Positions 1 through 64,000 of a DNA stretch of 64,000 bases are shown in pieces. Both the position numbers and the translations under genes were made by a program. Position 1 is the first letter of the stretch. Each line of letters starts with the position of its first letter. The DNA lies in IMG/VR virus record IMGVR_UViG_3300006204_000010, positions 312 through 64,311 of that record. One strand, written 5' to 3'. The stretch comes from a virus. Its lineage: Duplodnaviria > Caudoviricetes. The notes under the pieces were generated by a model. That model was not told the DNA's origin. It saw nothing but the letters and a program-made list of their open reading frames with translations, and did no database searches.

Positions 1-68
1 TCGAATGGATTATACGGATTGTCAAATGTAGTCAACATACATTGCTGCATGAACATCTCACTCCTTTA

Positions 69-2747
69 CTATAAATATTTCGATACAGTTGACGTAGATA
101 TTCCAAGGGCTTCCGCTATTTCTGCCGTACTGTAACCAGATGCGCTCATAGATGAAATACGGCTGATTTTGGCAGCGCTCAAAGAAGTTGTTGCGCGCGG
201 TGTTGCTCTCTGTCTTAAGTTATCTATGTCAACATGATTAATGATTTGTTCTAACTGCCTTTCACTAATTGCGCCTGATTGAATCGCTTCCCATTCTCGA
301 TCGGTTACAACAATCGGTTTGCGTTCTGCGCCTACTCGATTGCGCGCCGCAGTCAAAGCCTGTTGGCTGGCTTTCTTAATTTCCGCTTTGCCCATGTCAG
401 GATTGTCCTGTTTCTTTGCGGCAATTACAGCATTTGCAATCACTTGAGCCTGCCTTTCTCTTGGCGCGTTCTTAAGGGCTGTGTTCAGTTTTGCATTGAG
501 TGAATCCACTTCTTTTTGGTAGGTAAGCTTTGCAGAAGAAGAATAAGGAATCTTTCCAGTGTGAATCATTTCTTTACGAGCCTGATTTGCCAACGACTTC
601 ATCTTATTTGCATAGTCTGCATAAGCTTCTTCTTGGGGCGTTCCAGAAGAAAGCGTATAAGCGTTCTTGGTTTCAGCCATTTGCGTGCTTGGCTGTGTAC
701 GCTGTTTTGTCTTTCCATTTTTATCCACATAAACAGGATCATCGACTGTTTTATAGCTTAAAGAGCCATCTTCATTGATAATCGGGCTTCCTTTCCGTTT
801 TGTGACAGACACTTCTGATTTCGCTCTGGAAATTAAGGTTGCTGCGCCCTGTTTATAGCGTCCATCTGCCATTCGCCCCTGATACTTCTTTTTTAGGGAA
901 TCTATGGCGTTGTCTTCTGCGCTTCTTTTGTAATCTAAGTTATGCTTTTCTGCGTCGATGACAACCATGCTGTGACGGACGGCGCGGGCTAATTCGTCCT
1001 GAGTCGCCCCTTTTAAAGTCATATCAGTAATCAGGTTTGAGATTTTGCCCATTTCTGTCTGGGTATTATTCATCTTCTGATAGGGTCGGTCTGTACTCTC
1101 CGGCCCATAAGAGGCTTTCGGGTCAAAGCCTTCTAATCCTTTCAATGGAGGGGTGGAGGTAATTTTTACTTTTGGCCCGGTAGGGATTACCATAACGGTG
1201 TCTCCGTCAAAATCGGCGCCTGAAAGGCGTTCCGCAACTTTGCTGTTGATCCCGACCGCGTCTTTGGAAGCGTTTCCTATCACGCGTTTTCCTTCTGCCT
1301 GTTTATTGTTCACGGTCAGGATCGGTATCTCAAAAGTTCCGCCATGCGGAAACCTTACCAATGCAACCTGCTCCCCATTCTTGTAATTTGGGGCATAGAT
1401 TTCGTTGTTCTTTAATGTCGTTAAAGGCAGGATTACCTGATACTTTTGCCTCGGCAATGCCGCGGCCTGAAGATGCACTGCCGCTGAATCGCAGTCATCT
1501 GCAAAGGATTTCAGCAGGGCTTTCTTTACAGTCGGGTTTGTAAGCGAACAAATTTCGTCATATTCCGCAGTTTTATCCGCAGCGGCAAGCCCAAGCTGTT
1601 TTTTAATCAGTGTCATACTTTGTTTCGAAAGAAACTGGGAAGGGAGATGTTTACTCCATTCGCCCCAGTCTCCTTCTTCTGAACGTTTATTAATCAAAGA
1701 AAGATGTTCTTTTCCATCTTTACCCAGATAGTAACTTTGCCCTCCATGTTCTTTGATTAAGGAACCGAATGGATTATCAGGGTCGTCTTTGATTGGCTTT
1801 AAAACCTTTTCTAATGGAGCGCCTTTCTTTTTATTCGTATTGAATAAGACGTCGACCCCATCTGGAAGATTGTCGGAATAGACTGCCATGCCTTTCATAT
1901 AATGGGTATTGTCTACCAGAATACGGACTTGCGCATAGTGGGAATTGCCAAGAGACAGATCGTCTACCCCTCTCCTGATTTCAATCACGCCGTCTTTTTC
2001 AATTCCGCCATCTTCTGCATAGTTGATTTTCAGCCGTTTGGAATCCATACTTTCCGGGTATTGGAACGCCGGCCTTACTTTTTGCCCATCTTCGGTAAGG
2101 ATTTTCTCGTAATCTCTGACAGAATGAATGTTTTCATATTGATAAATATCCTTATGTTCCGTCCCTTTCGGACAGACAACTTTAATGTTGGTCTGTTTGC
2201 CCGGATTTGTCACCTGTGGGACGCCGCCGCCATAAACGGGGTATCCCTCCATCTCTAATATGTCAAGCGCCTGCTTTAGTTTTTCTTTGGATATGCCAAG
2301 TTCCCGCTCTACGCCAGTTCCAACGTCAACCATGCCTTTCTCATCTATGATTTGCTTTAAAAAATCTGCCGTAACTTTTGCTTGGTTCATACGGCTTTCT
2401 GATTGCTCATTTAGAAGTGAACGGACAGAAGAATCATTTGTAAACCCCATCTTTTCTGCAATCTCGTTTAGGCTGTACCCTTTTTCACGAAGCCCTTTTG
2501 CAGTCGCTACCTGAAGGGTGCGCCGCTCCGCTTTTGCAAGGCTTTTTTGAGCCCTTAACTGCGTCGTGGTAAGCCCCATTTCTTTTGCAATTTCTGTTTC
2601 TTTGAGCCCCTGCTTTTTTAATTCCTCTATCCGGCTTAAAAAATCGCCGCTGTGCTGGTACGGGTTATCGCCCGAACCCCATGGATAACGGCCGGAACGT
2701 CTTGGCATCCCATAATGCATCAGAATATCTTTTGCAATCAAATTCAT
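69..2747 (-). CDS. Single-subunit double-psi-beta-barrel DNA-dependent RNA polymerase (YonO-like) with N- and C-terminal HTH domains
   Basis: LSGADFDGD catalytic Asp triad preceded by VRFPHGG (R-x-P motif); HTH-like segments GLKETEIAKEMG, GYSLNEIAEKMG and C-terminal GYSTAEIAEALGISTSTVSKYL; N-terminal ILMHYGMPRRSGRYPWG. Confidence 0.8.
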   Translation of the reverse strand: MNLIAKDILMHYGMPRRSGRYPWGSGDNPYQHSGDFLSRIEELKKQGLKETEIAKEMGLTTTQLRAQKSLAKAERRTLQVATAKGLREKGYSLNEIAEKMGFTNDSSVRSLLNEQSESRMNQAKVTADFLKQIIDEKGMVDVGTGVERELGISKEKLKQALDILEMEGYPVYGGGVPQVTNPGKQTNIKVVCPKGTEHKDIYQYENIHSVRDYEKILTEDGQKVRPAFQYPESMDSKRLKINYAEDGGIEKDGVIEIRRGVDDLSLGNSHYAQVRILVDNTHYMKGMAVYSDNLPDGVDVLFNTNKKKGAPLEKVLKPIKDDPDNPFGSLIKEHGGQSYYLGKDGKEHLSLINKRSEEGDWGEWSKHLPSQFLSKQSMTLIKKQLGLAAADKTAEYDEICSLTNPTVKKALLKSFADDCDSAAVHLQAAALPRQKYQVILPLTTLKNNEIYAPNYKNGEQVALVRFPHGGTFEIPILTVNNKQAEGKRVIGNASKDAVGINSKVAERLSGADFDGDTVMVIPTGPKVKITSTPPLKGLEGFDPKASYGPESTDRPYQKMNNTQTEMGKISNLITDMTLKGATQDELARAVRHSMVVIDAEKHNLDYKRSAEDNAIDSLKKKYQGRMADGRYKQGAATLISRAKSEVSVTKRKGSPIINEDGSLSYKTVDDPVYVDKNGKTKQRTQPSTQMAETKNAYTLSSGTPQEEAYADYANKMKSLANQARKEMIHTGKIPYSSSAKLTYQKEVDSLNAKLNTALKNAPRERQAQVIANAVIAAKKQDNPDMGKAEIKKASQQALTAARNRVGAERKPIVVTDREWEAIQSGAISERQLEQIINHVDIDNLRQRATPRATTSLSAAKISRISSMSASGYSTAEIAEALGISTSTVSKYL

Positions 2748-3307
2748 AACTGTTCCTCCCGTTCTTTGATGTTTCGAATAATTTTGTCAAACCGAATGAT
2801 TTTGTCCATGATCGGCGCAATGTCTTCCACTGTCGGGTTGCTGATTAAAATATCATCGGCTTGGTACAGACGCAACTCCATTTCTATTTCCGACGGTTTG
2901 ATTTGATATTCCAGACAAAACAGCGCGGCATAAACTTCTAATTGTTCCATATGGGCAGGGACAGCTCCGGTTTTTAAATCATGGATTCGAAGCAATCCGT
3001 TTCGGAATGCGATCGCGTCTACCGTCCCAAAACAATTTTCCGAATATAATAAAATTTGTTCCGGCGCCATCTTGTATCCGATTGCATCGTTTACATAATG
3101 GTTCAGTGTCTTTTGCGACCTTGGCAGTTTTTGCCCAAGGCGGATACACTGCGCCGCAAATTCATGGAGCATCGTCCCTTTCTGCACAGCAAGGAATTTT
3201 TGGTAGGATTCTGCAATTTTATCTTCACTATAATGAATCCAATGGTATTTACTCGCCCCTAAAAAAGCGTGCCGGCCTTCAAGGTTCAAATGTTTGTTGA
3301 AGTTCAT
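2744..3307 (-). CDS. PD-(D/E)XK (Cas4/RecB-like) phage exonuclease
   Basis: GTMLHE...EQ...GTVDAI...IHDLKTG...QLEVY motifs; start trimmed to MNFNKH after an SD. Confidence 0.7.
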   Translation of the reverse strand: MNFNKHLNLEGRHAFLGASKYHWIHYSEDKIAESYQKFLAVQKGTMLHEFAAQCIRLGQKLPRSQKTLNHYVNDAIGYKMAPEQILLYSENCFGTVDAIAFRNGLLRIHDLKTGAVPAHMEQLEVYAALFCLEYQIKPSEIEMELRLYQADDILISNPTVEDIAPIMDKIIRFDKIIRNIKEREEQL

Positions 3308-3578
3308 GGAATATTTCCTCCTTGTTTTCCGGGCAGATAAATCTTGAAAATGACATTTCATTCATCTGCCTGACATAATATTCTTGATTCGGCTGTTTTT
3401 TCGCTGACGCAGATTTCTTGCATTCTAAAGAGGCCCATTTGTCGTGGTACAAAATTAAAAGGTCTGGTATTCCCTGAATATAACTGGAATCCAATTTCAT
3501 TACCATGCAGCCGGGGAACCTATCTTTCAGTTCTAGAATCAGCTTCGCCTGAAAGTCGCGTTCTAATTTTGCCGCCAT
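3279..3578 (-). CDS. VRR-NUC family nuclease (Holliday junction resolvase-like)
   Basis: ERDFQ...GIPDLLIL...LECKKS...QPNQ motifs. Confidence 0.75.
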   Translation of the reverse strand: MAAKLERDFQAKLILELKDRFPGCMVMKLDSSYIQGIPDLLILYHDKWASLECKKSASAKKQPNQEYYVRQMNEMSFSRFICPENKEEIFHELQQTFEP

Positions 3579-3654
3579 GTCAAAACCCCCTATTTTTCCC
3601 AAACAAAAAGAGAGAATGTAAAAACTCCATTTTGACGTTTCTATCCTCTCTCTT

Positions 3655-3680
3655 CATAAAAGGGCATGTTTTTTTCGCGT
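3655..3680 (-). promoter_or_regulatory. Phage promoter-like motif (class I)
   Basis: Minus strand ACGCGAAAAAAACA-TGCCCTT-TTATG matches the repeated consensus. Confidence 0.6.
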
Positions 3681-3742
3681 GGAAAAAACAGCAAAAGAAA
3701 AAGCCCACATCATATAGACATGAGCTTTTCGTAGTGAATCAA

Positions 3743-4045
3743 TTATTTATCAAATATACTGCAACTAATGATACAACTCGGGTATGCGGCGTCGCAATGC
3801 CTGCAACACTCCGGCATATTGCCTATGGGGTCTGCCAATATTTCTGCAACTGTATATTCTCTGGCAGCTATGATGTAATACTCTTGATTCACATCGTCGT
3901 ATTCCGTGCTGCCTTCTGCATTACAGTCTAAACATTCCCATTCCAGCAAACCGCCTGCATACTCCATACAACCGCCGCAAACAGGGCACTCCTGCTTTTG
4001 GCTTATGTATTCCTTGTAAATTTCTTCCTCAGTTTTTTGATTCAT
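3743..4045 (-). CDS. Small Cys-rich zinc-finger protein
   Basis: CPVC..CLDC and C-terminal CCRHC..C..C; SD present. Confidence 0.6.
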   Translation of the reverse strand: MNQKTEEEIYKEYISQKQECPVCGGCMEYAGGLLEWECLDCNAEGSTEYDDVNQEYYIIAAREYTVAEILADPIGNMPECCRHCDAAYPSCIISCSIFDK

Positions 4046-4140
4046 TTTTTATCTCCTTTCGAAAATATAATCAAAGAGATAAAAAGCTTTTTATCCTCTC
4101 CTTTCATAATAGCGCTTGTAAATCATACGCAGGAAAATCC

Positions 4141-5178
4141 TTATCCTGTTTTTAAATATACGTTTCCTTCCGAATCAATCACGTACTCTGCTTTTTTCCC
4201 CAGAGCGTGTATGGTCTGGCGGAAAGCCTTTCGCAGCTCAGATTCATTCCCTTCGCTAAACGAATTGATAATCTCGTCGGCTTTCTTTTCAAGTTTTGGT
4301 TTATCAAGTTTTTTAAGCACGCCTTCTTTATAATCCGTAATACGGGTTTTTAACATGCTAAAACAGCTTAGGATACGGTTCTCACATTTAGACATATAGG
4401 TGGTTGCGCCTTTTTCTACATAGCAAATATAATCAGAATTATGGTTCCCGGAATAGTAAACTTCCAACAGGGTACTCATAATATATAGCTGTATCGATAA
4501 TAACAAGCTGTCTTTTATCTGAACTGCTTCGTCCACTATGGCATTCAGATCAGAAACATTTTTTGAAGTGACAATCGCGTTTAAATCTGACATATAAAAT
4601 TCAATATCTTTCATCGCCACTTTTTTCGATTCCTGTAAATTGGTCAGGGTAGCCAGACGCTGCTGTTCATGCTCCATTATGGAACTATAATTTTGGTAAG
4701 CGTATCCGGCAAAACTGACTTCGGCTAACAGCTCTGCTTTTTTGTCCCCATATAAAAATTTCAAAATATTGTCAATATTTTGGTTTATCGTCTTAAGCTC
4801 TTTATTAATCTCCGCCAAAAAATACTGCCCGGAAGCAATCGACATCGCAGTAAATGCGCCGAAAGCCGCTGCCTGCCCAGTTGTTTTATATAGCGAAGCA
4901 TGTCCGGCGATTCCTGTTTCTCCCATAAGAGCCGTACCATAACCGCCGCTACGGTATTGCATTAACTGACAGGCATCCGATATCCCATTTGGGAATTTTA
5001 GGATATATGCTTCAGCTAAAGTTTTCGTTGCCAATACTGCCGGAATTTGCTGGACGAATCCTCCCATTTGAATCTTTTGGGAAGATGTTATCTCTAACTT
5101 TTTGTATTCAGATTTGTTTTCAATATCTGTAATTTTATCGATTGGTAGAATGTCAAAATGCTTTTCTTGATTTATCAC
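4141..5178 (-). CDS. Hypothetical accessory protein (345 aa)
   Basis: Long ORF, third gene of an AT-rich three-gene cassette; no family confidently recognised. Confidence 0.6.
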   Translation of the reverse strand: MINQEKHFDILPIDKITDIENKSEYKKLEITSSQKIQMGGFVQQIPAVLATKTLAEAYILKFPNGISDACQLMQYRSGGYGTALMGETGIAGHASLYKTTGQAAAFGAFTAMSIASGQYFLAEINKELKTINQNIDNILKFLYGDKKAELLAEVSFAGYAYQNYSSIMEHEQQRLATLTNLQESKKVAMKDIEFYMSDLNAIVTSKNVSDLNAIVDEAVQIKDSLLLSIQLYIMSTLLEVYYSGNHNSDYICYVEKGATTYMSKCENRILSCFSMLKTRITDYKEGVLKKLDKPKLEKKADEIINSFSEGNESELRKAFRQTIHALGKKAEYVIDSEGNVYLKTG

Positions 5179-5180
5179 GA

Positions 5181-5876
5181 TTACTCCATCTCTTTGAATA
5201 TAATGTTATATTCTTGTTCCTTCACTAAATCAGTATTTACCAACTTATAAATAATTTCTTTTGCGTTTTCGAACGCTTTTTCTAAAATACCATTCTCAAC
5301 TGCTCTTTTTTCCATAGCTTCTTTACCAATAGCATCCAATTCTCTCACATCATCAATTTTAATTGGGTTAAAAAATCCGTTCTTTTCATCAAGCGTTTCG
5401 ATACTATCGCTGTCTATTTCATGTGAAAGTATTTCAGACTTTGGAATATGTACTACAATCTCTTTCTTGTTGTTGTTTAATTCTACTTTAATTTCATCCA
5501 CTTTTACGCCAGACTTTATAATTCCGTCCCATTTCACAATAAAAGACTTCGTTGTAAACGGAATATCTTGTCCAAACAGCGTTGGCGCATCTTCAAATTT
5601 AGCAGCATCCGTATACAAATATTCTATTGTAGCAAGCTCTCCAATATCTTTAATTTCTGAATTTAACATATCAATATTGATTTCTTTTGATGCTATTTCA
5701 TATTTAGCAGTAGGCTCTGAAAGTTGTTCGTTTTCTTCTTCAAGTTCTTTTATTATGCTTTCGTATTTCTCAGAAGCCTTGTTATAACCGTAATTAAATA
5801 TCAAAGCTATTATGGCTCCTATTGCCAACAATACTATTATTGCGCCAATAATTTTAGCTTTATGTTTAACCCACAT
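5181..5876 (-). CDS. Membrane-anchored DUF4230-like protein
   Basis: N-terminal TM, coiled coil, ELATIEY...WDGIIKSGV...IVVHIPKSEILSHEID pattern (family recalled). Confidence 0.6.
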   Translation of the reverse strand: MWVKHKAKIIGAIIVLLAIGAIIALIFNYGYNKASEKYESIIKELEEENEQLSEPTAKYEIASKEINIDMLNSEIKDIGELATIEYLYTDAAKFEDAPTLFGQDIPFTTKSFIVKWDGIIKSGVKVDEIKVELNNNKKEIVVHIPKSEILSHEIDSDSIETLDEKNGFFNPIKIDDVRELDAIGKEAMEKRAVENGILEKAFENAKEIIYKLVNTDLVKEQEYNIIFKEME

Positions 5877-5905
5877 AGCCTCTCCTTTTGTATAATATCT
5901 ATATT

Positions 5906-6955
5906 TTACTGAAATGCCTTCTTTTCTTCTTCTAATTGTTTAAGAAATTCTTCTTTTTCTTTCTCTACCTGATCTTCGTATGCTTCTTTTTCTTCTTCTA
6001 CTTGTTTCTCGTATGATTCCGCATCCATTTCCTTGTTATCCGTTTGAATGTCTGATTTTTCAACACTTCCAGAAGCATTTTCATCTATTGCATCATATTG
6101 AAGCGATACCTCATACCCATCAGCATTTATAGCTCTATATGCATCATTCCCTTCGAATTGCACATTTGTAAAACCTGCCTCAGCGCATTGTTGAGTATAG
6201 GCATTAAATTCTTCTCTCGATACTCCATACGCATCAAAAAAGAAATAATCATCGTCATCTGAACCAACTGATACGATTCTAAACTCTGGTTTAGGTAATA
6301 AAGAACTCAGCTCACTGTCAGACCATTCGTACAATTCTTTACTCCCTTGCGTTGAACTTCCATACTGTTTAGTATTGAAATCATAGTACATCATATATAA
6401 TTTATCATCTTTCCCAATATAAACAATTGACACTGTGTCAGGCCTCATAAGATCATACTGTTCCATATTTTTAACACGCGTGTATGTACCGTTAATTGAA
6501 CATGGAGATTCCCCAACCGTTTCTCCGGGATCTGCAACTTTTCGATTATAGCCTAAAATGTGCATTTTCTCTATGTCTTCATCTGTCCAAAGACTATTTT
6601 CTTCTTTAAGAATATCAAATACTGCACGCTGCTCTGGAGTTACATCATCTTTTTGCACAAATTTCATCTCAACATCTGCGATAGTATAGTCCGTATTATT
6701 TGTATACCCAAAGCTAATTATTCTTTCACCGTCAATAATGCCTTCTTCCACTTTCCAATCTATATCCTCTATTGAGATAGATGCCTGACTATCATCCTCC
6801 TTAGATTCCAACTCTTCATCTTCGCCAGTATCGTCTTTAATAGTTTCACTCTCTGCATTTGTTCCTTCACTGCCATTACTCGCCGGTTTATCCCCACAAG
6901 CTGCAAGTGTCAAAGCCATTGTCCCAATCAGTAATAATGCAATTCTTCTTTTCAT
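5906..6955 (-). CDS. Acidic lipoprotein (DUF6591-like C-terminus)
   Basis: Signal peptide with lipobox LAAC; SD GAAAGGAG 7 nt upstream of MKRR. Confidence 0.65.
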   Translation of the reverse strand: MKRRIALLLIGTMALTLAACGDKPASNGSEGTNAESETIKDDTGEDEELESKEDDSQASISIEDIDWKVEEGIIDGERIISFGYTNNTDYTIADVEMKFVQKDDVTPEQRAVFDILKEENSLWTDEDIEKMHILGYNRKVADPGETVGESPCSINGTYTRVKNMEQYDLMRPDTVSIVYIGKDDKLYMMYYDFNTKQYGSSTQGSKELYEWSDSELSSLLPKPEFRIVSVGSDDDDYFFFDAYGVSREEFNAYTQQCAEAGFTNVQFEGNDAYRAINADGYEVSLQYDAIDENASGSVEKSDIQTDNKEMDAESYEKQVEEEKEAYEDQVEKEKEEFLKQLEEEKKAFQ

Positions 6956-6974
6956 TTCCATTCTCCTTTCAACA

Positions 6975-7167
6975 TTAAAAAAGTGCGTCCCCAAGAGGAA
7001 ACGCACTAAAAAAATGAATCTCCCATTGTCGCCACACAATCTTATCTTTGGTTAAAGGTATAAGTAAAGAGAGAACATTTTTTATCAAAAAAATATCCCC
7101 TTTAACCAAATAAAATAATATAATTGTGTGGCTTTTTGAGAATAACATAATTTACAAATATTGTAAA
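6975..7167 (-). promoter_or_regulatory. sigmaA promoter with palindromic operator and structured leader/attenuator
   Basis: TTTACA-17-TATTCT; 7-3-7 IR tttacaa/ttgtaaa; nested stems gccacacaat/attgtgtggc and tttggttaaagg/cctttaaccaaa; gtgcgt...acgcac hairpin plus U-run before the SD. Confidence 0.5.
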
Positions 7168-7174
7168 TACTTTT

Positions 7175-7360
7175 TTAAGTTCTTTCAACAATTTTCCCTC
7201 TTTTATCCACTTCATTATAAATCATTTGAAAATCATCTGAAAAATATATCATTATCGACATATAGCCATAAGGACAGTACCCAACTGTCTCCTTCATTAA
7301 ATTTGGATAAAGAAATTTGAAGTTTTTGTAAATCTCTTTCCATTCATTTTTGTCACTCAT
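7175..7360 (-). CDS. Small hypothetical protein
   Basis: 61-aa ORF with SD (GGAAAGGAAA). Confidence 0.55.
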   Translation of the reverse strand: MSDKNEWKEIYKNFKFLYPNLMKETVGYCPYGYMSIMIYFSDDFQMIYNEVDKRGKIVERT

Positions 7361-7379
7361 AAAATTTCCTTTCCAGCCT

Positions 7380-7670
7380 TACGCCCACTTGCCCACTTAT
7401 TTTTGCAAACTCTTTATATATATTAAACTTTTTATCGCATTTAGTTAGTGAAAAAAGTGGGCAAAGTGGGCTTTAAGTCCGCAAACCCGCATAAATACTG
7501 GATTCTTTACGCCCAAACAGGGGTTTTTGAGTTTGTCCAAAAGTGGGCGTTTGGGCGTAAAATCAATGACTTTTGATCTAATTTTTCCTGTTTTCTTATC
7601 AAATAGCCTTATCTTCGTTCTAAAATAGGATACATAAGTGGGCGTTTGAAAACATAAATGGGCGTAAAAT
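7380..7670. repeat. Putative replication origin with GCCCAC(TT)/AAGTGGGC and ACGCCC/GGGCGT iteron-like repeats
   Basis: Non-coding 300 bp with about 9 direct/inverted copies flanking an AT-rich core (tttatatatattaaa). Confidence 0.5.
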
Positions 7671-7683
7671 TACCTTTTTAACC

Positions 7684-8199
7684 TTACATTTCCTCTAATC
7701 TCACGCCGCCATACTCCCAAAGGTCTTTTTTCAGTTCTTCCATATCCAATTCCCCATTCTCCCACATGGCATAATACTCCAAAATATAATTTGTAAATTG
7801 GGGAATCCGGGCAGCGTATGACTTCTTCCAATAATGATCCATCAGCACTTCCAAAGGAAGCGTAAGCAGCAAAACCATCGCTGTATTTACAGCTTTTTCA
7901 GAAGCTTCTTGTTTTGCTTTTCTCAGTTCCTCTCCAAATTTTTCACGGATTGTGTCGTCAAGCTGCTTCCTTGTAAAGTTATATGTGGCAGTCTTTTCCT
8001 TTCTCTCCTTTTTCTTTGCGCGTCTAATTTCTGCACGGCTCATACTGTCCCTCCCATAAATATAATTTTCCCTCGAAAAAAATAGCGTAATTCCAATAAT
8101 TAAGGCAAATAAAAAGAACGTAACGTCCCTTTCCAACAAAACCGATAACGTTCCCAAAAACAGAATCACGATGGCAAACAATTTATTCTTCTTACACAT
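7684..8199 (-). CDS. Hypothetical phage protein (N-terminal 2-TM segment in frame with MSRAEIRR domain)
   Basis: ORF track; internal SD GGGAGG before the ATG at 8043 suggests a second start. Confidence 0.55.
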   Translation of the reverse strand: MCKKNKLFAIVILFLGTLSVLLERDVTFFLFALIIGITLFFSRENYIYGRDSMSRAEIRRAKKKERKEKTATYNFTRKQLDDTIREKFGEELRKAKQEASEKAVNTAMVLLLTLPLEVLMDHYWKKSYAARIPQFTNYILEYYAMWENGELDMEELKKDLWEYGGVRLEEM

Positions 8200-8207
8200 G
8201 TAAAAGC

Positions 8208-8549
8208 CTATACACTTCCCTTCCATACAAATGGTAAATCAATTTTTTTGCTGTTCCTGTCGTCTATGTACTCATGGGCAAATATCTTTCTACTATTCCC
8301 TCCCATCCATTCCAAAACTTCAGGAAGGTTTTCATTCACAGAATCAAATATAAGCCCTTTCCTGCGGCATTTAGAGATTGCCTGTTCCAACAATCTGCCT
8401 TTACGGCAAGTCCATAATATAATTTTATTTCCTTTTTCCTGTTCCGCTTTCAAATATGCGAACAGTTCTAAATTCAGTTTTCCAATTTTAGGCCACATAT
8501 CTTCACATAAAGTTCCGTCAAAATCTACGGCAATAATTTTAAAATCCAT
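8208..8549 (-). CDS. HAD-superfamily phosphatase
   Basis: IIAVDFDGTL motif I, IILWTCR motif II, YIDDR motif IV. Confidence 0.8.
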   Translation of the reverse strand: MDFKIIAVDFDGTLCEDMWPKIGKLNLELFAYLKAEQEKGNKIILWTCRKGRLLEQAISKCRRKGLIFDSVNENLPEVLEWMGGNSRKIFAHEYIDDRNSKKIDLPFVWKGSV

Positions 8550-8575
8550 TTCTTCTCCTTTCAAAAATGAATATA

Positions 8576-8630
8576 AAAATAACCCGAATCTGTCCATTTA
8601 GACAAACCGGGCTATTAATCTTTATTCGGT
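8576..8630 (-). terminator. Intrinsic terminator
   Basis: Hairpin (a)acccg...cgggct with a U-run on the minus strand. Confidence 0.55.
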
Positions 8631-8644
8631 TTTTAATTCTCTTT

Positions 8645-8761
8645 TCATCTTATATGATCCTCTGGCGCATGTACAAAAGCAGAGATTATAAATCCTCCGC
8701 CAATCCCTATACCGGTAGTCATTATCACAATTCCCACTATCAATCTCGCTTTATTTCCCAT
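8645..8761 (-). CDS. 38-aa membrane peptide (MGNKARLIVGIVIMTTGIGIGGGFIISAFVHAPEDHIR)
   Basis: Manually translated; start overlaps the end of the SLT gene; hydrophobic core. Confidence 0.45.
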   Translation of the reverse strand: MGNKARLIVGIVIMTTGIGIGGGFIISAFVHAPEDHIR

Positions 8762-9251
8762 GCAAACGTTCCAGTTCTGCGCTTCTTTTCAGAATCGTTC
8801 CTGCATAATCTGACAAAATGCCCTGTTCATAATTTTTCCCCGCCCGGTTGTTTCCATTATAGGTATCCAATACTAGGCTTACATCCTTAAACTCTGCAAA
8901 CAATTCCGCCAGATAATCAGCCGCTAATAATATATTGCTGTTTTCATCATACAAATTCCATGCGCCAAGCTTTTCCATACGGCCATAATGGTATTTTTCA
9001 TAAATCTGGCACAAACCAATACAGCCGCCGTTTACCGCATTGGGATTCCCGCTGCTCTCTGTTTCAATTAATGCTTGTAGAAGTTCTGGGCATATCCCAT
9101 ATGCTTCTCCATATTTTACCGTTGCCGCGTATGCCGTGTCAGAAATTCTCGCGTCCATATCTGCGGTGCTTGCTGTGATTGGACGGAATATAAAAATTGT
9201 GATTGCCGCTATGATTGGAAAAAACAGCAGGTATTTTGTTTTTTGTTTCAT
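8751..9251 (-). CDS. Lytic transglycosylase (SLT domain) with N-terminal signal/TM
   Basis: LLQALIETESSGNPNAV...IGLCQI catalytic ES motif; start trimmed to MKQKTK. Confidence 0.8.
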   Translation of the reverse strand: MKQKTKYLLFFPIIAAITIFIFRPITASTADMDARISDTAYAATVKYGEAYGICPELLQALIETESSGNPNAVNGGCIGLCQIYEKYHYGRMEKLGAWNLYDENSNILLAADYLAELFAEFKDVSLVLDTYNGNNRAGKNYEQGILSDYAGTILKRSAELERLHGK

Positions 9252-9351
9252 TTTATTTTTCTCCTTTTTTGTATAGTTGCCACGAAATATTAATTGTGTT
9301 ATAAATATAATAAAGCTGCTGCATCGGAATCCATTAAGGAGGCAGATGCAA

Positions 9352-9564
9352 ATGAACCAAAATTTACCTGTACAAAACATACCACGTTCTAATTTTTCGA
9401 ATCCTGTGATTGCCGTCACTGCGATTCTTACTGTCGGAGTATGCTATTGTGTAACCATTACTATAAATGCAAAATATAATCGTGATACGGAACTAGCTTA
9501 TAAAGAATTTTCTATGAAATCCCATTCTTCAGTCCCTTCCACAGATGAACCATCTAACACATAA
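9352..9564 (+). CDS. 70-aa antisense-oriented small membrane protein
   Basis: TTGCCA-17-TATAAA promoter, AAGGAGG SD, hydrophobic PVIAVTAILTVGVCYCVTITI. Confidence 0.5.
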   Translation: MNQNLPVQNIPRSNFSNPVIAVTAILTVGVCYCVTITINAKYNRDTELAYKEFSMKSHSSVPSTDEPSNT

Positions 9565-9686
9565 TTTCATCTGATGCAGCAGCTTTATATCGAATGAATG
9601 ATGGAAGTAATGCTAAAACCTTCCAAAAATAGGCATAAAAATAGCCCGAATCTGCTTTTACCACAAATCCGGGCTAATATTTTTAT

Positions 9687-9959
9687 TCAATCCTTGTAAT
9701 GTCCCTTACAAGATTTCACAATGATTTGATTCGCTGAAATTTCATATACAAGACGATTCGCTTCATCTATCCGCCTGCTGTATAAACCTGATTTATCGTG
9801 TTTTAACAATTCCGGTTTTCCCATACCCTGTAATGCCCCATTTCTATTAATATCTTCTATCAGACTGTTTATTTTCTTTAGTGTTTTCCGGTCTTGCATC
9901 TGCCAATAAACATAATGCTCCCAACCTTTTTTCGTAAATGTAAAATCAGCCATTTTCAA
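9687..9959 (-). CDS. yoeB: Txe/YoeB family mRNA interferase toxin
   Basis: FTKKGWEHYVYWQ...GMGKPELLK...YSRRIDEANRLVY. Confidence 0.9.
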   Translation of the reverse strand: MKMADFTFTKKGWEHYVYWQMQDRKTLKKINSLIEDINRNGALQGMGKPELLKHDKSGLYSRRIDEANRLVYEISANQIIVKSCKGHYKD

Positions 9960-10284
9960 TTACACCCCGTCTTTGGATTCCATGCTTCTGCTCAAACTCT
10001 AAAACTTTTTCCGTTGGTTTCCAATCTTCTAATTCCATTTCTTTTAATTCCTCAAATGTAAAAGTAATTGTTTCGCCTCTTTGTAATTGTTCTTCGCTTT
10101 TATTCAACATAGCAAAATATTCAGCATTTTGTTTTGCTTTTTGGAAGGCTTTGTATTCGCTTTCATTTATCATATAAATGCTTTCATTTTTAGGATTTGA
10201 AACTACCACTGTTTCTCCGTCGATAATCCTATCACACCATTTCTTGAAATCATGTCCAATATCTGTATATTTTACAGCTAACAT
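9946..10284 (-). CDS. yefM: Phd/YefM family antitoxin
   Basis: DFKKWCDRIIDGETVVVS N-terminus; overlaps upstream of yoeB. Confidence 0.8.
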   Translation of the reverse strand: MLAVKYTDIGHDFKKWCDRIIDGETVVVSNPKNESIYMINESEYKAFQKAKQNAEYFAMLNKSEEQLQRGETITFTFEELKEMELEDWKPTEKVLEFEQKHGIQRRGVIENG

Positions 10285-10314
10285 AACGCAACCTCCTCAA
10301 AATTCAAGTTTCTT

Positions 10315-10617
10315 TTATTCTATTATATTTGTATTGCTGTCCATATCAACCTCATGTGTGTTCTCAACAAAAACTTCGTCGATTGGTTTATTATAAAACG
10401 CTTCTAACCTTTCTTTTAAATTAAAGTATTTTTGCCCATTCAACTTCTCAATCGTCATTTTTCCATCATTTACAGAAATGCCTATCGTATCATTCTCGTT
10501 TAAATTCATTTGCGACATTAATTCCTTTGACAATCGGATGCCCTGACTATTCCCCCATTTTCTTACATTGGTTTTTACCATATATACGTTTTTAGACTGT
10601 GATTTTATTCCATTCAT
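10315..10617 (-). CDS. mazE: AbrB/MazE-family antitoxin, orphan (no MazF)
   Basis: VRKWGNSQGIRLSK AbrB fold; own promoter TTGACA-17-TATACT and palindrome TTGTATATACAA. Confidence 0.75.
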   Translation of the reverse strand: MNGIKSQSKNVYMVKTNVRKWGNSQGIRLSKELMSQMNLNENDTIGISVNDGKMTIEKLNGQKYFNLKERLEAFYNKPIDEVFVENTHEVDMDSNTNIIE

Positions 10618-10709
10618 TCCATCTCTCCTTACATAATTGTATATACAATGAATATACTCTATTTTTAGTATATGGAAAAGATATCTCCTTGTCAATCATA
10701 TTTATGCCC

Positions 10710-11939
10710 TCACTTCCAGTTCGCAAACCCGCTCTCATTAAATTTCTTCTTATTTTTCAATGCTTTGCTGATTGCTAGGTCAATTCCGCTCCTGCTTTTT
10801 AAATGATAAAAATATAAATCCGTATAAGGCGTATTTAGCCTGTCAATCCGCCCTCCGGATTGTACCATAACCTTATAGGAATAATTCTGAGAATAAAATA
10901 GAATGGTATCCGTTTTAATGCAGTTCCAGCCTTCCGCTCCCGCGTTATACTGCACGAGATATACCCAGCTTTTCGAATCTGGTATCGGCTGATGCTTATG
11001 CCCGTTCCATTCTGCAATTTCCACTGCTTCGCCATATCCCAAATCCTTTAATAACTGCAATTCATAATCGAAGTTATAAAATATAATACAACGCGGGTGT
11101 TTTTCTAAAATCTCCAATACTGCGGTCTGCCTTGATTCGTCCGAGTTTACGGTTTTACGAAGCGCATAGCAAAATTCAGCGGCGTTTTCAATGGGTTTAT
11201 TTTCCCATGGGTTCCACCGTGTCCGGCAAATGTCTTTGTACTTTTCAATACAATAAGGGACATAAATATCTTCGTGGTGGGAAATTGTTTTTCGTTTGAA
11301 ATCCATATTTATCAGAATGGAGTTCCTAAGCCGTATCAGCCTCCCCGTGTTTAAATAGCGATCCACTTTGGGAAATTTGCAAAACCGGCTGTATACGACG
11401 TGTTCCCTGAGAAATTCCGTCTTATTTTTATAAAAACCATTTGCGAGGAAAACTGGAATATAATCCTGCCATGTATCCCCCGGCGTAGCAGACAGTAAAA
11501 TCCATTGGTTTGCTTTCGCTATTTTTAAAAAAGCTTTTACCCAGCTTCCAGAACCTACAACTCTCTGTTCGTCAAATATAAAAAAAGCCCCCTGAATTTC
11601 AGAGAGCTTTGCAATGTTATTCCATGAATCAATTACTACCCGGTTCATGTATAAATTTACGTCTGGATTTGGCGATAAGAGAAAGTGCGACAACTCGCCT
11701 TCCCATTCGCAGGTATCCCGTTTCCGGGCGGTTGTGATAATATAGAGGTCTTTTGGCGGATCTCCCATTGGGATATAATCTCCGCCGTCTAAAAAGGTTT
11801 CCTCCCCGCCCTGCTGCAAATAGTAATAGGAAAGAGCCGTTATGGATTTTCCCGAACCAACCCCACCACATAATATACAGCCGTTTTTCATTTGCCAAAT
11901 GGCTTTCTTTTGGTAATCGTACAGTTGTATTCCTGCCAT
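10710..11939 (-). CDS. Superfamily 2 (SNF2/DEAD-like) DNA helicase
   Basis: GVGSGKS Walker A, FIFDE Walker B, SATP motif III, QSGGRIDR motif VI. Confidence 0.85.
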   Translation of the reverse strand: MAGIQLYDYQKKAIWQMKNGCILCGGVGSGKSITALSYYYLQQGGEETFLDGGDYIPMGDPPKDLYIITTARKRDTCEWEGELSHFLLSPNPDVNLYMNRVVIDSWNNIAKLSEIQGAFFIFDEQRVVGSGSWVKAFLKIAKANQWILLSATPGDTWQDYIPVFLANGFYKNKTEFLREHVVYSRFCKFPKVDRYLNTGRLIRLRNSILINMDFKRKTISHHEDIYVPYCIEKYKDICRTRWNPWENKPIENAAEFCYALRKTVNSDESRQTAVLEILEKHPRCIIFYNFDYELQLLKDLGYGEAVEIAEWNGHKHQPIPDSKSWVYLVQYNAGAEGWNCIKTDTILFYSQNYSYKVMVQSGGRIDRLNTPYTDLYFYHLKSRSGIDLAISKALKNKKKFNESGFANWK

Positions 11940-12301
11940 TATACACCTTCTTTATTTCTTAAGCCTTGTATCCATTTTTGGCAAAAATCCCGTAATTGTG
12001 GAATGTCAGACATTAAAGTCCCCCAAACCATATCAATATCCACCGCGCCATAATTATGGGCAAACAAATTTCTCGTACCCTTAATCGCTGGCCAATATAT
12101 CATCTTTTTTGTATTTTCACGAAAATCCTCTGGTAAATGCGTCGTTAATTCTCCTATCTGAAGAAGACTCATACAGACTGAATTTCGATAATCTCTGTCT
12201 TTTGCAAAAACTTCTTTATCCTTTCCAAAACGTTCCATTGTATCTTCAATATCCTTACAGTAAAGAAAGATATGTTCCAACACATTAATTATTTTGTTCA
12301 T
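11939..12301 (-). CDS. hepT: HepT-like (DUF86) HEPN RNase toxin
   Basis: LLQIGEL...WPAIKGTRNLFAHNYG (R-x4-H). Confidence 0.85.
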   Translation of the reverse strand: MNKIINVLEHIFLYCKDIEDTMERFGKDKEVFAKDRDYRNSVCMSLLQIGELTTHLPEDFRENTKKMIYWPAIKGTRNLFAHNYGAVDIDMVWGTLMSDIPQLRDFCQKWIQGLRNKEGV

Positions 12302-12614
12302 ATATCAACTTCTCATCCTCTCTGATATTGTCACGAAACTTTTTAGTCCTGTCAATATTTGCTTTATGTTCTAACGCGTTTGTTGTCACTAAGTCAACCG
12401 GTTTTTTTAATGCTTCCGTTAGTTCTTCATAGAGCGCCCCTAGAGTAAACATGCTTTTGATATTATCACTGTCAATTCGTAAATCTATATCGCTGTTTCC
12501 AGTGGCTTCCCCTCTCGCATAAGAACCAAATAAATAAGCGCGGCTAATACCATAGTTTTGCAAAATCGGACGGATAATCATTTGTAACTCACTAATTTCA
12601 TAAATGTCAGCCAT
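12285..12614 (-). CDS. mntA: Minimal nucleotidyltransferase antitoxin (MNT)
   Basis: LFGSYARGEATGNSDIDL (GS-x10-DxD). Confidence 0.85.
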   Translation of the reverse strand: MADIYEISELQMIIRPILQNYGISRAYLFGSYARGEATGNSDIDLRIDSDNIKSMFTLGALYEELTEALKKPVDLVTTNALEHKANIDRTKKFRDNIREDEKLIYEQNN

Positions 12615-12669
12615 AATTTCCTCCTTTTTTACATTGTATCATCATATGCTCCGAAACACAACACATCTT

Positions 12670-13152
12670 CTACCGGAACGACGTTTCCTCTGGCTTTTCT
12701 ATTTCCGCATATTTTTCCGCCCACTCATCTTCTTCAATCGTTACATACATTGTTTTAAGATATGCTTTCACCCCTGTTTTGCCATTTACTTCCCAATGAT
12801 ATGGGCGTATGGTTAAATCCACATTCCTGATTTCCGCATAATCCAATGAATCAATCGATTCTTCATCAAGCTGCGTCTGCGCTTTCTTTGTTACCAAAAT
12901 CACTTTTGGCGGAATCACTTTAAAACTAACACTGACCTGAATATAATGGCTTGCTTCCTCATCTTCATCACGCGGAGGCAAAATCCGTACGTTCCAACCG
13001 TCCTCCGCAAGCTCTCTCGCAACATTAATATCTTCAATTATCACACAGAAATTTCTGTTACCTTCACGGTTATACTTCGTTTCGCTTCCGGAAAAATTCC
13101 GAAAAATAATCCTTGCATTTTCAATATTAATTGGTAAAATATTTTGTTCCAT
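12670..13152 (-). CDS. Phage single-stranded DNA-binding protein (probable)
   Basis: Replication-module position, OB-like IIFRNFSG...RNFCV, acidic C-terminus. Confidence 0.55.
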
Positions 13153-13234
13153 AATGATTCTCCTTTTTCTTAATTTTAAAACAACAAAAAAGAGTCCTAA
13201 TAAAGACTCTCAGACTGTAAAAACAATCACTCAT

Positions 13235-16200
13235 TTAAAAAAACGGAATCTCCTCACCCGCATCTTCCGGTATCTCCATAAATCCCAGAATCTTATCGTC
13301 CTTTCTATAGGGATCGTCCGAAACAAACCACTCAAAATCTCCATGCTTTGCAATCGCCGCAGCCGCCTCGTCCGCCATTGAAATATAATACTGTGTGTCA
13401 ATATCCGATTCTTTTCCAAGTTCTTTCACCATCTCTGATTCCAGCCACCGATACCCTTTTGATCCTGCCGCGGCATAATACTTCCCGTCTTTCTCCCTGA
13501 GCAGTATTCCTCCGCCACATCCGGATTTAATTGGGCAGAAATTTCCAACCTTGCCGACAAAAATATAATTGTGCCCTTTTTCAATCAAAGCAGACAATTC
13601 CTGTCCCCGTCTCTCAAACGTTGTGTCCGACAACTCTCCTTTCCGGCGCTTACTTTGAAGCTTACTCAATTCTTTTTCATATTCTGAAACGTCAGGCAAC
13701 CCCTCATTCATATCTAAATATAATGCGCTGCTGACTGATTTTGCTTCACACAAGTCTTCGAATTGAATTTCTTCCTTACAAAACAATTTCTTAAACACAT
13801 ACGGAACCGCAAATTGTGTCCCAGTCGCCGTCCATTCGCCTGCATGTGTCCCGTTCTTATACTTTGCAATATAAACAGCGTCATTTACCAGACACATCTT
13901 CTCATAAGTCGCTTCATGTTCAAATGTATAACCGTACCGTTTCCCAAAATCCATTACAAATTGAATAATTTCCGGCGTCGCATCCGGAATTTTAATCGAA
14001 TCCGTCTTAATATGTGCAACGACAAACCCGCGTTTCTCCACTTCTTTCTGTAAATCCACCATAAATAAAGCTCCCCGTTTTGCGACAATATTGTCTTTAT
14101 TCCGTAAATCCCGAAATGGGTTCTCGAAATTCGCCGCCGTTAAACCATAAACAGAATTAATGGCTATTTTCAAGGCGTTTGCCAAATCTTTGGACGTCAG
14201 TTCCCCGTTTAAAACCTTCCGAGTATACTTTGTCAATTTTCCATTTAACATTTGATTGACGGCTTCCCACGCTTCATGCTTAATATTCACCCTCCCGTCT
14301 ACAATTTCTTTAAACTTACGGGTAAATTCCACGCCAAACAAAACCTCCATAATCGTACTGTGCGGATGCATAGAGGCTATATCCAATAAAGCCACATTCC
14401 CATACATGCCCGGCTTTGCAAACACCCTTCCGCCTTCGCCGACTTCTTCTCCACGGTATGTAGACTTACCGTTTTCAAACTGATAGCCCGGAAAATATGG
14501 CAGCAGGCTCCCAGCTTCCCCGTGCGTCTGTTCCATCATTTCAGGAGCCGCATCCTGTAAAAATTCGTACGTCTCTCTATCCAAATCAAACACAGGCTTT
14601 GACAAATCCCGATAGCAAAATTGGCTCTGCGGCTTGCGGTTTCCTCCAAATATAATTCTAGTTGTCAGACTGTTCGTCGTATCATTCACAGTACCTCCGG
14701 CTAAATCCGCTAAAATCTGCCTTGCCGTAAAATCCGCTTTACGGGCATAGAACACCGCTTCCGTAGCCAAAACGTCGTTGTCACAGTATTCCGCCACTTT
14801 TAACCACAAATCTTTAGGCACCGGCTGATCCCACGGCAATCCAAGCTCCTGATGGTGTATCCCTAAATCAATCTCAAATTTCTTCAACGACTGTTTTTTA
14901 CTGGAAAAATCATAAACATCTGTATAACTGACATGATACGCTTCCCCAAAGAAACAATCTGGCTTCCCATTTATTATTTTCTGGGATAACCGATAAAGCT
15001 GCTCATTGGAATAGCCCATAAGACACGCATACAAAATATGGTTATCGTATCTCCTGCAATTAAACCCAACAAGCCGGAAACGCATCAAATCCTCTATTTC
15101 AGATGGCGTAGGGTTAATCATGCGAACAACTGGTTTTCCCTCCCCTTCCGCTTTCCAATTTACCAAAAATAAATTGGGAAAGACTTCCACATCATAAAAA
15201 ATTAGATTTTTATCCTCATTCTCCATGCCTTCAGACGCTTCTTTTGACTGAAACTGCATTTTGTTGACAAGTTTAATGCAGTAATCCGCCTGATGAGAGC
15301 TGTTTGCCGCGAAAGCCAGAACTGCATTTCGCATATCTGTCACGTCATAATGCAGACCGCTGGCATAAGCATCTTCTAAAATTTTATAAATAAAATCAAT
15401 GCTGGGTTTCGTCCCCGGGTGTATTTCCTTACCCAAATTCCGCAAAATCAGCGTCCGAAGCCCTTTTTCATTTTTAACCGCGTCAAAATTTACCATTTTT
15501 TCTCCTTTCATTGGCAGACCTGAACTTATCGTGGCAATCGACAGCCCGTTACACTTTGACAATTTCCGCCGAAGCGAGCTATTGCCTGTAAATGCCTTAA
15601 TTTCAATATGGTCGCCATAAACCCTGCTTAGTTTTTCAGGGTCTCCCGTATAAATATAATGCAGATGGATTCCTGCCCCGCTTTTGCTTAATTCCGCATA
15701 TGTCGGAGGCCATTTTTCCGCTTCTTTTACATTTTCTTCCAAACACTTTTTGCCAGACGCATCTGGAATATCAAAATCAATCACGATATGGTTTTTTGGA
15801 ACTTTGACATAATGCAGTTTTGACGTATCAAGATCTTTTAACACAGTTTTTACCTCTGCCCATTTCCGTAATGGAGTTTCCTTCGACGAAGCATGCTGGG
15901 CGGGACAGTCCGAACACGTTTTATCAAAGATTGAATCTGTACAATCAAATAATAGAAAAGATAATTCAGAAACATCGTTCTCATATTGCTTTCCATTTCC
16001 AAATTTTTCGTTTCGAAAACCTGAATAATAACTGCGTATTCTTGTCCCGTCAAGTGAATCTTTTCGATTTTTATATTCTCTAAAATAATTTTTAAGTTCT
16101 TCTTTAAACACCCGATACGGAAACGGAAAACTGACTTTCGCTTCCTCACAATACGTCTTATACATTTCCCACGCCGCTTTTAAGCTTGTTCCGTCTTCTT

Positions 16201-17296
16201 TTTTAAAAACATAATAGGAATCCATCACAAAATTATAAAAATCATTCGATGCCCCAAGCATTATTAATGGAATATAATCGTCATACAAACCCGGATTTTC
16301 TAAAAACACTTCCCTGCAATGATATGCAATCGCGCCAAGTTCAAATGAAATCTGATTCATCAACACCTGATATTCTTTCTGGCTTACCTTATTACCTGTA
16401 GGCGACACATCAATCAGCCTTCGTATCAAACCGGATTTTGCGTCTGTAATCTTTACCGGCTTATTTGTACCCATAAAAAGAAAACTCTTAAAGCGGTTCG
16501 CATACGCTGACTTAAATTTCTCATTTACCGTCATCAGCTCATGGGACACCAAACTGTTAAGCCTTGTATTATCCTCGATTTTCGACAAATCGCCATCATG
16601 TTCAATTGCAACCAACGGATTACTCTTAAAAGCTTCCAGAGCAAATGAATTGTTCGAAGAACCAAGGCTCTTTGCACTAAATACAGAATAATATCCCTCA
16701 AAAAGCTGTTGAATAATATTTAGCGCTGTTGACTTACCTGTTCCTGCCGCGCCATATAAAACCATAAATTTTTGAATTTTTTTCGATTCCCCAGACACAA
16801 TCGAACCTATTGCCCATTCAATCTTTTGCCGCTCCTCTTTCGAATATAATACCGACATCAATTTATCATAGGCAGTAAAATCGCCGGCTTCCAGCGGATA
16901 ATTCAGCTTTTTACTGGCATAATCCTTTTTACTGGCAGTCATATTAGAAAATATCAAATTTTCGTCCAACATATGAAACGAATCCCTCATCTGCTTTTGA
17001 CAATACTTATGCCAAGAATCAATCATGCCGGATTCCGAATCCCACATATGCAAAACTTTTAAATCGGAACTAAAATTCTGCCTGTTTTCATCTGCATAAC
17101 GGTCCAGTTCATAATCAATCAGTTGCAGGGCATCCTGTTCATCGGTAGACCAAAAGCCTTTTTCTTCTAACCAGACCGCGTAAAAGTCTCCGCCCCGGAT
17201 CATCAAATCAGAACTTTTTTTAATAATAAACTTTGGATAGATTTCTATTACGCCGCGCTTTGTACTGCGCGTTGAAATCATCAGAAAGTCAACCAT
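13235..17296 (-). CDS. Fused SF3 helicase - primase/AEP-like - family B DNA polymerase
   Basis: GAAGTGKS P-loop; VIDFD..SKSGAGIHLHY; exo YDVE, FNCRRYD, YCDND; pol DIASMHP, KIAINSVYG, IKTDS. Confidence 0.85.
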   Translation of the reverse strand: MVDFLMISTRSTKRGVIEIYPKFIIKKSSDLMIRGGDFYAVWLEEKGFWSTDEQDALQLIDYELDRYADENRQNFSSDLKVLHMWDSESGMIDSWHKYCQKQMRDSFHMLDENLIFSNMTASKKDYASKKLNYPLEAGDFTAYDKLMSVLYSKEERQKIEWAIGSIVSGESKKIQKFMVLYGAAGTGKSTALNIIQQLFEGYYSVFSAKSLGSSNNSFALEAFKSNPLVAIEHDGDLSKIEDNTRLNSLVSHELMTVNEKFKSAYANRFKSFLFMGTNKPVKITDAKSGLIRRLIDVSPTGNKVSQKEYQVLMNQISFELGAIAYHCREVFLENPGLYDDYIPLIMLGASNDFYNFVMDSYYVFKKEDGTSLKAAWEMYKTYCEEAKVSFPFPYRVFKEELKNYFREYKNRKDSLDGTRIRSYYSGFRNEKFGNGKQYENDVSELSFLLFDCTDSIFDKTCSDCPAQHASSKETPLRKWAEVKTVLKDLDTSKLHYVKVPKNHIVIDFDIPDASGKKCLEENVKEAEKWPPTYAELSKSGAGIHLHYIYTGDPEKLSRVYGDHIEIKAFTGNSSLRRKLSKCNGLSIATISSGLPMKGEKMVNFDAVKNEKGLRTLILRNLGKEIHPGTKPSIDFIYKILEDAYASGLHYDVTDMRNAVLAFAANSSHQADYCIKLVNKMQFQSKEASEGMENEDKNLIFYDVEVFPNLFLVNWKAEGEGKPVVRMINPTPSEIEDLMRFRLVGFNCRRYDNHILYACLMGYSNEQLYRLSQKIINGKPDCFFGEAYHVSYTDVYDFSSKKQSLKKFEIDLGIHHQELGLPWDQPVPKDLWLKVAEYCDNDVLATEAVFYARKADFTARQILADLAGGTVNDTTNSLTTRIIFGGNRKPQSQFCYRDLSKPVFDLDRETYEFLQDAAPEMMEQTHGEAGSLLPYFPGYQFENGKSTYRGEEVGEGGRVFAKPGMYGNVALLDIASMHPHSTIMEVLFGVEFTRKFKEIVDGRVNIKHEAWEAVNQMLNGKLTKYTRKVLNGELTSKDLANALKIAINSVYGLTAANFENPFRDLRNKDNIVAKRGALFMVDLQKEVEKRGFVVAHIKTDSIKIPDATPEIIQFVMDFGKRYGYTFEHEATYEKMCLVNDAVYIAKYKNGTHAGEWTATGTQFAVPYVFKKLFCKEEIQFEDLCEAKSVSSALYLDMNEGLPDVSEYEKELSKLQSKRRKGELSDTTFERRGQELSALIEKGHNYIFVGKVGNFCPIKSGCGGGILLREKDGKYYAAAGSKGYRWLESEMVKELGKESDIDTQYYISMADEAAAAIAKHGDFEWFVSDDPYRKDDKILGFMEIPEDAGEEIPFF

Positions 17297-17303
17297 TCCA
17301 TCT

Positions 17304-17582
17304 TTAATCTCCCTTCTCGTATTTCAGCCGTTCTATCTCCATATACAGTTCTTCGATTTTTCTTTGCAGCTCCTCAAAGCGGATATCCGTAATGATTCCA
17401 AATACCGCTCCGGCCGCCAGACACAAGGCAATTTGCCCATTGATGTTCTTTTGTCTTCTGCAAAAAGAAGCTAACAGATGATTCGTGTCCGTATGCCGTT
17501 CCAAAACTTCCCAGACATTTGCCATCTTTCTTAATAAATCAATCTCCATAACCATTCTCCTTTTTCCTTTTCTTATCCACAA
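17304..17582 (-). CDS. Hypothetical phage protein (1 TM, coiled coil)
   Basis: ORF track; in operon. Confidence 0.5.
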   Translation of the reverse strand: MWIRKGKRRMVMEIDLLRKMANVWEVLERHTDTNHLLASFCRRQKNINGQIALCLAAGAVFGIITDIRFEELQRKIEELYMEIERLKYEKGD

Positions 17583-17589
17583 ATATCAT

Positions 17590-18120
17590 TCACTCCTTCA
17601 ACGCCTGATCCAAATACCACATCGCCTGATACCAAATTTCCACGGAACGCATGTCCACCCTTCCATGGCGGGCGGGAAACAAACTGCCTTCCCCGTTCCG
17701 TTTATACTTCCGATTTAAAAAACGGTTTAAAACGCCTTTGGCATACTGGGAATCGAAATGTTCGTCTGTCATTCCATCTAACCCTAAATTTTTCAGCATA
17801 TCAAAAAACCATTTTCCTGTGCGATCCCCAATATCCGGGTTATCCATAATATGTTCCTCACAGCGTATCGCAAGGGCTGTCATCATTTCGAATACGCTGC
17901 AAGGCTTTTTCATCGAAGAATGCCTGCCATTCTCATTCGCAAACCGCTCTCTTAATTCTAAGCCGTCTTGCAGACGGTTCTCGTCCATATCTATTTTATA
18001 AAAAAACTCTGTGTCAAATAGCAGACGGAATAGTTTTCGGTAAGATTTCCTCCCCAAATATCTTTTATCACAGATAAAACGGCACAGCCAGTCAAAATAT
18101 TCCTCTATCAATCTGCCCAT
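17590..18120 (-). CDS. Conserved hypothetical phage protein
   Basis: ORF track; overlapping operon structure. Confidence 0.6.
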   Translation of the reverse strand: MGRLIEEYFDWLCRFICDKRYLGRKSYRKLFRLLFDTEFFYKIDMDENRLQDGLELRERFANENGRHSSMKKPCSVFEMMTALAIRCEEHIMDNPDIGDRTGKWFFDMLKNLGLDGMTDEHFDSQYAKGVLNRFLNRKYKRNGEGSLFPARHGRVDMRSVEIWYQAMWYLDQALKE

Positions 18121-18656
18121 GCCCCCTCCATATGAAAAGGCTCTGCCCCGGTGAGTTCAGAAAAATTCCTCTGATCCAGAAGAATTTCATAATCACACAT
18201 GTTTTCCTCATTTCTGACAAATACCGAATCGTCCTCATATTCGCCAAAATGTTCCAAAGCGTCCCCTACCGTTTCCTCAATATTGTATATGATTTCATCG
18301 CTTTCATCAGTCAGAACGCCGTTCGCATAATAGGTCAGGCTGGTTTTTTCATAGTCGTTCATCTCTCCAAATTCCTCTGGAGAAATAACGTATGGCTTCT
18401 TAAATTCCACTTCATTTTCTCCTTTCCCTTTTTCGCTGGAATAGTTCGAATATCCTGTATTTTTCAACAATTCTCCATACTCCTGCCCCTTTGTCTCTGT
18501 TTCTGGTTTTTGCTCCCTCTTTGAAAATGCTTTTTTTACAGAATCAATCTCCTCCTGCGCAATCCGTTCGTACTTTCTTTTGGCATACTGCCAGCCTGCG
18601 GCAGCCCCTGCAATCACTCCTGACAGAAACGCCGCGAAACAAAATCCTTTACTCAT
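18108..18656 (-). CDS. Conserved hypothetical phage protein (N-terminal TM)
   Basis: ORF track; ATGA coupling to the upstream gene. Confidence 0.6.
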   Translation of the reverse strand: MSKGFCFAAFLSGVIAGAAAGWQYAKRKYERIAQEEIDSVKKAFSKREQKPETETKGQEYGELLKNTGYSNYSSEKGKGENEVEFKKPYVISPEEFGEMNDYEKTSLTYYANGVLTDESDEIIYNIEETVGDALEHFGEYEDDSVFVRNEENMCDYEILLDQRNFSELTGAEPFHMEGAWAD

Positions 18657-18811
18657 TGTTTATCCTCCTCCGTCCGTAAAGTCATAGCGGTAAGCGCCAA
18701 ACCTCCAAAAAGCATAGAGACGCTTAACAAAATCCCTCCGGCAATATGCCGTTTCCGTTTGGAATTTAACGTAAAATCCAACATGGATATAATCGCTTCA
18801 AAATTTTCCAT
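18653..18811 (-). CDS. Small membrane protein
   Basis: MENFEAII...GGILLSVSMLFGGLAL. Confidence 0.5.
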   Translation of the reverse strand: MENFEAIISMLDFTLNSKRKRHIAGGILLSVSMLFGGLALTAMTLRTEEDKQ

Positions 18812-18812
18812 C

Positions 18813-18914
18813 TTATGCGCCCCTTCCACCCAGTAAAACGGCAATGCCCGCTACAAAGCATATTCCTGATAATGCGGATAATGTATAAGATACAACTGCT
18901 AATCCATTGTTCAT
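18813..18914 (-). CDS. 33-aa hydrophobic peptide (MNNGLAVVSYTLSALSGICFVAGIAVLLGGRGA)
   Basis: Manually translated; SD GGAAAGGAG. Confidence 0.5.
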   Translation of the reverse strand: MNNGLAVVSYTLSALSGICFVAGIAVLLGGRGA

Positions 18915-19002
18915 AAGCTAACTCCTTTCCAAAAAAATAATCCGAAATCTGTCTTCATCAGACAAATATCGGATTCTGTTTCATTTGTTATTTTCATATA
19001 TA

Positions 19003-19401
19003 TCAACAATATTTTTCCAAAAATTCTGAAGGTTTCAAAATTTCTGGTTTTTCAACCTTTACGTCGTTAAAATCACCATCACCTGTCACCAAAACATCAA
19101 CATTGTCTAGTATTGCTGTATAAAGAATAGGATAATCTTTCAAATCTCTAATCTCAAATAATGTTTCATCTAAAATATCAGGTGTATAAATATATTCATA
19201 TTCCATCTTTGTAAGCAACGTATCTACAATTCTAATTTTATCTGGAAATTTTCTTTTTACAACATCTTTTAATTCTTCTACAATATAGGAAGAAAGAACC
19301 AGTTGATGTCGCTTAAAAATATGTTCCATCATCTGATTCATTTTCTTACTTGAAAATACTAATAATGAAATCAGAATATTTGTATCAATCATTATTCTCA
19401 A
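19003..19401 (-). CDS. vapC: PIN-domain (VapC-like) toxin
   Basis: IMIDTNIL...EEL...RDLKDYPIL...LVTGDGDF acidic PIN residues. Confidence 0.85.
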   Translation of the reverse strand: MRIMIDTNILISLLVFSSKKMNQMMEHIFKRHQLVLSSYIVEELKDVVKRKFPDKIRIVDTLLTKMEYEYIYTPDILDETLFEIRDLKDYPILYTAILDNVDVLVTGDGDFNDVKVEKPEILKPSEFLEKYC

Positions 19402-19659
19402 TCACTTCACCATTCTTTCTTTCCTCAGTTCTTTCACCATATCTACAATATCTTCTTCTGTTACTAAACCCAGCCGTTCTGCTTCCCCTTTGAATGCTGT
19501 CTGCGCTTCCTTCAAGGCTTCCATTGAAGAATTTGCCAAATATATCCTGCCGGCTTCCTCTAAAAATAAAATTTTACTTCCCTCTTTAATGCCTAGCTTT
19601 TCTCTAATATTCATCGGTATAGTAACCTGCCCTTTTGAAGTGACTTTTGCGAGTTCCAT
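19402..19659 (-). CDS. AbrB/SpoVT-family antitoxin
   Basis: AKVTSKGQVTIPMNIREKLGI; directly upstream of the PIN gene. Confidence 0.85.
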   Translation of the reverse strand: MELAKVTSKGQVTIPMNIREKLGIKEGSKILFLEEAGRIYLANSSMEALKEAQTAFKGEAERLGLVTEEDIVDMVKELRKERMVK

Positions 19660-19817
19660 ACAAACGACCTCTCTTTCTACATATTCCTTACTTCATTATA
19701 TCTTATTTTATCCCCTGTATCAACCACATTCCACTAAATGTTTCTATAAAATAATCCCGGAAAATCAAATAGATCTCGTTCCACACACCCAGTTCCTATC
19801 GCAGAAAACCCTTGCAT

Positions 19818-20738
19818 TCATGCCATTTTATTATAGATATTCCCATCTACATTAAAATCAATCGCATAAGCTTCTTCATATTCGCCTCGTTCATTTGGAA
19901 TATACGCTTTCTTCACATCAAACTCCACATAATTATCTCCATTCGGGCAATCCAAGTCGTAAATCCAGCCGACCACCATGCCCGCTTTTGTATCCGGCAT
20001 TCCAAGCATGTCATAAACGTCATTTAAAGTAAGATGCCCGATTGCCCGGAGTTTGTCATTTGCGTAATTTTGCTGCGCCTGTAAGAACATTTCCACGAAA
20101 TCAGAATTTTCCTCCCAGTTTGGATTGCTCCTTGTCAGATACCGTAAATATCCGCTGACGTTTGGGTCTGCCGTTTCAATCGTCTTTTTTACCTTCTTTT
20201 CTTTGCCTTTTTCGTCGGTCACAATTTCCTCTACTTCAGTTACTTTTATATTATACTTAAGCTGGCGGTCCACCTCAGAGCCAAACCGTTCCATTACCCG
20301 GCTCCGGTACTCTTTAAATCCCTGCCCTAACACTGCATAAGCCGCCGCCAGAGCCTTCCCTTCTTTCCGCAATATCACATTTGAAGCCAGAATGCTGCTG
20401 ATAGACAATATCCCAACGCTAATTGCCGGTCCATAAAGCTTTGCCAGTTTTACGCCTGTATGCGCATACACAATCGCTGTATCTTTCTTTGCATCGTCAG
20501 CACTATATTCATCTTCCATGTCAGAATTGTCCGCGCATTCCTGTATCTTATCCAGTTTGTCTTTTGTTTCCTCTAAAATATCATCAATTTTCGTCGTCGC
20601 CTTACAAGCCATGACCGCGCTCGCCACTGCTCCGGCAATGCCGATAGCCACCAATATTTCCGGGCTGCGTTTTTTCAGCCCAAAAGCCATCTTATGTAAC
20701 CCTCTGCTCATTTTGTTCATTAATTCGCTATTTTTCAT
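19818..20738 (-). CDS. DUF6353-like phage protein, paralog 1
   Basis: LKKRSPEILVAIGIAGAVASAVMACKAT... conserved paralog N-terminus. Confidence 0.65.
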   Translation of the reverse strand: MKNSELMNKMSRGLHKMAFGLKKRSPEILVAIGIAGAVASAVMACKATTKIDDILEETKDKLDKIQECADNSDMEDEYSADDAKKDTAIVYAHTGVKLAKLYGPAISVGILSISSILASNVILRKEGKALAAAYAVLGQGFKEYRSRVMERFGSEVDRQLKYNIKVTEVEEIVTDEKGKEKKVKKTIETADPNVSGYLRYLTRSNPNWEENSDFVEMFLQAQQNYANDKLRAIGHLTLNDVYDMLGMPDTKAGMVVGWIYDLDCPNGDNYVEFDVKKAYIPNERGEYEEAYAIDFNVDGNIYNKMA

Positions 20739-20777
20739 TCTCCTTTAATCTCCTTTTCCATATAATTTTAATCTAGG

Positions 20778-21365
20778 TTAATTTAACGGCAAAGCCCGCG
20801 GCAGTTTTATCATATAACCATCGCGAACCCGAACCACCGAAGCAGTCCTGACATCTGTCCAGCCATACTTATTATCCGTATAATTTCCGGTAACTCCTAC
20901 TAAATCATAGAAATCCGCAACGCTTACAATCCCATAAGTGTCGATCAACTCGTCCATACGGAACAACACTTCCTCCGCTTCCCCGCGGTTATCCAGAATA
21001 ATGTCGTCATAATCGTATCCTGATTTCGTCCGGTTTAAACTGCCTTCCCTGCGGCTGTCCCGTTTCTCATAATAACTGCGGTAAGAAACCTTCGAAGCCG
21101 CCCCATCTTTTTTCATACGGCCGTTTTCACCGTATAAAACCATATCAATTCCATTTGTCACAACGTCCGATATTGCTTTTTTCAATGCTGGCACAAGCAC
21201 GTCCATTAAAATATAAGATTTTACTTTCTGGGCGTCTTCCTGAATAAACACATTCGCAAACTTCTGGATTTCACTTTTCTTTCTGGATTTTACAGAGCCG
21301 CTTACAATTTTTTCTACCTTCTTATTCTCTTTCGATTTATGTGAATTAGATTTGTATTCTTCCAC
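20778..21365 (-). CDS. Conserved hypothetical phage protein
   Basis: GTG start after SD (AAGGAGA); ORF track frame. Confidence 0.6.
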   Translation of the reverse strand: MEEYKSNSHKSKENKKVEKIVSGSVKSRKKSEIQKFANVFIQEDAQKVKSYILMDVLVPALKKAISDVVTNGIDMVLYGENGRMKKDGAASKVSYRSYYEKRDSRREGSLNRTKSGYDYDDIILDNRGEAEEVLFRMDELIDTYGIVSVADFYDLVGVTGNYTDNKYGWTDVRTASVVRVRDGYMIKLPRALPLN

Positions 21366-21449
21366 GGTTTTGTCTCCTTTCAAACGCAATATAAAAAAGA
21401 AAAGAGAAAGCATCTTATTACAGACGCCTCTCCTTTCTTCCACCAAACA

Positions 21450-21701
21450 TTATTTGGATTCTTTCGTTTCTCTTTCCGCTTCCGTTTCTTCCACTATTTC
21501 AGAATCAACCACATCGTCTTTCTGCTTCTTCCTGTTCCTGATTTTAGTGATTACAGGTTTCGCAATCTTACAGAGCGCAACGCCCGCAAGAATGCCGATA
21601 CCCAAACCAGCCGCCATCTTAAAGTTTCCATTTGAAGCCGCTTCTGTAATTTCCTCTGCCCCAGTTTCAATAAGTTCTTCGTTCAATTTGTTTGTTTCCA
21701 T
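21450..21701 (-). CDS. Small single-TM protein
   Basis: ORF track; class I motif upstream. Confidence 0.55.
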   Translation of the reverse strand: METNKLNEELIETGAEEITEAASNGNFKMAAGLGIGILAGVALCKIAKPVITKIRNRKKQKDDVVDSEIVEETEAERETKESK

Positions 21702-21744
21702 ATTTCTTCCTCCTTAAATTGTTTGTTTTTATGTGGATTCTTTC

Positions 21745-21770
21745 CATTAAAGGCTATGTTTTTTTCGCGT
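21745..21770 (-). promoter_or_regulatory. Phage promoter-like motif (class I)
   Basis: ACGCGAAAAAAACA-TAGCCTT-TAATG. Confidence 0.6.
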
Positions 21771-21772
21771 AA

Positions 21773-22597
21773 TCATAGTAAAGAACGGAACGAATATCTT
21801 GGAGATACCCGATAACCGATCACTAGGCATGGTGTATCATCTTCTGCTAATTGGGAGCTAAACTCTAAATCAACCAGCCCATCTTCAATATTCCAGCCAA
21901 GATCGTCCCCTATATCCGTCTGGTTCAAGCCTATTTCATAATAGAACTCGTTTAGGGAAATATACATTTCGCTGAGAAGCCTTTTATTCATCATGTTTTC
22001 CACTTTACGCAATTTTTCAATGTCGCATTTAAAATATCTTGATGTAATTGAATCGTAACAAAGCGTTTCCCCTTTACCTGTAATAATCACTTCTTTGTTG
22101 ACAACCGGATCGCGTTTTAGTTTGTCCTTCGCAACCGAATCCCGTATGCCCTGTTCTTTTTTCTCCCCGATTGTCTCAATGACTTTCTCCTGATACTCCT
22201 TCAAAGCGGATTCCGAAAGTGAATATGCAGTCGCCAAAGCCGCCGTTCGCCTTGCATTTACAGAACTTGCGCCTATCAAGCAGGCAATGGACAATACACC
22301 CGTTACGGCAGATGGAATATAACAAGTCCATGCAACGCGTATTGCTTCCACAGGTTTCAATTTTTCGATTTCTTCGCATTCTCCGCTGTCTGTTTCATTT
22401 GCAGCGGCTTTCAATTCGTCATTTTTTCGCTGTTTCTCCTGTTCAAGCAGCAGCAAAGCCTTTGGAGTTGCGCGTACCGCCAAAACAGCGGTCGTTACCA
22501 TACCGGCGATGCCAATGCCTGTCAAAATTTCCGGGCTGTGTTTCTGTAAACCGAACCGCAGGCCTTTGATAACTTTTATAACATTTAATTTGTTCAT
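21773..22597 (-). CDS. DUF6353-like phage protein, paralog 2
   Basis: LQKHSPEILTGIGIAGMVTTAVLAVRATPKA...ISLNEFYYEIGL. Confidence 0.65.
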   Translation of the reverse strand: MNKLNVIKVIKGLRFGLQKHSPEILTGIGIAGMVTTAVLAVRATPKALLLLEQEKQRKNDELKAAANETDSGECEEIEKLKPVEAIRVAWTCYIPSAVTGVLSIACLIGASSVNARRTAALATAYSLSESALKEYQEKVIETIGEKKEQGIRDSVAKDKLKRDPVVNKEVIITGKGETLCYDSITSRYFKCDIEKLRKVENMMNKRLLSEMYISLNEFYYEIGLNQTDIGDDLGWNIEDGLVDLEFSSQLAEDDTPCLVIGYRVSPRYSFRSLL

Positions 22598-22730
22598 ATG
22601 TTCTCCTTTCAAAAATAAACATAAAAATAGCCCGCGTCTACCGTTTCGGATAGACCGAGCTTTGCTGTATAAAATATCATTTGTTTCGATTGCCTATTCA
22701 GGCGCTAATTCTTCTAATAGATGAATATCA

Positions 22731-22895
22731 TTACATAACCTTTTTAATGTCGCACTCCTTAACTGCTATGGTTTCCCAATCAGGTCCGGGTAAATCAACA
22801 TCCACTAAATATACTTCACCATCTCCAAAAATTTCCACAACTGAAGCCGTTCGCCCGTCTTTTAAAAGGATCTTATCATACTGATTAATATTCAT
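22731..22895 (-). CDS. 54-aa putative immunity protein (DUF4926-like) MNINQYDKILLKDGRTASVVEIFGDGEVYLVDVDLPGPDWETIAVKECDIKKVM
   Basis: Manually translated, not in ORF track; ATGA-coupled to the upstream toxin-like gene. Confidence 0.65.
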   Translation of the reverse strand: MNINQYDKILLKDGRTASVVEIFGDGEVYLVDVDLPGPDWETIAVKECDIKKVM

Positions 22896-23461
22896 TCTCT
22901 CACCTTCTTTTTTGTTACATAAATACTTGTCAATCTATAATCTCCTTCTTCTTCAATCCAGCCTGTCAATACATTTGCTTCTTTTCCATTTGGACCTTTT
23001 AATCTCATAACATGTTCATAACGCATACCATATCCATCATCAGTTTTTTCTACTAATTTATCCTTATCAAAATGAGCATTAACATTATCAATCAATTCTT
23101 GAGCATTCTTTTTTGTATACCCTAGAGCTTTTTTGAATGCACTCGCTTTATCAGGTTGCCTGTCAAAATCAAGAGCATACTTAGTCAATTTCTCTATCGA
23201 AATTTTCGCAAAATATTGCAAGTTTGATTTAATTCTATCACCTTTACCAGATTTTGCAATCCCTTTTCCGCCGCTTCTGTCAAGCGGATAAGGAGGTCCA
23301 TTCCTCACGCCCCACTTTTGCCCTTTTACGCCATGATGGTAAATCTCTCTTGAAAACAATTCCCTATTCATTATTGCAGAAAAATGATTCTTTACCCACT
23401 CACGCCCACGGTTTATTTTATTAAAATCTAAATCTGAAATTTTTTGCCGAAAGTCAAACAA
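22892..23461 (-). CDS. HHG..KWG-module protein with DUF6883-like putative toxin domain
   Basis: HHGVKGQKWGVRNGPPYP followed by EKLTKYALD...KASAF..ALGY...YGMRY...GPNG..ANVLTGWI. Confidence 0.65.
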   Translation of the reverse strand: MFDFRQKISDLDFNKINRGREWVKNHFSAIMNRELFSREIYHHGVKGQKWGVRNGPPYPLDRSGGKGIAKSGKGDRIKSNLQYFAKISIEKLTKYALDFDRQPDKASAFKKALGYTKKNAQELIDNVNAHFDKDKLVEKTDDGYGMRYEHVMRLKGPNGKEANVLTGWIEEEGDYRLTSIYVTKKKVRE

Positions 23462-23481
23462 CCTTCTCTTTCACCTCCATA

Positions 23482-23784
23482 CTATTTCATCGCAATCAAC
23501 ACATCTAAAATATCTTCCCCCGTATCCCGCGCAATGGAAAATATCATTGCAGTCTTTCCTTTTTTACGCGAAAAGCAATTCATCTTATGCACAAAATCTT
23601 CCACTGCCAGAATCGGCGATATGCCTTCTGATTCTACAATACATTTCATAATCTCTTTTACCGCCCACTTCTGATAAGACTTCAACTGAATATAGTCGTG
23701 CGCCCAATACCAATTCGAGCTTTCTACTCTTAGACGTTCCTCTGCGAAATCGCGAATCACTGACAAAATATAACTTTTATCCAT
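23482..23784 (-). CDS. Conserved hypothetical phage protein
   Basis: ORF track; SD GGAGGCG. Confidence 0.55.
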   Translation of the reverse strand: MDKSYILSVIRDFAEERLRVESSNWYWAHDYIQLKSYQKWAVKEIMKCIVESEGISPILAVEDFVHKMNCFSRKKGKTAMIFSIARDTGEDILDVLIAMK

Positions 23785-23825
23785 ACCACGCCTCCCATAT
23801 GCACAAAAAAGAAAAGAGCCTATGT

Positions 23826-23981
23826 TTAAGACTCTTTTTCTCTTTTATCAAATGCTTCATTTACTTTTCTCTCTACTTTTTCTTCCATCTTTTTTTCATC
23901 TACCCAATCCGAAATAAGCGTTGCCGCTATTCCGATTACAGATGCCGTAATACCGGCAAGCCTAAGCAATGATCTTTTCAT
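23826..23981 (-). CDS. 51-aa single-TM protein (MKRSLLRLAGITASVIGIAATLISDW...)
   Basis: Manually translated; class I motif and GAAAGGAGG SD upstream. Confidence 0.55.
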   Translation of the reverse strand: MKRSLLRLAGITASVIGIAATLISDWVDEKKMEEKVERKVNEAFDKREKES

Positions 23982-23998
23982 AAAGCATTCCTCCTTTC

Positions 23999-24024
23999 CA
24001 TAAAAGAACTTGTTTCTTTCGCGT
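23999..24024 (-). promoter_or_regulatory. Phage promoter-like motif (class I)
   Basis: ACGCGAAAGAAACA-AGTTCTT-TTATG directly followed by an SD. Confidence 0.6.
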
Positions 24025-24029
24025 AAATG

Positions 24030-24734
24030 TCAGTATTCCCACTCCTCCAATACTTCCGGATAAAATATCATGTCAATCGAATAGCAGGCTGCGCCTCCGT
24101 CGTCGTTATCAATCATTCTGTGCTCAAAATCAATCCAGCCCATTCCAGAAATAACAGACCAGCCTGCAATCCCTCCATATTCAGTTGGCGGCAAACCCAA
24201 AAACTCATAAAATTCATTCAAAAACGCATACCCTCTGAGCGCAAAATTCCGGTTCAGATGATATTCCGCATCCATAATCTCCCTTTCATAACAAAAGACC
24301 GACTCTCCTGAAATTTCATCATAGAATAGGGCTTTTTCATCTGGCTTATCAAATCCTATCTGATGAAAATTACAATGTTCCCTTGCCATGGCATTCCTAA
24401 TTTCAATATCCACATCTTTTCCATACAATTCAGTCAATTTTCTTCTATATTCCTGATAAGAATTGTTTATCAAAGAATAAGCTCCTATAAGACTTGCCTG
24501 CCGTTTTTTGTTCAGCGTATGTACCCCAAATATACAGCAAATTGTCCCAAGCCCAAGCATAATTGCCGGAATATAAACAGGGGCAGCCTTTAAAAACAAT
24601 TCCTTTTTACATAAACCTTCATTTTCGGGTTTTTTTAATATCTTTTCTGCTTTGAGCACCGCCTTCGCTGTCATTACCGCTGTTCCTACAACCCCAAACG
24701 TTGCAAAACAACATAAAATTATAGATTTTTTCAT
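24030..24734 (-). CDS. DUF6353-like phage protein, paralog 3
   Basis: TFGVVGTAVMTAKA...FLNEFYEFLGL...GW. Confidence 0.6.
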   Translation of the reverse strand: MKKSIILCCFATFGVVGTAVMTAKAVLKAEKILKKPENEGLCKKELFLKAAPVYIPAIMLGLGTICCIFGVHTLNKKRQASLIGAYSLINNSYQEYRRKLTELYGKDVDIEIRNAMAREHCNFHQIGFDKPDEKALFYDEISGESVFCYEREIMDAEYHLNRNFALRGYAFLNEFYEFLGLPPTEYGGIAGWSVISGMGWIDFEHRMIDNDDGGAACYSIDMIFYPEVLEEWEY

Positions 24735-25648
24735 TTTTTGCCCTTTCCTTTCACAGTAAAAAAATCTTTCCAAGAAAATGCTTTTTTCTTACTGCTATGC
24801 TTTTTCACTACAACTTTCTTTTGCTCTATGTGTTCTGGTAAAATCACTTTTTCCTCTTTTGGCGTTTGAAGCGCCTCTGACTCCCCATTTCCCATAAAAT
24901 TCCCACAGGAACAAAAACGGCGTATTGCCCAAATATCTGAAAAATACAATGGCGTAAACCAAATATCTTCCGGTTTATGTGAGAGCGGCTCCAGCACGGT
25001 TCCGCCAATCGAATCAGTAAGTGAATTACCTACAACTATATATCCCGGACACCCCAGAAGGCTTATTTGGATATAACTCATCATTGCCGCTAAAGGATCA
25101 ATATCTTGTCCCACAAAAAAGACAGATTGCTGATAATTCACTTTTAAACTATTTTTACAAACGTCCGCAAATGCCATCAGCATACACCCCGCCCCACAAC
25201 AAGAGTCATTAACAGAAATATAACCTTCCGAGTCAATTTTTCCTGCAATGGCATCGTCCATCTGAATCTTCGCCATCAATTCAGCTATATGCCATGGCGT
25301 AAAAAATTGTCCTTTATTCTCATTTCCAAAATTAAGTTTCATATAAAGGCTTCCAAGAAAATCCTGCGCCGGATTTTCGTCCAAAGCCGATACCGTAACG
25401 GCAAGTAATTCACAAAGCTGCTCTATTTCTTCTTTCGAATATCTTTTCACCGTCTCCAGATAGGAATCCTCCCTTAACTTTTGGACATCCGATCTATGAT
25501 CCACCGCATTTGCAATCGCACAGGCAGACATCATCACGAAATCCCTCCATACCTGCCATGTGTGATGCCGATAGCAAAGCCGGTGAAATATGTCCAAAAA
25601 ACTCTTTTCAAATTCTGTACTGCCAACCATTTCTCTGTTCTTTCCCAT
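24731..25648 (-). CDS. N6-adenine DNA methyltransferase-like protein (HsdM-like, apparently lacking the NPP(F/Y) motif)
   Basis: GQFFTP, NDSCCGAGCML (SAM binding), GQDID; no NPPY/F seen. Confidence 0.7.
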   Translation of the reverse strand: MGKNREMVGSTEFEKSFLDIFHRLCYRHHTWQVWRDFVMMSACAIANAVDHRSDVQKLREDSYLETVKRYSKEEIEQLCELLAVTVSALDENPAQDFLGSLYMKLNFGNENKGQFFTPWHIAELMAKIQMDDAIAGKIDSEGYISVNDSCCGAGCMLMAFADVCKNSLKVNYQQSVFFVGQDIDPLAAMMSYIQISLLGCPGYIVVGNSLTDSIGGTVLEPLSHKPEDIWFTPLYFSDIWAIRRFCSCGNFMGNGESEALQTPKEEKVILPEHIEQKKVVVKKHSSKKKAFSWKDFFTVKGKGKK

Positions 25649-25714
25649 CCTAATTCTCCTTTCAGCAAAAAAATAGAAGCCTTTGTCTCGACTTCAACTA
25701 AACTAACTGTTTCT

Positions 25715-25740
25715 CATAATAAGAACTGTTTTTTCGCGCA
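25715..25740 (-). promoter_or_regulatory. Phage promoter-like motif (class I)
   Basis: TGCGCGAAAAAACA-GTTCTTA-TTATG. Confidence 0.5.
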
Positions 25741-25780
25741 AAAAGAAAGAGACCATGTTTTCATGATCTCTTTTCCCATA

Positions 25781-25993
25781 TCAACCAACTTTCTTTAAAA
25801 TCTTTAAGAGTTCCCCTTTACTTAATTCTGCATCTACATCTAAATGAACATGCGCTGTTCCATCTGTAATCGCAGCCGTTAATCCATTCAACTGAATATC
25901 TATTTCACAACCCAGTTTCTTTTTTAACACACTCTTCACAAATTTCGCGATCAAGTTCTTCGTAAACGCTGAATTAATTTTCATTTCGTCCAT
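25781..25993 (-). CDS. Small conserved phage protein
   Basis: ORF track; SD AAGGAG. Confidence 0.55.
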   Translation of the reverse strand: MDEMKINSAFTKNLIAKFVKSVLKKKLGCEIDIQLNGLTAAITDGTAHVHLDVDAELSKGELLKILKKVG

Positions 25994-26026
25994 ACTCCTT
26001 TTCTCCTTTCATAATCGTCTATGTTT

Positions 26027-26052
26027 CATTAAAGGACTTGTAAATTTCGCTA
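26027..26052 (-). promoter_or_regulatory. Phage promoter-like motif (class I)
   Basis: TAGCGAAATTTACA-AGTCCTT-TAATG. Confidence 0.5.
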
Positions 26053-26409
26053 AATCTCTTTTCTGTCAAACACCGTTTCCCATCTCTCTTTTGGCATCGG
26101 TTTCATTTTCAATGCCCACATCATTTGCCGGACTGTCACTGTAGGATAAAGCCCCTCTATGCGCTCATGCGCGCGTTCATCAAAATATTTCTTAAAATTC
26201 GGATGCAAATATAAATCATTGCACAGCCAAGGATCAACCTCACCCCACCATGTGCTTTTTGTTTTCCTGTCAAATCTTTGTTGAATCACTGCTATTCCTT
26301 TGTCTCTAATCTTAAATAATGTACAAGTATTATAAACCGGATGGCTGCAAATATGACGCTCTCCATACATCGGAACAAAATTTTTAGGTTTTTTATAATG
26401 ATAACGCAT
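26050..26409 (-). CDS. Conserved hypothetical phage protein
   Basis: ORF track; SD AAGGAGA. Confidence 0.6.
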   Translation of the reverse strand: MRYHYKKPKNFVPMYGERHICSHPVYNTCTLFKIRDKGIAVIQQRFDRKTKSTWWGEVDPWLCNDLYLHPNFKKYFDERAHERIEGLYPTVTVRQMMWALKMKPMPKERWETVFDRKEI

Positions 26410-26593
26410 GATCTCTCCTTATCTAAATAAGTAAAGAAAATAACTGGTAAATTCCGTACTGATATGCTACTATATTTTCAAAAGAAACGATGTGGCGGAC
26501 CGTATCCACTTTGCCGCGATGGCTGTTCGGCATTTGACGATTAATCATAAAATAAAAGAGTCCTTGTTTTAGGACTCTCTTTTCTAGTAAATA

Positions 26594-26776
26594 TTATTGT
26601 TTCTTTTTTAATTCTTGTAATTCATCTTCTATATGCCTAAGCATATTTAGAATTGTCTGATTCTGAATATAAAGTATCATTTCAGCTTTCGTTCCATTTT
26701 CGTAAACTTTACTTCTCATTTCATCATCAAACGCTTTTTCTTCTGCGTTCCTTGCATAATACTTAGATAAATTCAT
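26594..26776 (-). CDS. Small hypothetical protein
   Basis: GGAGG SD; between a class I motif and a terminator. Confidence 0.5.
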   Translation of the reverse strand: MNLSKYYARNAEEKAFDDEMRSKVYENGTKAEMILYIQNQTILNMLRHIEDELQELKKKQ

Positions 26777-26802
26777 CAAAAACACCTCCATAATATATTT
26801 TT

Positions 26803-26828
26803 CATAATATCCCTTGTTTTTTTCGCGA
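26803..26828 (-). promoter_or_regulatory. Phage promoter-like motif (class I)
   Basis: TCGCGAAAAAAACA-AGGGATA-TTATG. Confidence 0.6.
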
Positions 26829-26876
26829 AAAAAAAACGAAAAGCTCGTGTATTCCACACAAGCTTTTATAATATAT

Positions 26877-27134
26877 TTAATGAATATTTAGATTTAATTT
26901 TTCTACATTATTCTTAATAAATCTGCGGGTTTGTTCTAAATCACAAACTGTTGTTTTATCATAACGGCTATCACTAAAAGATGTTTTGCCAATAGATCGT
27001 TTCTGTAAGACCCCTCCAATAATCGTATACAGATTCTCTTCCTCCTTATTCTTACTTTTGTAATACGTCCGATCCCTGAACCCTTCATTTGCAATAAGAA
27101 TCTTATCGATATTTTCTTTTGTGAAGCGTATCAT
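26877..27134 (-). CDS. Small basic hypothetical protein
   Basis: GAGGAGG SD, AT-rich. Confidence 0.55.
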   Translation of the reverse strand: MIRFTKENIDKILIANEGFRDRTYYKSKNKEEENLYTIIGGVLQKRSIGKTSFSDSRYDKTTVCDLEQTRRFIKNNVEKLNLNIH

Positions 27135-27229
27135 ATTTTTCCTCCTCTTTTTAAATCTTAAAATATTATACCATTATATGTGAAAAAAAGAAAGGAGTTG
27201 TAAAATTATATCACAACTCCTCCGCTCCC

Positions 27230-27544
27230 TTAATAAGTTACATGAATATTATATTTTATATCTGTCAAACACATATAGATTGTTACTTTTTTCATTTTTG
27301 ATATCTGAAATTCAAACTCAAATTCATTATCTAAACCCTCATGCCAATTACTGCTCAGTGTTTGCATATCTGTTGAAATGCCATCTTCACTATAGTCAGC
27401 ATACACAATGATCTGACGTGATCTCATCATAGTTGATTCAATAAATATCAAATAAAAATTCCAAAGTTCTCCTCCTTCGTCATCTAAAATGCCAAATGTT
27501 AATTCATGTGTTCCTTGAGGAACGGAAAAATACATTTCATTCAT
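27230..27544 (-). CDS. Acidic hypothetical protein
   Basis: Start trimmed to MNEMYF after GAAAGGAG. Confidence 0.55.
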   Translation of the reverse strand: MNEMYFSVPQGTHELTFGILDDEGGELWNFYLIFIESTMMRSRQIIVYADYSEDGISTDMQTLSSNWHEGLDNEFEFEFQISKMKKVTIYMCLTDIKYNIHVTY

Positions 27545-27574
27545 AATTGTTACTCCTTTCGTTTTTATATTTTT

Positions 27575-27600
27575 CATAATAGCCCTTGTTTTTTCCGCGA
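27575..27600 (-). promoter_or_regulatory. Phage promoter-like motif (class I)
   Basis: TCGCGGAAAAAACA-AGGGCTA-TTATG. Confidence 0.6.
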
Positions 27601-27654
27601 AAAAAACGAAAAGCCCATGTATACAACACGGACTAATCGTCTGTTTCATTAAAT

Positions 27655-28089
27655 TCATTTCTTTGTCGGTTTAAACCGATTGAATAATCCCCTGAATGTC
27701 GTAGACGTATAGATTCCGGTTTCTTCAAACTTAAATCCTTTTTTCATCCAGACCGCATAGAATGCTAATGGCAATATAATTCCCGCCGCCTCTAATCCAA
27801 GCCTTATATATCGGTCTTTCGCCTGTTCCGCTAATTGGTCTTTTTTAAACTGATCCTCACTCTCCTGTCTGTCCAGTTCACGCTCTTCACGTTTGCTTTC
27901 CATCAATCTGCGATTACACGTTTCGTTCCAATCTGCGTCAGACTTTCTTTCCTCTAATTCCAGTTTATAGAGTTTAGCAATATCTTCAACCGCCATTTGT
28001 TTCTCTTTGCTTCCGGATTCCAAATTCTTTAAACTCTCAAATTCACTTAAAATCTCCTCCGTCAACACTTTCCTGATTTCATCTTCCAT
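27655..28089 (-). CDS. Coiled-coil protein with C-terminal TM
   Basis: ORF track; SD GAAAGGAG. Confidence 0.55.
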   Translation of the reverse strand: MEDEIRKVLTEEILSEFESLKNLESGSKEKQMAVEDIAKLYKLELEERKSDADWNETCNRRLMESKREERELDRQESEDQFKKDQLAEQAKDRYIRLGLEAAGIILPLAFYAVWMKKGFKFEETGIYTSTTFRGLFNRFKPTKK

Positions 28090-28123
28090 CGTTTTTTCTC
28101 CTTTCAATAATGAATTTTGTTTC

Positions 28124-28149
28124 CATAACAGGAAATGTTAATGACGCGA
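28124..28149 (-). promoter_or_regulatory. Phage promoter-like motif (class I)
   Basis: TCGCGTCATTAACA-TTTCCTG-TTATG overlapping the upstream stop codon. Confidence 0.55.
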
Positions 28150-28353
28150 AACAGCTCTGTTATCCTGAACTTTGAATTTTACAATATCATTCTGTTTCAA
28201 ATTCTTCATATCCTCCCGGTTGATTTCCAAAAACAAATACGAATCCTCTCCCGAATGATCCGATATAATCAAATTTCCCAGCGAGCCAATTTTTGACATC
28301 GGATATGCCGCGCATATCCCGATTATAATCCCAACGAACAAACCAATTATCAT
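28138..28353 (-). CDS. Small membrane protein
   Basis: MIIGLFVGIIIGICAAY; SD GAAAGGAG. Confidence 0.55.
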   Translation of the reverse strand: MIIGLFVGIIIGICAAYPMSKIGSLGNLIISDHSGEDSYLFLEINREDMKNLKQNDIVKFKVQDNRAVSRH

Positions 28354-28492
28354 AAGAAATGATTCTCCTTTCAAACTTTTTGCTTTTACTAAAATATCAT
28401 AAATACCCGTTGACTGCGTACTGATGTTATAAAAAAGAGAGCCTGTTTCCAAGCTCTCCGTATGCCATCATACCATTTCTTACTTACTGCCC

Positions 28493-28882
28493 CTAAATAT
28501 TCAACTCTTTTTTCAGCGCTGCTGTAAGAATAGCCGAAAAATTCACACCAGCCTTTTCAGCTTCAAAATTAAGCCACGATGGTATTGTACAATTTTTTTT
28601 CACCGCTTTTAGATCATTCTTTCTGCGGTACTCCTCAAAATCAACATCTACAAGAGTCACGATATCATACGCTGAATCTTTTTTTACATCAGATACTGCG
28701 GTAGGCTCTGGCAAAGATTCCCCTTCGTCTTCCATATCAATGCCAATAATGCCGATCGCATCCCTTGCCATTTTCATTGCATCCACAGTATCTTTCCCTT
28801 GTGTATTAATTTCAAAATCCGGAATATATACTACAGTATATTTTTCTCCCTTTGACAAAACAACTGGATATGCTTTTTTCAA
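28493..28882 (-). CDS. hicB: HicB family antitoxin
   Basis: YTVVYIPDFEINTQG...AMKMARDAIG; C-terminal KKNCTIPSWLNFEAEKAGVNFSAIL. Confidence 0.9.
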   Translation of the reverse strand: MKKAYPVVLSKGEKYTVVYIPDFEINTQGKDTVDAMKMARDAIGIIGIDMEDEGESLPEPTAVSDVKKDSAYDIVTLVDVDFEEYRRKNDLKAVKKNCTIPSWLNFEAEKAGVNFSAILTAALKKELNI

Positions 28883-28934
28883 ATCGCTAACCTCCTAATC
28901 TGATTTTATTTATTATATCCCATAGGCGCAAAGC

Positions 28935-29108
28935 TTATTTCAGCCCGTTCCGCTTGATAATTGCTTTTGCTAAATCTTCATCTGTTTCTCTATGCCTTAC
29001 AATAATCTCTCTCTTTCCGTCTTTTTCATAAACATCATGATTCCCTCCATGACGCTTAAACTTCCACCCATTTCTTTCAAGAAGTTTAACAAGGTCTTTC
29101 GTTTTCAT
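28935..29108 (-). CDS. hicA: HicA family toxin (57 aa)
   Basis: Manually translated MKRKDLVKLLERNGWKFKRHGGNHDVY...RHRE; promoter TTGACA-17-TATATT with ATACGCATATG repeat. Confidence 0.9.
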   Translation of the reverse strand: MKTKDLVKLLERNGWKFKRHGGNHDVYEKDGKREIIVRHRETDEDLAKAIIKRNGLK

Positions 29109-29217
29109 CTTATTTCCTCCTCATACCATTAATATACGCATATGATACGCATATGTCAAGGATATGCCGAAAAATCAAAATTATTTTCTATTTATTTACT
29201 CGCATACAGACATTCCA

Positions 29218-29637
29218 TCACTGCCTTTCCTTATTCAAAATCCAGAAAAACCGTCTGTACCGGTCATAATAAGTATCTTTGCCACATGGAATTTCTAATC
29301 TAGCTTTCAAATGCTCATAAGAAACGCCATTTGTGACTCCCTCTAAAATATAATCTGACAATTCCTCGTCTGTATCCATGGCAGCCCGTTCTACCATATC
29401 CATTCTCTCCGAATAAAAAGCTTTCGCTATCGCGCATTTTGCCGTCGGATCGTTACAAACGTTAGTAACAGAAAAACCTTCCATATCATCAGGCCGTTTA
29501 CTAAACCCGTCCAATGCGGCATAAGCTTTCTTCCAAATTGGATACTGCAAACAAAAATGTTTCAATTCGTAATACCGATGCCGTTCGATCCAATATTTGT
29601 TCTTTTTCGACAATTCTGAACGTACTTTTACACTCAT
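29218..29637 (-). CDS. Phage transcriptional regulator-like protein (RinA/ArpU-like C-terminal HTH)
   Basis: YYELKHFCLQY...GVSYEHL...CGKDTYYDRYRRFFW. Confidence 0.45.
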   Translation of the reverse strand: MSVKVRSELSKKNKYWIERHRYYELKHFCLQYPIWKKAYAALDGFSKRPDDMEGFSVTNVCNDPTAKCAIAKAFYSERMDMVERAAMDTDEELSDYILEGVTNGVSYEHLKARLEIPCGKDTYYDRYRRFFWILNKERQ

Positions 29638-29761
29638 GTTTTCTCCTTTCGCAAATATCACATAATTGGGCGGCCACCGATTCTATTCTAGATTAGAAAT
29701 TAAGATCTGTAAAAACAAAGTCAGTGAAAATCGACGCAAAAAAAGAGCTGTGATTTTCATC

Positions 29762-29950
29762 TCAGCCCTCAAAACTTCCATATCCTCCATTCGGACACCA
29801 TTCTCTACATTTTGGATATGTAGAAAATCCACAAACTACGCATAAATTGCAATGCCGTTTTCCTTCCTCCGGATATTCACGATACTCCACATGATGCTTA
29901 AACTCCTCATCTGGATTATCCGGCAATTCATACACGTCAAATTTAATCAT
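29762..29950 (-). CDS. Small Cys-containing protein
   Basis: HCNLCVVC...C..WC; SD present. Confidence 0.5.
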   Translation of the reverse strand: MIKFDVYELPDNPDEEFKHHVEYREYPEEGKRHCNLCVVCGFSTYPKCREWCPNGGYGSFEG

Positions 29951-30046
29951 TTACGCCATTTCCCCTTTCTCTTATTTACTTTATCATATCAATCCAAAAA
30001 CTTAAAGGGTATGTTTCACCCCTTTAAGCATTACAGATAAGTATTC

Positions 30047-30238
30047 TTATGAAATAAGTATCCGGTACTTTTCCTGAAGCTCGCATATTTTCTGCTCGTC
30101 AGCATCTACTATAATTACATACTCAATTTTCTTCTTTATGTTTTCACTTACACTAACAGAAAATCCCATATGTTCAGCATATAGCAATTTTAAGCATAAA
30201 TCTAACTGCTTCGGGTTTTTAGCCCTAAACTCTTTCAT
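30047..30238 (-). CDS. Small hypothetical protein
   Basis: GAAGGAGGTG SD before MKEFRA. Confidence 0.55.
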   Translation of the reverse strand: MKEFRAKNPKQLDLCLKLLYAEHMGFSVSVSENIKKKIEYVIIVDADEQKICELQEKYRILIS

Positions 30239-30254
30239 AATTTTCACCTCCTTC

Positions 30255-30280
30255 CATAACAGGAGTTGTATTTCACGCGT
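30255..30280 (-). promoter_or_regulatory. Phage promoter-like motif (class I)
   Basis: ACGCGTGAAATACA-ACTCCTG-TTATG followed by an SD. Confidence 0.6.
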
Positions 30281-30573
30281 TACTGATCCATACTTTTCTT
30301 CCACCTTTGCATAGTCCCTTCACAAGGATAGTCTTCATATCCTGCCGTCTCTGGCGTGATTATCCCTTCTATAACCCCATGGATAACCTCCGCTTCATAT
30401 TGTTTATATGGAAGGACAAAATCCGGCAATTCCCTATGTATTGTATTACAACAATGACACCGCATCCTCCGTATTGTGATCTGGCTTGTTTCCCGTCCTT
30501 TTGTCCGTAATATTCTTTTGACATAATCATACAATTTCAATTCCCCACCACATTTTGAACAGACGACCCCCAT
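30280..30573 (-). CDS. DUF6431-like zinc-ribbon protein
   Basis: CSKCGG...RRMRCHCC..IHRELPDFVLPYKQY. Confidence 0.6.
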   Translation of the reverse strand: MGVVCSKCGGELKLYDYVKRILRTKGRETSQITIRRMRCHCCNTIHRELPDFVLPYKQYEAEVIHGVIEGIITPETAGYEDYPCEGTMQRWKKSMDQ

Positions 30574-30634
30574 ATACCCCCACCATAATTAAGAAAAAAT
30601 AAGACAACTTGTTTTTCCTGTGATAATTATGTCT

Positions 30635-30766
30635 ATTTTATCATTCGATACTTATCCGCTCAATGAACGAATTGCATTAACATGCACGATACGGGGATTT
30701 TATCATTCGATACTTATCCGCTCAATGAACGAATTGCATTAGCGTGCACGATACGGGGATTTTATC
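30635..30766. repeat. 62-bp tandem direct repeat (2 copies plus 8 bp)
   Basis: attttatcattcgatacttatccgctcaatgaacgaattgcatta(a/g)c(a/g)tgcacgatacgggg at 30635 and 30697. Confidence 0.95.
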
Positions 30767-30816
30767 TGTCTACTATTTCTATATGCCTCATGTGTGGCAT
30801 TTCGATATAGTAGACG

Positions 30817-32400
30817 CTAATCCGCATAGGGATTGTGGAATTTGTAGTAAATGGTAATGGAATTATCGGCTTCAATTTCGATTTTGTCGATCAGTTCCAA
30901 CACGACTTCCCTTGTCAGCTTTTCTATATGGATATAATTCCGAAACGCCTCTGTCCATTCGTCGTACTGGGCGTTTAGCTCCTGCTGTATGTCAGATTTA
31001 TTCTGGATTTTTTCCTGTTTGGCTTGCAGTTCTTTTATTTCAGATTCGTACTCTGACGTATACTTGACATATTCTTCTCTTGAAATCAAATCTTCCATAT
31101 AGTTGTCGTATGTTTTCCGTTTGAATTTCTCTAACTTATTTAGGCGTTTTTGCATATTTTCCGCCTGCATCTCATAATAAGTCTGCTTTTCCCGGCATAC
31201 GTTCAGCTTCCCAAGTTCGTCAATGTCTGTCGGGCTTAAGATTTTTTGGGCTTCGCATTGAATCGAATGCAATACCGTTTCTTCTAAAATGTCGATGTCA
31301 ATGCTGTGGCTGGCGCAGAACTTTTTCCCCTGTGTTTTATAAGTTTTGCAAATATAACCGATAAAACCGCCGTTTTGGCGCCTTGCATATTTACGCAGCA
31401 TAGAGTGTTTACAGTCGGCGCAATAAAGCAGGCCTGAAAATATGCCGTTTTCTTTCATAGATCCAACGCTTCTCGTCCTTGTTTTTTGGAGTTTCTGCGC
31501 CAGTTCAAATGTTTCCTGTTCGATGATGGGCGCGTGGGCGTCTTTTACGACAATCCATTCTTCTTTTGGAAGGCGTTTTTTCTTTTTGTCTTTGTAAGAC
31601 AGCGTATTCATTTTATTTTGGATTAACTGCCCTGTATACGTTTCATTATTTAATATCGTATGTATCGTCTGGTACGACCATGTTTTCGTCGTGTCTAACG
31701 CCTTTGCGTTGTGGTAGTTTTCCCCTAATATTTCCCGTTTGTATAACGTTGGGATTAATATGCCGTCGGAAGACAGGATCGAGCCTATTTTCGCTTTTCC
31801 ATATCCCGACAAATATAATTGGAAAATCCTTTGCACCACTTTTGCGGCATACTCGTCTACAACAAGATGGTTATGGTTTTTGGGGTCTTTTCTGTATCCA
31901 TACGGACAGGAAGAACCCAGAAATTCCCCGTTTTTCATCTTCGCCCGAAAAGAACTGCGGATATTTTTGGATAAATCCTCGCAGTACCATTCATTGACAA
32001 GCCCGTTTATCTGGCGGCTTTTCTTGTTGTCTTCGTTGTCTGTGTCAACGCCGTCCACTACGCCGATAAAACGAACGCCAAGGTTTGGCAGGTCGTGATG
32101 TAAGTATTTTTCGATATGCTCCATATTTCTGGAAAATCTGGACTGGGTTTTTGCTATAATAATGTCAAATTCCCCAAGCTTTGCGTCGAGCATCATTTTT
32201 TCGAACTCCGGGCGGTCGTCATACAAACCGCTTTCGTCGTCGTCGGAATAAACGTTTATAATTTTAAACTTATGGGCTAATGCGTAATCTGTTAGTAAAA
32301 GCCGCTGGTTCCGAATGCTTGCGCTGTCGTCTCCTTTGCTTAATTTATCCGCGTCTTCTTTGCTTAGTCTAAGATATAATACAGCACGATTTTTTATCAT
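30817..32400 (-). CDS. Large serine recombinase (integrase)
   Basis: AVLYLRLS catalytic Ser, DRPEF..SRFSRN, recombinase domain, zinc ribbon CADC..CKTY..C, coiled coil. Confidence 0.9.
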   Translation of the reverse strand: MIKNRAVLYLRLSKEDADKLSKGDDSASIRNQRLLLTDYALAHKFKIINVYSDDDESGLYDDRPEFEKMMLDAKLGEFDIIIAKTQSRFSRNMEHIEKYLHHDLPNLGVRFIGVVDGVDTDNEDNKKSRQINGLVNEWYCEDLSKNIRSSFRAKMKNGEFLGSSCPYGYRKDPKNHNHLVVDEYAAKVVQRIFQLYLSGYGKAKIGSILSSDGILIPTLYKREILGENYHNAKALDTTKTWSYQTIHTILNNETYTGQLIQNKMNTLSYKDKKKKRLPKEEWIVVKDAHAPIIEQETFELAQKLQKTRTRSVGSMKENGIFSGLLYCADCKHSMLRKYARRQNGGFIGYICKTYKTQGKKFCASHSIDIDILEETVLHSIQCEAQKILSPTDIDELGKLNVCREKQTYYEMQAENMQKRLNKLEKFKRKTYDNYMEDLISREEYVKYTSEYESEIKELQAKQEKIQNKSDIQQELNAQYDEWTEAFRNYIHIEKLTREVVLELIDKIEIEADNSITIYYKFHNPYAD

Positions 32401-32430
32401 GTGATTTCGCTCCAATCGTATTTATTATAT

Positions 32431-32472
32431 CCCCGTATCATGCGCGCTTCTTATAGTATACATGATACGAGG
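32431..32472. repeat. Inverted repeat upstream of the integrase (candidate attP)
   Basis: ccccgtatcatg-18 nt-catgatacgagg (11/12 complementary). Confidence 0.5.
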
Positions 32473-32693
32473 CTGGTTTTCTATTGTTTTTTGCGTTTTA
32501 ATATTACATTTTTCATGCAGTCGACTAATTTTTTATCTCCATAAACTACATTTACTTTTCTCTTTTTTGTATCTTTTTCCATATGCCGCCTCTGCTTTCC
32601 TGCTTATTCCATTTTATTCCAATCGGGTTTTGCTTATTCAAAAAATTGCACAAAAAAAAGAGCGCCACCGTGACGCTCTTTGCATGTAAAATA

Positions 32694-32900
32694 TCATTCT
32701 GTCTGTTTATCATACTTGGATTTGCTGATTCCAAGAATGACCCCTAAAAAGGTATCGAATGCTGTAATTGTCCCTACGATCTGTTCGCCGTAAGGCAGCC
32801 CCCAGATTCCGGCAAGGGCAAAATATAATGTCCCGACTGCGGGGAATACATACATTGCCAGCCATTTTAAAAAATCGTATGTTTTATTGTTCAAATTCAT
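32694..32900 (-). CDS. Holin (Dp-1/LL-H-like)
   Basis: NKTYDFLKWLAMYVFPAVGTLY...GEQIVGTITAFDTFLGVILGIS. Confidence 0.85.
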   Translation of the reverse strand: MNLNNKTYDFLKWLAMYVFPAVGTLYFALAGIWGLPYGEQIVGTITAFDTFLGVILGISKSKYDKQTE

Positions 32901-32910
32901 AAAAACCTCC

Positions 32911-33219
32911 TTATATTCCTATATACCTGAATATAAACCCAAGGACGATCCCAAGTACCGTTGTTATAATGTATCCCGTTACCTGACGCCATTTTTCACC
33001 GTCCCTGCTTTCCAGTATTTCCAGACGTTTTCCTTGCTGCTCCTGTTCTTTTACCATGCTTTCCATACTGAGAGCTAATTTTTCGACAGAAGTCGTCAGC
33101 GCCCCTATTTGTCTGACGGTTTCTTCTACCAAATCAATACGCTTGTTCTGCCGGCGGTTTTCTGCATCAATTAATTCTTTAAATGCTTCATGCTCTGCCC
33201 GAGAAATGGTTTCGTCCAT
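32911..33219 (-). CDS. Hemolysin XhlA-like/holin-associated coiled-coil protein
   Basis: Coiled coil plus C-terminal TM, directly upstream of the holin. Confidence 0.55.
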   Translation of the reverse strand: MDETISRAEHEAFKELIDAENRRQNKRIDLVEETVRQIGALTTSVEKLALSMESMVKEQEQQGKRLEILESRDGEKWRQVTGYIITTVLGIVLGFIFRYIGI

Positions 33220-33239
33220 GTTTTCCTCCTCTTTTTCCG

Positions 33240-34472
33240 CTATTCATTTTGCGATTCATTCGAACCATATTTTTGCAATACCTCTGTTCCAGTGTCTAAA
33301 TATTTCATATCAGGGTTTAATTCAAAAAATTCTGAATATTTCCGTTTTGCATGTGGGACTACGGTCCCCCTGCTGATTTTCTTTAACCACTCTTCATACG
33401 AACGCGTATAGTAATGGTTTAACTGAAAAAAATCGTCCGCTTTTGATTTTTCACCGAATAAAACTGCGGCATCTAATCTTATATACGGACGATAATTTGC
33501 AAAATCCTTTGTTCTGTTTGAATGTGCGAAAAACTTTCCATGCCCTTTGCCATAATGCCAGTCGGTCTCCGTTGTAAACCTTTCCATATCTGTTCCACTG
33601 GTCTTTTTTTCCTGACCATTTGCATTGAAATGATGCCAGATACATTCGATCGCTGCGTATTGTTCATTTTCTTCCAGAAAGTCTCTTAGTGTTTTTGTTT
33701 TATCCTTAATAAAAACATATTCGTCTGGATCAGCGGCAAAATACCATTTGGTTTCCTTGCTAAAATGTTTTAAAAAATGCACATGAATATCATGCTGTGT
33801 GTTTTCGGACGTCTCCCAGTCTACGAATGTGATTTTATCCAGATGTTGAAATCCTGTGTCTTCCAAATATCGTTTTGCGGGTATGGAGGATTCGTTGTCG
33901 TATAGGTAGAAATGCTCAAATCCGAGTTCTTCTATATGGTAGCGTATCCATTCTTCTATGTAGTCGTTTTCATCTCTTATCACAGTGACCATGGAAAGAA
34001 AATACTTATAGGCAATGTCTTTTTCTTCCTCTTTAAACATAGAATATATCTTTGCCGCCGCCAGTTCTTTTTCCTTATCATGAAATGCCGCTTTTTCTTT
34101 TTCTATATTTTCCGCCTGTTTGCGGTTCTGTATGGAAATCTCAGATGCTTCTTCCACTGTCATTCCCGACAAAATATTGTCCATAAAAATTTTATGCTCC
34201 TCATCTACTTTTTTATGGGCTTTTTCGTATTCATCATTGATTGATTTTAATTGGATATAATGAGCATCTGGTTCGGTTTTTTCTGTAATTTTTCCATCAA
34301 TATAATATAGGTTATCGTATAGGTTGAGATTTACCAGCCTGCTCAATTCGCTGTCTTCTGCCAAAACAGTGTCTATGTCAGGATTTTGGGGCACGATTGT
34401 GTTGTATCCAACGATTTTATCAGTTGCATAATCTATGATTAATTGAATCAATTTGTTCACCTTCTTTCCCAA
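33240..34472 (-). CDS. Glycosyltransferase family 92/GT2-like protein with N-terminal extension
   Basis: SMVTVIRDENDYIEEWIRYH...FEHFYLYDNES...AADPDEY (DxD)...LNHYYTRS. Confidence 0.75.
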   Translation of the reverse strand: MGKKVNKLIQLIIDYATDKIVGYNTIVPQNPDIDTVLAEDSELSRLVNLNLYDNLYYIDGKITEKTEPDAHYIQLKSINDEYEKAHKKVDEEHKIFMDNILSGMTVEEASEISIQNRKQAENIEKEKAAFHDKEKELAAAKIYSMFKEEEKDIAYKYFLSMVTVIRDENDYIEEWIRYHIEELGFEHFYLYDNESSIPAKRYLEDTGFQHLDKITFVDWETSENTQHDIHVHFLKHFSKETKWYFAADPDEYVFIKDKTKTLRDFLEENEQYAAIECIWHHFNANGQEKKTSGTDMERFTTETDWHYGKGHGKFFAHSNRTKDFANYRPYIRLDAAVLFGEKSKADDFFQLNHYYTRSYEEWLKKISRGTVVPHAKRKYSEFFELNPDMKYLDTGTEVLQKYGSNESQNE

Positions 34473-34477
34473 ATTAT

Positions 34478-35014
34478 TTATAGTAATTCAACACGCATTA
34501 GATTCAACTTGTTAGGATTTTCCATATGAATATTTAGAATTGGATAATTTGAAAAACAGTCGCCTGCCATTAATAAAACATTAATACATCCATAAGAAGT
34601 TAATTTGTCATTGTTATAATCTCGTGGATAAATAATTATATTACAACCAACAATACTATCGCATACCCGCCCCCACTCATGCTGTCCACACCATACAAAG
34701 TCCACGTATTGTTGTGTTAAAACTGGAATATAGCAGTCTTGATGAAACAAACTATAATCGCGATGTCCAACAATCCTAATTTTAAAAAATTGTGACTGGG
34801 CATAGCCGGAATAATCATGATCATATATACAAGTTGTAATATATTTACGTGGTCCATAATAAGAATAGTTTAGATGAGAATATAAATCAAAACTAATCGA
34901 TCCAGATGAAAGCTCCCCGTCATATAAAACAATCGGCTTCCTCTCATATTCGTCTCCTGCGCCGCTTCCTCCACTGCCTCCATACTTCACGCCATTTAGC
35001 ATAATAATTCCCAT
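34478..35014 (-). CDS. Tail-tip associated protein
   Basis: MGIIMLNGVKYGGSGG N-terminus typical of genes following tail fibres; AT-rich. Confidence 0.5.
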   Translation of the reverse strand: MGIIMLNGVKYGGSGGSGAGDEYERKPIVLYDGELSSGSISFDLYSHLNYSYYGPRKYITTCIYDHDYSGYAQSQFFKIRIVGHRDYSLFHQDCYIPVLTQQYVDFVWCGQHEWGRVCDSIVGCNIIIYPRDYNNDKLTSYGCINVLLMAGDCFSNYPILNIHMENPNKLNLMRVELL

Positions 35015-35035
35015 AAATATAATCCCTCCTGTCTT

Positions 35036-36580
35036 TTAAGTTCCATCTGTAATAAAATAAACTGTCCCATTCAGCTTATCTGAAGAAGATAACGCGTTGT
35101 ACTGCGACTGTGTAAGCGCTCTTGCTGGAAACGCTTCTGAGAATCCCCCTATGATTCTCCACGCTCCAGCATAATATACCATGTCTATTCCGCATTCAGT
35201 CTGAATAAAATTAGCAGGCGCCGGATTACTTTTATAGAAAACCGGTTTTGCCCCAGTTCCTCCTACATTTAAAGTAATGTTTTCAGCCGTGTTTCCCCAA
35301 GTAAAATATACAGTAATCCTAATTCCTTCGTTTAACTGGAACCCTGATGCGTCCACTATCTTTGCTACATCGGCTTTTTTGCTTCCACATACCCCAAACC
35401 ATACTCCGTCCCAAGGAACATTTACATACATTTTTTCATTACTGAGTTGCACAGGATAATTCTTACCGTTTTGAGAATATCCAGTTTTCATTCCGCCACG
35501 CACAGTTGAAGATGCCAAGGGCAGAGAATAATTATTAGCATTCGCGGCGATGCCGCTTAATTTATTTTTTTCAGTTGTTGTATAATCATTCGTGGATAAT
35601 CCTTTACCTGAAACTTTATCCACCTTATTTCCCAAAGCTCCCGTAACTATTTTATTTTGAACAGGATTTACAGATGAACTAGAAAGAGCAGGATCTACTT
35701 TCACCAAACCCTTTACAGTCGCGCTTGCATCCGGAATCTCATCATCATCATCTGTAATATGATAGTATATGCCATTCATTTTTTCAGCATTAGAAAGCGC
35801 ATCGTATTCCGATTTTGAAAGTTCCTTTCTCCATGTTCCAGTTAATACTTCCCATTTATTAGCAGATGTCCAATAAACTCTCGTTCGTGGAGGATAAGAA
35901 AAACCTGCGCCGCTTCTGAATCTCGTATCCGTCACAAATGATTCAGTTATAGTATACATATGCCCTGCAACATTTCCATTAACCGGAAGCCTTGAGAATG
36001 CCACTTCCCCCTTTGGCAATAACGATCCCTTCCATGCGTCCGAATAATCTTTAGACCTTTCACTATAATACTTTGCATTATCTGTATTTTCTCCGTCGCG
36101 TATTCCAGTATTTCCTTTTGCATAAGATTCTGCTTCTTTCGCATACTGCATGACTGTCTTATACTCATCGGAAGATACTAACGTGTCATTCGAAACAGGG
36201 TTTCGGTCTATCACAATACCTATAGAACTAGTCGATGCGATAGAACCATTCGTATAAATTTCTACTACAGGACTGCTCTCTCCCGCAAACACTGCCATTT
36301 GCTGCGTAACGGCAAAATATACCGTATGTCGGGTAGAATCACATCCTAAAGCCGGATTATACACATGTTTCCCGTCTGGTTTTACCATACGGATATTTGC
36401 ATCTGAATTAGACGGTATGGTATACGGCTGTCCGTCGCTATATAACTTAACTGCCAGAATCGGCAAATTGTCATCACACTGAACAATATGTACAGGTCTT
36501 CCAATTTGCCTAGATACGAAATCCGCATAAGTATAATGTACAATTTTATAACAAGGCGGTGAATAATCAGGTACACTCAT
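35036..36580 (-). CDS. BppU-like upper baseplate/tail fibre protein
   Basis: N-terminal QCDDNLPILAVKL..RMVKPDG; repeated L(S/T)xSxYxALS..xKxNG..YxITD. Confidence 0.65.
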   Translation of the reverse strand: MSVPDYSPPCYKIVHYTYADFVSRQIGRPVHIVQCDDNLPILAVKLYSDGQPYTIPSNSDANIRMVKPDGKHVYNPALGCDSTRHTVYFAVTQQMAVFAGESSPVVEIYTNGSIASTSSIGIVIDRNPVSNDTLVSSDEYKTVMQYAKEAESYAKGNTGIRDGENTDNAKYYSERSKDYSDAWKGSLLPKGEVAFSRLPVNGNVAGHMYTITESFVTDTRFRSGAGFSYPPRTRVYWTSANKWEVLTGTWRKELSKSEYDALSNAEKMNGIYYHITDDDDEIPDASATVKGLVKVDPALSSSSVNPVQNKIVTGALGNKVDKVSGKGLSTNDYTTTEKNKLSGIAANANNYSLPLASSTVRGGMKTGYSQNGKNYPVQLSNEKMYVNVPWDGVWFGVCGSKKADVAKIVDASGFQLNEGIRITVYFTWGNTAENITLNVGGTGAKPVFYKSNPAPANFIQTECGIDMVYYAGAWRIIGGFSEAFPARALTQSQYNALSSSDKLNGTVYFITDGT

Positions 36581-36587
36581 AAAAATA

Positions 36588-39245
36588 TCACTTCCTCTCT
36601 TTTATATAGGTAAGAACTTCTTCCAGTTTTTTATTCAATTTATTAATTTCTTTCTGTTGTTCCTCTATCTGTCTGTAAACTTTCTGAATCATATGGGTAT
36701 TAAGCATAATAAATTCTGAGTAACGAATGCCATAAGAGTACTGTTTCTTTCCTTCTTCGTCTAAATCAGAAATTTTAACCGCCTTTCCGGTTTTTTCATC
36801 GGTTATAGTTTTCTTTTTTTCGTCTTGACAAAAAGCGGCAAGATCGGTATTGGTTAAGCCGATTATGTCCATCGACTTTTTCAAATCCTGAGCAATAATT
36901 CCCAGATGGGTTCTATCCCCCGTATTAAACATATAACTGACTGGTTTTAACTGAAAAAATAATTGTTCATAGATCGCTGATATAGATTGAATATCATGTT
37001 TTACATTTCTGTCAGATGTGTTGATTTCAGAAGTGCCGGCAAAAATAGTTTTCCATCTGCGATCGCTTTGACCGCAATTATGATAGTTATCCACAACCGG
37101 ATGAACTCCTTCAGAATATGTTTTGCTATACACTAATAACCCAACGTCACCATTTTCAATATCAATATCGTTTATTGACGAACCATCAATAATATGTTTA
37201 TGCTTAATTTGCAATGGCGATTCTGTTTGTATATAACCATTTTTGGAAACTGAGTGACCAGAATAACTTATAAAATTAAATCCGTTTCCTGATTTACCAA
37301 CAAATGCAGAATTATCGTCTCTATCATTTAGTGTTATATTATTTGTAGATATTCGTCCATTCCAAATCGATGTAGTCGAAGACCCATCAGTCGAATATAT
37401 CGTTCCGCTCATAATGCTTGTGACTCCAACACCATCTAAAGATCCTGATGTAATCTTACTTCCCGTTATTTCAGCGCCATCTATGCTTCCAGCCGATATA
37501 CGGCTTCCCGTTATAGAACCGCCGCTGATTTTTTTGCCCGTTATCTGTTCACCGCTAATATTCTCCGCTATCAGTCCTTTTGTATTAATCTGTTCCGCCG
37601 TTAATTTTCCTGAAATCTTAGCCGCCTTAACAACTAGGTTTTCCGCAGTCACGTTTGTCGTTTTAATTGTATCATTTGTAATCTTTGTTACTGGCGCTGT
37701 CCCTTTTTTTGAAAAATCTATGCCGTTTTTACTCAAAGTGATTAATACATTGTTGGACGAATCTAATACCGCAATACGCCCATCTGTATTATCTACCCCT
37801 CCGATTGTAAGCGTTCCGCCCCTAATAATATTCGCAGTTAAATCCCCTGTTTTCACAAAATCCGCAACAATCTCCCCCTCTTGGGTAATGGCGGTATGAT
37901 ATGGGCCGTGATACCCTTTCGAAGAATATCCAAGCCCGCCCTGATTCCACCGCCATACCTTTGTTGCAGTTGCAATATCAGGCGTATCCATAATCAAAAT
38001 TTCATCTGGATACCCATTTTTACTGCTTTCACTGCTATGCATCACAACATACCCGCCCAGACCTCCGCTAATCAGTTTCGTTGCGTGTTCCACCGCCTCT
38101 TTCATAAAAGAAACCGTTGGGCGGCTGTTGATCTTCTCCTCCACTATTTCATTTCTTGAAACAAGCGACGACGCCAAGTTGGATTTTGAGTCCCCTAATT
38201 CAATCGAACTATACTTCCCCGTTAAAACATTATAAACAGTCTTTATACATTTTGAAGTTGCGCTCACTTTCAGTTTTGGAAACTCCACATTCACTATATC
38301 GCATAAACGCACGTCTTCCAACAAGGCTATCGTTTCATATTCCTTCGACTGCGCTAATTGTTCAAAACTCACCGTCAAAGAAACTTTTGGCGTCCCAAGT
38401 TCATTATCTGAAATATACTTTTGGGCAATTTCCCTCATTTCATCATTTGACGGCCACTTGCGTATAAATTCGGAAGGATTTTTCCATTCACCCGACACAT
38501 CTAACGGATAAATACGCGTAAAATCATATGTTCCGGGCGTCGGGACAATTTTCTTCTCCGCGTCCGGCAATTCTACGAGCCTTTCTTCGTCATTCTCATC
38601 TCCTTCAAACCAAAAATACGGATAAACCGCCGTATAGACATTGCTGCAATTTTCCTCCTGAGACAAATCCGTCATATTCTTCCCATATCGGATCGTAACG
38701 CCGCGGTTTGTCCCCCGGCTGTCATGGAGAATTGTTTTATAGCCATCAAACTCGTATTCCCCTCCAAACACATCCAGTATGGAATCGCCCGAACCGCCCA
38801 GCAAAGCCCGCATGGAAACAGGCTTTTGAATGGCAAGGCTGCCCGATTCGGCCAAATCCGTCGAAAATTCAAATGGACACTCCGTAATGCAATTTTCTTT
38901 TACTTGATTCAAAGCTTCCCTCGCCGTATCCGCTTTTATAGACGATACCGGATAACCCGACATGTCATAACTGATATGCTCCGCCTTTATTGTCACAAGC
39001 CCATTTATCGGCTTTGAAATATCATAAATCCGAAACGGCTGAGAGTCGGCATAAGGATTCGGCTTTGCCACAATAATCCGCCTTAATTCCAAATCCTTAT
39101 AATGTTTCCCTGAAACATGGTATTCCAATTCCAATTCAAAAGACCCATTCCGCTCCTCCACAACCTCACACTTACTTGCCTCCGATAAAGCTCCCAGCCC
39201 ATTCGTTGAAAAAGACCGAGCCGTCGATTCGAATAACCGGATCAT
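36588..39245 (-). CDS. Tail endopeptidase/host-specificity protein with C-terminal intramolecular chaperone (S74-like)
   Basis: VVEERNGSFELELEY..QPFRIY N-terminus; C-terminal GQSDRRW..INTSDRNVKHDI and coiled coil. Confidence 0.8.
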   Translation of the reverse strand: MIRLFESTARSFSTNGLGALSEASKCEVVEERNGSFELELEYHVSGKHYKDLELRRIIVAKPNPYADSQPFRIYDISKPINGLVTIKAEHISYDMSGYPVSSIKADTAREALNQVKENCITECPFEFSTDLAESGSLAIQKPVSMRALLGGSGDSILDVFGGEYEFDGYKTILHDSRGTNRGVTIRYGKNMTDLSQEENCSNVYTAVYPYFWFEGDENDEERLVELPDAEKKIVPTPGTYDFTRIYPLDVSGEWKNPSEFIRKWPSNDEMREIAQKYISDNELGTPKVSLTVSFEQLAQSKEYETIALLEDVRLCDIVNVEFPKLKVSATSKCIKTVYNVLTGKYSSIELGDSKSNLASSLVSRNEIVEEKINSRPTVSFMKEAVEHATKLISGGLGGYVVMHSSESSKNGYPDEILIMDTPDIATATKVWRWNQGGLGYSSKGYHGPYHTAITQEGEIVADFVKTGDLTANIIRGGTLTIGGVDNTDGRIAVLDSSNNVLITLSKNGIDFSKKGTAPVTKITNDTIKTTNVTAENLVVKAAKISGKLTAEQINTKGLIAENISGEQITGKKISGGSITGSRISAGSIDGAEITGSKITSGSLDGVGVTSIMSGTIYSTDGSSTTSIWNGRISTNNITLNDRDDNSAFVGKSGNGFNFISYSGHSVSKNGYIQTESPLQIKHKHIIDGSSINDIDIENGDVGLLVYSKTYSEGVHPVVDNYHNCGQSDRRWKTIFAGTSEINTSDRNVKHDIQSISAIYEQLFFQLKPVSYMFNTGDRTHLGIIAQDLKKSMDIIGLTNTDLAAFCQDEKKKTITDEKTGKAVKISDLDEEGKKQYSYGIRYSEFIMLNTHMIQKVYRQIEEQQKEINKLNKKLEEVLTYIKERK

Positions 39246-39958
39246 ATTGTCCACCATCTTGGAACCACCTCCACATATGTAATGCCATTCCCCCAACTAA
39301 TTGTATTTTCCCCCGGCTTTAATTCCGGAAATCCGCTTGTTGCCGTCACATCTGAGTTTCGGTTTGTTGCGCCTTTATAAGCGTCCTGTATCGCGCTGTC
39401 TAAAACAATGCTGCCACTCACGTTTGCGATTTCAATAACGCAGTCTCCAACCGTAAGGCGGCTTTTTCCAGAACCAAAAACCGTTATCTTCGGCAAAGAA
39501 GAAAATCCCGTCGGATTACGCAAAACCGAGCCGTTTACTGACATCTGGATCGATTCCTCGCCCGATTTCAAAAATCTTTGCGGCTTACAATTAAAACTGA
39601 TTGCCGCCCTGCCTGCGTGTTGTAATATATTTTCAACCGCTGCTTCGTCCTGAAACATTGCCATGCGGTAATATTCCGGTTCATAAGAATCTTCCAGACG
39701 CGCATAGCCTGACGCAGAATGCAGCCATTCCGCAACCGCGTTCGCCATGCCTGTAAAATCCTTATCCAGATTCCCAAATGCAATTTGGTACTGACGGCTC
39801 ACATTCTGGTAAGAACCATTGTCAATCACCAGATCGCCATTTCTGCCGGGAATATGAATCACTTCGTAATCCTTTGCCGGAGTCTGATACTCAGGCGGAT
39901 GCTCCACCTGAATACCATAATCCAAAGAGGGCTTACCGTTAAATATCACTACGCCCAT
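39242..39958 (-). CDS. Distal tail protein
   Basis: Follows the tape measure gene; IPGRNGDL..FNCKPQRF..FPELKPGEN..PRWWTI. Confidence 0.75.
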   Translation of the reverse strand: MGVVIFNGKPSLDYGIQVEHPPEYQTPAKDYEVIHIPGRNGDLVIDNGSYQNVSRQYQIAFGNLDKDFTGMANAVAEWLHSASGYARLEDSYEPEYYRMAMFQDEAAVENILQHAGRAAISFNCKPQRFLKSGEESIQMSVNGSVLRNPTGFSSLPKITVFGSGKSRLTVGDCVIEIANVSGSIVLDSAIQDAYKGATNRNSDVTATSGFPELKPGENTISWGNGITYVEVVPRWWTI

Positions 39959-42900
39959 ACTGCGCTTCTCCTTTCTACTTGTTTTTGAAGGATACAAGAC
40001 ACTTCGTCCGCAATAGCCCTTGGATCATTGCCTGTAATTGTAAACGTATTATGCTGTTCTATCGCAGGCTTATCCAAAAGATTTGATAACGTTTCCTGTA
40101 ACCGGCTAATTGCGCCTGCATTTTTATCCTCCATCGACATGCCGGGCTTTTGTATACCGCCTGCGGCAAACCCTGCTAATTTGGCGGAAGCGGAAACGCC
40201 GCAATCATTCATCAATTCACCAATACTCCCAACCCCATTTTGAATTTCCGTCAAATCCATAACCGGGCGGATTGTAGGTTCCGTATCCATATCCGACTGA
40301 AGCAAATCCGACGCTTCTTTAATCGCTTGCCCCATAATATCAGATGCCGTTTGACAGACATCCTTTTCGCCCGACGCTAACCCTTCGATAAAACCCGCGT
40401 CTGTATAGGCTCCCAATTTTGCAAACATTTTCGAAGGGGATTTAATCCCCAAAGCCTTTTTCGCCGCCCGGTAAGCAGACAACGCCACTTCTTCCGCCGT
40501 TTTCGAAACTCTCGATGAATGATCCGTCAATCCATTCGACATTCCGTCTACAAGATTTTTCGCTAATTTCTTTCCCTTTTTTTTCGAAATTGATTTTTTT
40601 ACAGATTTCAACGTTGCTTTTCCCAAATCAAGGGATTCCTTTTCCGCTGTGGGCTTTTTGACTTTTAAAGTATGCGCCAGTTCGCCTACCATATCAGAAC
40701 CTGCCGTTCTCGAGTTCGATTTCAGCATTACGCCTATTGATTCGCCAATTCTGTTCGTCGCCGTAACTAAAGCTGCGTTTTCCTTACTTCCGGTTTCAGA
40801 CATCTTTGCAAGAGCCGACGTAAATCCCGCCGCGCTCTGGCTTCCCGCATAAGCAAAAGAAGAAATCACCTTATCTGCTACGGTATTCGGAAGTTTTAAA
40901 GAATTTGCATATTCCTGATTAAATTCGGCAACCTGCTGAGGCGTCATTGTTAAAAACGCTTTGACATAATCGTAACTATCCGGGCCCGCTTCCCCTAATT
41001 TATCAAGCAGATCCTGCCCAAATCCCATTTTCGCCATCTGGTTCAAGCCATTTGCAAAATCGTTCGCCGTTTTCATCTGATCTTTAAAACCGTCAAGCAG
41101 ACTCTGCGCCGATAAGTTTTGTGATTCCTTAAATATTGCATTCGCTTTACTTATCTCAGCGCTTGTCATCTTCATAAACTGATCGACATAATCCACTCCG
41201 TCTGTGCCCATATTCTTTAAATAAGCAATCAGACCTTCCGATACACCTTTTCCTGCAAGTTTGTTTATGTTCCCCTTCCACTGCTTTACGCCCGTTACCT
41301 GCGACTGCATATTTTCTAAAATCTTATTCACCGTAAGTTGCGAATGGGACGCCATGTCGTCTTCATCTTGTTTAATGTTGTTTTTTGCATCCTCTATTTG
41401 CGTCTCTAGTTCTTCCAGTTCTCCATAAAGCTCTTTCCATCGAAGCCTTGAATCTGTATCATTCATTTCCGCATACTTCGCTAATTCTTCTTGAAGCCCC
41501 GCGCGTTGTTTTTCCAAATCCGCCAGCGTTTTTTGGTGTTCCGCCAGTCTTTTTTTGTCTTCTTCATATAAAGTCGCGTTCGATTCAAATTTCTTAAACA
41601 AGTCAACCCCTGAATCCAAACTTGCCTTCAAAGGATCTAAAAACGCGGCAACTGAATTAGATAAATCGGAACGAAGATTATTATATACTTCTTTTGTATG
41701 TTTCGCGATCTCCTTCTGATCCGATATAATCTGATCCTTTGCCGATGAAATCGCTTTTTTATTTGCTTCTAACTCCTTTTTTAAAGTCTGTACGCGTTCT
41801 TTTGAATCCTTCTTATTCGACTTTTTCGCTTTTTTCAACTGTTTCTGAAGTTTCGAATTTTCATTTTGAAGTTTCGTTAAGGAATCTGTATGCGCCTTTA
41901 GATTTTTCGTGTCTTCCTTATAATACTCACTCTCCTCATACAGTTTTTTGCCATACGCCGTAATTGCTTTTGACGCAGCTTCCACTGCATTTGCGCTCGC
42001 AACAATGTTTTTCGATCCCGATAAGAATATATTGCAAAACTGCTGAAACGCCCCTTTCCCATAATCAAGGCTTTTTTTCATCTCTTTGACAGCATCCTCA
42101 AACATGCCGCCAAAAGATTCTTTCACTTTTCTTCTAGCATTGCTTACAGCATTCACGCTGTCCTCTGCCAGCGTTTTTAAAGATTTCTTACCGGATTTAA
42201 CCATCTCCCCTTTCGTAAGCCCTTTATCATAGGCCTTCGCAGCTTTTTTTCCGCCTTCCACAAAACTAGAAGCAATCTCGTCGGCGGCTTTATCATTCAA
42301 ACTCAAACGCTGCTTATAGAGCTTGTTCATCTTTTTCAGTTCTTTTCCCGACATCGTGACAAGCGCGTTTACATAATTTGCTCCCGACGGGCCCATATCC
42401 GACAACGCCTTAAGCAGCCCCTGATTCACCCCTCTTGCCGCCAGAAGCTGCATATTTTCCGCCCATTCCGTAATGCCGGTAATCTGGGATTTTAAATTCT
42501 TTATAAGCTGTTTTCCTGCAATATCCGTCTCTGTCTTAAACTCGTCAAACATGCCCGTAGCGTCTTTAATGGAATCCTTTACAGAATTACGGAACGACTT
42601 AAATGCTTCCGCCGCCTGTTCCAACGTAACTTCCACCGCTTCACCGTTTTCATCGACAGTTTCTACATATTCCGCAAATATACTGTCGCTGTCTTTTAGC
42701 GATTCAAGAACAGATTTCGCCGTTTGAACGCCAACTTCTGCAAGCGCTTCCGCTGATTTTGCCGCTTTTTCTTTATTTAGATCAATTCCATTCGAAAATC
42801 CGTCCACCACATAGCCGCCGATTTCAGTAAATACTTTCGATGGGGAATGAATGCCTAACGCTGTCTGCGCCGACGTTAAAGCAGATTCCGCCATAAGCTG

Positions 42901-45900
42901 TATTTGTTTTGACACTTTAGAAGCATTATCGCTTACTCCTTTTACAAACCCATCAACCAGAAAAGAAGCTGCCGAATAGAACGCCGGGCGTTTGTTGCGT
43001 ATAGAAGCCAACGACTGGTTAATTGGAACAGATAACGCTGTTTTTACATCATTTCCACCTTTTTTAACTGCTGAAACAAATTTATTTATAACTGCGCTTC
43101 CTTCCACGCCGAAATTACTGCGTTTCTTTTTAATAACCGACAACGCTTTCTCTAATATAGAAGAAAATATATCTGAAACTGCTGATTGCTTCGTTTTCAT
43201 TCCATCTGAAAAACCTTTTGTTATGCCTGACGACGCCATCTTTGCCAATTTCTTTATCTCCGATGTAATGCCGCTTAATTTTTGCGGATCAATATCCGAT
43301 GTATCTTTATAATATTTTACAAATGACTGACCGAAAGCTGCTAAATCCTTTCCAAATTCAGCAAGATTAAATTTTTCTATGTTTGATGAACTAACCACAA
43401 GTTCTGCGATTGTTTGCGCTGCATTCGTTGACATCACGATTTTTCCAGAATTTACATCTTCAACCGCTTTTGAATACTCCGACATGCCTTCGCCAAACGC
43501 TTTTAGGTTTTCGCTAAAATTCGATAGGCTTTTTTCCCCAGTAAAAAATCCTTTTACACTATCTGTCTCCGGTAACATATCTACAAGTTCTGCGATTGTT
43601 TGCGCCGCATTCGCTGATGCCGTGATTTTTCCAGAGTCTACTTCTTTCACCGCTTTCGAATACTCCGACATGCCCTTGCCAAACGCTTTTAGGTTTTCGC
43701 TGAAATTCGATAGGCTTTTTTCCCCAGTAAAAAATCCTTTTACACTATCTGTCTCTGGCAACATATTAATGAGTTCCGCGATTGACTGCGCCGCATTCGC
43801 TGATGCCGTGATTTTTCCAGAGTCTACTTCTTTCACCGCTTTTGAATACTGCGACATGCCCTCGCCAAACGCTTTTAGGTTCCCACTGAAATTCGATAGG
43901 CTTTGCTCTCCTGTAAAGAACTCACTGATACCCCCTGTCTCCGGTAACATTTTTACAAGTTCCGCGATTGTTTGCGCCGCATTCGCTGATGCCGTGATTT
44001 TTCCAGAGTCTACTTCTTTTACTGCTTTTGAATACTCTGACATACCTTCGCCAAACGCTTTTAAGTTCTCTCCAAAATTTGACAGGCTTTTTTTTCCGGT
44101 AAAAAACTCGCTTATGCCTCCTGTTTTCGGCAGCGAATCCGTCAGTTCACTTAATACCTTCGCCGCATTCGCAGTTGCCGTTACTGCTTCAGGTTTCACA
44201 TCAGCAACCTCATCCGCATACTTTTTAATTTGAGGGGCAAAGGCCACTAACTCCGCCCCGAAATCAGACAAGGTGCAATCCCCAAAAATAACCGCTTTTA
44301 ATCCACCTGTTTCTGGCAATTCGGAAGCCATTTCGCTCATAATCGACGCCGCTGCCGCTGCGCCTTTGACCGCTTTCGGCTTCACATCCTTTACCGTTTC
44401 CGCAAATAAGGCAATCGACGGTCCGAACAACAAAAGCTCAGAGCCAAAATCCGCAAGGCTCTTATCTCCAAATATCTTTTGCAGCAAACCGTCCTGTCCC
44501 GGAAGGTTGTCCGCAACTTCCGCCATAATTTTAGCCGCTGATGCCGCGCCCTTTACCGCTTTCGGCTTCACGTCCTTTACCGTTTCCGCAAACTCTGCAA
44601 TACTTGGCCCAAACGCCACCAATTCTGTTCCAAAATCCGCAAGAGAAGAACCTCCCGTCAGCCACGATGTAATTCCTTGAATGAAATCCGACACAGTAAA
44701 TAACATTATCATTTCAGCTAGGTTTTTAGCCGCTTTCACTGCGCCTTCGTTCACTAACGCCAACCCAGAAAAGAATGGAGTCGCATTTAAAAGAAAATCA
44801 GATAAATTCGTCCCGATTTGTGGCAGGCTGCTTCCTCCCGTTAAAAAACTTGTAATCCCGGCAATGAGATCCGCCGCCCCAAATATCAATAAAATTCCAG
44901 ATAAAAAGCCCGCCTTTGCCAGAGTATCCGCCGTAATCATGCCCATACCCATAAAAAACGGAGCTGCATTCTCCATAAATTGAGATAAATCCGATCCAAT
45001 CTGGGGAAGGGCGGACGACACTCCGCTCATCAATCCACCGACAATGCCGCCAATAAATTTCCCTATTGCAGTCCCAATCTCTTTTAATAAATCTCCCCCT
45101 TCACTAATCAGCCATTCCAAATATGGAATTTGCGCTAATCCTCCCAACGCCGCCAATACTGCCGCTAACTCAGCAATCACAACTCCAAGCCCAAGAACGC
45201 CTTTCATAGCTAAGGGAGTCAGCTTTGCAACCCCTGCCAAAGCATACATAATCGCAGTCAAAAAACCGATGCCTTCAACCATTTCCACCAAAGAAGAAGT
45301 ATCCATGCCCTTTAAAACTTCAATGACACTATGAAAAAATGTACGAATTAAATTTATAGCCGCCTGAACCAGTTCTGGAAGCCTTTCCGCCAAAGCGTTC
45401 ATAACTCCAATTAAGAAATCCATCAAATAATTTACTATCGCCGGAGCATGTACGGATAATGCTTTGAAAACTTCTTCTACAAGCGCTAACACACCTTCCA
45501 CAATCGCAGGCGCGCATTCCACAACAACGCTGACAATCGCAAGAACAACTGCTTTCACCGCATTCGCAATAGACTCCACGCTCTTAGCGATAATTTCCAA
45601 TATGCCGACAAACAGAATCTCTAACCCAGTCACAAAAGCCATCATTCCGGCAACTCCAGAAGCAGCTAGGGAAGCCAGCCCAATCGATAGGGCCAAAACA
45701 CCTGCCCCACATGCCGCAACCCCTATTCCAAATAAAGCCAAAGCGCCGGATAATCCCAATATTGCCGGAATCAGAGGTCCAAGAACAGCCCCCGCAATGC
45801 CCAACACCGTAAAAGCGGCAGCAAGCGCAAGTATTGCTGTTCCAATTTCAACGAGGCTCATAGAGCCAAGCGCCTTTAAACAAGGCAAAAACACATTCAA

Positions 45901-48756
45901 AGCGATTGACAACACAAGCATAGCGGCAGCCGCTCCAAGTGTCCCTTTCATCGCCTGAAGCGCAACGGCAAGAATAACCATAGAACCGGAAAGCACAGTC
46001 AGTCCTTTTCCGATTTCTTCCCAACCCATTTTCCCTGTTTCCTGAACGACTTCACCGATAATTTTAAGCGCAGCCGAAACCTCAATTAACCCAAGGCCAA
46101 GGGCAATCATGTTTTTAGGCATAATGCGCATAGAGGCGGAAACTGCCAAAAGCGCTCCTGCTACACCGGCAAGTCCCCGCGCCATCGATTCCGTATTCAT
46201 CTGTCCGAAACCAGAAACTACTTTTTCCAATATCAAAAGCGCGGCGGCAAGTTCAATCATTGCAAGGCCGCTTGAAACTTTAAAATTGCCAAACTTTGCC
46301 GCGAACATAAATGCAGAAAGCTCCGCTAATAAAACGCCGACTCCAATAAGCCCTTTTGTTAGCTGTTTGACATCTAGCTGCGCAAGCTGTTTCACTGCTT
46401 TTGTCAAAATATAAATTGCAGATGCAAATAAAATCATGCCGGCTGCGCTTGTTTTCACTTTTCCTCCCCATTTTGAAAGTATAATGGAGGAAGCCAGCAA
46501 TTCTCCAAGCAACACGGTAATGCCAATCAACGCGCCGGTTAATTTATCAGAATCAATACTCGAGATTACATTTAATGCCGCAGACAAAATCAAGATTGCT
46601 GTGGAGAATGCGAGCATCATTGTTCCGGCGCTTGCTAATTGCATTACGCCTTTTCCGCCGAGAGTTTTGCCAAACGCCGCCATTGCAGCCGAAAGTTCAA
46701 CGACTAAAACACTGAGAGCGGCAAGCGCTCCAGAAAGCTTTTCAGAATCAATCAACGCTAACACAAAAAGCGAGCCTGCAAGCACTGCGACCGCTTTTGC
46801 AATTTTCATCAACACGTCTGCTTTCAAAGCCGCCTGATAGGAAATAAGTGTATTCTTCACATTTGCTAATATCAGATTTACATTCGAAAACATGCCGTTC
46901 GCTTTAATTACAGTTTTTTGGATATGTCCAATAAAATTCATAATCCCTGTGCCTATCCCAGCCATCAAACCGCCGTTCATCAAGTCAATCAAGGAATCAA
47001 ACCCTTCTCCATGAACAGCTTTTTGCAGTCCGCCGCCAATTTTACCAAGCGTATCCACAATCATTTCCCCAAACTTTGCTAAAACAGGAGAAATTTCCCG
47101 AAATACAGCCGCCAATTTATCCAGAGCAAGTTTCACAGCCTCGCATATCTTTTGAAAAGGATTCAGCCTAGCTTCTGCCGCCGCCGCAAAATCAATTCCT
47201 AAAAAATCCGAGAATGCTTTTACAATTCCTTTGACATGTTTTCCGATTGCCTGAGAAACAACGCCTGTCACATTTCCAATTTTTTCCGCAGCGCTTCCAA
47301 ACACGCCGCTTTTTTTAATTATATCGTCTAACGCCGTAAGCCATGTTCCAATCTGCCCCGTTACCATAAGAACGGCCGAACCAAGCCCTCCCACGCCTTT
47401 TGTCATTGGAAAGATCGCCTGTACAACTCCGCCAATGATCCTTCCGGCAATATCAAGAACTGCAAACAAACCTTGAAACGTATTTCTCAAATTCACGGCG
47501 TCAACATGGCTAAGTCTCAGATTAGAAGTAAATTCTTTCAGCTTAGAAGTAAAATCAGCAAGGGCAGTGACTGCCGATTGGGGGAAAATATCCTCAAATG
47601 CGAAACGGATCGGCATGAGTATAGAAGAAATCCCCCCTAACGCATTTTTGAATATATCCATAATGTTGTAAAACGCTTCAAAAGGTTTTGCCAGATCCAT
47701 TTCCTGTAAATATTTTGCAGCGGACTGCGCCATACCTGATACCGACTTTGTAAACAATTCTGCTAATGGCCCGATATTCGTTTTTACATCATTAATTCGT
47801 TCTCTCAGAGCGTTAAAAAATTGTACCAACGGTCCATTTTGAACAATTAAAGGTGACATAAATTCTGCGCCAATTCTGGAAAGGGAAGCCTTCACATTTG
47901 ACATAGCTCCCGTAAAAGTCTCATTCGCTTTCTTTGCATGTTCTCCAAACGCATCGTCCATAGCGGCGGCAAATAAATCGAAACTAATTTCCCCTTTCGA
48001 AACCATTTCCCTGACTTCGCCTTCCGTCACCTTCGCCCCATTGCCAACTTTCGTCATATAGTCAGCCAAAGTTGCCGCGGCATTCAACCCTCTGGAAGAA
48101 AGCTGGAGCAACTGGTCTCCCATAAGCCTTCCATTTCCGGACACCGTAGTAAAGATCTGGGAAATACTCTCGTATTCACTATTCGTCATAGCCGCAACGC
48201 CGGTGATTGCCCGTAAAGACGCCTGCATCTTTTCTCCGGCTTCCATGCCCGACGCCGCAAACTGGGAAGCGGCTTTTGCAGCTTCATCATAAGCGTAAGC
48301 CGTACCGTCCACAGAATCCATCGCGTCGTCCATAACAGCCTGCACCTTTGCTTCATCTTTAAGAAGGCCTTGTAACTGGAAATGCGCATTTTCAATATTC
48401 ATCGCCCTGCGCTTTCCGCCGCCGATAATGCTGTCCGTCACAAACCCAACCGTATTCCTTCCAAACCGCATCATCGAATCCGTAAGGTTTGAAATCACAC
48501 GCATTCCAACAATCCCAAACGTAGAAAATCTTTTTTCCAACGCCGCAACTCCTGAAGCAATTCCATCAAGCGATACGTTCTTTGCCGCCTGATTCACATT
48601 ATCAAGCCCTTTTGACGCGCCGTCTAATTTCAACGACTGTTTCAACTTATCAAGCGCGCCCATCGTAGACTGCACGCCTCGTTCAAACTGATGATTATCA
48701 AACCGCATTTCAACCACGCGTTCATCAACCGCTATGCCCATCGTTTTAACCCCCAT
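39949..48756 (-). CDS. Tape measure protein (2935 aa)
   Basis: Very long Ala/Gly-rich ORF with hydrophobic central region, N-terminal tape-measure domain and repeats. Confidence 0.9.
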   Translation of the reverse strand: MGVKTMGIAVDERVVEMRFDNHQFERGVQSTMGALDKLKQSLKLDGASKGLDNVNQAAKNVSLDGIASGVAALEKRFSTFGIVGMRVISNLTDSMMRFGRNTVGFVTDSIIGGGKRRAMNIENAHFQLQGLLKDEAKVQAVMDDAMDSVDGTAYAYDEAAKAASQFAASGMEAGEKMQASLRAITGVAAMTNSEYESISQIFTTVSGNGRLMGDQLLQLSSRGLNAAATLADYMTKVGNGAKVTEGEVREMVSKGEISFDLFAAAMDDAFGEHAKKANETFTGAMSNVKASLSRIGAEFMSPLIVQNGPLVQFFNALRERINDVKTNIGPLAELFTKSVSGMAQSAAKYLQEMDLAKPFEAFYNIMDIFKNALGGISSILMPIRFAFEDIFPQSAVTALADFTSKLKEFTSNLRLSHVDAVNLRNTFQGLFAVLDIAGRIIGGVVQAIFPMTKGVGGLGSAVLMVTGQIGTWLTALDDIIKKSGVFGSAAEKIGNVTGVVSQAIGKHVKGIVKAFSDFLGIDFAAAAEARLNPFQKICEAVKLALDKLAAVFREISPVLAKFGEMIVDTLGKIGGGLQKAVHGEGFDSLIDLMNGGLMAGIGTGIMNFIGHIQKTVIKANGMFSNVNLILANVKNTLISYQAALKADVLMKIAKAVAVLAGSLFVLALIDSEKLSGALAALSVLVVELSAAMAAFGKTLGGKGVMQLASAGTMMLAFSTAILILSAALNVISSIDSDKLTGALIGITVLLGELLASSIILSKWGGKVKTSAAGMILFASAIYILTKAVKQLAQLDVKQLTKGLIGVGVLLAELSAFMFAAKFGNFKVSSGLAMIELAAALLILEKVVSGFGQMNTESMARGLAGVAGALLAVSASMRIMPKNMIALGLGLIEVSAALKIIGEVVQETGKMGWEEIGKGLTVLSGSMVILAVALQAMKGTLGAAAAMLVLSIALNVFLPCLKALGSMSLVEIGTAILALAAAFTVLGIAGAVLGPLIPAILGLSGALALFGIGVAACGAGVLALSIGLASLAASGVAGMMAFVTGLEILFVGILEIIAKSVESIANAVKAVVLAIVSVVVECAPAIVEGVLALVEEVFKALSVHAPAIVNYLMDFLIGVMNALAERLPELVQAAINLIRTFFHSVIEVLKGMDTSSLVEMVEGIGFLTAIMYALAGVAKLTPLAMKGVLGLGVVIAELAAVLAALGGLAQIPYLEWLISEGGDLLKEIGTAIGKFIGGIVGGLMSGVSSALPQIGSDLSQFMENAAPFFMGMGMITADTLAKAGFLSGILLIFGAADLIAGITSFLTGGSSLPQIGTNLSDFLLNATPFFSGLALVNEGAVKAAKNLAEMIMLFTVSDFIQGITSWLTGGSSLADFGTELVAFGPSIAEFAETVKDVKPKAVKGAASAAKIMAEVADNLPGQDGLLQKIFGDKSLADFGSELLLFGPSIALFAETVKDVKPKAVKGAAAAASIMSEMASELPETGGLKAVIFGDCTLSDFGAELVAFAPQIKKYADEVADVKPEAVTATANAAKVLSELTDSLPKTGGISEFFTGKKSLSNFGENLKAFGEGMSEYSKAVKEVDSGKITASANAAQTIAELVKMLPETGGISEFFTGEQSLSNFSGNLKAFGEGMSQYSKAVKEVDSGKITASANAAQSIAELINMLPETDSVKGFFTGEKSLSNFSENLKAFGKGMSEYSKAVKEVDSGKITASANAAQTIAELVDMLPETDSVKGFFTGEKSLSNFSENLKAFGEGMSEYSKAVEDVNSGKIVMSTNAAQTIAELVVSSSNIEKFNLAEFGKDLAAFGQSFVKYYKDTSDIDPQKLSGITSEIKKLAKMASSGITKGFSDGMKTKQSAVSDIFSSILEKALSVIKKKRSNFGVEGSAVINKFVSAVKKGGNDVKTALSVPINQSLASIRNKRPAFYSAASFLVDGFVKGVSDNASKVSKQIQLMAESALTSAQTALGIHSPSKVFTEIGGYVVDGFSNGIDLNKEKAAKSAEALAEVGVQTAKSVLESLKDSDSIFAEYVETVDENGEAVEVTLEQAAEAFKSFRNSVKDSIKDATGMFDEFKTETDIAGKQLIKNLKSQITGITEWAENMQLLAARGVNQGLLKALSDMGPSGANYVNALVTMSGKELKKMNKLYKQRLSLNDKAADEIASSFVEGGKKAAKAYDKGLTKGEMVKSGKKSLKTLAEDSVNAVSNARRKVKESFGGMFEDAVKEMKKSLDYGKGAFQQFCNIFLSGSKNIVASANAVEAASKAITAYGKKLYEESEYYKEDTKNLKAHTDSLTKLQNENSKLQKQLKKAKKSNKKDSKERVQTLKKELEANKKAISSAKDQIISDQKEIAKHTKEVYNNLRSDLSNSVAAFLDPLKASLDSGVDLFKKFESNATLYEEDKKRLAEHQKTLADLEKQRAGLQEELAKYAEMNDTDSRLRWKELYGELEELETQIEDAKNNIKQDEDDMASHSQLTVNKILENMQSQVTGVKQWKGNINKLAGKGVSEGLIAYLKNMGTDGVDYVDQFMKMTSAEISKANAIFKESQNLSAQSLLDGFKDQMKTANDFANGLNQMAKMGFGQDLLDKLGEAGPDSYDYVKAFLTMTPQQVAEFNQEYANSLKLPNTVADKVISSFAYAGSQSAAGFTSALAKMSETGSKENAALVTATNRIGESIGVMLKSNSRTAGSDMVGELAHTLKVKKPTAEKESLDLGKATLKSVKKSISKKKGKKLAKNLVDGMSNGLTDHSSRVSKTAEEVALSAYRAAKKALGIKSPSKMFAKLGAYTDAGFIEGLASGEKDVCQTASDIMGQAIKEASDLLQSDMDTEPTIRPVMDLTEIQNGVGSIGELMNDCGVSASAKLAGFAAGGIQKPGMSMEDKNAGAISRLQETLSNLLDKPAIEQHNTFTITGNDPRAIADEVSCILQKQVERRSAVWA
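43400..44150. repeat. 186-bp (62-aa) tandem repeats within the TMP gene
   Basis: gcgatt(gtt/gac)tgcgc anchors at 43406, 43592, 43778, 43964; degenerate copies continue to about 44900. Confidence 0.9.
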
Positions 48757-48765
48757 TCCATAAGC

Positions 48766-48797
48766 AATAAAAAAAGCCTCTTGCTAGGAGACTTTTT
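48766..48797 (-). terminator. Intrinsic terminator immediately upstream of the TMP gene
   Basis: Minus strand AAGUCUC-loop-GAGGCUU followed by a U-run. Confidence 0.55.
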
Positions 48798-48870
48798 CTA
48801 CATTTTGTACTTGACATATTTCAAAAACACTATATAATGAAAGAAAATACATGAAAAGGAGGCGATAAAT

Positions 48871-49017
48871 ATGATAGAATACTCTACATTCTATGAAGTG
48901 AATCATCCGTGCAAAGATGATTTGCATAAAAACGAAGAAAATCTTCGTGATAAAACTGAATTAGAGAACTATAAAAATCTAATTCAGCAGTTAGGTTACG
49001 CTCATTTCGATGACTAA
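48871..49017 (+). CDS. 48-aa antisense-oriented small protein (MIEYSTFYEVNHPCKDDLHKNEENLRDKTELENYKNLIQQLGYAHFDD)
   Basis: TTGACA-16-TATAAT at 48811-48838; AAAGGAGG SD; region is also highly self-complementary. Confidence 0.45.
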   Translation: MIEYSTFYEVNHPCKDDLHKNEENLRDKTELENYKNLIQQLGYAHFDD

Positions 49018-49145
49018 CCTAAAAAAAGGCCAAAATATAAGCGCCTTGTCAAAGTAAGAAAGAGTTATTGAAAGGAGGACTCTTCCTTAGTTTGATCTTT
49101 TCATGTATTCTCTTTCATTACATAGCGTTTCTATAAGTCTATTAT

Positions 49146-49532
49146 TCAAAGATTCTTCACTTCATTCCACGCACGCTCTGCAATCTTATCAAACACCGGA
49201 CGAACCGCCGGATTAATGTAATCCCTTCCGGCAACATATCCGCCGTTCCTTGTGCCATGCCCATACTGCAAAATAATCGCAATATTCACTCCATTTTGAA
49301 TATTTGAATTTACAAATGTAATCGAAGACTGCATCCGGTTATGGGAAATCACATAATCCCATGAAGCCGCCGTTACCCCGCTGTCTTTTGGCGTAGCGGA
49401 AGCGAGAGCCGAAACCCCCGCTTTGCCATACCGCTCTAATACATTCAGATACTCTTTTTTCAATAAGGCATGGAAAAACCTCTCTGTTTTCGAAAAATCC
49501 CCTTTATGCCGAAAAGTAATCCCTTTTATCAT
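49146..49532 (-). CDS. HK97 gp10-like tail completion/neck protein
   Basis: GVSALASATPKDSG...LQYGHGTRNGGYV.GRDYINPAVRP. Confidence 0.7.
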   Translation of the reverse strand: MIKGITFRHKGDFSKTERFFHALLKKEYLNVLERYGKAGVSALASATPKDSGVTAASWDYVISHNRMQSSITFVNSNIQNGVNIAIILQYGHGTRNGGYVAGRDYINPAVRPVFDKIAERAWNEVKNL

Positions 49533-49535
49533 TTG

Positions 49536-50291
49536 TTATAACCTCTTTGCATAATCTAAAGAAATCCAGCCCGCTCCAGACTTTAGTTTTCCCCAGCCTG
49601 TATCCGACCCTTTCCCACTCTGCGTCTCTACAATCGTAAACGCGCCAACTCCCGTATACTGCCCAGTTTTTGCATGATCCGTTCCGGGGCCTTTGCGAAT
49701 GTTTAGATACGCGCTTTCCACTTTCACTTGAAAAGAATCTTTCCCAGACGGCTTCGGCTGTTTTACAGGCGTATCCTCTTTCTTTCCACGGATTGCCGCT
49801 TGAAATTGTTCCCAGCTATGCTTCCCGGCATTAAACACATAGGGAGCTGGACAGCTCTTACCCGTCACATCATAGTGACGCAGCACGCGGTCAGCCGGAA
49901 TATTGTATTTCGCCATCAATTCCTTTGTCAGTTCCACCGCAGACGCAACCGTCGCATCCTCAAAATACCAGTTTTCATCTGCAAGCGACGCAGAGCCTGT
50001 CGTCTTTGTGCAAAGCTCAATTCCGATTGAATTTGCATTCCGGCATTCCTTATGGCGGTACTCTTTCGCCCCGCAATGCCAAGCGATGTTGGCGTCTTCT
50101 ACGCTTTGCCAAATCTCTCCGTCATACCCGACAAAATAATGGGCGGAAGCCCCTCTGTCTTTCTCCGCAAAATACTCCGCGTTCCCTTTTGCCGTTCCGG
50201 TAGCGCCGCAGTAATGAATCACAAGATACCGAATCCGGCTGGCAGTCCCTTTGTTAAAATTATACTTACTAATTAATTTGTTGATTTGCAT
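49536..50291 (-). CDS. Endolysin: N-acetylmuramoyl-L-alanine amidase (Amidase_2) plus SH3b
   Basis: YLVIHY..ASAHYFV..AWHCG..SIGIE..RHYDVTGKSCP; C-terminal YLNIRKGPG..GWISL. Confidence 0.9.
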   Translation of the reverse strand: MQINKLISKYNFNKGTASRIRYLVIHYCGATGTAKGNAEYFAEKDRGASAHYFVGYDGEIWQSVEDANIAWHCGAKEYRHKECRNANSIGIELCTKTTGSASLADENWYFEDATVASAVELTKELMAKYNIPADRVLRHYDVTGKSCPAPYVFNAGKHSWEQFQAAIRGKKEDTPVKQPKPSGKDSFQVKVESAYLNIRKGPGTDHAKTGQYTGVGAFTIVETQSGKGSDTGWGKLKSGAGWISLDYAKRL

Positions 50292-50294
50292 ACC

Positions 50295-50837
50295 TTACCC
50301 CCTTGAACCTAAATTTTTCCTCCGGGCGGCATTTAAAGCCGCATTCCTTTTCGCAAGCTGCTTTTTCCCAAGTTTCTTTGGCGCAGCGCTTTTGGCATTG
50401 CAAACGCGAATCAAGGTTAAAAGCCTGTTCAAATGCCATTTCTGGCACTCAAACGGAATATTTAACGCAATCATCCAATAATACACGACTTCCGCCGTCA
50501 CCACTTCACGCCCCGGAGGGCTTTTGTCTTCCTTCGAAAACCATGTAGCGGTCATCGGGTCTGCAATATAATCTGAAACCCGCTTCATCGCGTTTTCATC
50601 AATCCAATCATACACAAATGGGCTGACATTCTGCGTCAGCGTCATACAGCGGACATAATCCAACGTTTCTTCCGGCGATTTTTCACCTTTTCCAAGAAAC
50701 GGCTTATGCCACTTTGCTTCCCATTTTGAAAGGGAAACTAGGGAATGCTCTAAGCAAAGGGCAGTGTCCTTTGTATGAACAAATACTTCCTTCTTTTCGT
50801 CCCAAAGCTCCTTTCCCGGTATCATAAGCTGAAACAT
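50295..50837 (-). CDS. Tail assembly chaperone (second)
   Basis: Position after the first chaperone; LEHSLVSLSKWE..WHLNRLLTLI. Confidence 0.6.
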   Translation of the reverse strand: MFQLMIPGKELWDEKKEVFVHTKDTALCLEHSLVSLSKWEAKWHKPFLGKGEKSPEETLDYVRCMTLTQNVSPFVYDWIDENAMKRVSDYIADPMTATWFSKEDKSPPGREVVTAEVVYYWMIALNIPFECQKWHLNRLLTLIRVCNAKSAAPKKLGKKQLAKRNAALNAARRKNLGSRG

Positions 50838-50859
50838 TCCCTCACTTCCTTTCCGTTTC

Positions 50860-51261
50860 CTAACGATCCGCAGGCGCTTTTAGTGCGGCGGGCATTCTTC
50901 CTGCATTCTTTGGCATTACCCCTTTGACAAATGCCGAAGCGGCGTCTGCGTCCGTCGCCAGCTCCATAAAGATTTCAGAGTATGCGGCAGTCGAAGCAAA
51001 CTCGTCCCGGATTTTCTGATTCTTCACAAACTTTCGCCCGTCAAGGCTCTTTTCGCCATACGCCATAAGCACAATCTTCTTAAAATACTCTATAATCTGC
51101 TTCTGGTCGTTTTCCTGCAAAATCTTCGTCAATAGCTGGCTTAATCCCCCATTCATCGAAAGCTCCATCTCCGTAATCTCCGCTTCCGTCAAGTTGAAAT
51201 AATGATCTTCCGTCCTCTGGTTCCCATCAAAATCCTCATAAGAAATCGTTTTCTTTAACAT
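50860..51261 (-). CDS. Tail assembly chaperone
   Basis: Directly downstream of the major tail protein gene. Confidence 0.65.
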   Translation of the reverse strand: MLKKTISYEDFDGNQRTEDHYFNLTEAEITEMELSMNGGLSQLLTKILQENDQKQIIEYFKKIVLMAYGEKSLDGRKFVKNQKIRDEFASTAAYSEIFMELATDADAASAFVKGVMPKNAGRMPAALKAPADR

Positions 51262-51294
51262 ATGTATTCTCCTTTTCTATTATGATTGAAACAA

Positions 51295-51996
51295 TTAGCC
51301 TTCCTCTTTGAAAAATGCAATAATTTCATCCGGCAACGGAAGCCTTGCATCTTTACTGCCTGCTTCGTCCGTTCCATCAGTTCCATATAAAATATCCTCA
51401 AACTCTTTTAATTTTTCCGCGTCCACTTTTGTAGAATCCACCGTCAGGGAAGCCGTCGGCTTAAACGCCCTTCCCGTTTTTGGATCAATCGCAGTAATTT
51501 CCACAGGGGTAGTCGTAACCTCCCAGCTAAAAGAAATCGCTTCCGGGCTGTCATTGACGCTCTGGTATCCTTTTTCGGAAGGGGACGCTTTCGCCCCATA
51601 AATCATATGCAGCTTATAGCCATAATTCTCATTATCCGTATCATTTCCCTCAATAGTGCGGTAACAAAGCCCAAACGAAGACCTTGCCTGCTGCCCTACC
51701 ATAACGCCCGTTGCAATTTCCGCAGAGCCGTCGCAAACCGCAAATTCATCTGGATAAGTATACGCTTCAATCGTCGCCCCAAATTCCTCATTCGACATCA
51801 GACTTAAATATTTGATATTATCCGCATAAATCGCATTTGCTTCCGCGCCGGACGGGCTTTCCGTCACAGCCGTTAAACCGTTCCATGCAACGCCTTTCGG
51901 ATACGTCCTGTCCGTTCCCATCGGATACAAAACGCCGCGGTCCACACCTGTTTCATAAAAACGTTCCCCAGTTTTATCCCATACAAGTTTACTCAT
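51295..51996 (-). CDS. Major tail protein
   Basis: LVWDKTGERFYETGVDRGVLY..YADNIKY..EAYTYP. Confidence 0.8.
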   Translation of the reverse strand: MSKLVWDKTGERFYETGVDRGVLYPMGTDRTYPKGVAWNGLTAVTESPSGAEANAIYADNIKYLSLMSNEEFGATIEAYTYPDEFAVCDGSAEIATGVMVGQQARSSFGLCYRTIEGNDTDNENYGYKLHMIYGAKASPSEKGYQSVNDSPEAISFSWEVTTTPVEITAIDPKTGRAFKPTASLTVDSTKVDAEKLKEFEDILYGTDGTDEAGSKDARLPLPDEIIAFFKEEG

Positions 51997-52010
51997 AATT
52001 CTTCTACCTC

Positions 52011-52334
52011 CTAAAAATATAAAGTGAATACATCGTGGTTTAGTTGATCCGATGTAAAGTGACGGTCAAACCCGCAATACTTCAAACCTAACAGCCTCTC
52101 CGCCAGATCAGAATCCGGATCTTCCTCAATGGCCGTCACCGTATACCGGTTTAATTTTACATACGGCTGATTGTCCGCCGCATTTGTATGAATATCGCTC
52201 CGTTCATAAAGAATGCACGGATACTTAAGTTTTACTGACTCCGGTGGCTGAAAATATACATTGCGGCTTCCAAGAATCTCCTCTAAAAGCAGTTGCAGTT
52301 CTTCTCTTTGCCTAGCCATTGTATACACCTCCAA
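52011..52334 (-). CDS. Tail terminator protein
   Basis: VYFQPPES..YPCILY; position. Confidence 0.65.
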   Translation of the reverse strand: MEVYTMARQREELQLLLEEILGSRNVYFQPPESVKLKYPCILYERSDIHTNAADNQPYVKLNRYTVTAIEEDPDSDLAERLLGLKYCGFDRHFTSDQLNHDVFTLYF

Positions 52335-52626
52335 TCGTCAGCAGTAACCGAGGGCGGCAAACTTCCACATTCGAAATTTTCCATTTAGCGCCCATAAATA
52401 TCACATAACGCATAGCATGAAAATTCTCATAGGCATACGGATCAGCGACAATGCTAATCTCATTTGCAATATTCAGATTCTCATTCAACTGGCCAGAAGA
52501 TTCATACCGGCGGACATTCCTTGTCAAATCGCCAAAATACTCCCGCTCCACAATCTGTGGTTTCCATACGCCCGGTTTCGTCTCAACCGTTTCCACATAA
52601 CCGATTCTGCCGAAAAATTTTGCCAT
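52312..52626 (-). CDS. Head-tail adaptor/stopper
   Basis: Follows the capsid gene; AKFFGRIGY..MGAKWKI. Confidence 0.6.
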   Translation of the reverse strand: MAKFFGRIGYVETVETKPGVWKPQIVEREYFGDLTRNVRRYESSGQLNENLNIANEISIVADPYAYENFHAMRYVIFMGAKWKISNVEVCRPRLLLTIGGVYNG

Positions 52627-52659
52627 GCCAATCCCTCCATTTTGAATTTCATCGGCAGA

Positions 52660-54519
52660 TTAACCTACTTCCTCACTGCCAGAGCCGCTTACAGTTTCTT
52701 CTAAAGCAATCGCTGAGTACACTCTGGTAAGCGCGCCGGAACATCTGGTTTCAAGCAGTGATTTCTCCTGATTAAAATCAATGTCAAACTGTGTAAAATG
52801 AGTGACCTCGCCGCCTTTTGTCGCGCCAAGTGAATAATCAGCCAGATTTGTAATAATTGCAAGCAGCTTCTTCGTTTTGTTGTCAGAAGTCTTTCTCGTC
52901 TTTCCTTCAAACTGTTCTGCTGTGTAAATGTTCCCCACATTCAATGCAGAAGCAAGTTCCGCCTTCGAAGAATAAATCCGCCTGCCATTTAAGTCACGCG
53001 CCAAAAGCATCACATTGAGCATATGCGGCGTCAGGAATAAATCCGGAGTTCCCGTCCCTTTATACCGCTCCCTCGCATACAAAACCGTATTAATCATTGC
53101 TTCCGCCAGCACATAATTCTCTCCAAAATTCGCCCCCGTGTTTGTACCCTGAAGTTCCTTCCTTGCGGCTGCAACGTCCAAATCTACATGGAGCGTATAC
53201 AAATCGTCGTCCGTCCAAATCGGGCGGATATGGTCGCTTGAAATCTTCGCTTCATCTCCGTCTTCCCTGCCGTCGCCCAGCATAATCGCCGTCGCCAGTT
53301 CTTCATTTAACATCATCTTATCAATGTTATACAGATACTGCACATAATCGAAATCCGTTATGTCAATTATGTCATCCCGATGTAAAGCGTTTTTGACATA
53401 CACCGTCTGCGGGTCAGTCGTTCGTCTTACAAGCTTAAAATTGCCAGTCTGGGATTTCTGCTTGCCTTTCACATACCCTCTCGCCCTTAATGAATCAATA
53501 TTCCGAATATCCACCTGACTGGTACGGATTCTGGAAATCGGGCTTTTATGGACTTTGCTCATTACTACAGAAATCCAGCCCTGATCGCTTGTGATTAGTT
53601 CCGGCGCTCCCGGCCTTACTTCTTTATACTCTGGAAATAAGTTATAAATATTTCCCTCTCCAGTCTGTACAAACCCGCTGCTTACCGCATCATGCTTTAA
53701 ATCATTCTCTGCGGCATAGATTTCAAGGGCAGTCTGGAATGTGCCAATCTGGCTGGACTTCGCCATGCCGACAATCGTCTCCTGATCAGAATGGCTTAAT
53801 ATGCTGTCTTTTGCCTGTCCCTCATTTTCAAATACATTATGTTTCATTGTGTCGTCTCCTCCTTCATTCTTTTTGCCGCCGTCAGATTCGCCATCCTTTC
53901 CCATGGCTTCCCCGACCAACGCATAAACAACCGTTTTCTGTTTTTCGCTCAGGTTATCAAATATCTCTTTTACCGTTTCGCCTTCTTCCGTTTTCTTTTC
54001 CTCCTTCTTTGTTTCTGGTTCTTCGCTGCCTTTTGAATCCATTTTTTCCTCCTTCTTCTCGTCGGAATGGGATAAACTAAGCGGTTCCCCAGTATAAATA
54101 ATGCCTTCTTCTTCTGACTCCTCCCCATGGGCAAGCACGGAATCAATAAATGCCCCGGGATTCGCTCCGGCTAATACAAGACTAACTTCCCGGATCGCGC
54201 CATGAAGCACATTTGCCCCTTGCTGTTTCAACTGATTCGCATAAATAGACAATGCCGAAACATCGCCATGCTCTACCAGCAACTTTGCATTTTTGCCGGA
54301 TTCCGTATCATTCAATGTACAATACGCATAAACGCCGTCATCTCTGTTTTCAAGCAGCGCGTGCCCAAGCACATTATACGGCTCATTGTGCCTATGGTTC
54401 CATACCAGTGGAACCGTCTGCCCGTCATTTTCCTTAAATGCGTCTTTTAAGATTGTGCGCCCATCGGAACACTTTAAGTTATTGCGGGTAGCCCAGCCAC
54501 TAAAATCAAATTTCTTCAT
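52660..54519 (-). CDS. Prohead protease - scaffold - major capsid protein fusion (HK97 fold)
   Basis: N-terminal LVWNH..LSI..EVSLV..ANP.A protease motifs; acidic linker; capsid domain. Confidence 0.85.
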   Translation of the reverse strand: MKKFDFSGWATRNNLKCSDGRTILKDAFKENDGQTVPLVWNHRHNEPYNVLGHALLENRDDGVYAYCTLNDTESGKNAKLLVEHGDVSALSIYANQLKQQGANVLHGAIREVSLVLAGANPGAFIDSVLAHGEESEEEGIIYTGEPLSLSHSDEKKEEKMDSKGSEEPETKKEEKKTEEGETVKEIFDNLSEKQKTVVYALVGEAMGKDGESDGGKKNEGGDDTMKHNVFENEGQAKDSILSHSDQETIVGMAKSSQIGTFQTALEIYAAENDLKHDAVSSGFVQTGEGNIYNLFPEYKEVRPGAPELITSDQGWISVVMSKVHKSPISRIRTSQVDIRNIDSLRARGYVKGKQKSQTGNFKLVRRTTDPQTVYVKNALHRDDIIDITDFDYVQYLYNIDKMMLNEELATAIMLGDGREDGDEAKISSDHIRPIWTDDDLYTLHVDLDVAAARKELQGTNTGANFGENYVLAEAMINTVLYARERYKGTGTPDLFLTPHMLNVMLLARDLNGRRIYSSKAELASALNVGNIYTAEQFEGKTRKTSDNKTKKLLAIITNLADYSLGATKGGEVTHFTQFDIDFNQEKSLLETRCSGALTRVYSAIALEETVSGSGSEEVG

Positions 54520-54540
54520 TTTGAATTTTTACCTCCAAAC

Positions 54541-54575
54541 AAAAAAAATCCCACAGATCATTTAAGATCTATGGG
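54541..54575 (-). terminator. Intrinsic terminator just upstream of the capsid SD
   Basis: cccacagatc/gatctatggg stem with an 8-nt U-run on the minus strand. Confidence 0.6.
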
Positions 54576-54722
54576 TAAATCTGAATTGTTCCATTTATTA
54601 AATTTTTATAATCTGATTGATTTTTTAAAGTGCGCTATACTATATATATTAAAACAAAAAATACAGTATACTATATATAGAAACAAAGTATAGCACGCTG
54701 TATAGAAAAAGGAGGAATGACC

Positions 54723-54803
54723 ATGTGTTTTCCTATTGATGGAGCAGCTATAATTGTAAAAGCGGTTGCTGAATATTTGGCTGAAAATTGCCATGAATCA
54801 TAA
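54723..54803 (+). CDS. 26-aa antisense-oriented peptide (MCFPIDGAAIIVKAVAEYLAENCHES)
   Basis: AAAGGAGG SD; downstream plus-strand terminator agcctgatgc...gtatcgggttttt. Confidence 0.4.
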   Translation: MCFPIDGAAIIVKAVAEYLAENCHES

Positions 54804-54876
54804 AAAATTAGCCTGATGCTATTCACAGTAGTATCGGGTTTTTCTTTTTCCTCCATTGCTCACGAATAAAGACCGC

Positions 54877-55263
54877 TTATTGCGGACGTTTGCCAATCAT
54901 GCTTTCTAACATTTCATTGTAAGTTTGATTAAACAAATCCTCATACTCTTTCATATAACGCTGATAGTTTTCCGCGTTATTCTTAGAAGCTTCGCTAAAC
55001 CAATTCGCGCCGTATTTCCGTGTATACTTTTCATTAATCTGAGGTATCAGCACACGGTTTGCATAATCGGCCGTTTTGTTATAGGCTTTCGCCCAGTTCT
55101 TTTTCACTTGTTTGTCATACTTTTTTTGTTCTTTCTTTACGTTCCGGCTTCTTGCCGCTTCTCCAATTTCCCTGCCTCCCGAATGCCCTTTCGGATACGG
55201 CTGATACCGACGGACGCCCCACTTCATTCCCAGTATGCCATGATGTTGTAAATTAGTTTCCAT
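54877..55263 (-). CDS. HHG..KWG-module small basic protein
   Basis: [27 protein letters not shown]. Confidence 0.7.
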   Translation of the reverse strand: METNLQHHGILGMKWGVRRYQPYPKGHSGGREIGEAARSRNVKKEQKKYDKQVKKNWAKAYNKTADYANRVLIPQINEKYTRKYGANWFSEASKNNAENYQRYMKEYEDLFNQTYNEMLESMIGKRPQ

Positions 55264-55271
55264 TGTAAAAT

Positions 55272-55505
55272 TCACCTCCCCGAATATAACATGTGTATAG
55301 GATCATCTTCAAGGCCGCATTCTTTTAAATCATACCCCGCTATGATAAGATCATTTCTGATTGTGTCAAGCGCAGTATAATACGCATGTTGTACTCCTTC
55401 TTCAAATTTACTGTCCGGATTAGCTTTTGCGTTCGCGGTAGCGTCATCGGCATTACTAATTAACCGTGCTACAATATGATTAAATAGTTCATTATCCATC
55501 GTCAT
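55272..55505 (-). CDS. Putative immunity protein, copy 2 (77 aa)
   Basis: About 80% identical to the adjacent copy; SD GAAAGAGGTG. Confidence 0.6.
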   Translation of the reverse strand: MTMDNELFNHIVARLISNADDATANAKANPDSKFEEGVQHAYYTALDTIRNDLIIAGYDLKECGLEDDPIHMLYSGR

Positions 55506-55545
55506 ATTCACCTCTTTCTTTCCTCCGTTACTCACAAAAATCATA

Positions 55546-55767
55546 TTATGCGTATTTATTAATAGGATCTTCTTCAAGACCACACTTCTTAAGATCATAC
55601 TCCGCTATAATCAAATCATTTCTTATTGTATCAAGCACTGTATAATATGCAAGTTGTACTCCCTCTTCAAATTCACTATTAGGGTCTTTTTTTGCATTGA
55701 CAACGGCATCATTTGCATTACTAATTAATCGCGCTATAATATGATTAAAAAGTTCATCAGTCATCAT
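55546..55767 (-). CDS. Putative immunity protein, copy 1 (73 aa)
   Basis: Start overlaps the portal-fusion stop; small acidic helical protein. Confidence 0.6.
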   Translation of the reverse strand: MMTDELFNHIIARLISNANDAVVNAKKDPNSEFEEGVQLAYYTVLDTIRNDLIIAEYDLKKCGLEEDPINKYA

Positions 55768-57379
55768 ATTCGCCCCTTTCTTTTAACTCAACAATCCGAT
55801 TCTCAATAGATTTACGAAGATTTACAATTTCTTTATTCCAATGTTTAATTAATCCGTTTTTTTTTCGCTCAGAATAAGTGTCCCATTCTAGAATATGTTT
55901 CGACGGATTAGAAATTTTTGATTTATGCAATTCTATTTCCTTTTGCAGACTCCGCATACCCCTTTTTATAGAAGTCACACTTTGCTTGGCAAGATCAGAT
56001 TCTTTCTTCTTTTTCTGACCTGTTCCTATTTTACCACCCTCATCAGATTTTGCAACCCCTTTTCCGCCGTCTCTGTCTATCGGATACGGAGGTCCATTTT
56101 GGACGCCCCATTTCTGCCCTTTTACACCATGATGCGCCAGATGTTCTACCACTTCATCATCCGGAGTTTCCTCCTCTGACTTTGGAACTGTACCAGCAGA
56201 TTCACTCAGATTCTTGTTTCGCAGCTCATCAGCTTTCGGATCATCTGAAGGCTTCATTCCGATTACCTGACGAATCTCATTAGAAGTCATAATCTCATTC
56301 CGTGTAAACTTGTCCGCAATTTCCGAAATGTCGGCCACAGGAACTAGTCGGAACGGGTCACGGAAGAACTCAATAGACTGAAACTGGGAACGGGCGGTCT
56401 TTGTCAAAAACTTCCGCTTCATCTCATCGGCTATCGCCGACAAAATAGGCTCAATCGTACGGTTATAATAATTTAACATCGTTTTTTCATCCGCAGTCCC
56501 ATCTAAAATTCCCTGAGTGATACCTAACTGGCCGTAAAGCATACTCGTCAAATATTCAATCTGGGACATCAGATTGTTTTCTACCGGACGGTTCAACTGT
56601 GTAATATGTTCTGTGCCATCAGTATAAGCAATCCCATACTTAGAACCTGCTAATTGACTTTCAATATCTTTCCGACGGTTTTCCGCCTGCGCCCGTCTGG
56701 CTTCTGTCTTAATTACATAAGGAAGCTGAATAATTAAATCTAATTTACCGGAACCATTTTGTTCATCTATCGCATCTAACAGATTCAATTTCCGAATCAA
56801 ACGCTGCATTGTCGAATTTGGTTCATTCATTACTGCATAAAGCGGATTTTCAACAATCGCTACCATGCTCTTTTCTGCAAGAACATCTTCCTTTTTTCCA
56901 GTCCGCTCATTATAAACTAAAACCTTGACATGTTGTGGATACCACTCTAAAATCTTTCCAGTCCGCATAGTCTCAATATCATAAGCTCCAGTTTCTTCCG
57001 GATTATCTGTCGTGTCAACCGGAACAATGGCAACGCATCCCTCGTCTAACATCGACATAACTACATCTTGTAAAAACGCCCGCCCTGTCTGATCCATGTT
57101 TGCGGATACCGTAAGACAGTTATGAAGCCCCGAATCGATTGTAGAAAGAAAACGGTTGTTTTCATCTAAACGCACATGAAATAAATCCACTGCGGCGGAG
57201 TCTAACGCAATTCTGTTATAAACAGACGTTACAATGGATCGTTCATTCCCTCTTGAGAAACGTATCCGGTCAGGTCGGTATGAATATCCCATACCTACAT
57301 TCTTATAAAACCCTGTAGGGTCTTTATTGAAAAAAGCATTCCAAGCATGTTTTAACCTAGAATGAAAAGAAAACTCCAT
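55757..57379 (-). CDS. Portal protein with C-terminal HHG..KWG module and putative toxin tip
   Basis: Portal core between terminase and capsid ends near ADELRNKNL; then acidic linker, HLAHHGVKGQKWG and about 100 aa basic helical domain. Confidence 0.85.
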   Translation of the reverse strand: MEFSFHSRLKHAWNAFFNKDPTGFYKNVGMGYSYRPDRIRFSRGNERSIVTSVYNRIALDSAAVDLFHVRLDENNRFLSTIDSGLHNCLTVSANMDQTGRAFLQDVVMSMLDEGCVAIVPVDTTDNPEETGAYDIETMRTGKILEWYPQHVKVLVYNERTGKKEDVLAEKSMVAIVENPLYAVMNEPNSTMQRLIRKLNLLDAIDEQNGSGKLDLIIQLPYVIKTEARRAQAENRRKDIESQLAGSKYGIAYTDGTEHITQLNRPVENNLMSQIEYLTSMLYGQLGITQGILDGTADEKTMLNYYNRTIEPILSAIADEMKRKFLTKTARSQFQSIEFFRDPFRLVPVADISEIADKFTRNEIMTSNEIRQVIGMKPSDDPKADELRNKNLSESAGTVPKSEEETPDDEVVEHLAHHGVKGQKWGVQNGPPYPIDRDGGKGVAKSDEGGKIGTGQKKKKESDLAKQSVTSIKRGMRSLQKEIELHKSKISNPSKHILEWDTYSERKKNGLIKHWNKEIVNLRKSIENRIVELKERGEYDD

Positions 57380-57402
57380 TTTGAATTTTTACCTCCTTGT
57401 AT

Positions 57403-57443
57403 AAAATAAAAAGAAAGAGCCTTTGTTTTTGGCTCTGTCTTTT
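57403..57443 (-). terminator. Intrinsic terminator between terminase and portal
   Basis: gagcc/ggctc stem with a U-run on the minus strand. Confidence 0.5.
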
Positions 57444-57474
57444 GATAAAACTATAATACGGATAAAGAATAAAG

Positions 57475-59217
57475 TCACTCAAACGCTTCCCTGTTTAGCT
57501 TATACGCTACATAAGCGTCCATCATCGCCGCCACAGCGTCAATCTTTTGTTCATACCTCTTTTTCAGCAATTTCCGGTTCCCATTCGTATCTTCTAACGT
57601 AATGCAATTTCCCATGGCAAACGTCATTAATTCCTCATCAAACAAGAGCATACGCTCCTCCGAAAGTTTCTTCAATTCGCCAAGCGGCACTGATTCCGTC
57701 TTTGCTCCCTGAATCACTTTCTCAATCCCAAACGGGCCATTCTCAGCTTCCCATCTTGCTACAAATTCTTTCGCATTGTATGGATCATATCCAAAACACC
57801 GGACGTCATACTCCCGCTTAATAATATGCCGTTCCAGATCCTCATACACCTGCGTCATGTCTAATACCGTTCCTTCTAAAACCACCAGACTCCCTTCCGC
57901 CATAAACTGTTCATACTTCACCCGCATCGCAGCCGGAAGCCGCATCAAAGTCAGAGACGTAATATAGTTTCTGGTCTTCACCCCGAACGCCTCATTTGAT
58001 AATGGGAACAAAAACGTAAACGCGCAAAAGTCATCGCCCTGTGACAGATCCGCGCCAAGAGCGCATGGCATTTGCCAATAATCCCTTTTACGGTGTGGAA
58101 GCGTTTCTTCATATGTAAAGAAATAGGTGTAACCTTCCATCGGAATCCCAAACCGCTTCGCCAAAATATCATTCCGCACAGCCGGGGCATTTTCCGCCCG
58201 CTCCACATCTTTCTGGTATGTTTCATAAGTAACTGTCTTTCCAATATTCGGGTTCGCCTTCAGCCACATTTCCGGACGTGAAACTTCATCAATCGAATCC
58301 AGCTTATACCACCAAATAGAAACATTATGCGCCGGATACTCCCCTTTTAGAATCTTCATCAACTCCATTTTGATTGTATCGCCGCTTCCATTTCGGACTG
58401 TCCCTTCCGAACTTGTCGCAATAATCAAATAGTCGTCCACTTTAGAAGCTCCCTGTTCAATCGCCCCAACAACGTCTTCCCTGACGTCACCCGAAAGCCA
58501 TTCGTCCACAGTCGCAATTTTACAACGAAGCCCTTGCAATTTATCAATCCGCATCGGACGCACCTCAATTAAAGAACCTGTAAGAAAATTTTCAATTCCT
58601 TTTTTGGTTGAAGCAAGCTTTGTACGATCCGCTTTTGAACCCGTCGTATTTTGTAAAGAACCTTCCGTCAAAAATTGAAACAAAGGCCCTCTCGCACGGG
58701 TAATCGCGGTTTTAATCGGCGTAATCACTTCTTCCGCCTGTTTCATTGTAGGACCGGTTGTAATCTGATGTGTGGTAGTCGTATCAACATTCTCAAAATA
58801 CGACTGAATACAGGAATCATATAAAGACTTCGCCGCTCCACGCCCGACAATCAGATATTGCTTATTAATCAAACGTTTTCGGATTACTTTATTCACAAAA
58901 TGCCCTCCATGTCCGTCCGGATACGGCTCATAAACACTTCGTTCTACAAAATAATACCATCCAAAAACCTGTTCACCCCAGAGTTTAAAACTGTCAAGCA
59001 AAACCAAATCAGATCCATCTGTCAAAGTAAGTTCTTCTTCACAGTAAGCAATCCAGCCTTCCACTGCTTTGTCATCATACCAATACTCCGGATTTGCAAT
59101 CAATCTGTCAATACGGTTCATCTCCAAATCAATTTCCCTGCAAACCGGAATATCGCCCCGGATCACGGCGTCCCGAAACATGCCATAATACTTTGGCACA
59201 GCCGTATTTGATAACAT
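57475..59217 (-). CDS. terL: Terminase large subunit
   Basis: IVGRGAAKS Walker A, ATVDEW Walker B, GADLSQGDD nuclease motif, KIDAVAA. Confidence 0.9.
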   Translation of the reverse strand: MLSNTAVPKYYGMFRDAVIRGDIPVCREIDLEMNRIDRLIANPEYWYDDKAVEGWIAYCEEELTLTDGSDLVLLDSFKLWGEQVFGWYYFVERSVYEPYPDGHGGHFVNKVIRKRLINKQYLIVGRGAAKSLYDSCIQSYFENVDTTTTHQITTGPTMKQAEEVITPIKTAITRARGPLFQFLTEGSLQNTTGSKADRTKLASTKKGIENFLTGSLIEVRPMRIDKLQGLRCKIATVDEWLSGDVREDVVGAIEQGASKVDDYLIIATSSEGTVRNGSGDTIKMELMKILKGEYPAHNVSIWWYKLDSIDEVSRPEMWLKANPNIGKTVTYETYQKDVERAENAPAVRNDILAKRFGIPMEGYTYFFTYEETLPHRKRDYWQMPCALGADLSQGDDFCAFTFLFPLSNEAFGVKTRNYITSLTLMRLPAAMRVKYEQFMAEGSLVVLEGTVLDMTQVYEDLERHIIKREYDVRCFGYDPYNAKEFVARWEAENGPFGIEKVIQGAKTESVPLGELKKLSEERMLLFDEELMTFAMGNCITLEDTNGNRKLLKKRYEQKIDAVAAMMDAYVAYKLNREAFE

Positions 59218-59231
59218 GAAACAACCCCTCC

Positions 59232-59774
59232 TTATTTTTTCAACTGTTTAATAGCCAAAGCAATCGCAATCGCAGAGCTTCCAATGCCAGCAATATCACC
59301 GGCAACCTCCAGAATATTGGATACATAATTCTGCCCTTTAGAAACCGTTTCCGACTCTTTTGCAAAAATATCATTGTACCGTTTTTCCAAATTATACCGT
59401 TCAATCTGTTCCCGAAGCTCCTTGTCCGTCATTTTACTCAAATCCAGAGTTTCTTTTTTACTTGAATCACTGATTTTACCCCGATGTATATTCTTTGCCT
59501 GATTAATAAGTCCTGAAGCAGCATCCACTGCTTTCTTCGTTTTTTCTATCTTTGCAGTTGCCGGATCGCCTTTTGACAATTTATTGTATTGCTCCTCCAG
59601 ATTCATTCTTTTTACTTTAGAAGCAAGTTCTTCATCGCTCATAGAACTCACCTTCTTTTTTTTAGCCGCTTCTCCAACCTCTTTTCCACCTGAATGTCCT
59701 TTGGGATATGGCTGATACCGACGGATGCCCCATTTCATGCCAAGGACGCCGTGATGGTTTAAATAATTTTTCAT
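59232..59774 (-). CDS. HHG..KWG-module protein with internal MSDEEL/MTDKEL repeats
   Basis: [27 protein letters not shown]; two M(S/T)DxEL...R.NLE..YN repeats. Confidence 0.7.
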
Positions 59775-59854
59775 TTTGAATTTTCACCTCCTGTTACATT
59801 TTTTGAATTTGTCTTTTATAAATAATACACAAAAAAAGAGATGATTACCATCTC

Positions 59855-60292
59855 TTAATTCTTACAGTGCTTCTCTACAATCTTTGTTATCATATCTTCT
59901 TTAAACTTTAGATTATCTGATTTATCTATTAATTCTATAATACGTTCTTCGTGTTCTACTAAAGTTAAATTTTTAAAATAATTTTGTTTATTTTCTGAGG
60001 ATTTGTTTACCAGATAGATCATTGTTCCAGAAAAAAGGTCTACAAATGCACCCGGAATTAAAGGAAGTAAATCTTGTTTTGTGATAACTGATATAACCAA
60101 TCCTATTATCAATAAAAAAATACCAACCCATATCATTTTTATTGCATTACTCACTATTTTATTATTCTGGTCGATTGTGCTAGTATGATATCTTGCAGAT
60201 AACGAAATATTTCCTTCACTATTATTTATTTTTTGTGATCCATTTAAAACATGATTATTGTCTAAAAATTCAGAGTATCTTATTATTGACAT
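59855..60292 (-). CDS. 2-TM membrane protein (TRADD-N-associated membrane domain-like)
   Basis: Two TM helices GIFLLIIGLVI and LIPGAFVDLFSGTMIYL; AT-rich; family recalled. Confidence 0.45.
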   Translation of the reverse strand: MSIIRYSEFLDNNHVLNGSQKINNSEGNISLSARYHTSTIDQNNKIVSNAIKMIWVGIFLLIIGLVISVITKQDLLPLIPGAFVDLFSGTMIYLVNKSSENKQNYFKNLTLVEHEERIIELIDKSDNLKFKEDMITKIVEKHCKN

Positions 60293-60304
60293 AAATACTC
60301 CTCC

Positions 60305-60547
60305 TTAATCTTCCATACAATTAATCGCTAGAGGATTTACAAAAATTGTATTACCACATTCCTTACAAGTTATTGTAACTACTGGTATAATTTTATTTCC
60401 AATTTGTATTGAATGATCTTTTCCAACACTTATCATTGTCATCATGTCATCATCTATATTCCAATTATTTTTCCCACACATAGGGCAATTCTTTGTCAAC
60501 CATTTTTGATTAATGCTATTTATTAATTTGTCTTTATTTAATTTCAT
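60305..60547 (-). CDS. Zinc-ribbon protein
   Basis: CPMCG..W and CKECGNT; SD before MKLNKD. Confidence 0.6.
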   Translation of the reverse strand: MKLNKDKLINSINQKWLTKNCPMCGKNNWNIDDDMMTMISVGKDHSIQIGNKIIPVVTITCKECGNTIFVNPLAINCMED

Positions 60548-60741
60548 TGAATTTCTCCCAAAAAGCCTTTTTATGTATTGTATCATTTCATATATCATTT
60601 TTCTAGCCCTTTCTGCTTTATTCAAATATTTTTATATTAACAAAATTGCAAATAAATAATCGACAATTAACAGCAATCATCATATAGCCCTAATATAGAA
60701 TTAATCCAAAAAAATTCTCAACCAGAAAGAGGGGTGGTTTT

Positions 60742-60981
60742 ATGGCAAGACTGTCAAATCAAAAAATAGCTGACATGACGCTCAGGCAGGCTGATACATA
60801 CACCGATTTACATCCAGCCGAAGCTTGGCGGTTTGCCAAGGCACATGGTCGATCTACCATTAAGCAAACCACGGTTTTAAAACTAAGAAATTATTTGCTG
60901 AACCGGAAACCGCTAAATCTTTCTAACCTAATCCCCCCTGACTCCTCTACTGTCAGGGGTATTTTTCCTCTTTCTGGCTGA
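60742..60981 (+). CDS. 79-aa basic antisense-oriented protein
   Basis: SD AAAGAGGGG paired to the 3' end by a 26-bp inverted repeat. Confidence 0.4.
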   Translation: MARLSNQKIADMTLRQADTYTDLHPAEAWRFAKAHGRSTIKQTTVLKLRNYLLNRKPLNLSNLIPPDSSTVRGIFPLSG

Positions 60982-61086
60982 GAATTTTTTTGCTTTAGAT
61001 TTTAACACAAAAGAGTCTCTGTTTAAGAGACTCTTGACAATTAGCACTCACTGTGTTAAACTGCTGATAAGAAAGGAGGGATTGCT

Positions 61087-61224
61087 ATGAAAAAGTTTGT
61101 GGCTCTAATTAAACGATTATTAAATCTTATCGCCAAAGAAATCATCGAAATTAATACCACAGATGGAAGTCTTTCGTTTATGTTTAATATTAAAAAATAT
61201 ATGAATAACTTTACATTCGTGTAA
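61087..61224 (+). CDS. 45-aa amphipathic peptide (MKKFVALIKRLLNLIAKEIIEINTTDGSLSFMFNIKKYMNNFTFV)
   Basis: TTGACA-17-TAAACT, GAAAGGAGG SD, 3' anti-SD, plus-strand terminator. Confidence 0.55.
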   Translation: MKKFVALIKRLLNLIAKEIIEINTTDGSLSFMFNIKKYMNNFTFV

Positions 61225-61453
61225 TCCATACAATCCCCCGTTTTCTCCTTTCAACTCAACAAGCCAGTGTTGTTACCAGCAACGTCGGCTTGTTTTTTAT
61301 ATAACAAAATAAAAGAGCCTCTGTTTAAGAAGCTCTTATCAGTGTTTCTGACTCAAAATTGTTATTGACAATCCTTTCCACAGCACTTATACTGTAATCA
61401 GCACTCATGTCAGTTGAGCGCTAACAGATAAATATAAGAAAGGAGGCACTCAT

Positions 61454-61597
61454 ATGTTCAATAAAATTCTACGAAAGATACGTTCAGTATGCTTTAATCT
61501 AATGATCCTCATTATTGATATTATAGCCGAAGATATTATCAATTTTAAAAACTTAAGAACGTATTACCAAAGCAAAACGAGCACATGTACTCCATAA
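61454..61597 (+). CDS. 47-aa peptide (MFNKILRKIRSVCFNLMILIIDIIAEDIINFKNLRTYYQSKTSTCTP)
   Basis: TTGACA-17-TATACT, GAAAGGAGG SD, 3' anti-SD, plus-strand terminator. Confidence 0.55.
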   Translation: MFNKILRKIRSVCFNLMILIIDIIAEDIINFKNLRTYYQSKTSTCTP

Positions 61598-62030
61598 AGA
61601 ACTTCCCCTTCTCCTTTCACACAAACAAGTCAGTGCCGCCTCCAACAGCATTGGCTTGTTTTTTTGAATTAAAAAAGAGTCTCTGTTTAAAAGACTCTTT
61701 CTTTCTCTTTTTAAGGTTCTTCATTTAATGACTTAAATCATCTCATTTCTTGGTAAAAACGTTCAGTGCTACCGTAAATCAAGGTAATAAATTCTTCTAC
61801 AAGCCGCCAAAGCATACAATCACCGCCTTCTAAAACTTGAGCCGCTCCCTCAAAAAAAACTCCGCGTTCTCAAGTGCAGTTGGTGGTGGTAATTGACTCA
61901 GACGTGCGGACATGAATCTGAGATACATAACCTCTTTCAAAAAAATAAGCGCAACTACAGCCATACCAAAAACGGTCTTTTATACGTTTCATCATACCAC
62001 AGACCTCCTTTCCATAAAAGGAGATGTAAA

Positions 62031-62384
62031 TTATACGGATCTGTTATTATTTACAGGATCTACCGCAACGTTTAGACGCCACTCAAATTCGCTTATCTGA
62101 CGGTTTATAACATCAATAACCGCAGAACCCAATGGTGGATCAAAAAGCAGTTTTACTTTTAAATACATATAAGATTTGACTAACTCCAACTGTGTTCCCT
62201 CTGGCAAAAAATCCGTCCACGCTTCTTCTTTCCCTTTGATGAAAAATCCATCTGCTGAACCTACGCCAAGCTGTGTCAATATCATAAATACCGAATTAAT
62301 GTGCATAATTAAATCGGCATCAAAGTGTTCGTATTCTTCCGTGATACCAAGCATTTTCTTAATCGACGTTAATATACTTTCCAT
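62031..62384 (-). CDS. Head-tail connector-like protein
   Basis: SILTSIKKMLG...LIMHINS; helical gp6/gp15-like size; distant from the head genes. Confidence 0.55.
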   Translation of the reverse strand: MESILTSIKKMLGITEEYEHFDADLIMHINSVFMILTQLGVGSADGFFIKGKEEAWTDFLPEGTQLELVKSYMYLKVKLLFDPPLGSAVIDVINRQISEFEWRLNVAVDPVNNNRSV

Positions 62385-62442
62385 AAAATTTCTCCTTTAC
62401 AATAAAAAAAAGAACCCCTGTACAGGATTCTTTTCCTTTTCA

Positions 62443-62724
62443 TCACATTTGAAATAAATCGGCATGTGTTCCGGTATCCACCAATGTCAAAGTTAGCACG
62501 TCATCTTCGATTAGATAAATCAACAGCCAGTCGGGTTGGATATGGCATTCTCTAAATCCACTGTACTTCCCTTTTAAAACATGATCTCTATATTTTTCTT
62601 CCAATAAGTTGCCCTGTAATAATTTACTTACCACAGAATCTAAAAGTTGAATATTTAATCCCCTTTTCTTTGCCATTTTTAGGCTTTTCTTAAACTTTCC
62701 GGTAAAAGCTAATTGGTATTTCAT
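62443..62724 (-). CDS. yafQ: YafQ (RelE/ParE superfamily) toxin
   Basis: KYRDHVLKG..RECHIQPDWLLIY..TGTHADLF. Confidence 0.9.
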   Translation of the reverse strand: MKYQLAFTGKFKKSLKMAKKRGLNIQLLDSVVSKLLQGNLLEEKYRDHVLKGKYSGFRECHIQPDWLLIYLIEDDVLTLTLVDTGTHADLFQM

Positions 62725-62951
62725 ATATCCATATCCTCCAGAGCTTCTGCAAAACTGGAATATTTTCTTGTTTCTTGATTTCTGCTAATTAATCTTGCTT
62801 CTTCCATAGCCTCAATAACATCCGGTCTAAAATCAAAGTTTTTATCTTCTTCTTTTGGCAACATAAATCTTTTCATAAAATCAATTAAAAAAATCACATT
62901 TTCATCTGATAAATCATTAATCATCTGTACAGCCTGTTCTTGTATTGACAT
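62721..62951 (-). CDS. Antitoxin for YafQ (RelB/DinJ-like acidic C-terminus)
   Basis: ATGA-coupled upstream of yafQ; EAMEEA..KYSSFAEALED. Confidence 0.65.
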   Translation of the reverse strand: MSIQEQAVQMINDLSDENVIFLIDFMKRFMLPKEEDKNFDFRPDVIEAMEEARLISRNQETRKYSSFAEALEDMDI

Positions 62952-63039
62952 AACATATACCGCCTCTCTCTATAAATTTAGAGTTATTCTCATTAAAATT
63001 ATATCATTTCCAATAAATATTTCAAGCCGCATTCTCCTT

Positions 63040-63456
63040 TCACATTTGTTTCCACGGACATGTATCATACTTACTGCGGTTCACCGGAGCTTTGATCAAT
63101 AATGTTTCATCTCCATAGTGGATCGCATTATGCGTCGCATGTGTTGTTGTAATTAAATATTCCGGGTTCAGCAGAAACTCACTTTTTGTCTGAATATCTT
63201 TCGGATTGACCGGATTCATATGATGAATATAGATCTTTCCATAAATCTCGCGCCCTTCTGCCCCTAAATCACACCCATTGTCCCGCAGTATTACCAAATC
63301 CCGTACCGCTTTCCATTCCGTCGACCTGTAAAACTCTTGATTGATAAACCGGTCAAATCCGAACGTTTCTTTTCCGACAGTTCCATTCAGTTGCAAATAT
63401 CGGAACCGATCTTCGAATGTCTGTAAGTTCGACAATTCCGTAAAGGTTCTAATCAT
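63040..63456 (-). CDS. HNH endonuclease (packaging-associated)
   Basis: RDNGCDLG..IHHMNP..LITT..HNAIH. Confidence 0.8.
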   Translation of the reverse strand: MIRTFTELSNLQTFEDRFRYLQLNGTVGKETFGFDRFINQEFYRSTEWKAVRDLVILRDNGCDLGAEGREIYGKIYIHHMNPVNPKDIQTKSEFLLNPEYLITTTHATHNAIHYGDETLLIKAPVNRSKYDTCPWKQM

Positions 63457-63784
63457 CTGAATTATCCTTCCCGCTGTATGTCCGCATGGCATTCAACGCA
63501 TTTGTATAAAGTTCTTCCACTCTCTGCGCTGATTGCAATGCCTCAGTCCTTGCTCTCAACAGCTCATTTTCTTTTTCCAGTTTTTCCCGTTCCAGCTTTT
63601 CTTTTGTAGAGCCTAGTTTCAGGTAATGCGTAATCACCTGAGACGAAGCCGTCCCTTCCATTAACTGCTTTTCCGCCAAATCCACTGCCAGAGATACCAG
63701 TTGATTCTCCCTTGCTTCCGGAGATAACGCCGGACGAATCTTACGGACAGTCTTTTGGGGCTGGCTTGCCTTTGTTTTTCCCAT
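63449..63784 (-). CDS. Putative terminase small subunit
   Basis: First gene before the HNH; helical with coiled coil; assignment by position. Confidence 0.4.
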   Translation of the reverse strand: MGKTKASQPQKTVRKIRPALSPEARENQLVSLAVDLAEKQLMEGTASSQVITHYLKLGSTKEKLEREKLEKENELLRARTEALQSAQRVEELYTNALNAMRTYSGKDNSDD

Positions 63785-64000
63785 GCTTTACTCCTCCTTC
63801 AGCTTAGATTTCAACTACTTTTTTCTTTGTTTTCTGTTACTTCTATAACACTTTAAAGAGCCTGTAAAGCCGTCACCGATTTAACTTTGAAAGGAGAATA
63901 AACATTAACGGGAGATCGTACCATAGCTTTACAGGCTCTTTGAAGCATTATAAAAAAGAAATCCAATCCCAGAATATCACCCCCCGGGGAATTTTTTAAG

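What the first reader, a model, noticed from the sequence alone, without database searches (positions are those of the whole stretch)
55272..57379. Portal protein fused to a toxin-like tip, followed by two tandem immunity-like genes
Seen: the portal ORF runs about 130 aa past the normal portal end, through an acidic linker (SEEETPDDEVVE), the HHGVKGQKWGVQNGPPYP module and a basic helical domain (..SIKRGMRSLQKEIELHKSKISNPSKHILEWD..LIKHWNKEIVNLRKSI..). The next gene overlaps its stop and is duplicated in tandem (73 and 77 aa, about 80% identical over 65 aa). Established: phage polymorphic toxins are known as C-terminal tips on MuF/minor head proteins, with a small downstream immunity gene. Inference: here the carrier is the portal itself; from memory the tip resembles C-termini seen on MuF/Rhs proteins. 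A portal-borne effector with duplicated immunity would be an unusual, possibly undescribed virion-delivered toxin system.
Basis: partly seen in the sequence, partly recalled or inferred. Interest (0 to 1): 0.88.

Follow-up and report, generated by a model that had tools for sequence, protein, structure and literature searches.

The report
Swappable toxin-like cassette on phage portal
A temperate gut-bacterial phage has a swappable, toxin-like end piece with its own small partner genes attached to its portal protein; the layout copies the known phage "MuF toxins", but this end piece and its partner are large families with no annotation and no tested function.

Summary

- **Anatomy.** The 540-aa portal ORF (55757-57379, minus strand) has five parts. 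They are a portal core, an acidic linker, a DUF7211 tag, a Gly/Lys linker and an 81-aa helical hairpin (pLDDT 94.9).
- **Swappable tips.** Portals 84-99% identical in the core carry other tips behind the same tag (Ntox50, DUF4258, DUF6883, one unnamed). 101 of the 120 closest clusters carry no tip.
- **Own partner genes.** The three other tip types whose loci were fetched each have a different small gene right after the tip. Orphan partner genes collect in arrays.
- **A fixed gene pair.** The hairpin and a 73-aa acidic partner always travel together: 40 of 40 assessable loci from the partner side and 79 of 80 from the hairpin side.
- **Other carriers.** The pair also sits on MuF, minor-capsid-2, VG15, a second portal lineage and one Rhs protein. 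MuF-type carriers often have an L27/Prp-type F|A cleavage motif just before the hairpin.
- **A divergence hot spot.** In a near-identical phage the flanking genes are about 100% identical, but the cassette is only 66-77% identical.

Neither family matches any Pfam, NCBIfam or PADLOC model or any solved fold; PHROGs was scanned with the whole portal and both partners and named neither. Portal-fused effectors are already in the literature (PMC5512222), and this scan noted portal toxin cassettes on other DNA before. I therefore rate this a new variant of a known kind.

The parts
56195..57379 (-). Portal core, residues 1-395
   Evidence: PF04860 matches residues 50-372 at E 1.7e-17, and phrog_12 (portal) at E 3.8e-51. 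It is 97% identical to the portal core of L005.
56159..56194 (-). Acidic linker, residues 396-407
   Evidence: Read directly from the sequence. All tip-bearing relatives have an acidic stretch at this position.
56099..56158 (-). DUF7211 tag, residues 408-427, opened by L-A-H followed by H-G
   Evidence: PF23847 scores 25 bits and 29.5 bits, over the cut-off. All 19 extended portal relatives carry the tag motif at about residues 415-418.
56003..56098 (-). Gly/Lys-rich linker, residues 428-459
   Evidence: Read from the sequence. Here it lacks the (D/N)LQ(F/L)F|A motif that precedes the same domain on MuF carriers.
55760..56002 (-). 81-aa helical-hairpin tip, residues 460-540: the exchangeable effector or toxin-like domain
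   Evidence: AF2 gives pLDDT 94.9 with helices 9-31 and 45-76. 585 cluster representatives match at E<=1e-3; in 149 of the best 150 the domain ends within 12 aa of the C-terminus. No Pfam, NCBIfam or PADLOC model matches; PHROGs, scanned with the whole portal, named no family for it.
55546..55767 (-). Partner gene 1 (73 aa, pI 4.4), overlapping the portal stop by 11 nt: the presumed cognate immunity-like protein
   Evidence: AF2 predicts a helical hairpin with pLDDT 92.2. The family has 1002 clusters at 90% identity. It is linked to the hairpin tip in 40 of 40 and 79 of 80 loci.
55272..55505 (-). Partner gene 2 (77 aa), a tandem paralog
   Evidence: It is 77% identical to partner 1. It is 82% identical to the cognate partner of the L005 tip allele and 89% to an orphan copy in L196.
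54877..55263 (-). Separate 128-aa DUF7211-tagged basic protein, a further cargo gene in the same variable region
   Evidence: PF23847 at E 7e-10. In L005 it is deleted, leaving about 30 nt of its 3' end. It is present in L196.
52660..54519 (-). Prohead protease fused to the major capsid protein, the candidate enzyme for cutting the tag
   Evidence: phrog_3270 at E 4.5e-227 and Peptidase_S78. It holds nine [LIMFV]-x-H sites against 3.9 expected; five lie at matching places in the spacer in all seven relatives.

Best explanation
The 3' end of the portal gene of this temperate siphovirus carries an exchangeable effector-plus-partner cassette of the polymorphic-toxin type. The phage encodes a large serine recombinase and a 2935-aa tape measure protein.

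The portal core is joined, through an acidic linker and a DUF7211 tag, to an 81-aa helical hairpin. The two small acidic helical proteins encoded next are its neutralising partners, that is, immunity-type proteins. The first is probably the cognate one. The second most resembles the partner of a different tip allele.

**Proposed mechanism (inferred steps marked).**
1. Twelve copies of the extension enter the procapsid with the portal. Portal C-termini point into the capsid (established knowledge of portal structure).
2. The prohead protease may cut at the L-x-H site that opens the tag. This would free a protein of about 129 aa (inferred).
3. That protein leaves with the DNA into the next cell (inferred).
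4. There the hairpin binds an unknown, conserved cellular target, probably without enzymatic activity (inferred).
5. In the producing cell, and perhaps in lysogens, the partner blocks the hairpin, plausibly by packing helix against helix (inferred).

On MuF-type carriers an L27/Prp-type F|A motif sits directly before the same hairpin. This suggests release by the host protease Prp (inferred).
For: **Shown here**
- **Variable tips on one carrier.** Of the 120 closest portal clusters, 101 have no tip and 19 have tag plus tip. The 19 comprise 8 hairpin, 3 Ntox50 (E 1e-16 to 1e-19), 2 of DUF4258 type (one matched by Pfam at E 1e-5, the other placed by likeness of its tail), 1 DUF6883 (E 2e-12), 3 of an unnamed class and 2 truncated.
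- **Each tip type examined has its own following gene.** Ntox50 has a 70-aa gene, DUF4258 a 68-aa gene and DUF6883 a 54-aa gene. The loci of the unnamed class were not fetched.
- **Orphan partners persist.** The Ntox50 phage L196 keeps two hairpin partners. The hairpin phage L005 keeps the 70-aa gene that follows Ntox50.
- **Strict linkage of hairpin and partner.** 40 of 40 assessable loci from the partner side and 79 of 80 from the hairpin side.
- **Many carriers.** Among the best 150 matches, 37 carry Phage_Mu_F, 8 Phage_min_cap2, 7 VG15, 4 DUF7211 alone, 2 a portal and 1 a prohead protease domain. A second, unrelated portal lineage also carries it, as does an RHS-repeat protein of a Myxococcota MAG.
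- **Partner homologs beside cellular carriers.** Three of the five Myxococcota-class loci have a partner homolog downstream (hmmsearch E 2e-6, 2.4e-6 and 4e-4; hhalign 84%, E 7e-6).
- **A divergence hot spot.** Against L005 the TerL, capsid and tail genes are about 100% identical at the DNA level. The tip is 71-73% and the partner genes 66-77% identical.
- **Charge.** The partner is always acidic (median pI 4.4), and the window's tip is basic (pI 9.4).
- **Processing motifs.** A strict (D/N)(L/M)Q(F/L/Y)F(A/S) motif precedes the domain in 52 of 125 carriers, and a looser form in 29 more. It fits the published L27/Prp site (PMC9405229, PMC5744158). L-x-H sites are enriched in the capsid precursor at places shared by its relatives.
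- **Lifestyle.** The phage encodes a large serine recombinase. Relatives lie in contigs of 155-304 kb.

**From the literature.** MuF polymorphic toxins have the same layout, and tested members are toxic and neutralised by adjacent genes (PMC5576092, PMC11699363).
Against: - **No functional data.** No experiment or model shows that the hairpin is toxic, that the partner binds it, or that it is cut from the portal or ejected.
- **No catalytic fold.** An 81-aa two-helix hairpin is not a known catalytic fold. Searches of solved structures gave only generic hairpins.
- **Even conservation.** Hairpin and partner are both fairly conserved across carriers (about 42-60%). This is less diversified than many toxin-immunity pairs.
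- **Cyanobacterial homologs.** Stand-alone hairpin homologs in cyanobacteria sit at one conserved chromosomal place next to an M50B peptidase. Their partner is not detectably related to the phage one. That pattern looks more like a housekeeping pair than a mobile toxin.
- **Missing Prp motif.** The window's own tip lacks the Prp motif, so its release rests only on the untested L-x-H idea. If it stays tethered to the portal it cannot be delivered.
- **Late expression.** Late-gene toxins in a cell that is about to lyse need no immunity. Expression of the partner genes in lysogens was not shown. The promoter scan found 13 sigma-70-like sites against 7.1 +/- 2.5 in shuffles, which I judged not convincing.
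Confidence: 0.6

Rival explanations
1. The cassette is a delivered effector but not a toxin. The hairpin is ejected with the DNA and has a non-lethal job early in infection, such as host take-over, blocking a defence system or steering the lysis-lysogeny choice. The small protein acts as a timing inhibitor or chaperone that keeps the hairpin inert or loadable in the producing cell.
For: - The architecture and linkage data are the same as for the main reading.
- The hairpin has no enzyme fold and looks like a binding module.
- Its core motif is conserved from Clostridia to Myxococcota and cyanobacteria, which suggests a conserved cellular target.
- The literature treats head-borne fusions on MuF and portal proteins as early-phase effectors, not only as toxins (PMC5512222).
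Against: - On the same portal the hairpin alternates with Pfam-named toxin domains or toxin-associated domains (Ntox50, DUF4258, DUF6883).
- It ends an RHS-repeat protein, a classic interbacterial toxin carrier.
- Orphan partner genes are kept in phages that lack the hairpin. That fits protection against incoming hairpins better than a chaperone role.
Confidence: 0.25
2. The extension is a structural part of the portal: an inward crown or barrel extension that helps organise or retain DNA, as in the P22 portal. The small proteins are head-assembly accessories.
For: - The extension is helical and sits at the portal C-terminus; that this end faces the capsid interior is established knowledge of portal structure, not tested here.
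- The small genes lie inside the head-gene block.
Against: - 101 of the 120 closest portal relatives have no extension.
- In others the hairpin is replaced by unrelated toxin-family domains.
- The same domain ends MuF, protease and Rhs proteins.
- The model is a hairpin, not one long barrel helix.
- The cassette diverges to 66-77% while the flanks are about 100% identical.
Confidence: 0.07
3. The hairpin and partner form an addiction-type (toxin-antitoxin) module that acts only inside the cell carrying the prophage, to stabilise the prophage. Its position on the portal gene is an accident of recombination, with no delivery by the particle.
For: - Stand-alone two-gene versions with overlapping reading frames exist in cyanobacterial chromosomes.
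- Overlapping start and stop codons and an acidic partner are typical of type II toxin-antitoxin pairs.
Against: - In phages the hairpin is nearly always fused in frame to a head protein. Four classified carrier families (MuF type, VG15, DUF7211 tag, portal) and a single prohead-protease hit carry it, as do two unrelated portal lineages.
- It is often preceded by a processing motif. Neither feature has a purpose for an intracellular addiction module.
Confidence: 0.05
4. The fusion is an artefact: an assembly or sequencing error removed a stop codon between the portal gene and a separate DUF7211 gene.
For: In related phages (L001-L004) DUF7211 proteins are separate genes beside the terminase and portal genes.
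Against: In-frame fusions occur in 19 protein clusters with five different tips, from many independent assemblies and samples.
Confidence: 0.02

Closest known systems
MuF polymorphic toxins of temperate phages (Zhang et al. 2012, PMC3482391; Jamet et al. 2017, PMC5576092; tested members Apk2 and Bxa, PMC11699363)
   Same: - A head-module protein is the constant carrier, with exchangeable C-terminal domains.
- A small specific gene follows directly, and extra or orphan immunity-type genes occur.
- The phage is temperate and its hosts are gut Bacillota.
- The very same hairpin-plus-partner module is found on MuF carriers.
   Different: - The carrier here is the portal, with no MuF domain. That would mean 12 copies per particle, against the one to two reported for SPP1 gp7 (PMC5576092).
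- A DUF7211 tag sits at the junction.
- The tip is an unannotated helical hairpin, not a known enzyme.
Portal-fused packaged effectors and 'polyvalent proteins' (Iyer et al. 2017, PMC5512222)
   Same: Effector domains fused to the portal domain and predicted to be injected with the DNA.
   Different: - That paper names PBECR RNase, 2H phosphoesterase and InPase fusions.
- In the passages I read it does not describe this hairpin, its obligate partner gene, the DUF7211 junction or the allelic swapping on one portal lineage.
T4 capsid-targeting sequence on the internal proteins IPI-III and Alt (review PMC3012670)
   Same: A short shared peptide on a diverse set of head-packed, injected proteins. 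In T4 it is removed by the prohead protease (my own knowledge for the cleavage; for the shared tag).
   Different: - DUF7211 is unrelated in sequence.
- Here it lies inside a fusion, between the portal and the cargo, rather than at an N-terminus.
- Its role as a loading or cleavage signal is only inferred.
Rhs C-terminal toxin and immunity cassettes
   Same: The same hairpin ends an RHS-repeat protein behind a DPxGL motif (motif read), and a partner homolog is encoded next.
   Different: Only one carrier was confirmed as Rhs; in all, 5 of 201 genomes sampled in that class had the hairpin. Those versions have an extra conserved stretch in front of the hairpin.
Prp-processed proteins of Bacillota (ribosomal protein L27; phage 80alpha capsid and scaffold proteins; PMC5744158, PMC9405229)
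   Same: MuF-borne copies of the hairpin are preceded by (D/N)LQ(F/L)F|A, the published Prp site.
   Different: - Known Prp sites are N-terminal leaders, whereas here the motif is internal, just before a C-terminal domain.
- Cleavage is untested, and the window's portal tip has lost the motif.

Membership tests
Polymorphic toxin system (sensu Zhang 2012; Jamet 2017) | A constant N-terminal carrier with alternative C-terminal domains in close relatives | tested here: met
   Five tip classes sit on portals 84-99% identical in the core.
Polymorphic toxin system (sensu Zhang 2012; Jamet 2017) | The C-terminal domain is shared with other, unrelated carrier families | tested here: met
   The hairpin occurs on MuF, min_cap2, VG15, DUF7211, a second portal lineage and a prohead protease, and on an RHS-repeat protein.
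Polymorphic toxin system (sensu Zhang 2012; Jamet 2017) | A small cognate gene lies directly downstream and changes with the tip | tested here: met
   Linkage holds in 40 of 40 and 79 of 80 loci. The Ntox50, DUF4258 and DUF6883 tips have different small genes behind them.
Polymorphic toxin system (sensu Zhang 2012; Jamet 2017) | Orphan or multiple immunity genes in arrays | tested here: met
   The window has 2 partner genes and L005 has 3 plus a fragment and a foreign orphan. L196 has 2 orphans without the hairpin.
Polymorphic toxin system (sensu Zhang 2012; Jamet 2017) | The C-terminal domain is toxic and the cognate protein neutralises it | not testable with these tools
   This needs expression assays.
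MuF toxin family | An N-terminal MuF domain (PF04233, PF06152 or relatives) | tested here: not met
   Only Phage_portal and DUF7211 were found in the 540-aa protein. It works like a MuF toxin but is not a member.
Phage_portal (PF04860) | A match to the family profile over its cut-off | tested here: met
   64 bits against a cut-off of 39.1; phrog_12 at E 3.8e-51.
DUF7211 (PF23847) | A match to the 25-position profile over 27 bits | tested here: inconclusive
   25 bits in hmmscan of the protein, but 29.5 bits, over the cut-off, in the six-frame search. The stored Pfam annotation of the identical protein lists PF23847.
Prp (L27-type) cleavage substrates | The motif (D/N)LQ(F/L)F|A directly before the released part | tested here: not met
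   The window's tip has a Lys-rich stretch at that position. The motif is present in 52 (strict) plus 29 (looser) of 125 other carriers and in the window's DUF7211-DUF6883 protein.
P22-type portal barrel | A long C-terminal helix conserved among related portals | tested here: not met
   The model is a hairpin. The extension is absent in 101 of 120 relatives and is exchangeable.

The most novel reading that the evidence does not exclude
The hairpin and its acidic partner are a previously unrecognised, non-enzymatic toxin-immunity family. Both phage-head carriers (MuF, portal, DUF7211-tagged proteins) and Rhs proteins use it. A protease the phage does not need to encode sets it free: the host's essential L27 protease Prp on MuF carriers, or the prohead protease at the L-x-H opening of the tag on portal carriers. 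The portal version would deliver twelve copies per particle.
Probability: 0.35. Interest if true: 0.8.

Novelty: new variant of a known kind. Interest (0 to 1): 0.62.

Why it matters
- **A large unannotated pair.** The hairpin has 585 cluster representatives at 50% identity, and the partner has 1002 clusters at 90% identity. Neither has any annotation or a studied member. The pair is one of the common end pieces of head proteins in gut Clostridia phages.
- **A natural experiment.** The portal lineage swaps at least five tips behind one tag. Comparing these forms could show how phages load and release cargo.
- **A testable biochemical link.** The Prp-type motif before the hairpin on MuF carriers predicts that an essential host ribosomal-protein protease activates phage-borne effectors.
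- **Cultured starting points.** Cultured hosts with MuF-borne copies are Mediterraneibacter hominis NSJ-55, M. massiliensis Marseille-P2086 and Peptoanaerobacter stomatis ACC19a. These make experiments possible.

Tried and rejected
**Searches that named neither family**
- Pfam, NCBIfam and PADLOC have no model for the hairpin or the partner. PHROGs, scanned with the whole portal and both partners, named neither; its unnamed families matched the tag and linker region.
- Foldseek against the PDB, for both models, gave only generic helical hairpins with E above 0.5.
- Profile searches of PDB sequences gave nothing below E 0.06.
- The ESM Atlas returned only 'hypothetical protein' clusters.
- tblastn of the hairpin against 50,697 GenBank phage records gave no match.

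- The search for related loci with alignment A3 failed for lack of a conserved stretch. I repeated it with the closer alignment A4.

**Leads that did not hold**
- The promoter scan of 54400-56500 found 13 sigma-70-like sites against 7.1 +/- 2.5 in shuffles, none convincing. I make no claim that the partner genes are expressed in lysogens.
- The cyanobacterial downstream gene is not detectably related to the partner family (E 0.11).
- My recollection that the 54-aa gene at 22731-22895 is DUF4926 got only a weak, sub-threshold match (E 0.036).
- I considered a mirror-tree test of co-evolution and dropped it, because adjacent genes share history whether or not their products bind.
Full report
**1. 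What is in the window**

The window is almost all of a 64,311-bp IMG/VR virus record that CheckV rates 100% complete. All the genes discussed here are on the minus strand.

The head module reads in this order:
- a 180-aa DUF7211 protein (59232-59774);
- the large terminase (57475-59217);
- a 540-aa portal ORF (55757-57379);
- two small paralogous genes (55546-55767 and 55272-55505);
- a 128-aa DUF7211 protein (54877-55263);
- a gap of about 350 bp;
- a prohead protease fused to the major capsid protein (52660-54519).

The phage also encodes a large serine recombinase (30817-32415) and a 2935-aa tape measure protein. It is therefore a temperate siphovirus. Close relatives lie in contigs of 155-304 kb, which suggests they are prophages.

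**2.

- The portal Pfam domain ends at residue 372.
- The ORF then continues through an acidic linker and a DUF7211 match at residues 408-426. That match is borderline in one search and over the cut-off in another.
- A Gly/Lys-rich linker follows, and then 81 residues that AlphaFold2 predicts with pLDDT 94.9 as a two-helix hairpin.
- The next gene overlaps the portal stop by 11 nt.
- That gene is duplicated in tandem, and the two copies are 77% identical over 69 aa.
- Both small proteins are acidic (pI 4.4-4.5). The first, the only one modelled, is predicted as a helical hairpin with a short tail (pLDDT 92.2).

**3. The portal is a carrier of swappable tips**

I searched with the portal core alone. 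Among the 120 best clusters (81-100% identical in the core):
- 101 are under 430 aa long (402-427 aa) and have no extension;
- 19 have the DUF7211 tag at about residue 415, followed by a tip.

The 19 tips fall into these groups:

| Tip behind the tag | Clusters | Pfam support |
|---|---|---|
| Hairpin | 8 | no Pfam model |
| Ntox50 (PF15542) | 3 | E 1e-16 to 1e-19 |
| DUF4258 type | 2 | one at E 1e-5; the other placed by likeness of its tail |
| DUF6883 | 1 | E 2e-12 |
| Unnamed class | 3 | none |
| Truncated | 2 | - |

One Ntox50 portal is 99% identical to the window's portal in the core.

Each of the three other tip types whose loci I fetched is followed by its own small gene, overlapping or adjacent:
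- Ntox50 by a 70-aa gene;
- DUF4258 by a 68-aa gene;
- DUF6883 by a 54-aa gene.

Orphan partner genes persist. The Ntox50 phage L196 keeps two intact or nearly intact hairpin-partner genes. The hairpin phage L005 keeps a copy of the 70-aa gene that follows Ntox50 in L196, differing at three residues. The window's second partner is 82% identical to the cognate partner of the L005 tip allele.

At the DNA level, the window and L005 are about 100% identical across TerL, the start of the portal gene, and the capsid and tail genes. They are only 71-73% identical in the tip and 66-77% in the partner genes. At the protein level the portal core is 97% identical and the hairpin 62%.

This is the pattern that defines polymorphic toxin loci.

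**4. The hairpin and its partner are an obligate pair with many carriers**

- **Spread of the hairpin.** An exhaustive HMMER search with the 81-aa hairpin found 585 cluster representatives at E<=1e-3. In 149 of the best 150 the domain ends within 12 residues of the C-terminus.
- **Carriers.** Pfam on those 150 gave Phage_Mu_F 37, Phage_min_cap2 8, VG15 7, DUF7211 4, Phage_portal 2 and Peptidase_S78 1.
- **A second portal lineage.** A portal from a phage with a separate HK97-type capsid gene also carries the hairpin and the partner.
- **Spread of the partner.** A profile of the small protein found 1002 clusters at 90% identity, none with a Pfam domain.
- **Linkage from the partner side.** In IMG/VR, 40 of 40 assessable loci have the hairpin ending at or overlapping the partner's start.
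- **Linkage from the hairpin side.** 79 of 80 loci have the partner directly downstream.
- **Hosts.** In species-representative genomes the hosts are gut and rumen Clostridia and relatives. They include cultured Mediterraneibacter hominis, M. massiliensis and Peptoanaerobacter stomatis.

**5. The module also occurs outside phages**

- In a Myxococcota MAG the hairpin ends a 1339-aa RHS-repeat protein (PF05593, E 1e-23), behind a DPxGL motif. The next gene is a partner homolog (hhalign 84%, E 7e-6; hmmsearch E 2e-6).
- Of 201 genomes sampled from that class, 5 have the hairpin. Four of these lie in open frames of 721-2242 aa and one in a short 127-aa frame at a contig end. Three of the five have a partner homolog downstream.
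- In cyanobacteria a hairpin homolog of about 60 aa stands alone (hhalign 98%, E 4e-14). It is followed by an overlapping acidic gene that is not detectably related to the partner family. In the genomes I inspected it sits beside an M50B-like peptidase gene.

**6. Processing signals**

- **Prp-type motif.** On MuF-type carriers the hairpin is directly preceded by (D/N)LQ(F/L/Y)F(A/S). The strict form occurs in 52 of 125 assessable carriers and a looser form in 29 more. This fits the published cleavage motif of the L27 protease Prp, which also trims phage 80alpha capsid and scaffold proteins between F and A (PMC9405229, PMC5744158).
- **Not in the papers I read.** I found no mention of this link in the MuF-toxin or Prp papers that I read.
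- **The window's own tip.** It has lost the motif. The window's DUF7211-DUF6883 protein, and the portal-DUF6883 fusion in L199, keep it.
- **The tag's opening.** On the portal, the tag is opened by L-A-H followed by H-G. In the protease-capsid precursor, [LIMFV]-x-H occurs nine times against 3.9 expected. Five of these sites lie at matching places in the spacer in all seven relatives.
- **Status.** Cutting of the tag by the prohead protease is therefore plausible, but no cleavage data exist. Other agents of this scan reached the same idea for DUF7211 on other DNA. I treat that as a lead, not as evidence.

**7. Interpretation**

The architecture, meaning a swappable effector-plus-partner cassette on the portal, is well supported; I put it at about 0.9.

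That the hairpin is a growth-inhibiting toxin and the small proteins are immunity proteins is the best reading, at about 0.6. Four points support it:
- the hairpin alternates with Pfam-named toxin or toxin-associated domains on the same carrier;
- it ends an Rhs protein;
- it always has a private, acidic partner;
- orphan partners are kept where the hairpin is absent.

Four points weigh against it:
- the fold is a bare hairpin with no catalytic look;
- no solved structure is related to it;
- the cyanobacterial pairs look like housekeeping genes;
- nothing shows that the tip is released from the portal.

The main rival reading is a non-lethal early effector with a timing inhibitor.

**8. Comparison with what is known**

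- **MuF polymorphic toxins** have the same logic (PMC3482391, PMC5576092, PMC11699363). This protein has no MuF domain, so it works like one but is not a member.
- **Portal-fused effectors** (PBECR, 2H and InPase domains) were reported computationally in PMC5512222.
- **This scan** has also noted portal toxin cassettes on other DNA.
- **What appears new** is the hairpin-partner family itself with its strict pairing and wide spread; the DUF7211 tag as the junction on a portal lineage with at least five alternative tips; and the Prp-type motif in front of the hairpin on MuF carriers.

**9. Limits**

Tip-partner binding, read support at the junction and expression were therefore not examined.

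Noticed in passing
window 22731-23461 (- strand): A second toxin-like cassette. A DUF7211-tagged protein carries an N-L-Q-Y-F-A (Prp-type) motif and a DUF6883 domain (E 7e-15). An overlapping 54-aa gene follows, with only a weak DUF4926 match (E 0.036). The same DUF6883 plus 54-aa pair sits on a portal in L199.
   Followed up: partly
window 59232-59774, 56099-56158, 54877-55263, 22892-23461: Four DUF7211 tags occur in one genome, on four different C-terminal parts. The related phages L001-L004 each show one stand-alone tagged gene beside the terminase or portal genes in the stretch examined.
   Followed up: partly
window 52660-54519 (- strand): The protease-capsid precursor holds nine [LIMFV]-x-H sites against 3.9 expected. 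Five sit at matching places in the spacer in all seven relatives. They are possible maturation cleavage sites that match the opening of the DUF7211 tag.
   Followed up: partly
window 54520-54876: A non-coding gap of about 350 bp lies inside the head operon, with a terminator-like hairpin at 54550-54575 (- strand) just before the protease-capsid gene. The gap is 91-94% identical in L005.
   Followed up: no
window 59232-59774 (- strand): The 180-aa DUF7211 protein upstream of TerL contains a twice-repeated (S/T)D-E-L ... N-L-E motif, a LEM-like helix-extension-helix match (E 2.4e-5) and a hydrophobic C-terminus. No separate small terminase was recognised near it.
   Followed up: no
P0273, P0285, P0288 (portal relatives): A fifth tip class of about 110 aa on the same portal and tag. 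It is rich in conserved His, Gly and Trp and has no Pfam match. P0284 looks like a deleted remnant of it.
   Followed up: no
L182, L185, L187, L192, L195 (cyanobacterial genomes): Stand-alone hairpin homologs of about 60 aa with an overlapping acidic gene of about 85 aa. In L187, L192 and L195 the pair lies beside an M50B-like peptidase gene, which was Pfam-confirmed only in L192. The function is unknown and no library names it.
   Followed up: partly
P0008, P0231 (partner-family members): NCBI names some partner-family proteins from a Eubacterium sp. MAG 'transposase'. This looks like an annotation error.
   Followed up: no
window 39949-48756 and 30817-32415 (- strand): A very long tape measure protein (2935 aa, TMP_3 at its N-terminus) and a large serine recombinase (532 aa). 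No tyrosine integrase was found.
   Followed up: partly
window 21773-22612 and 24030-24773 (- strand): Two DUF6353 paralogs (E 3e-90 and 4e-54) with membrane-like N-termini flank the DUF6883 cassette.
   Followed up: no
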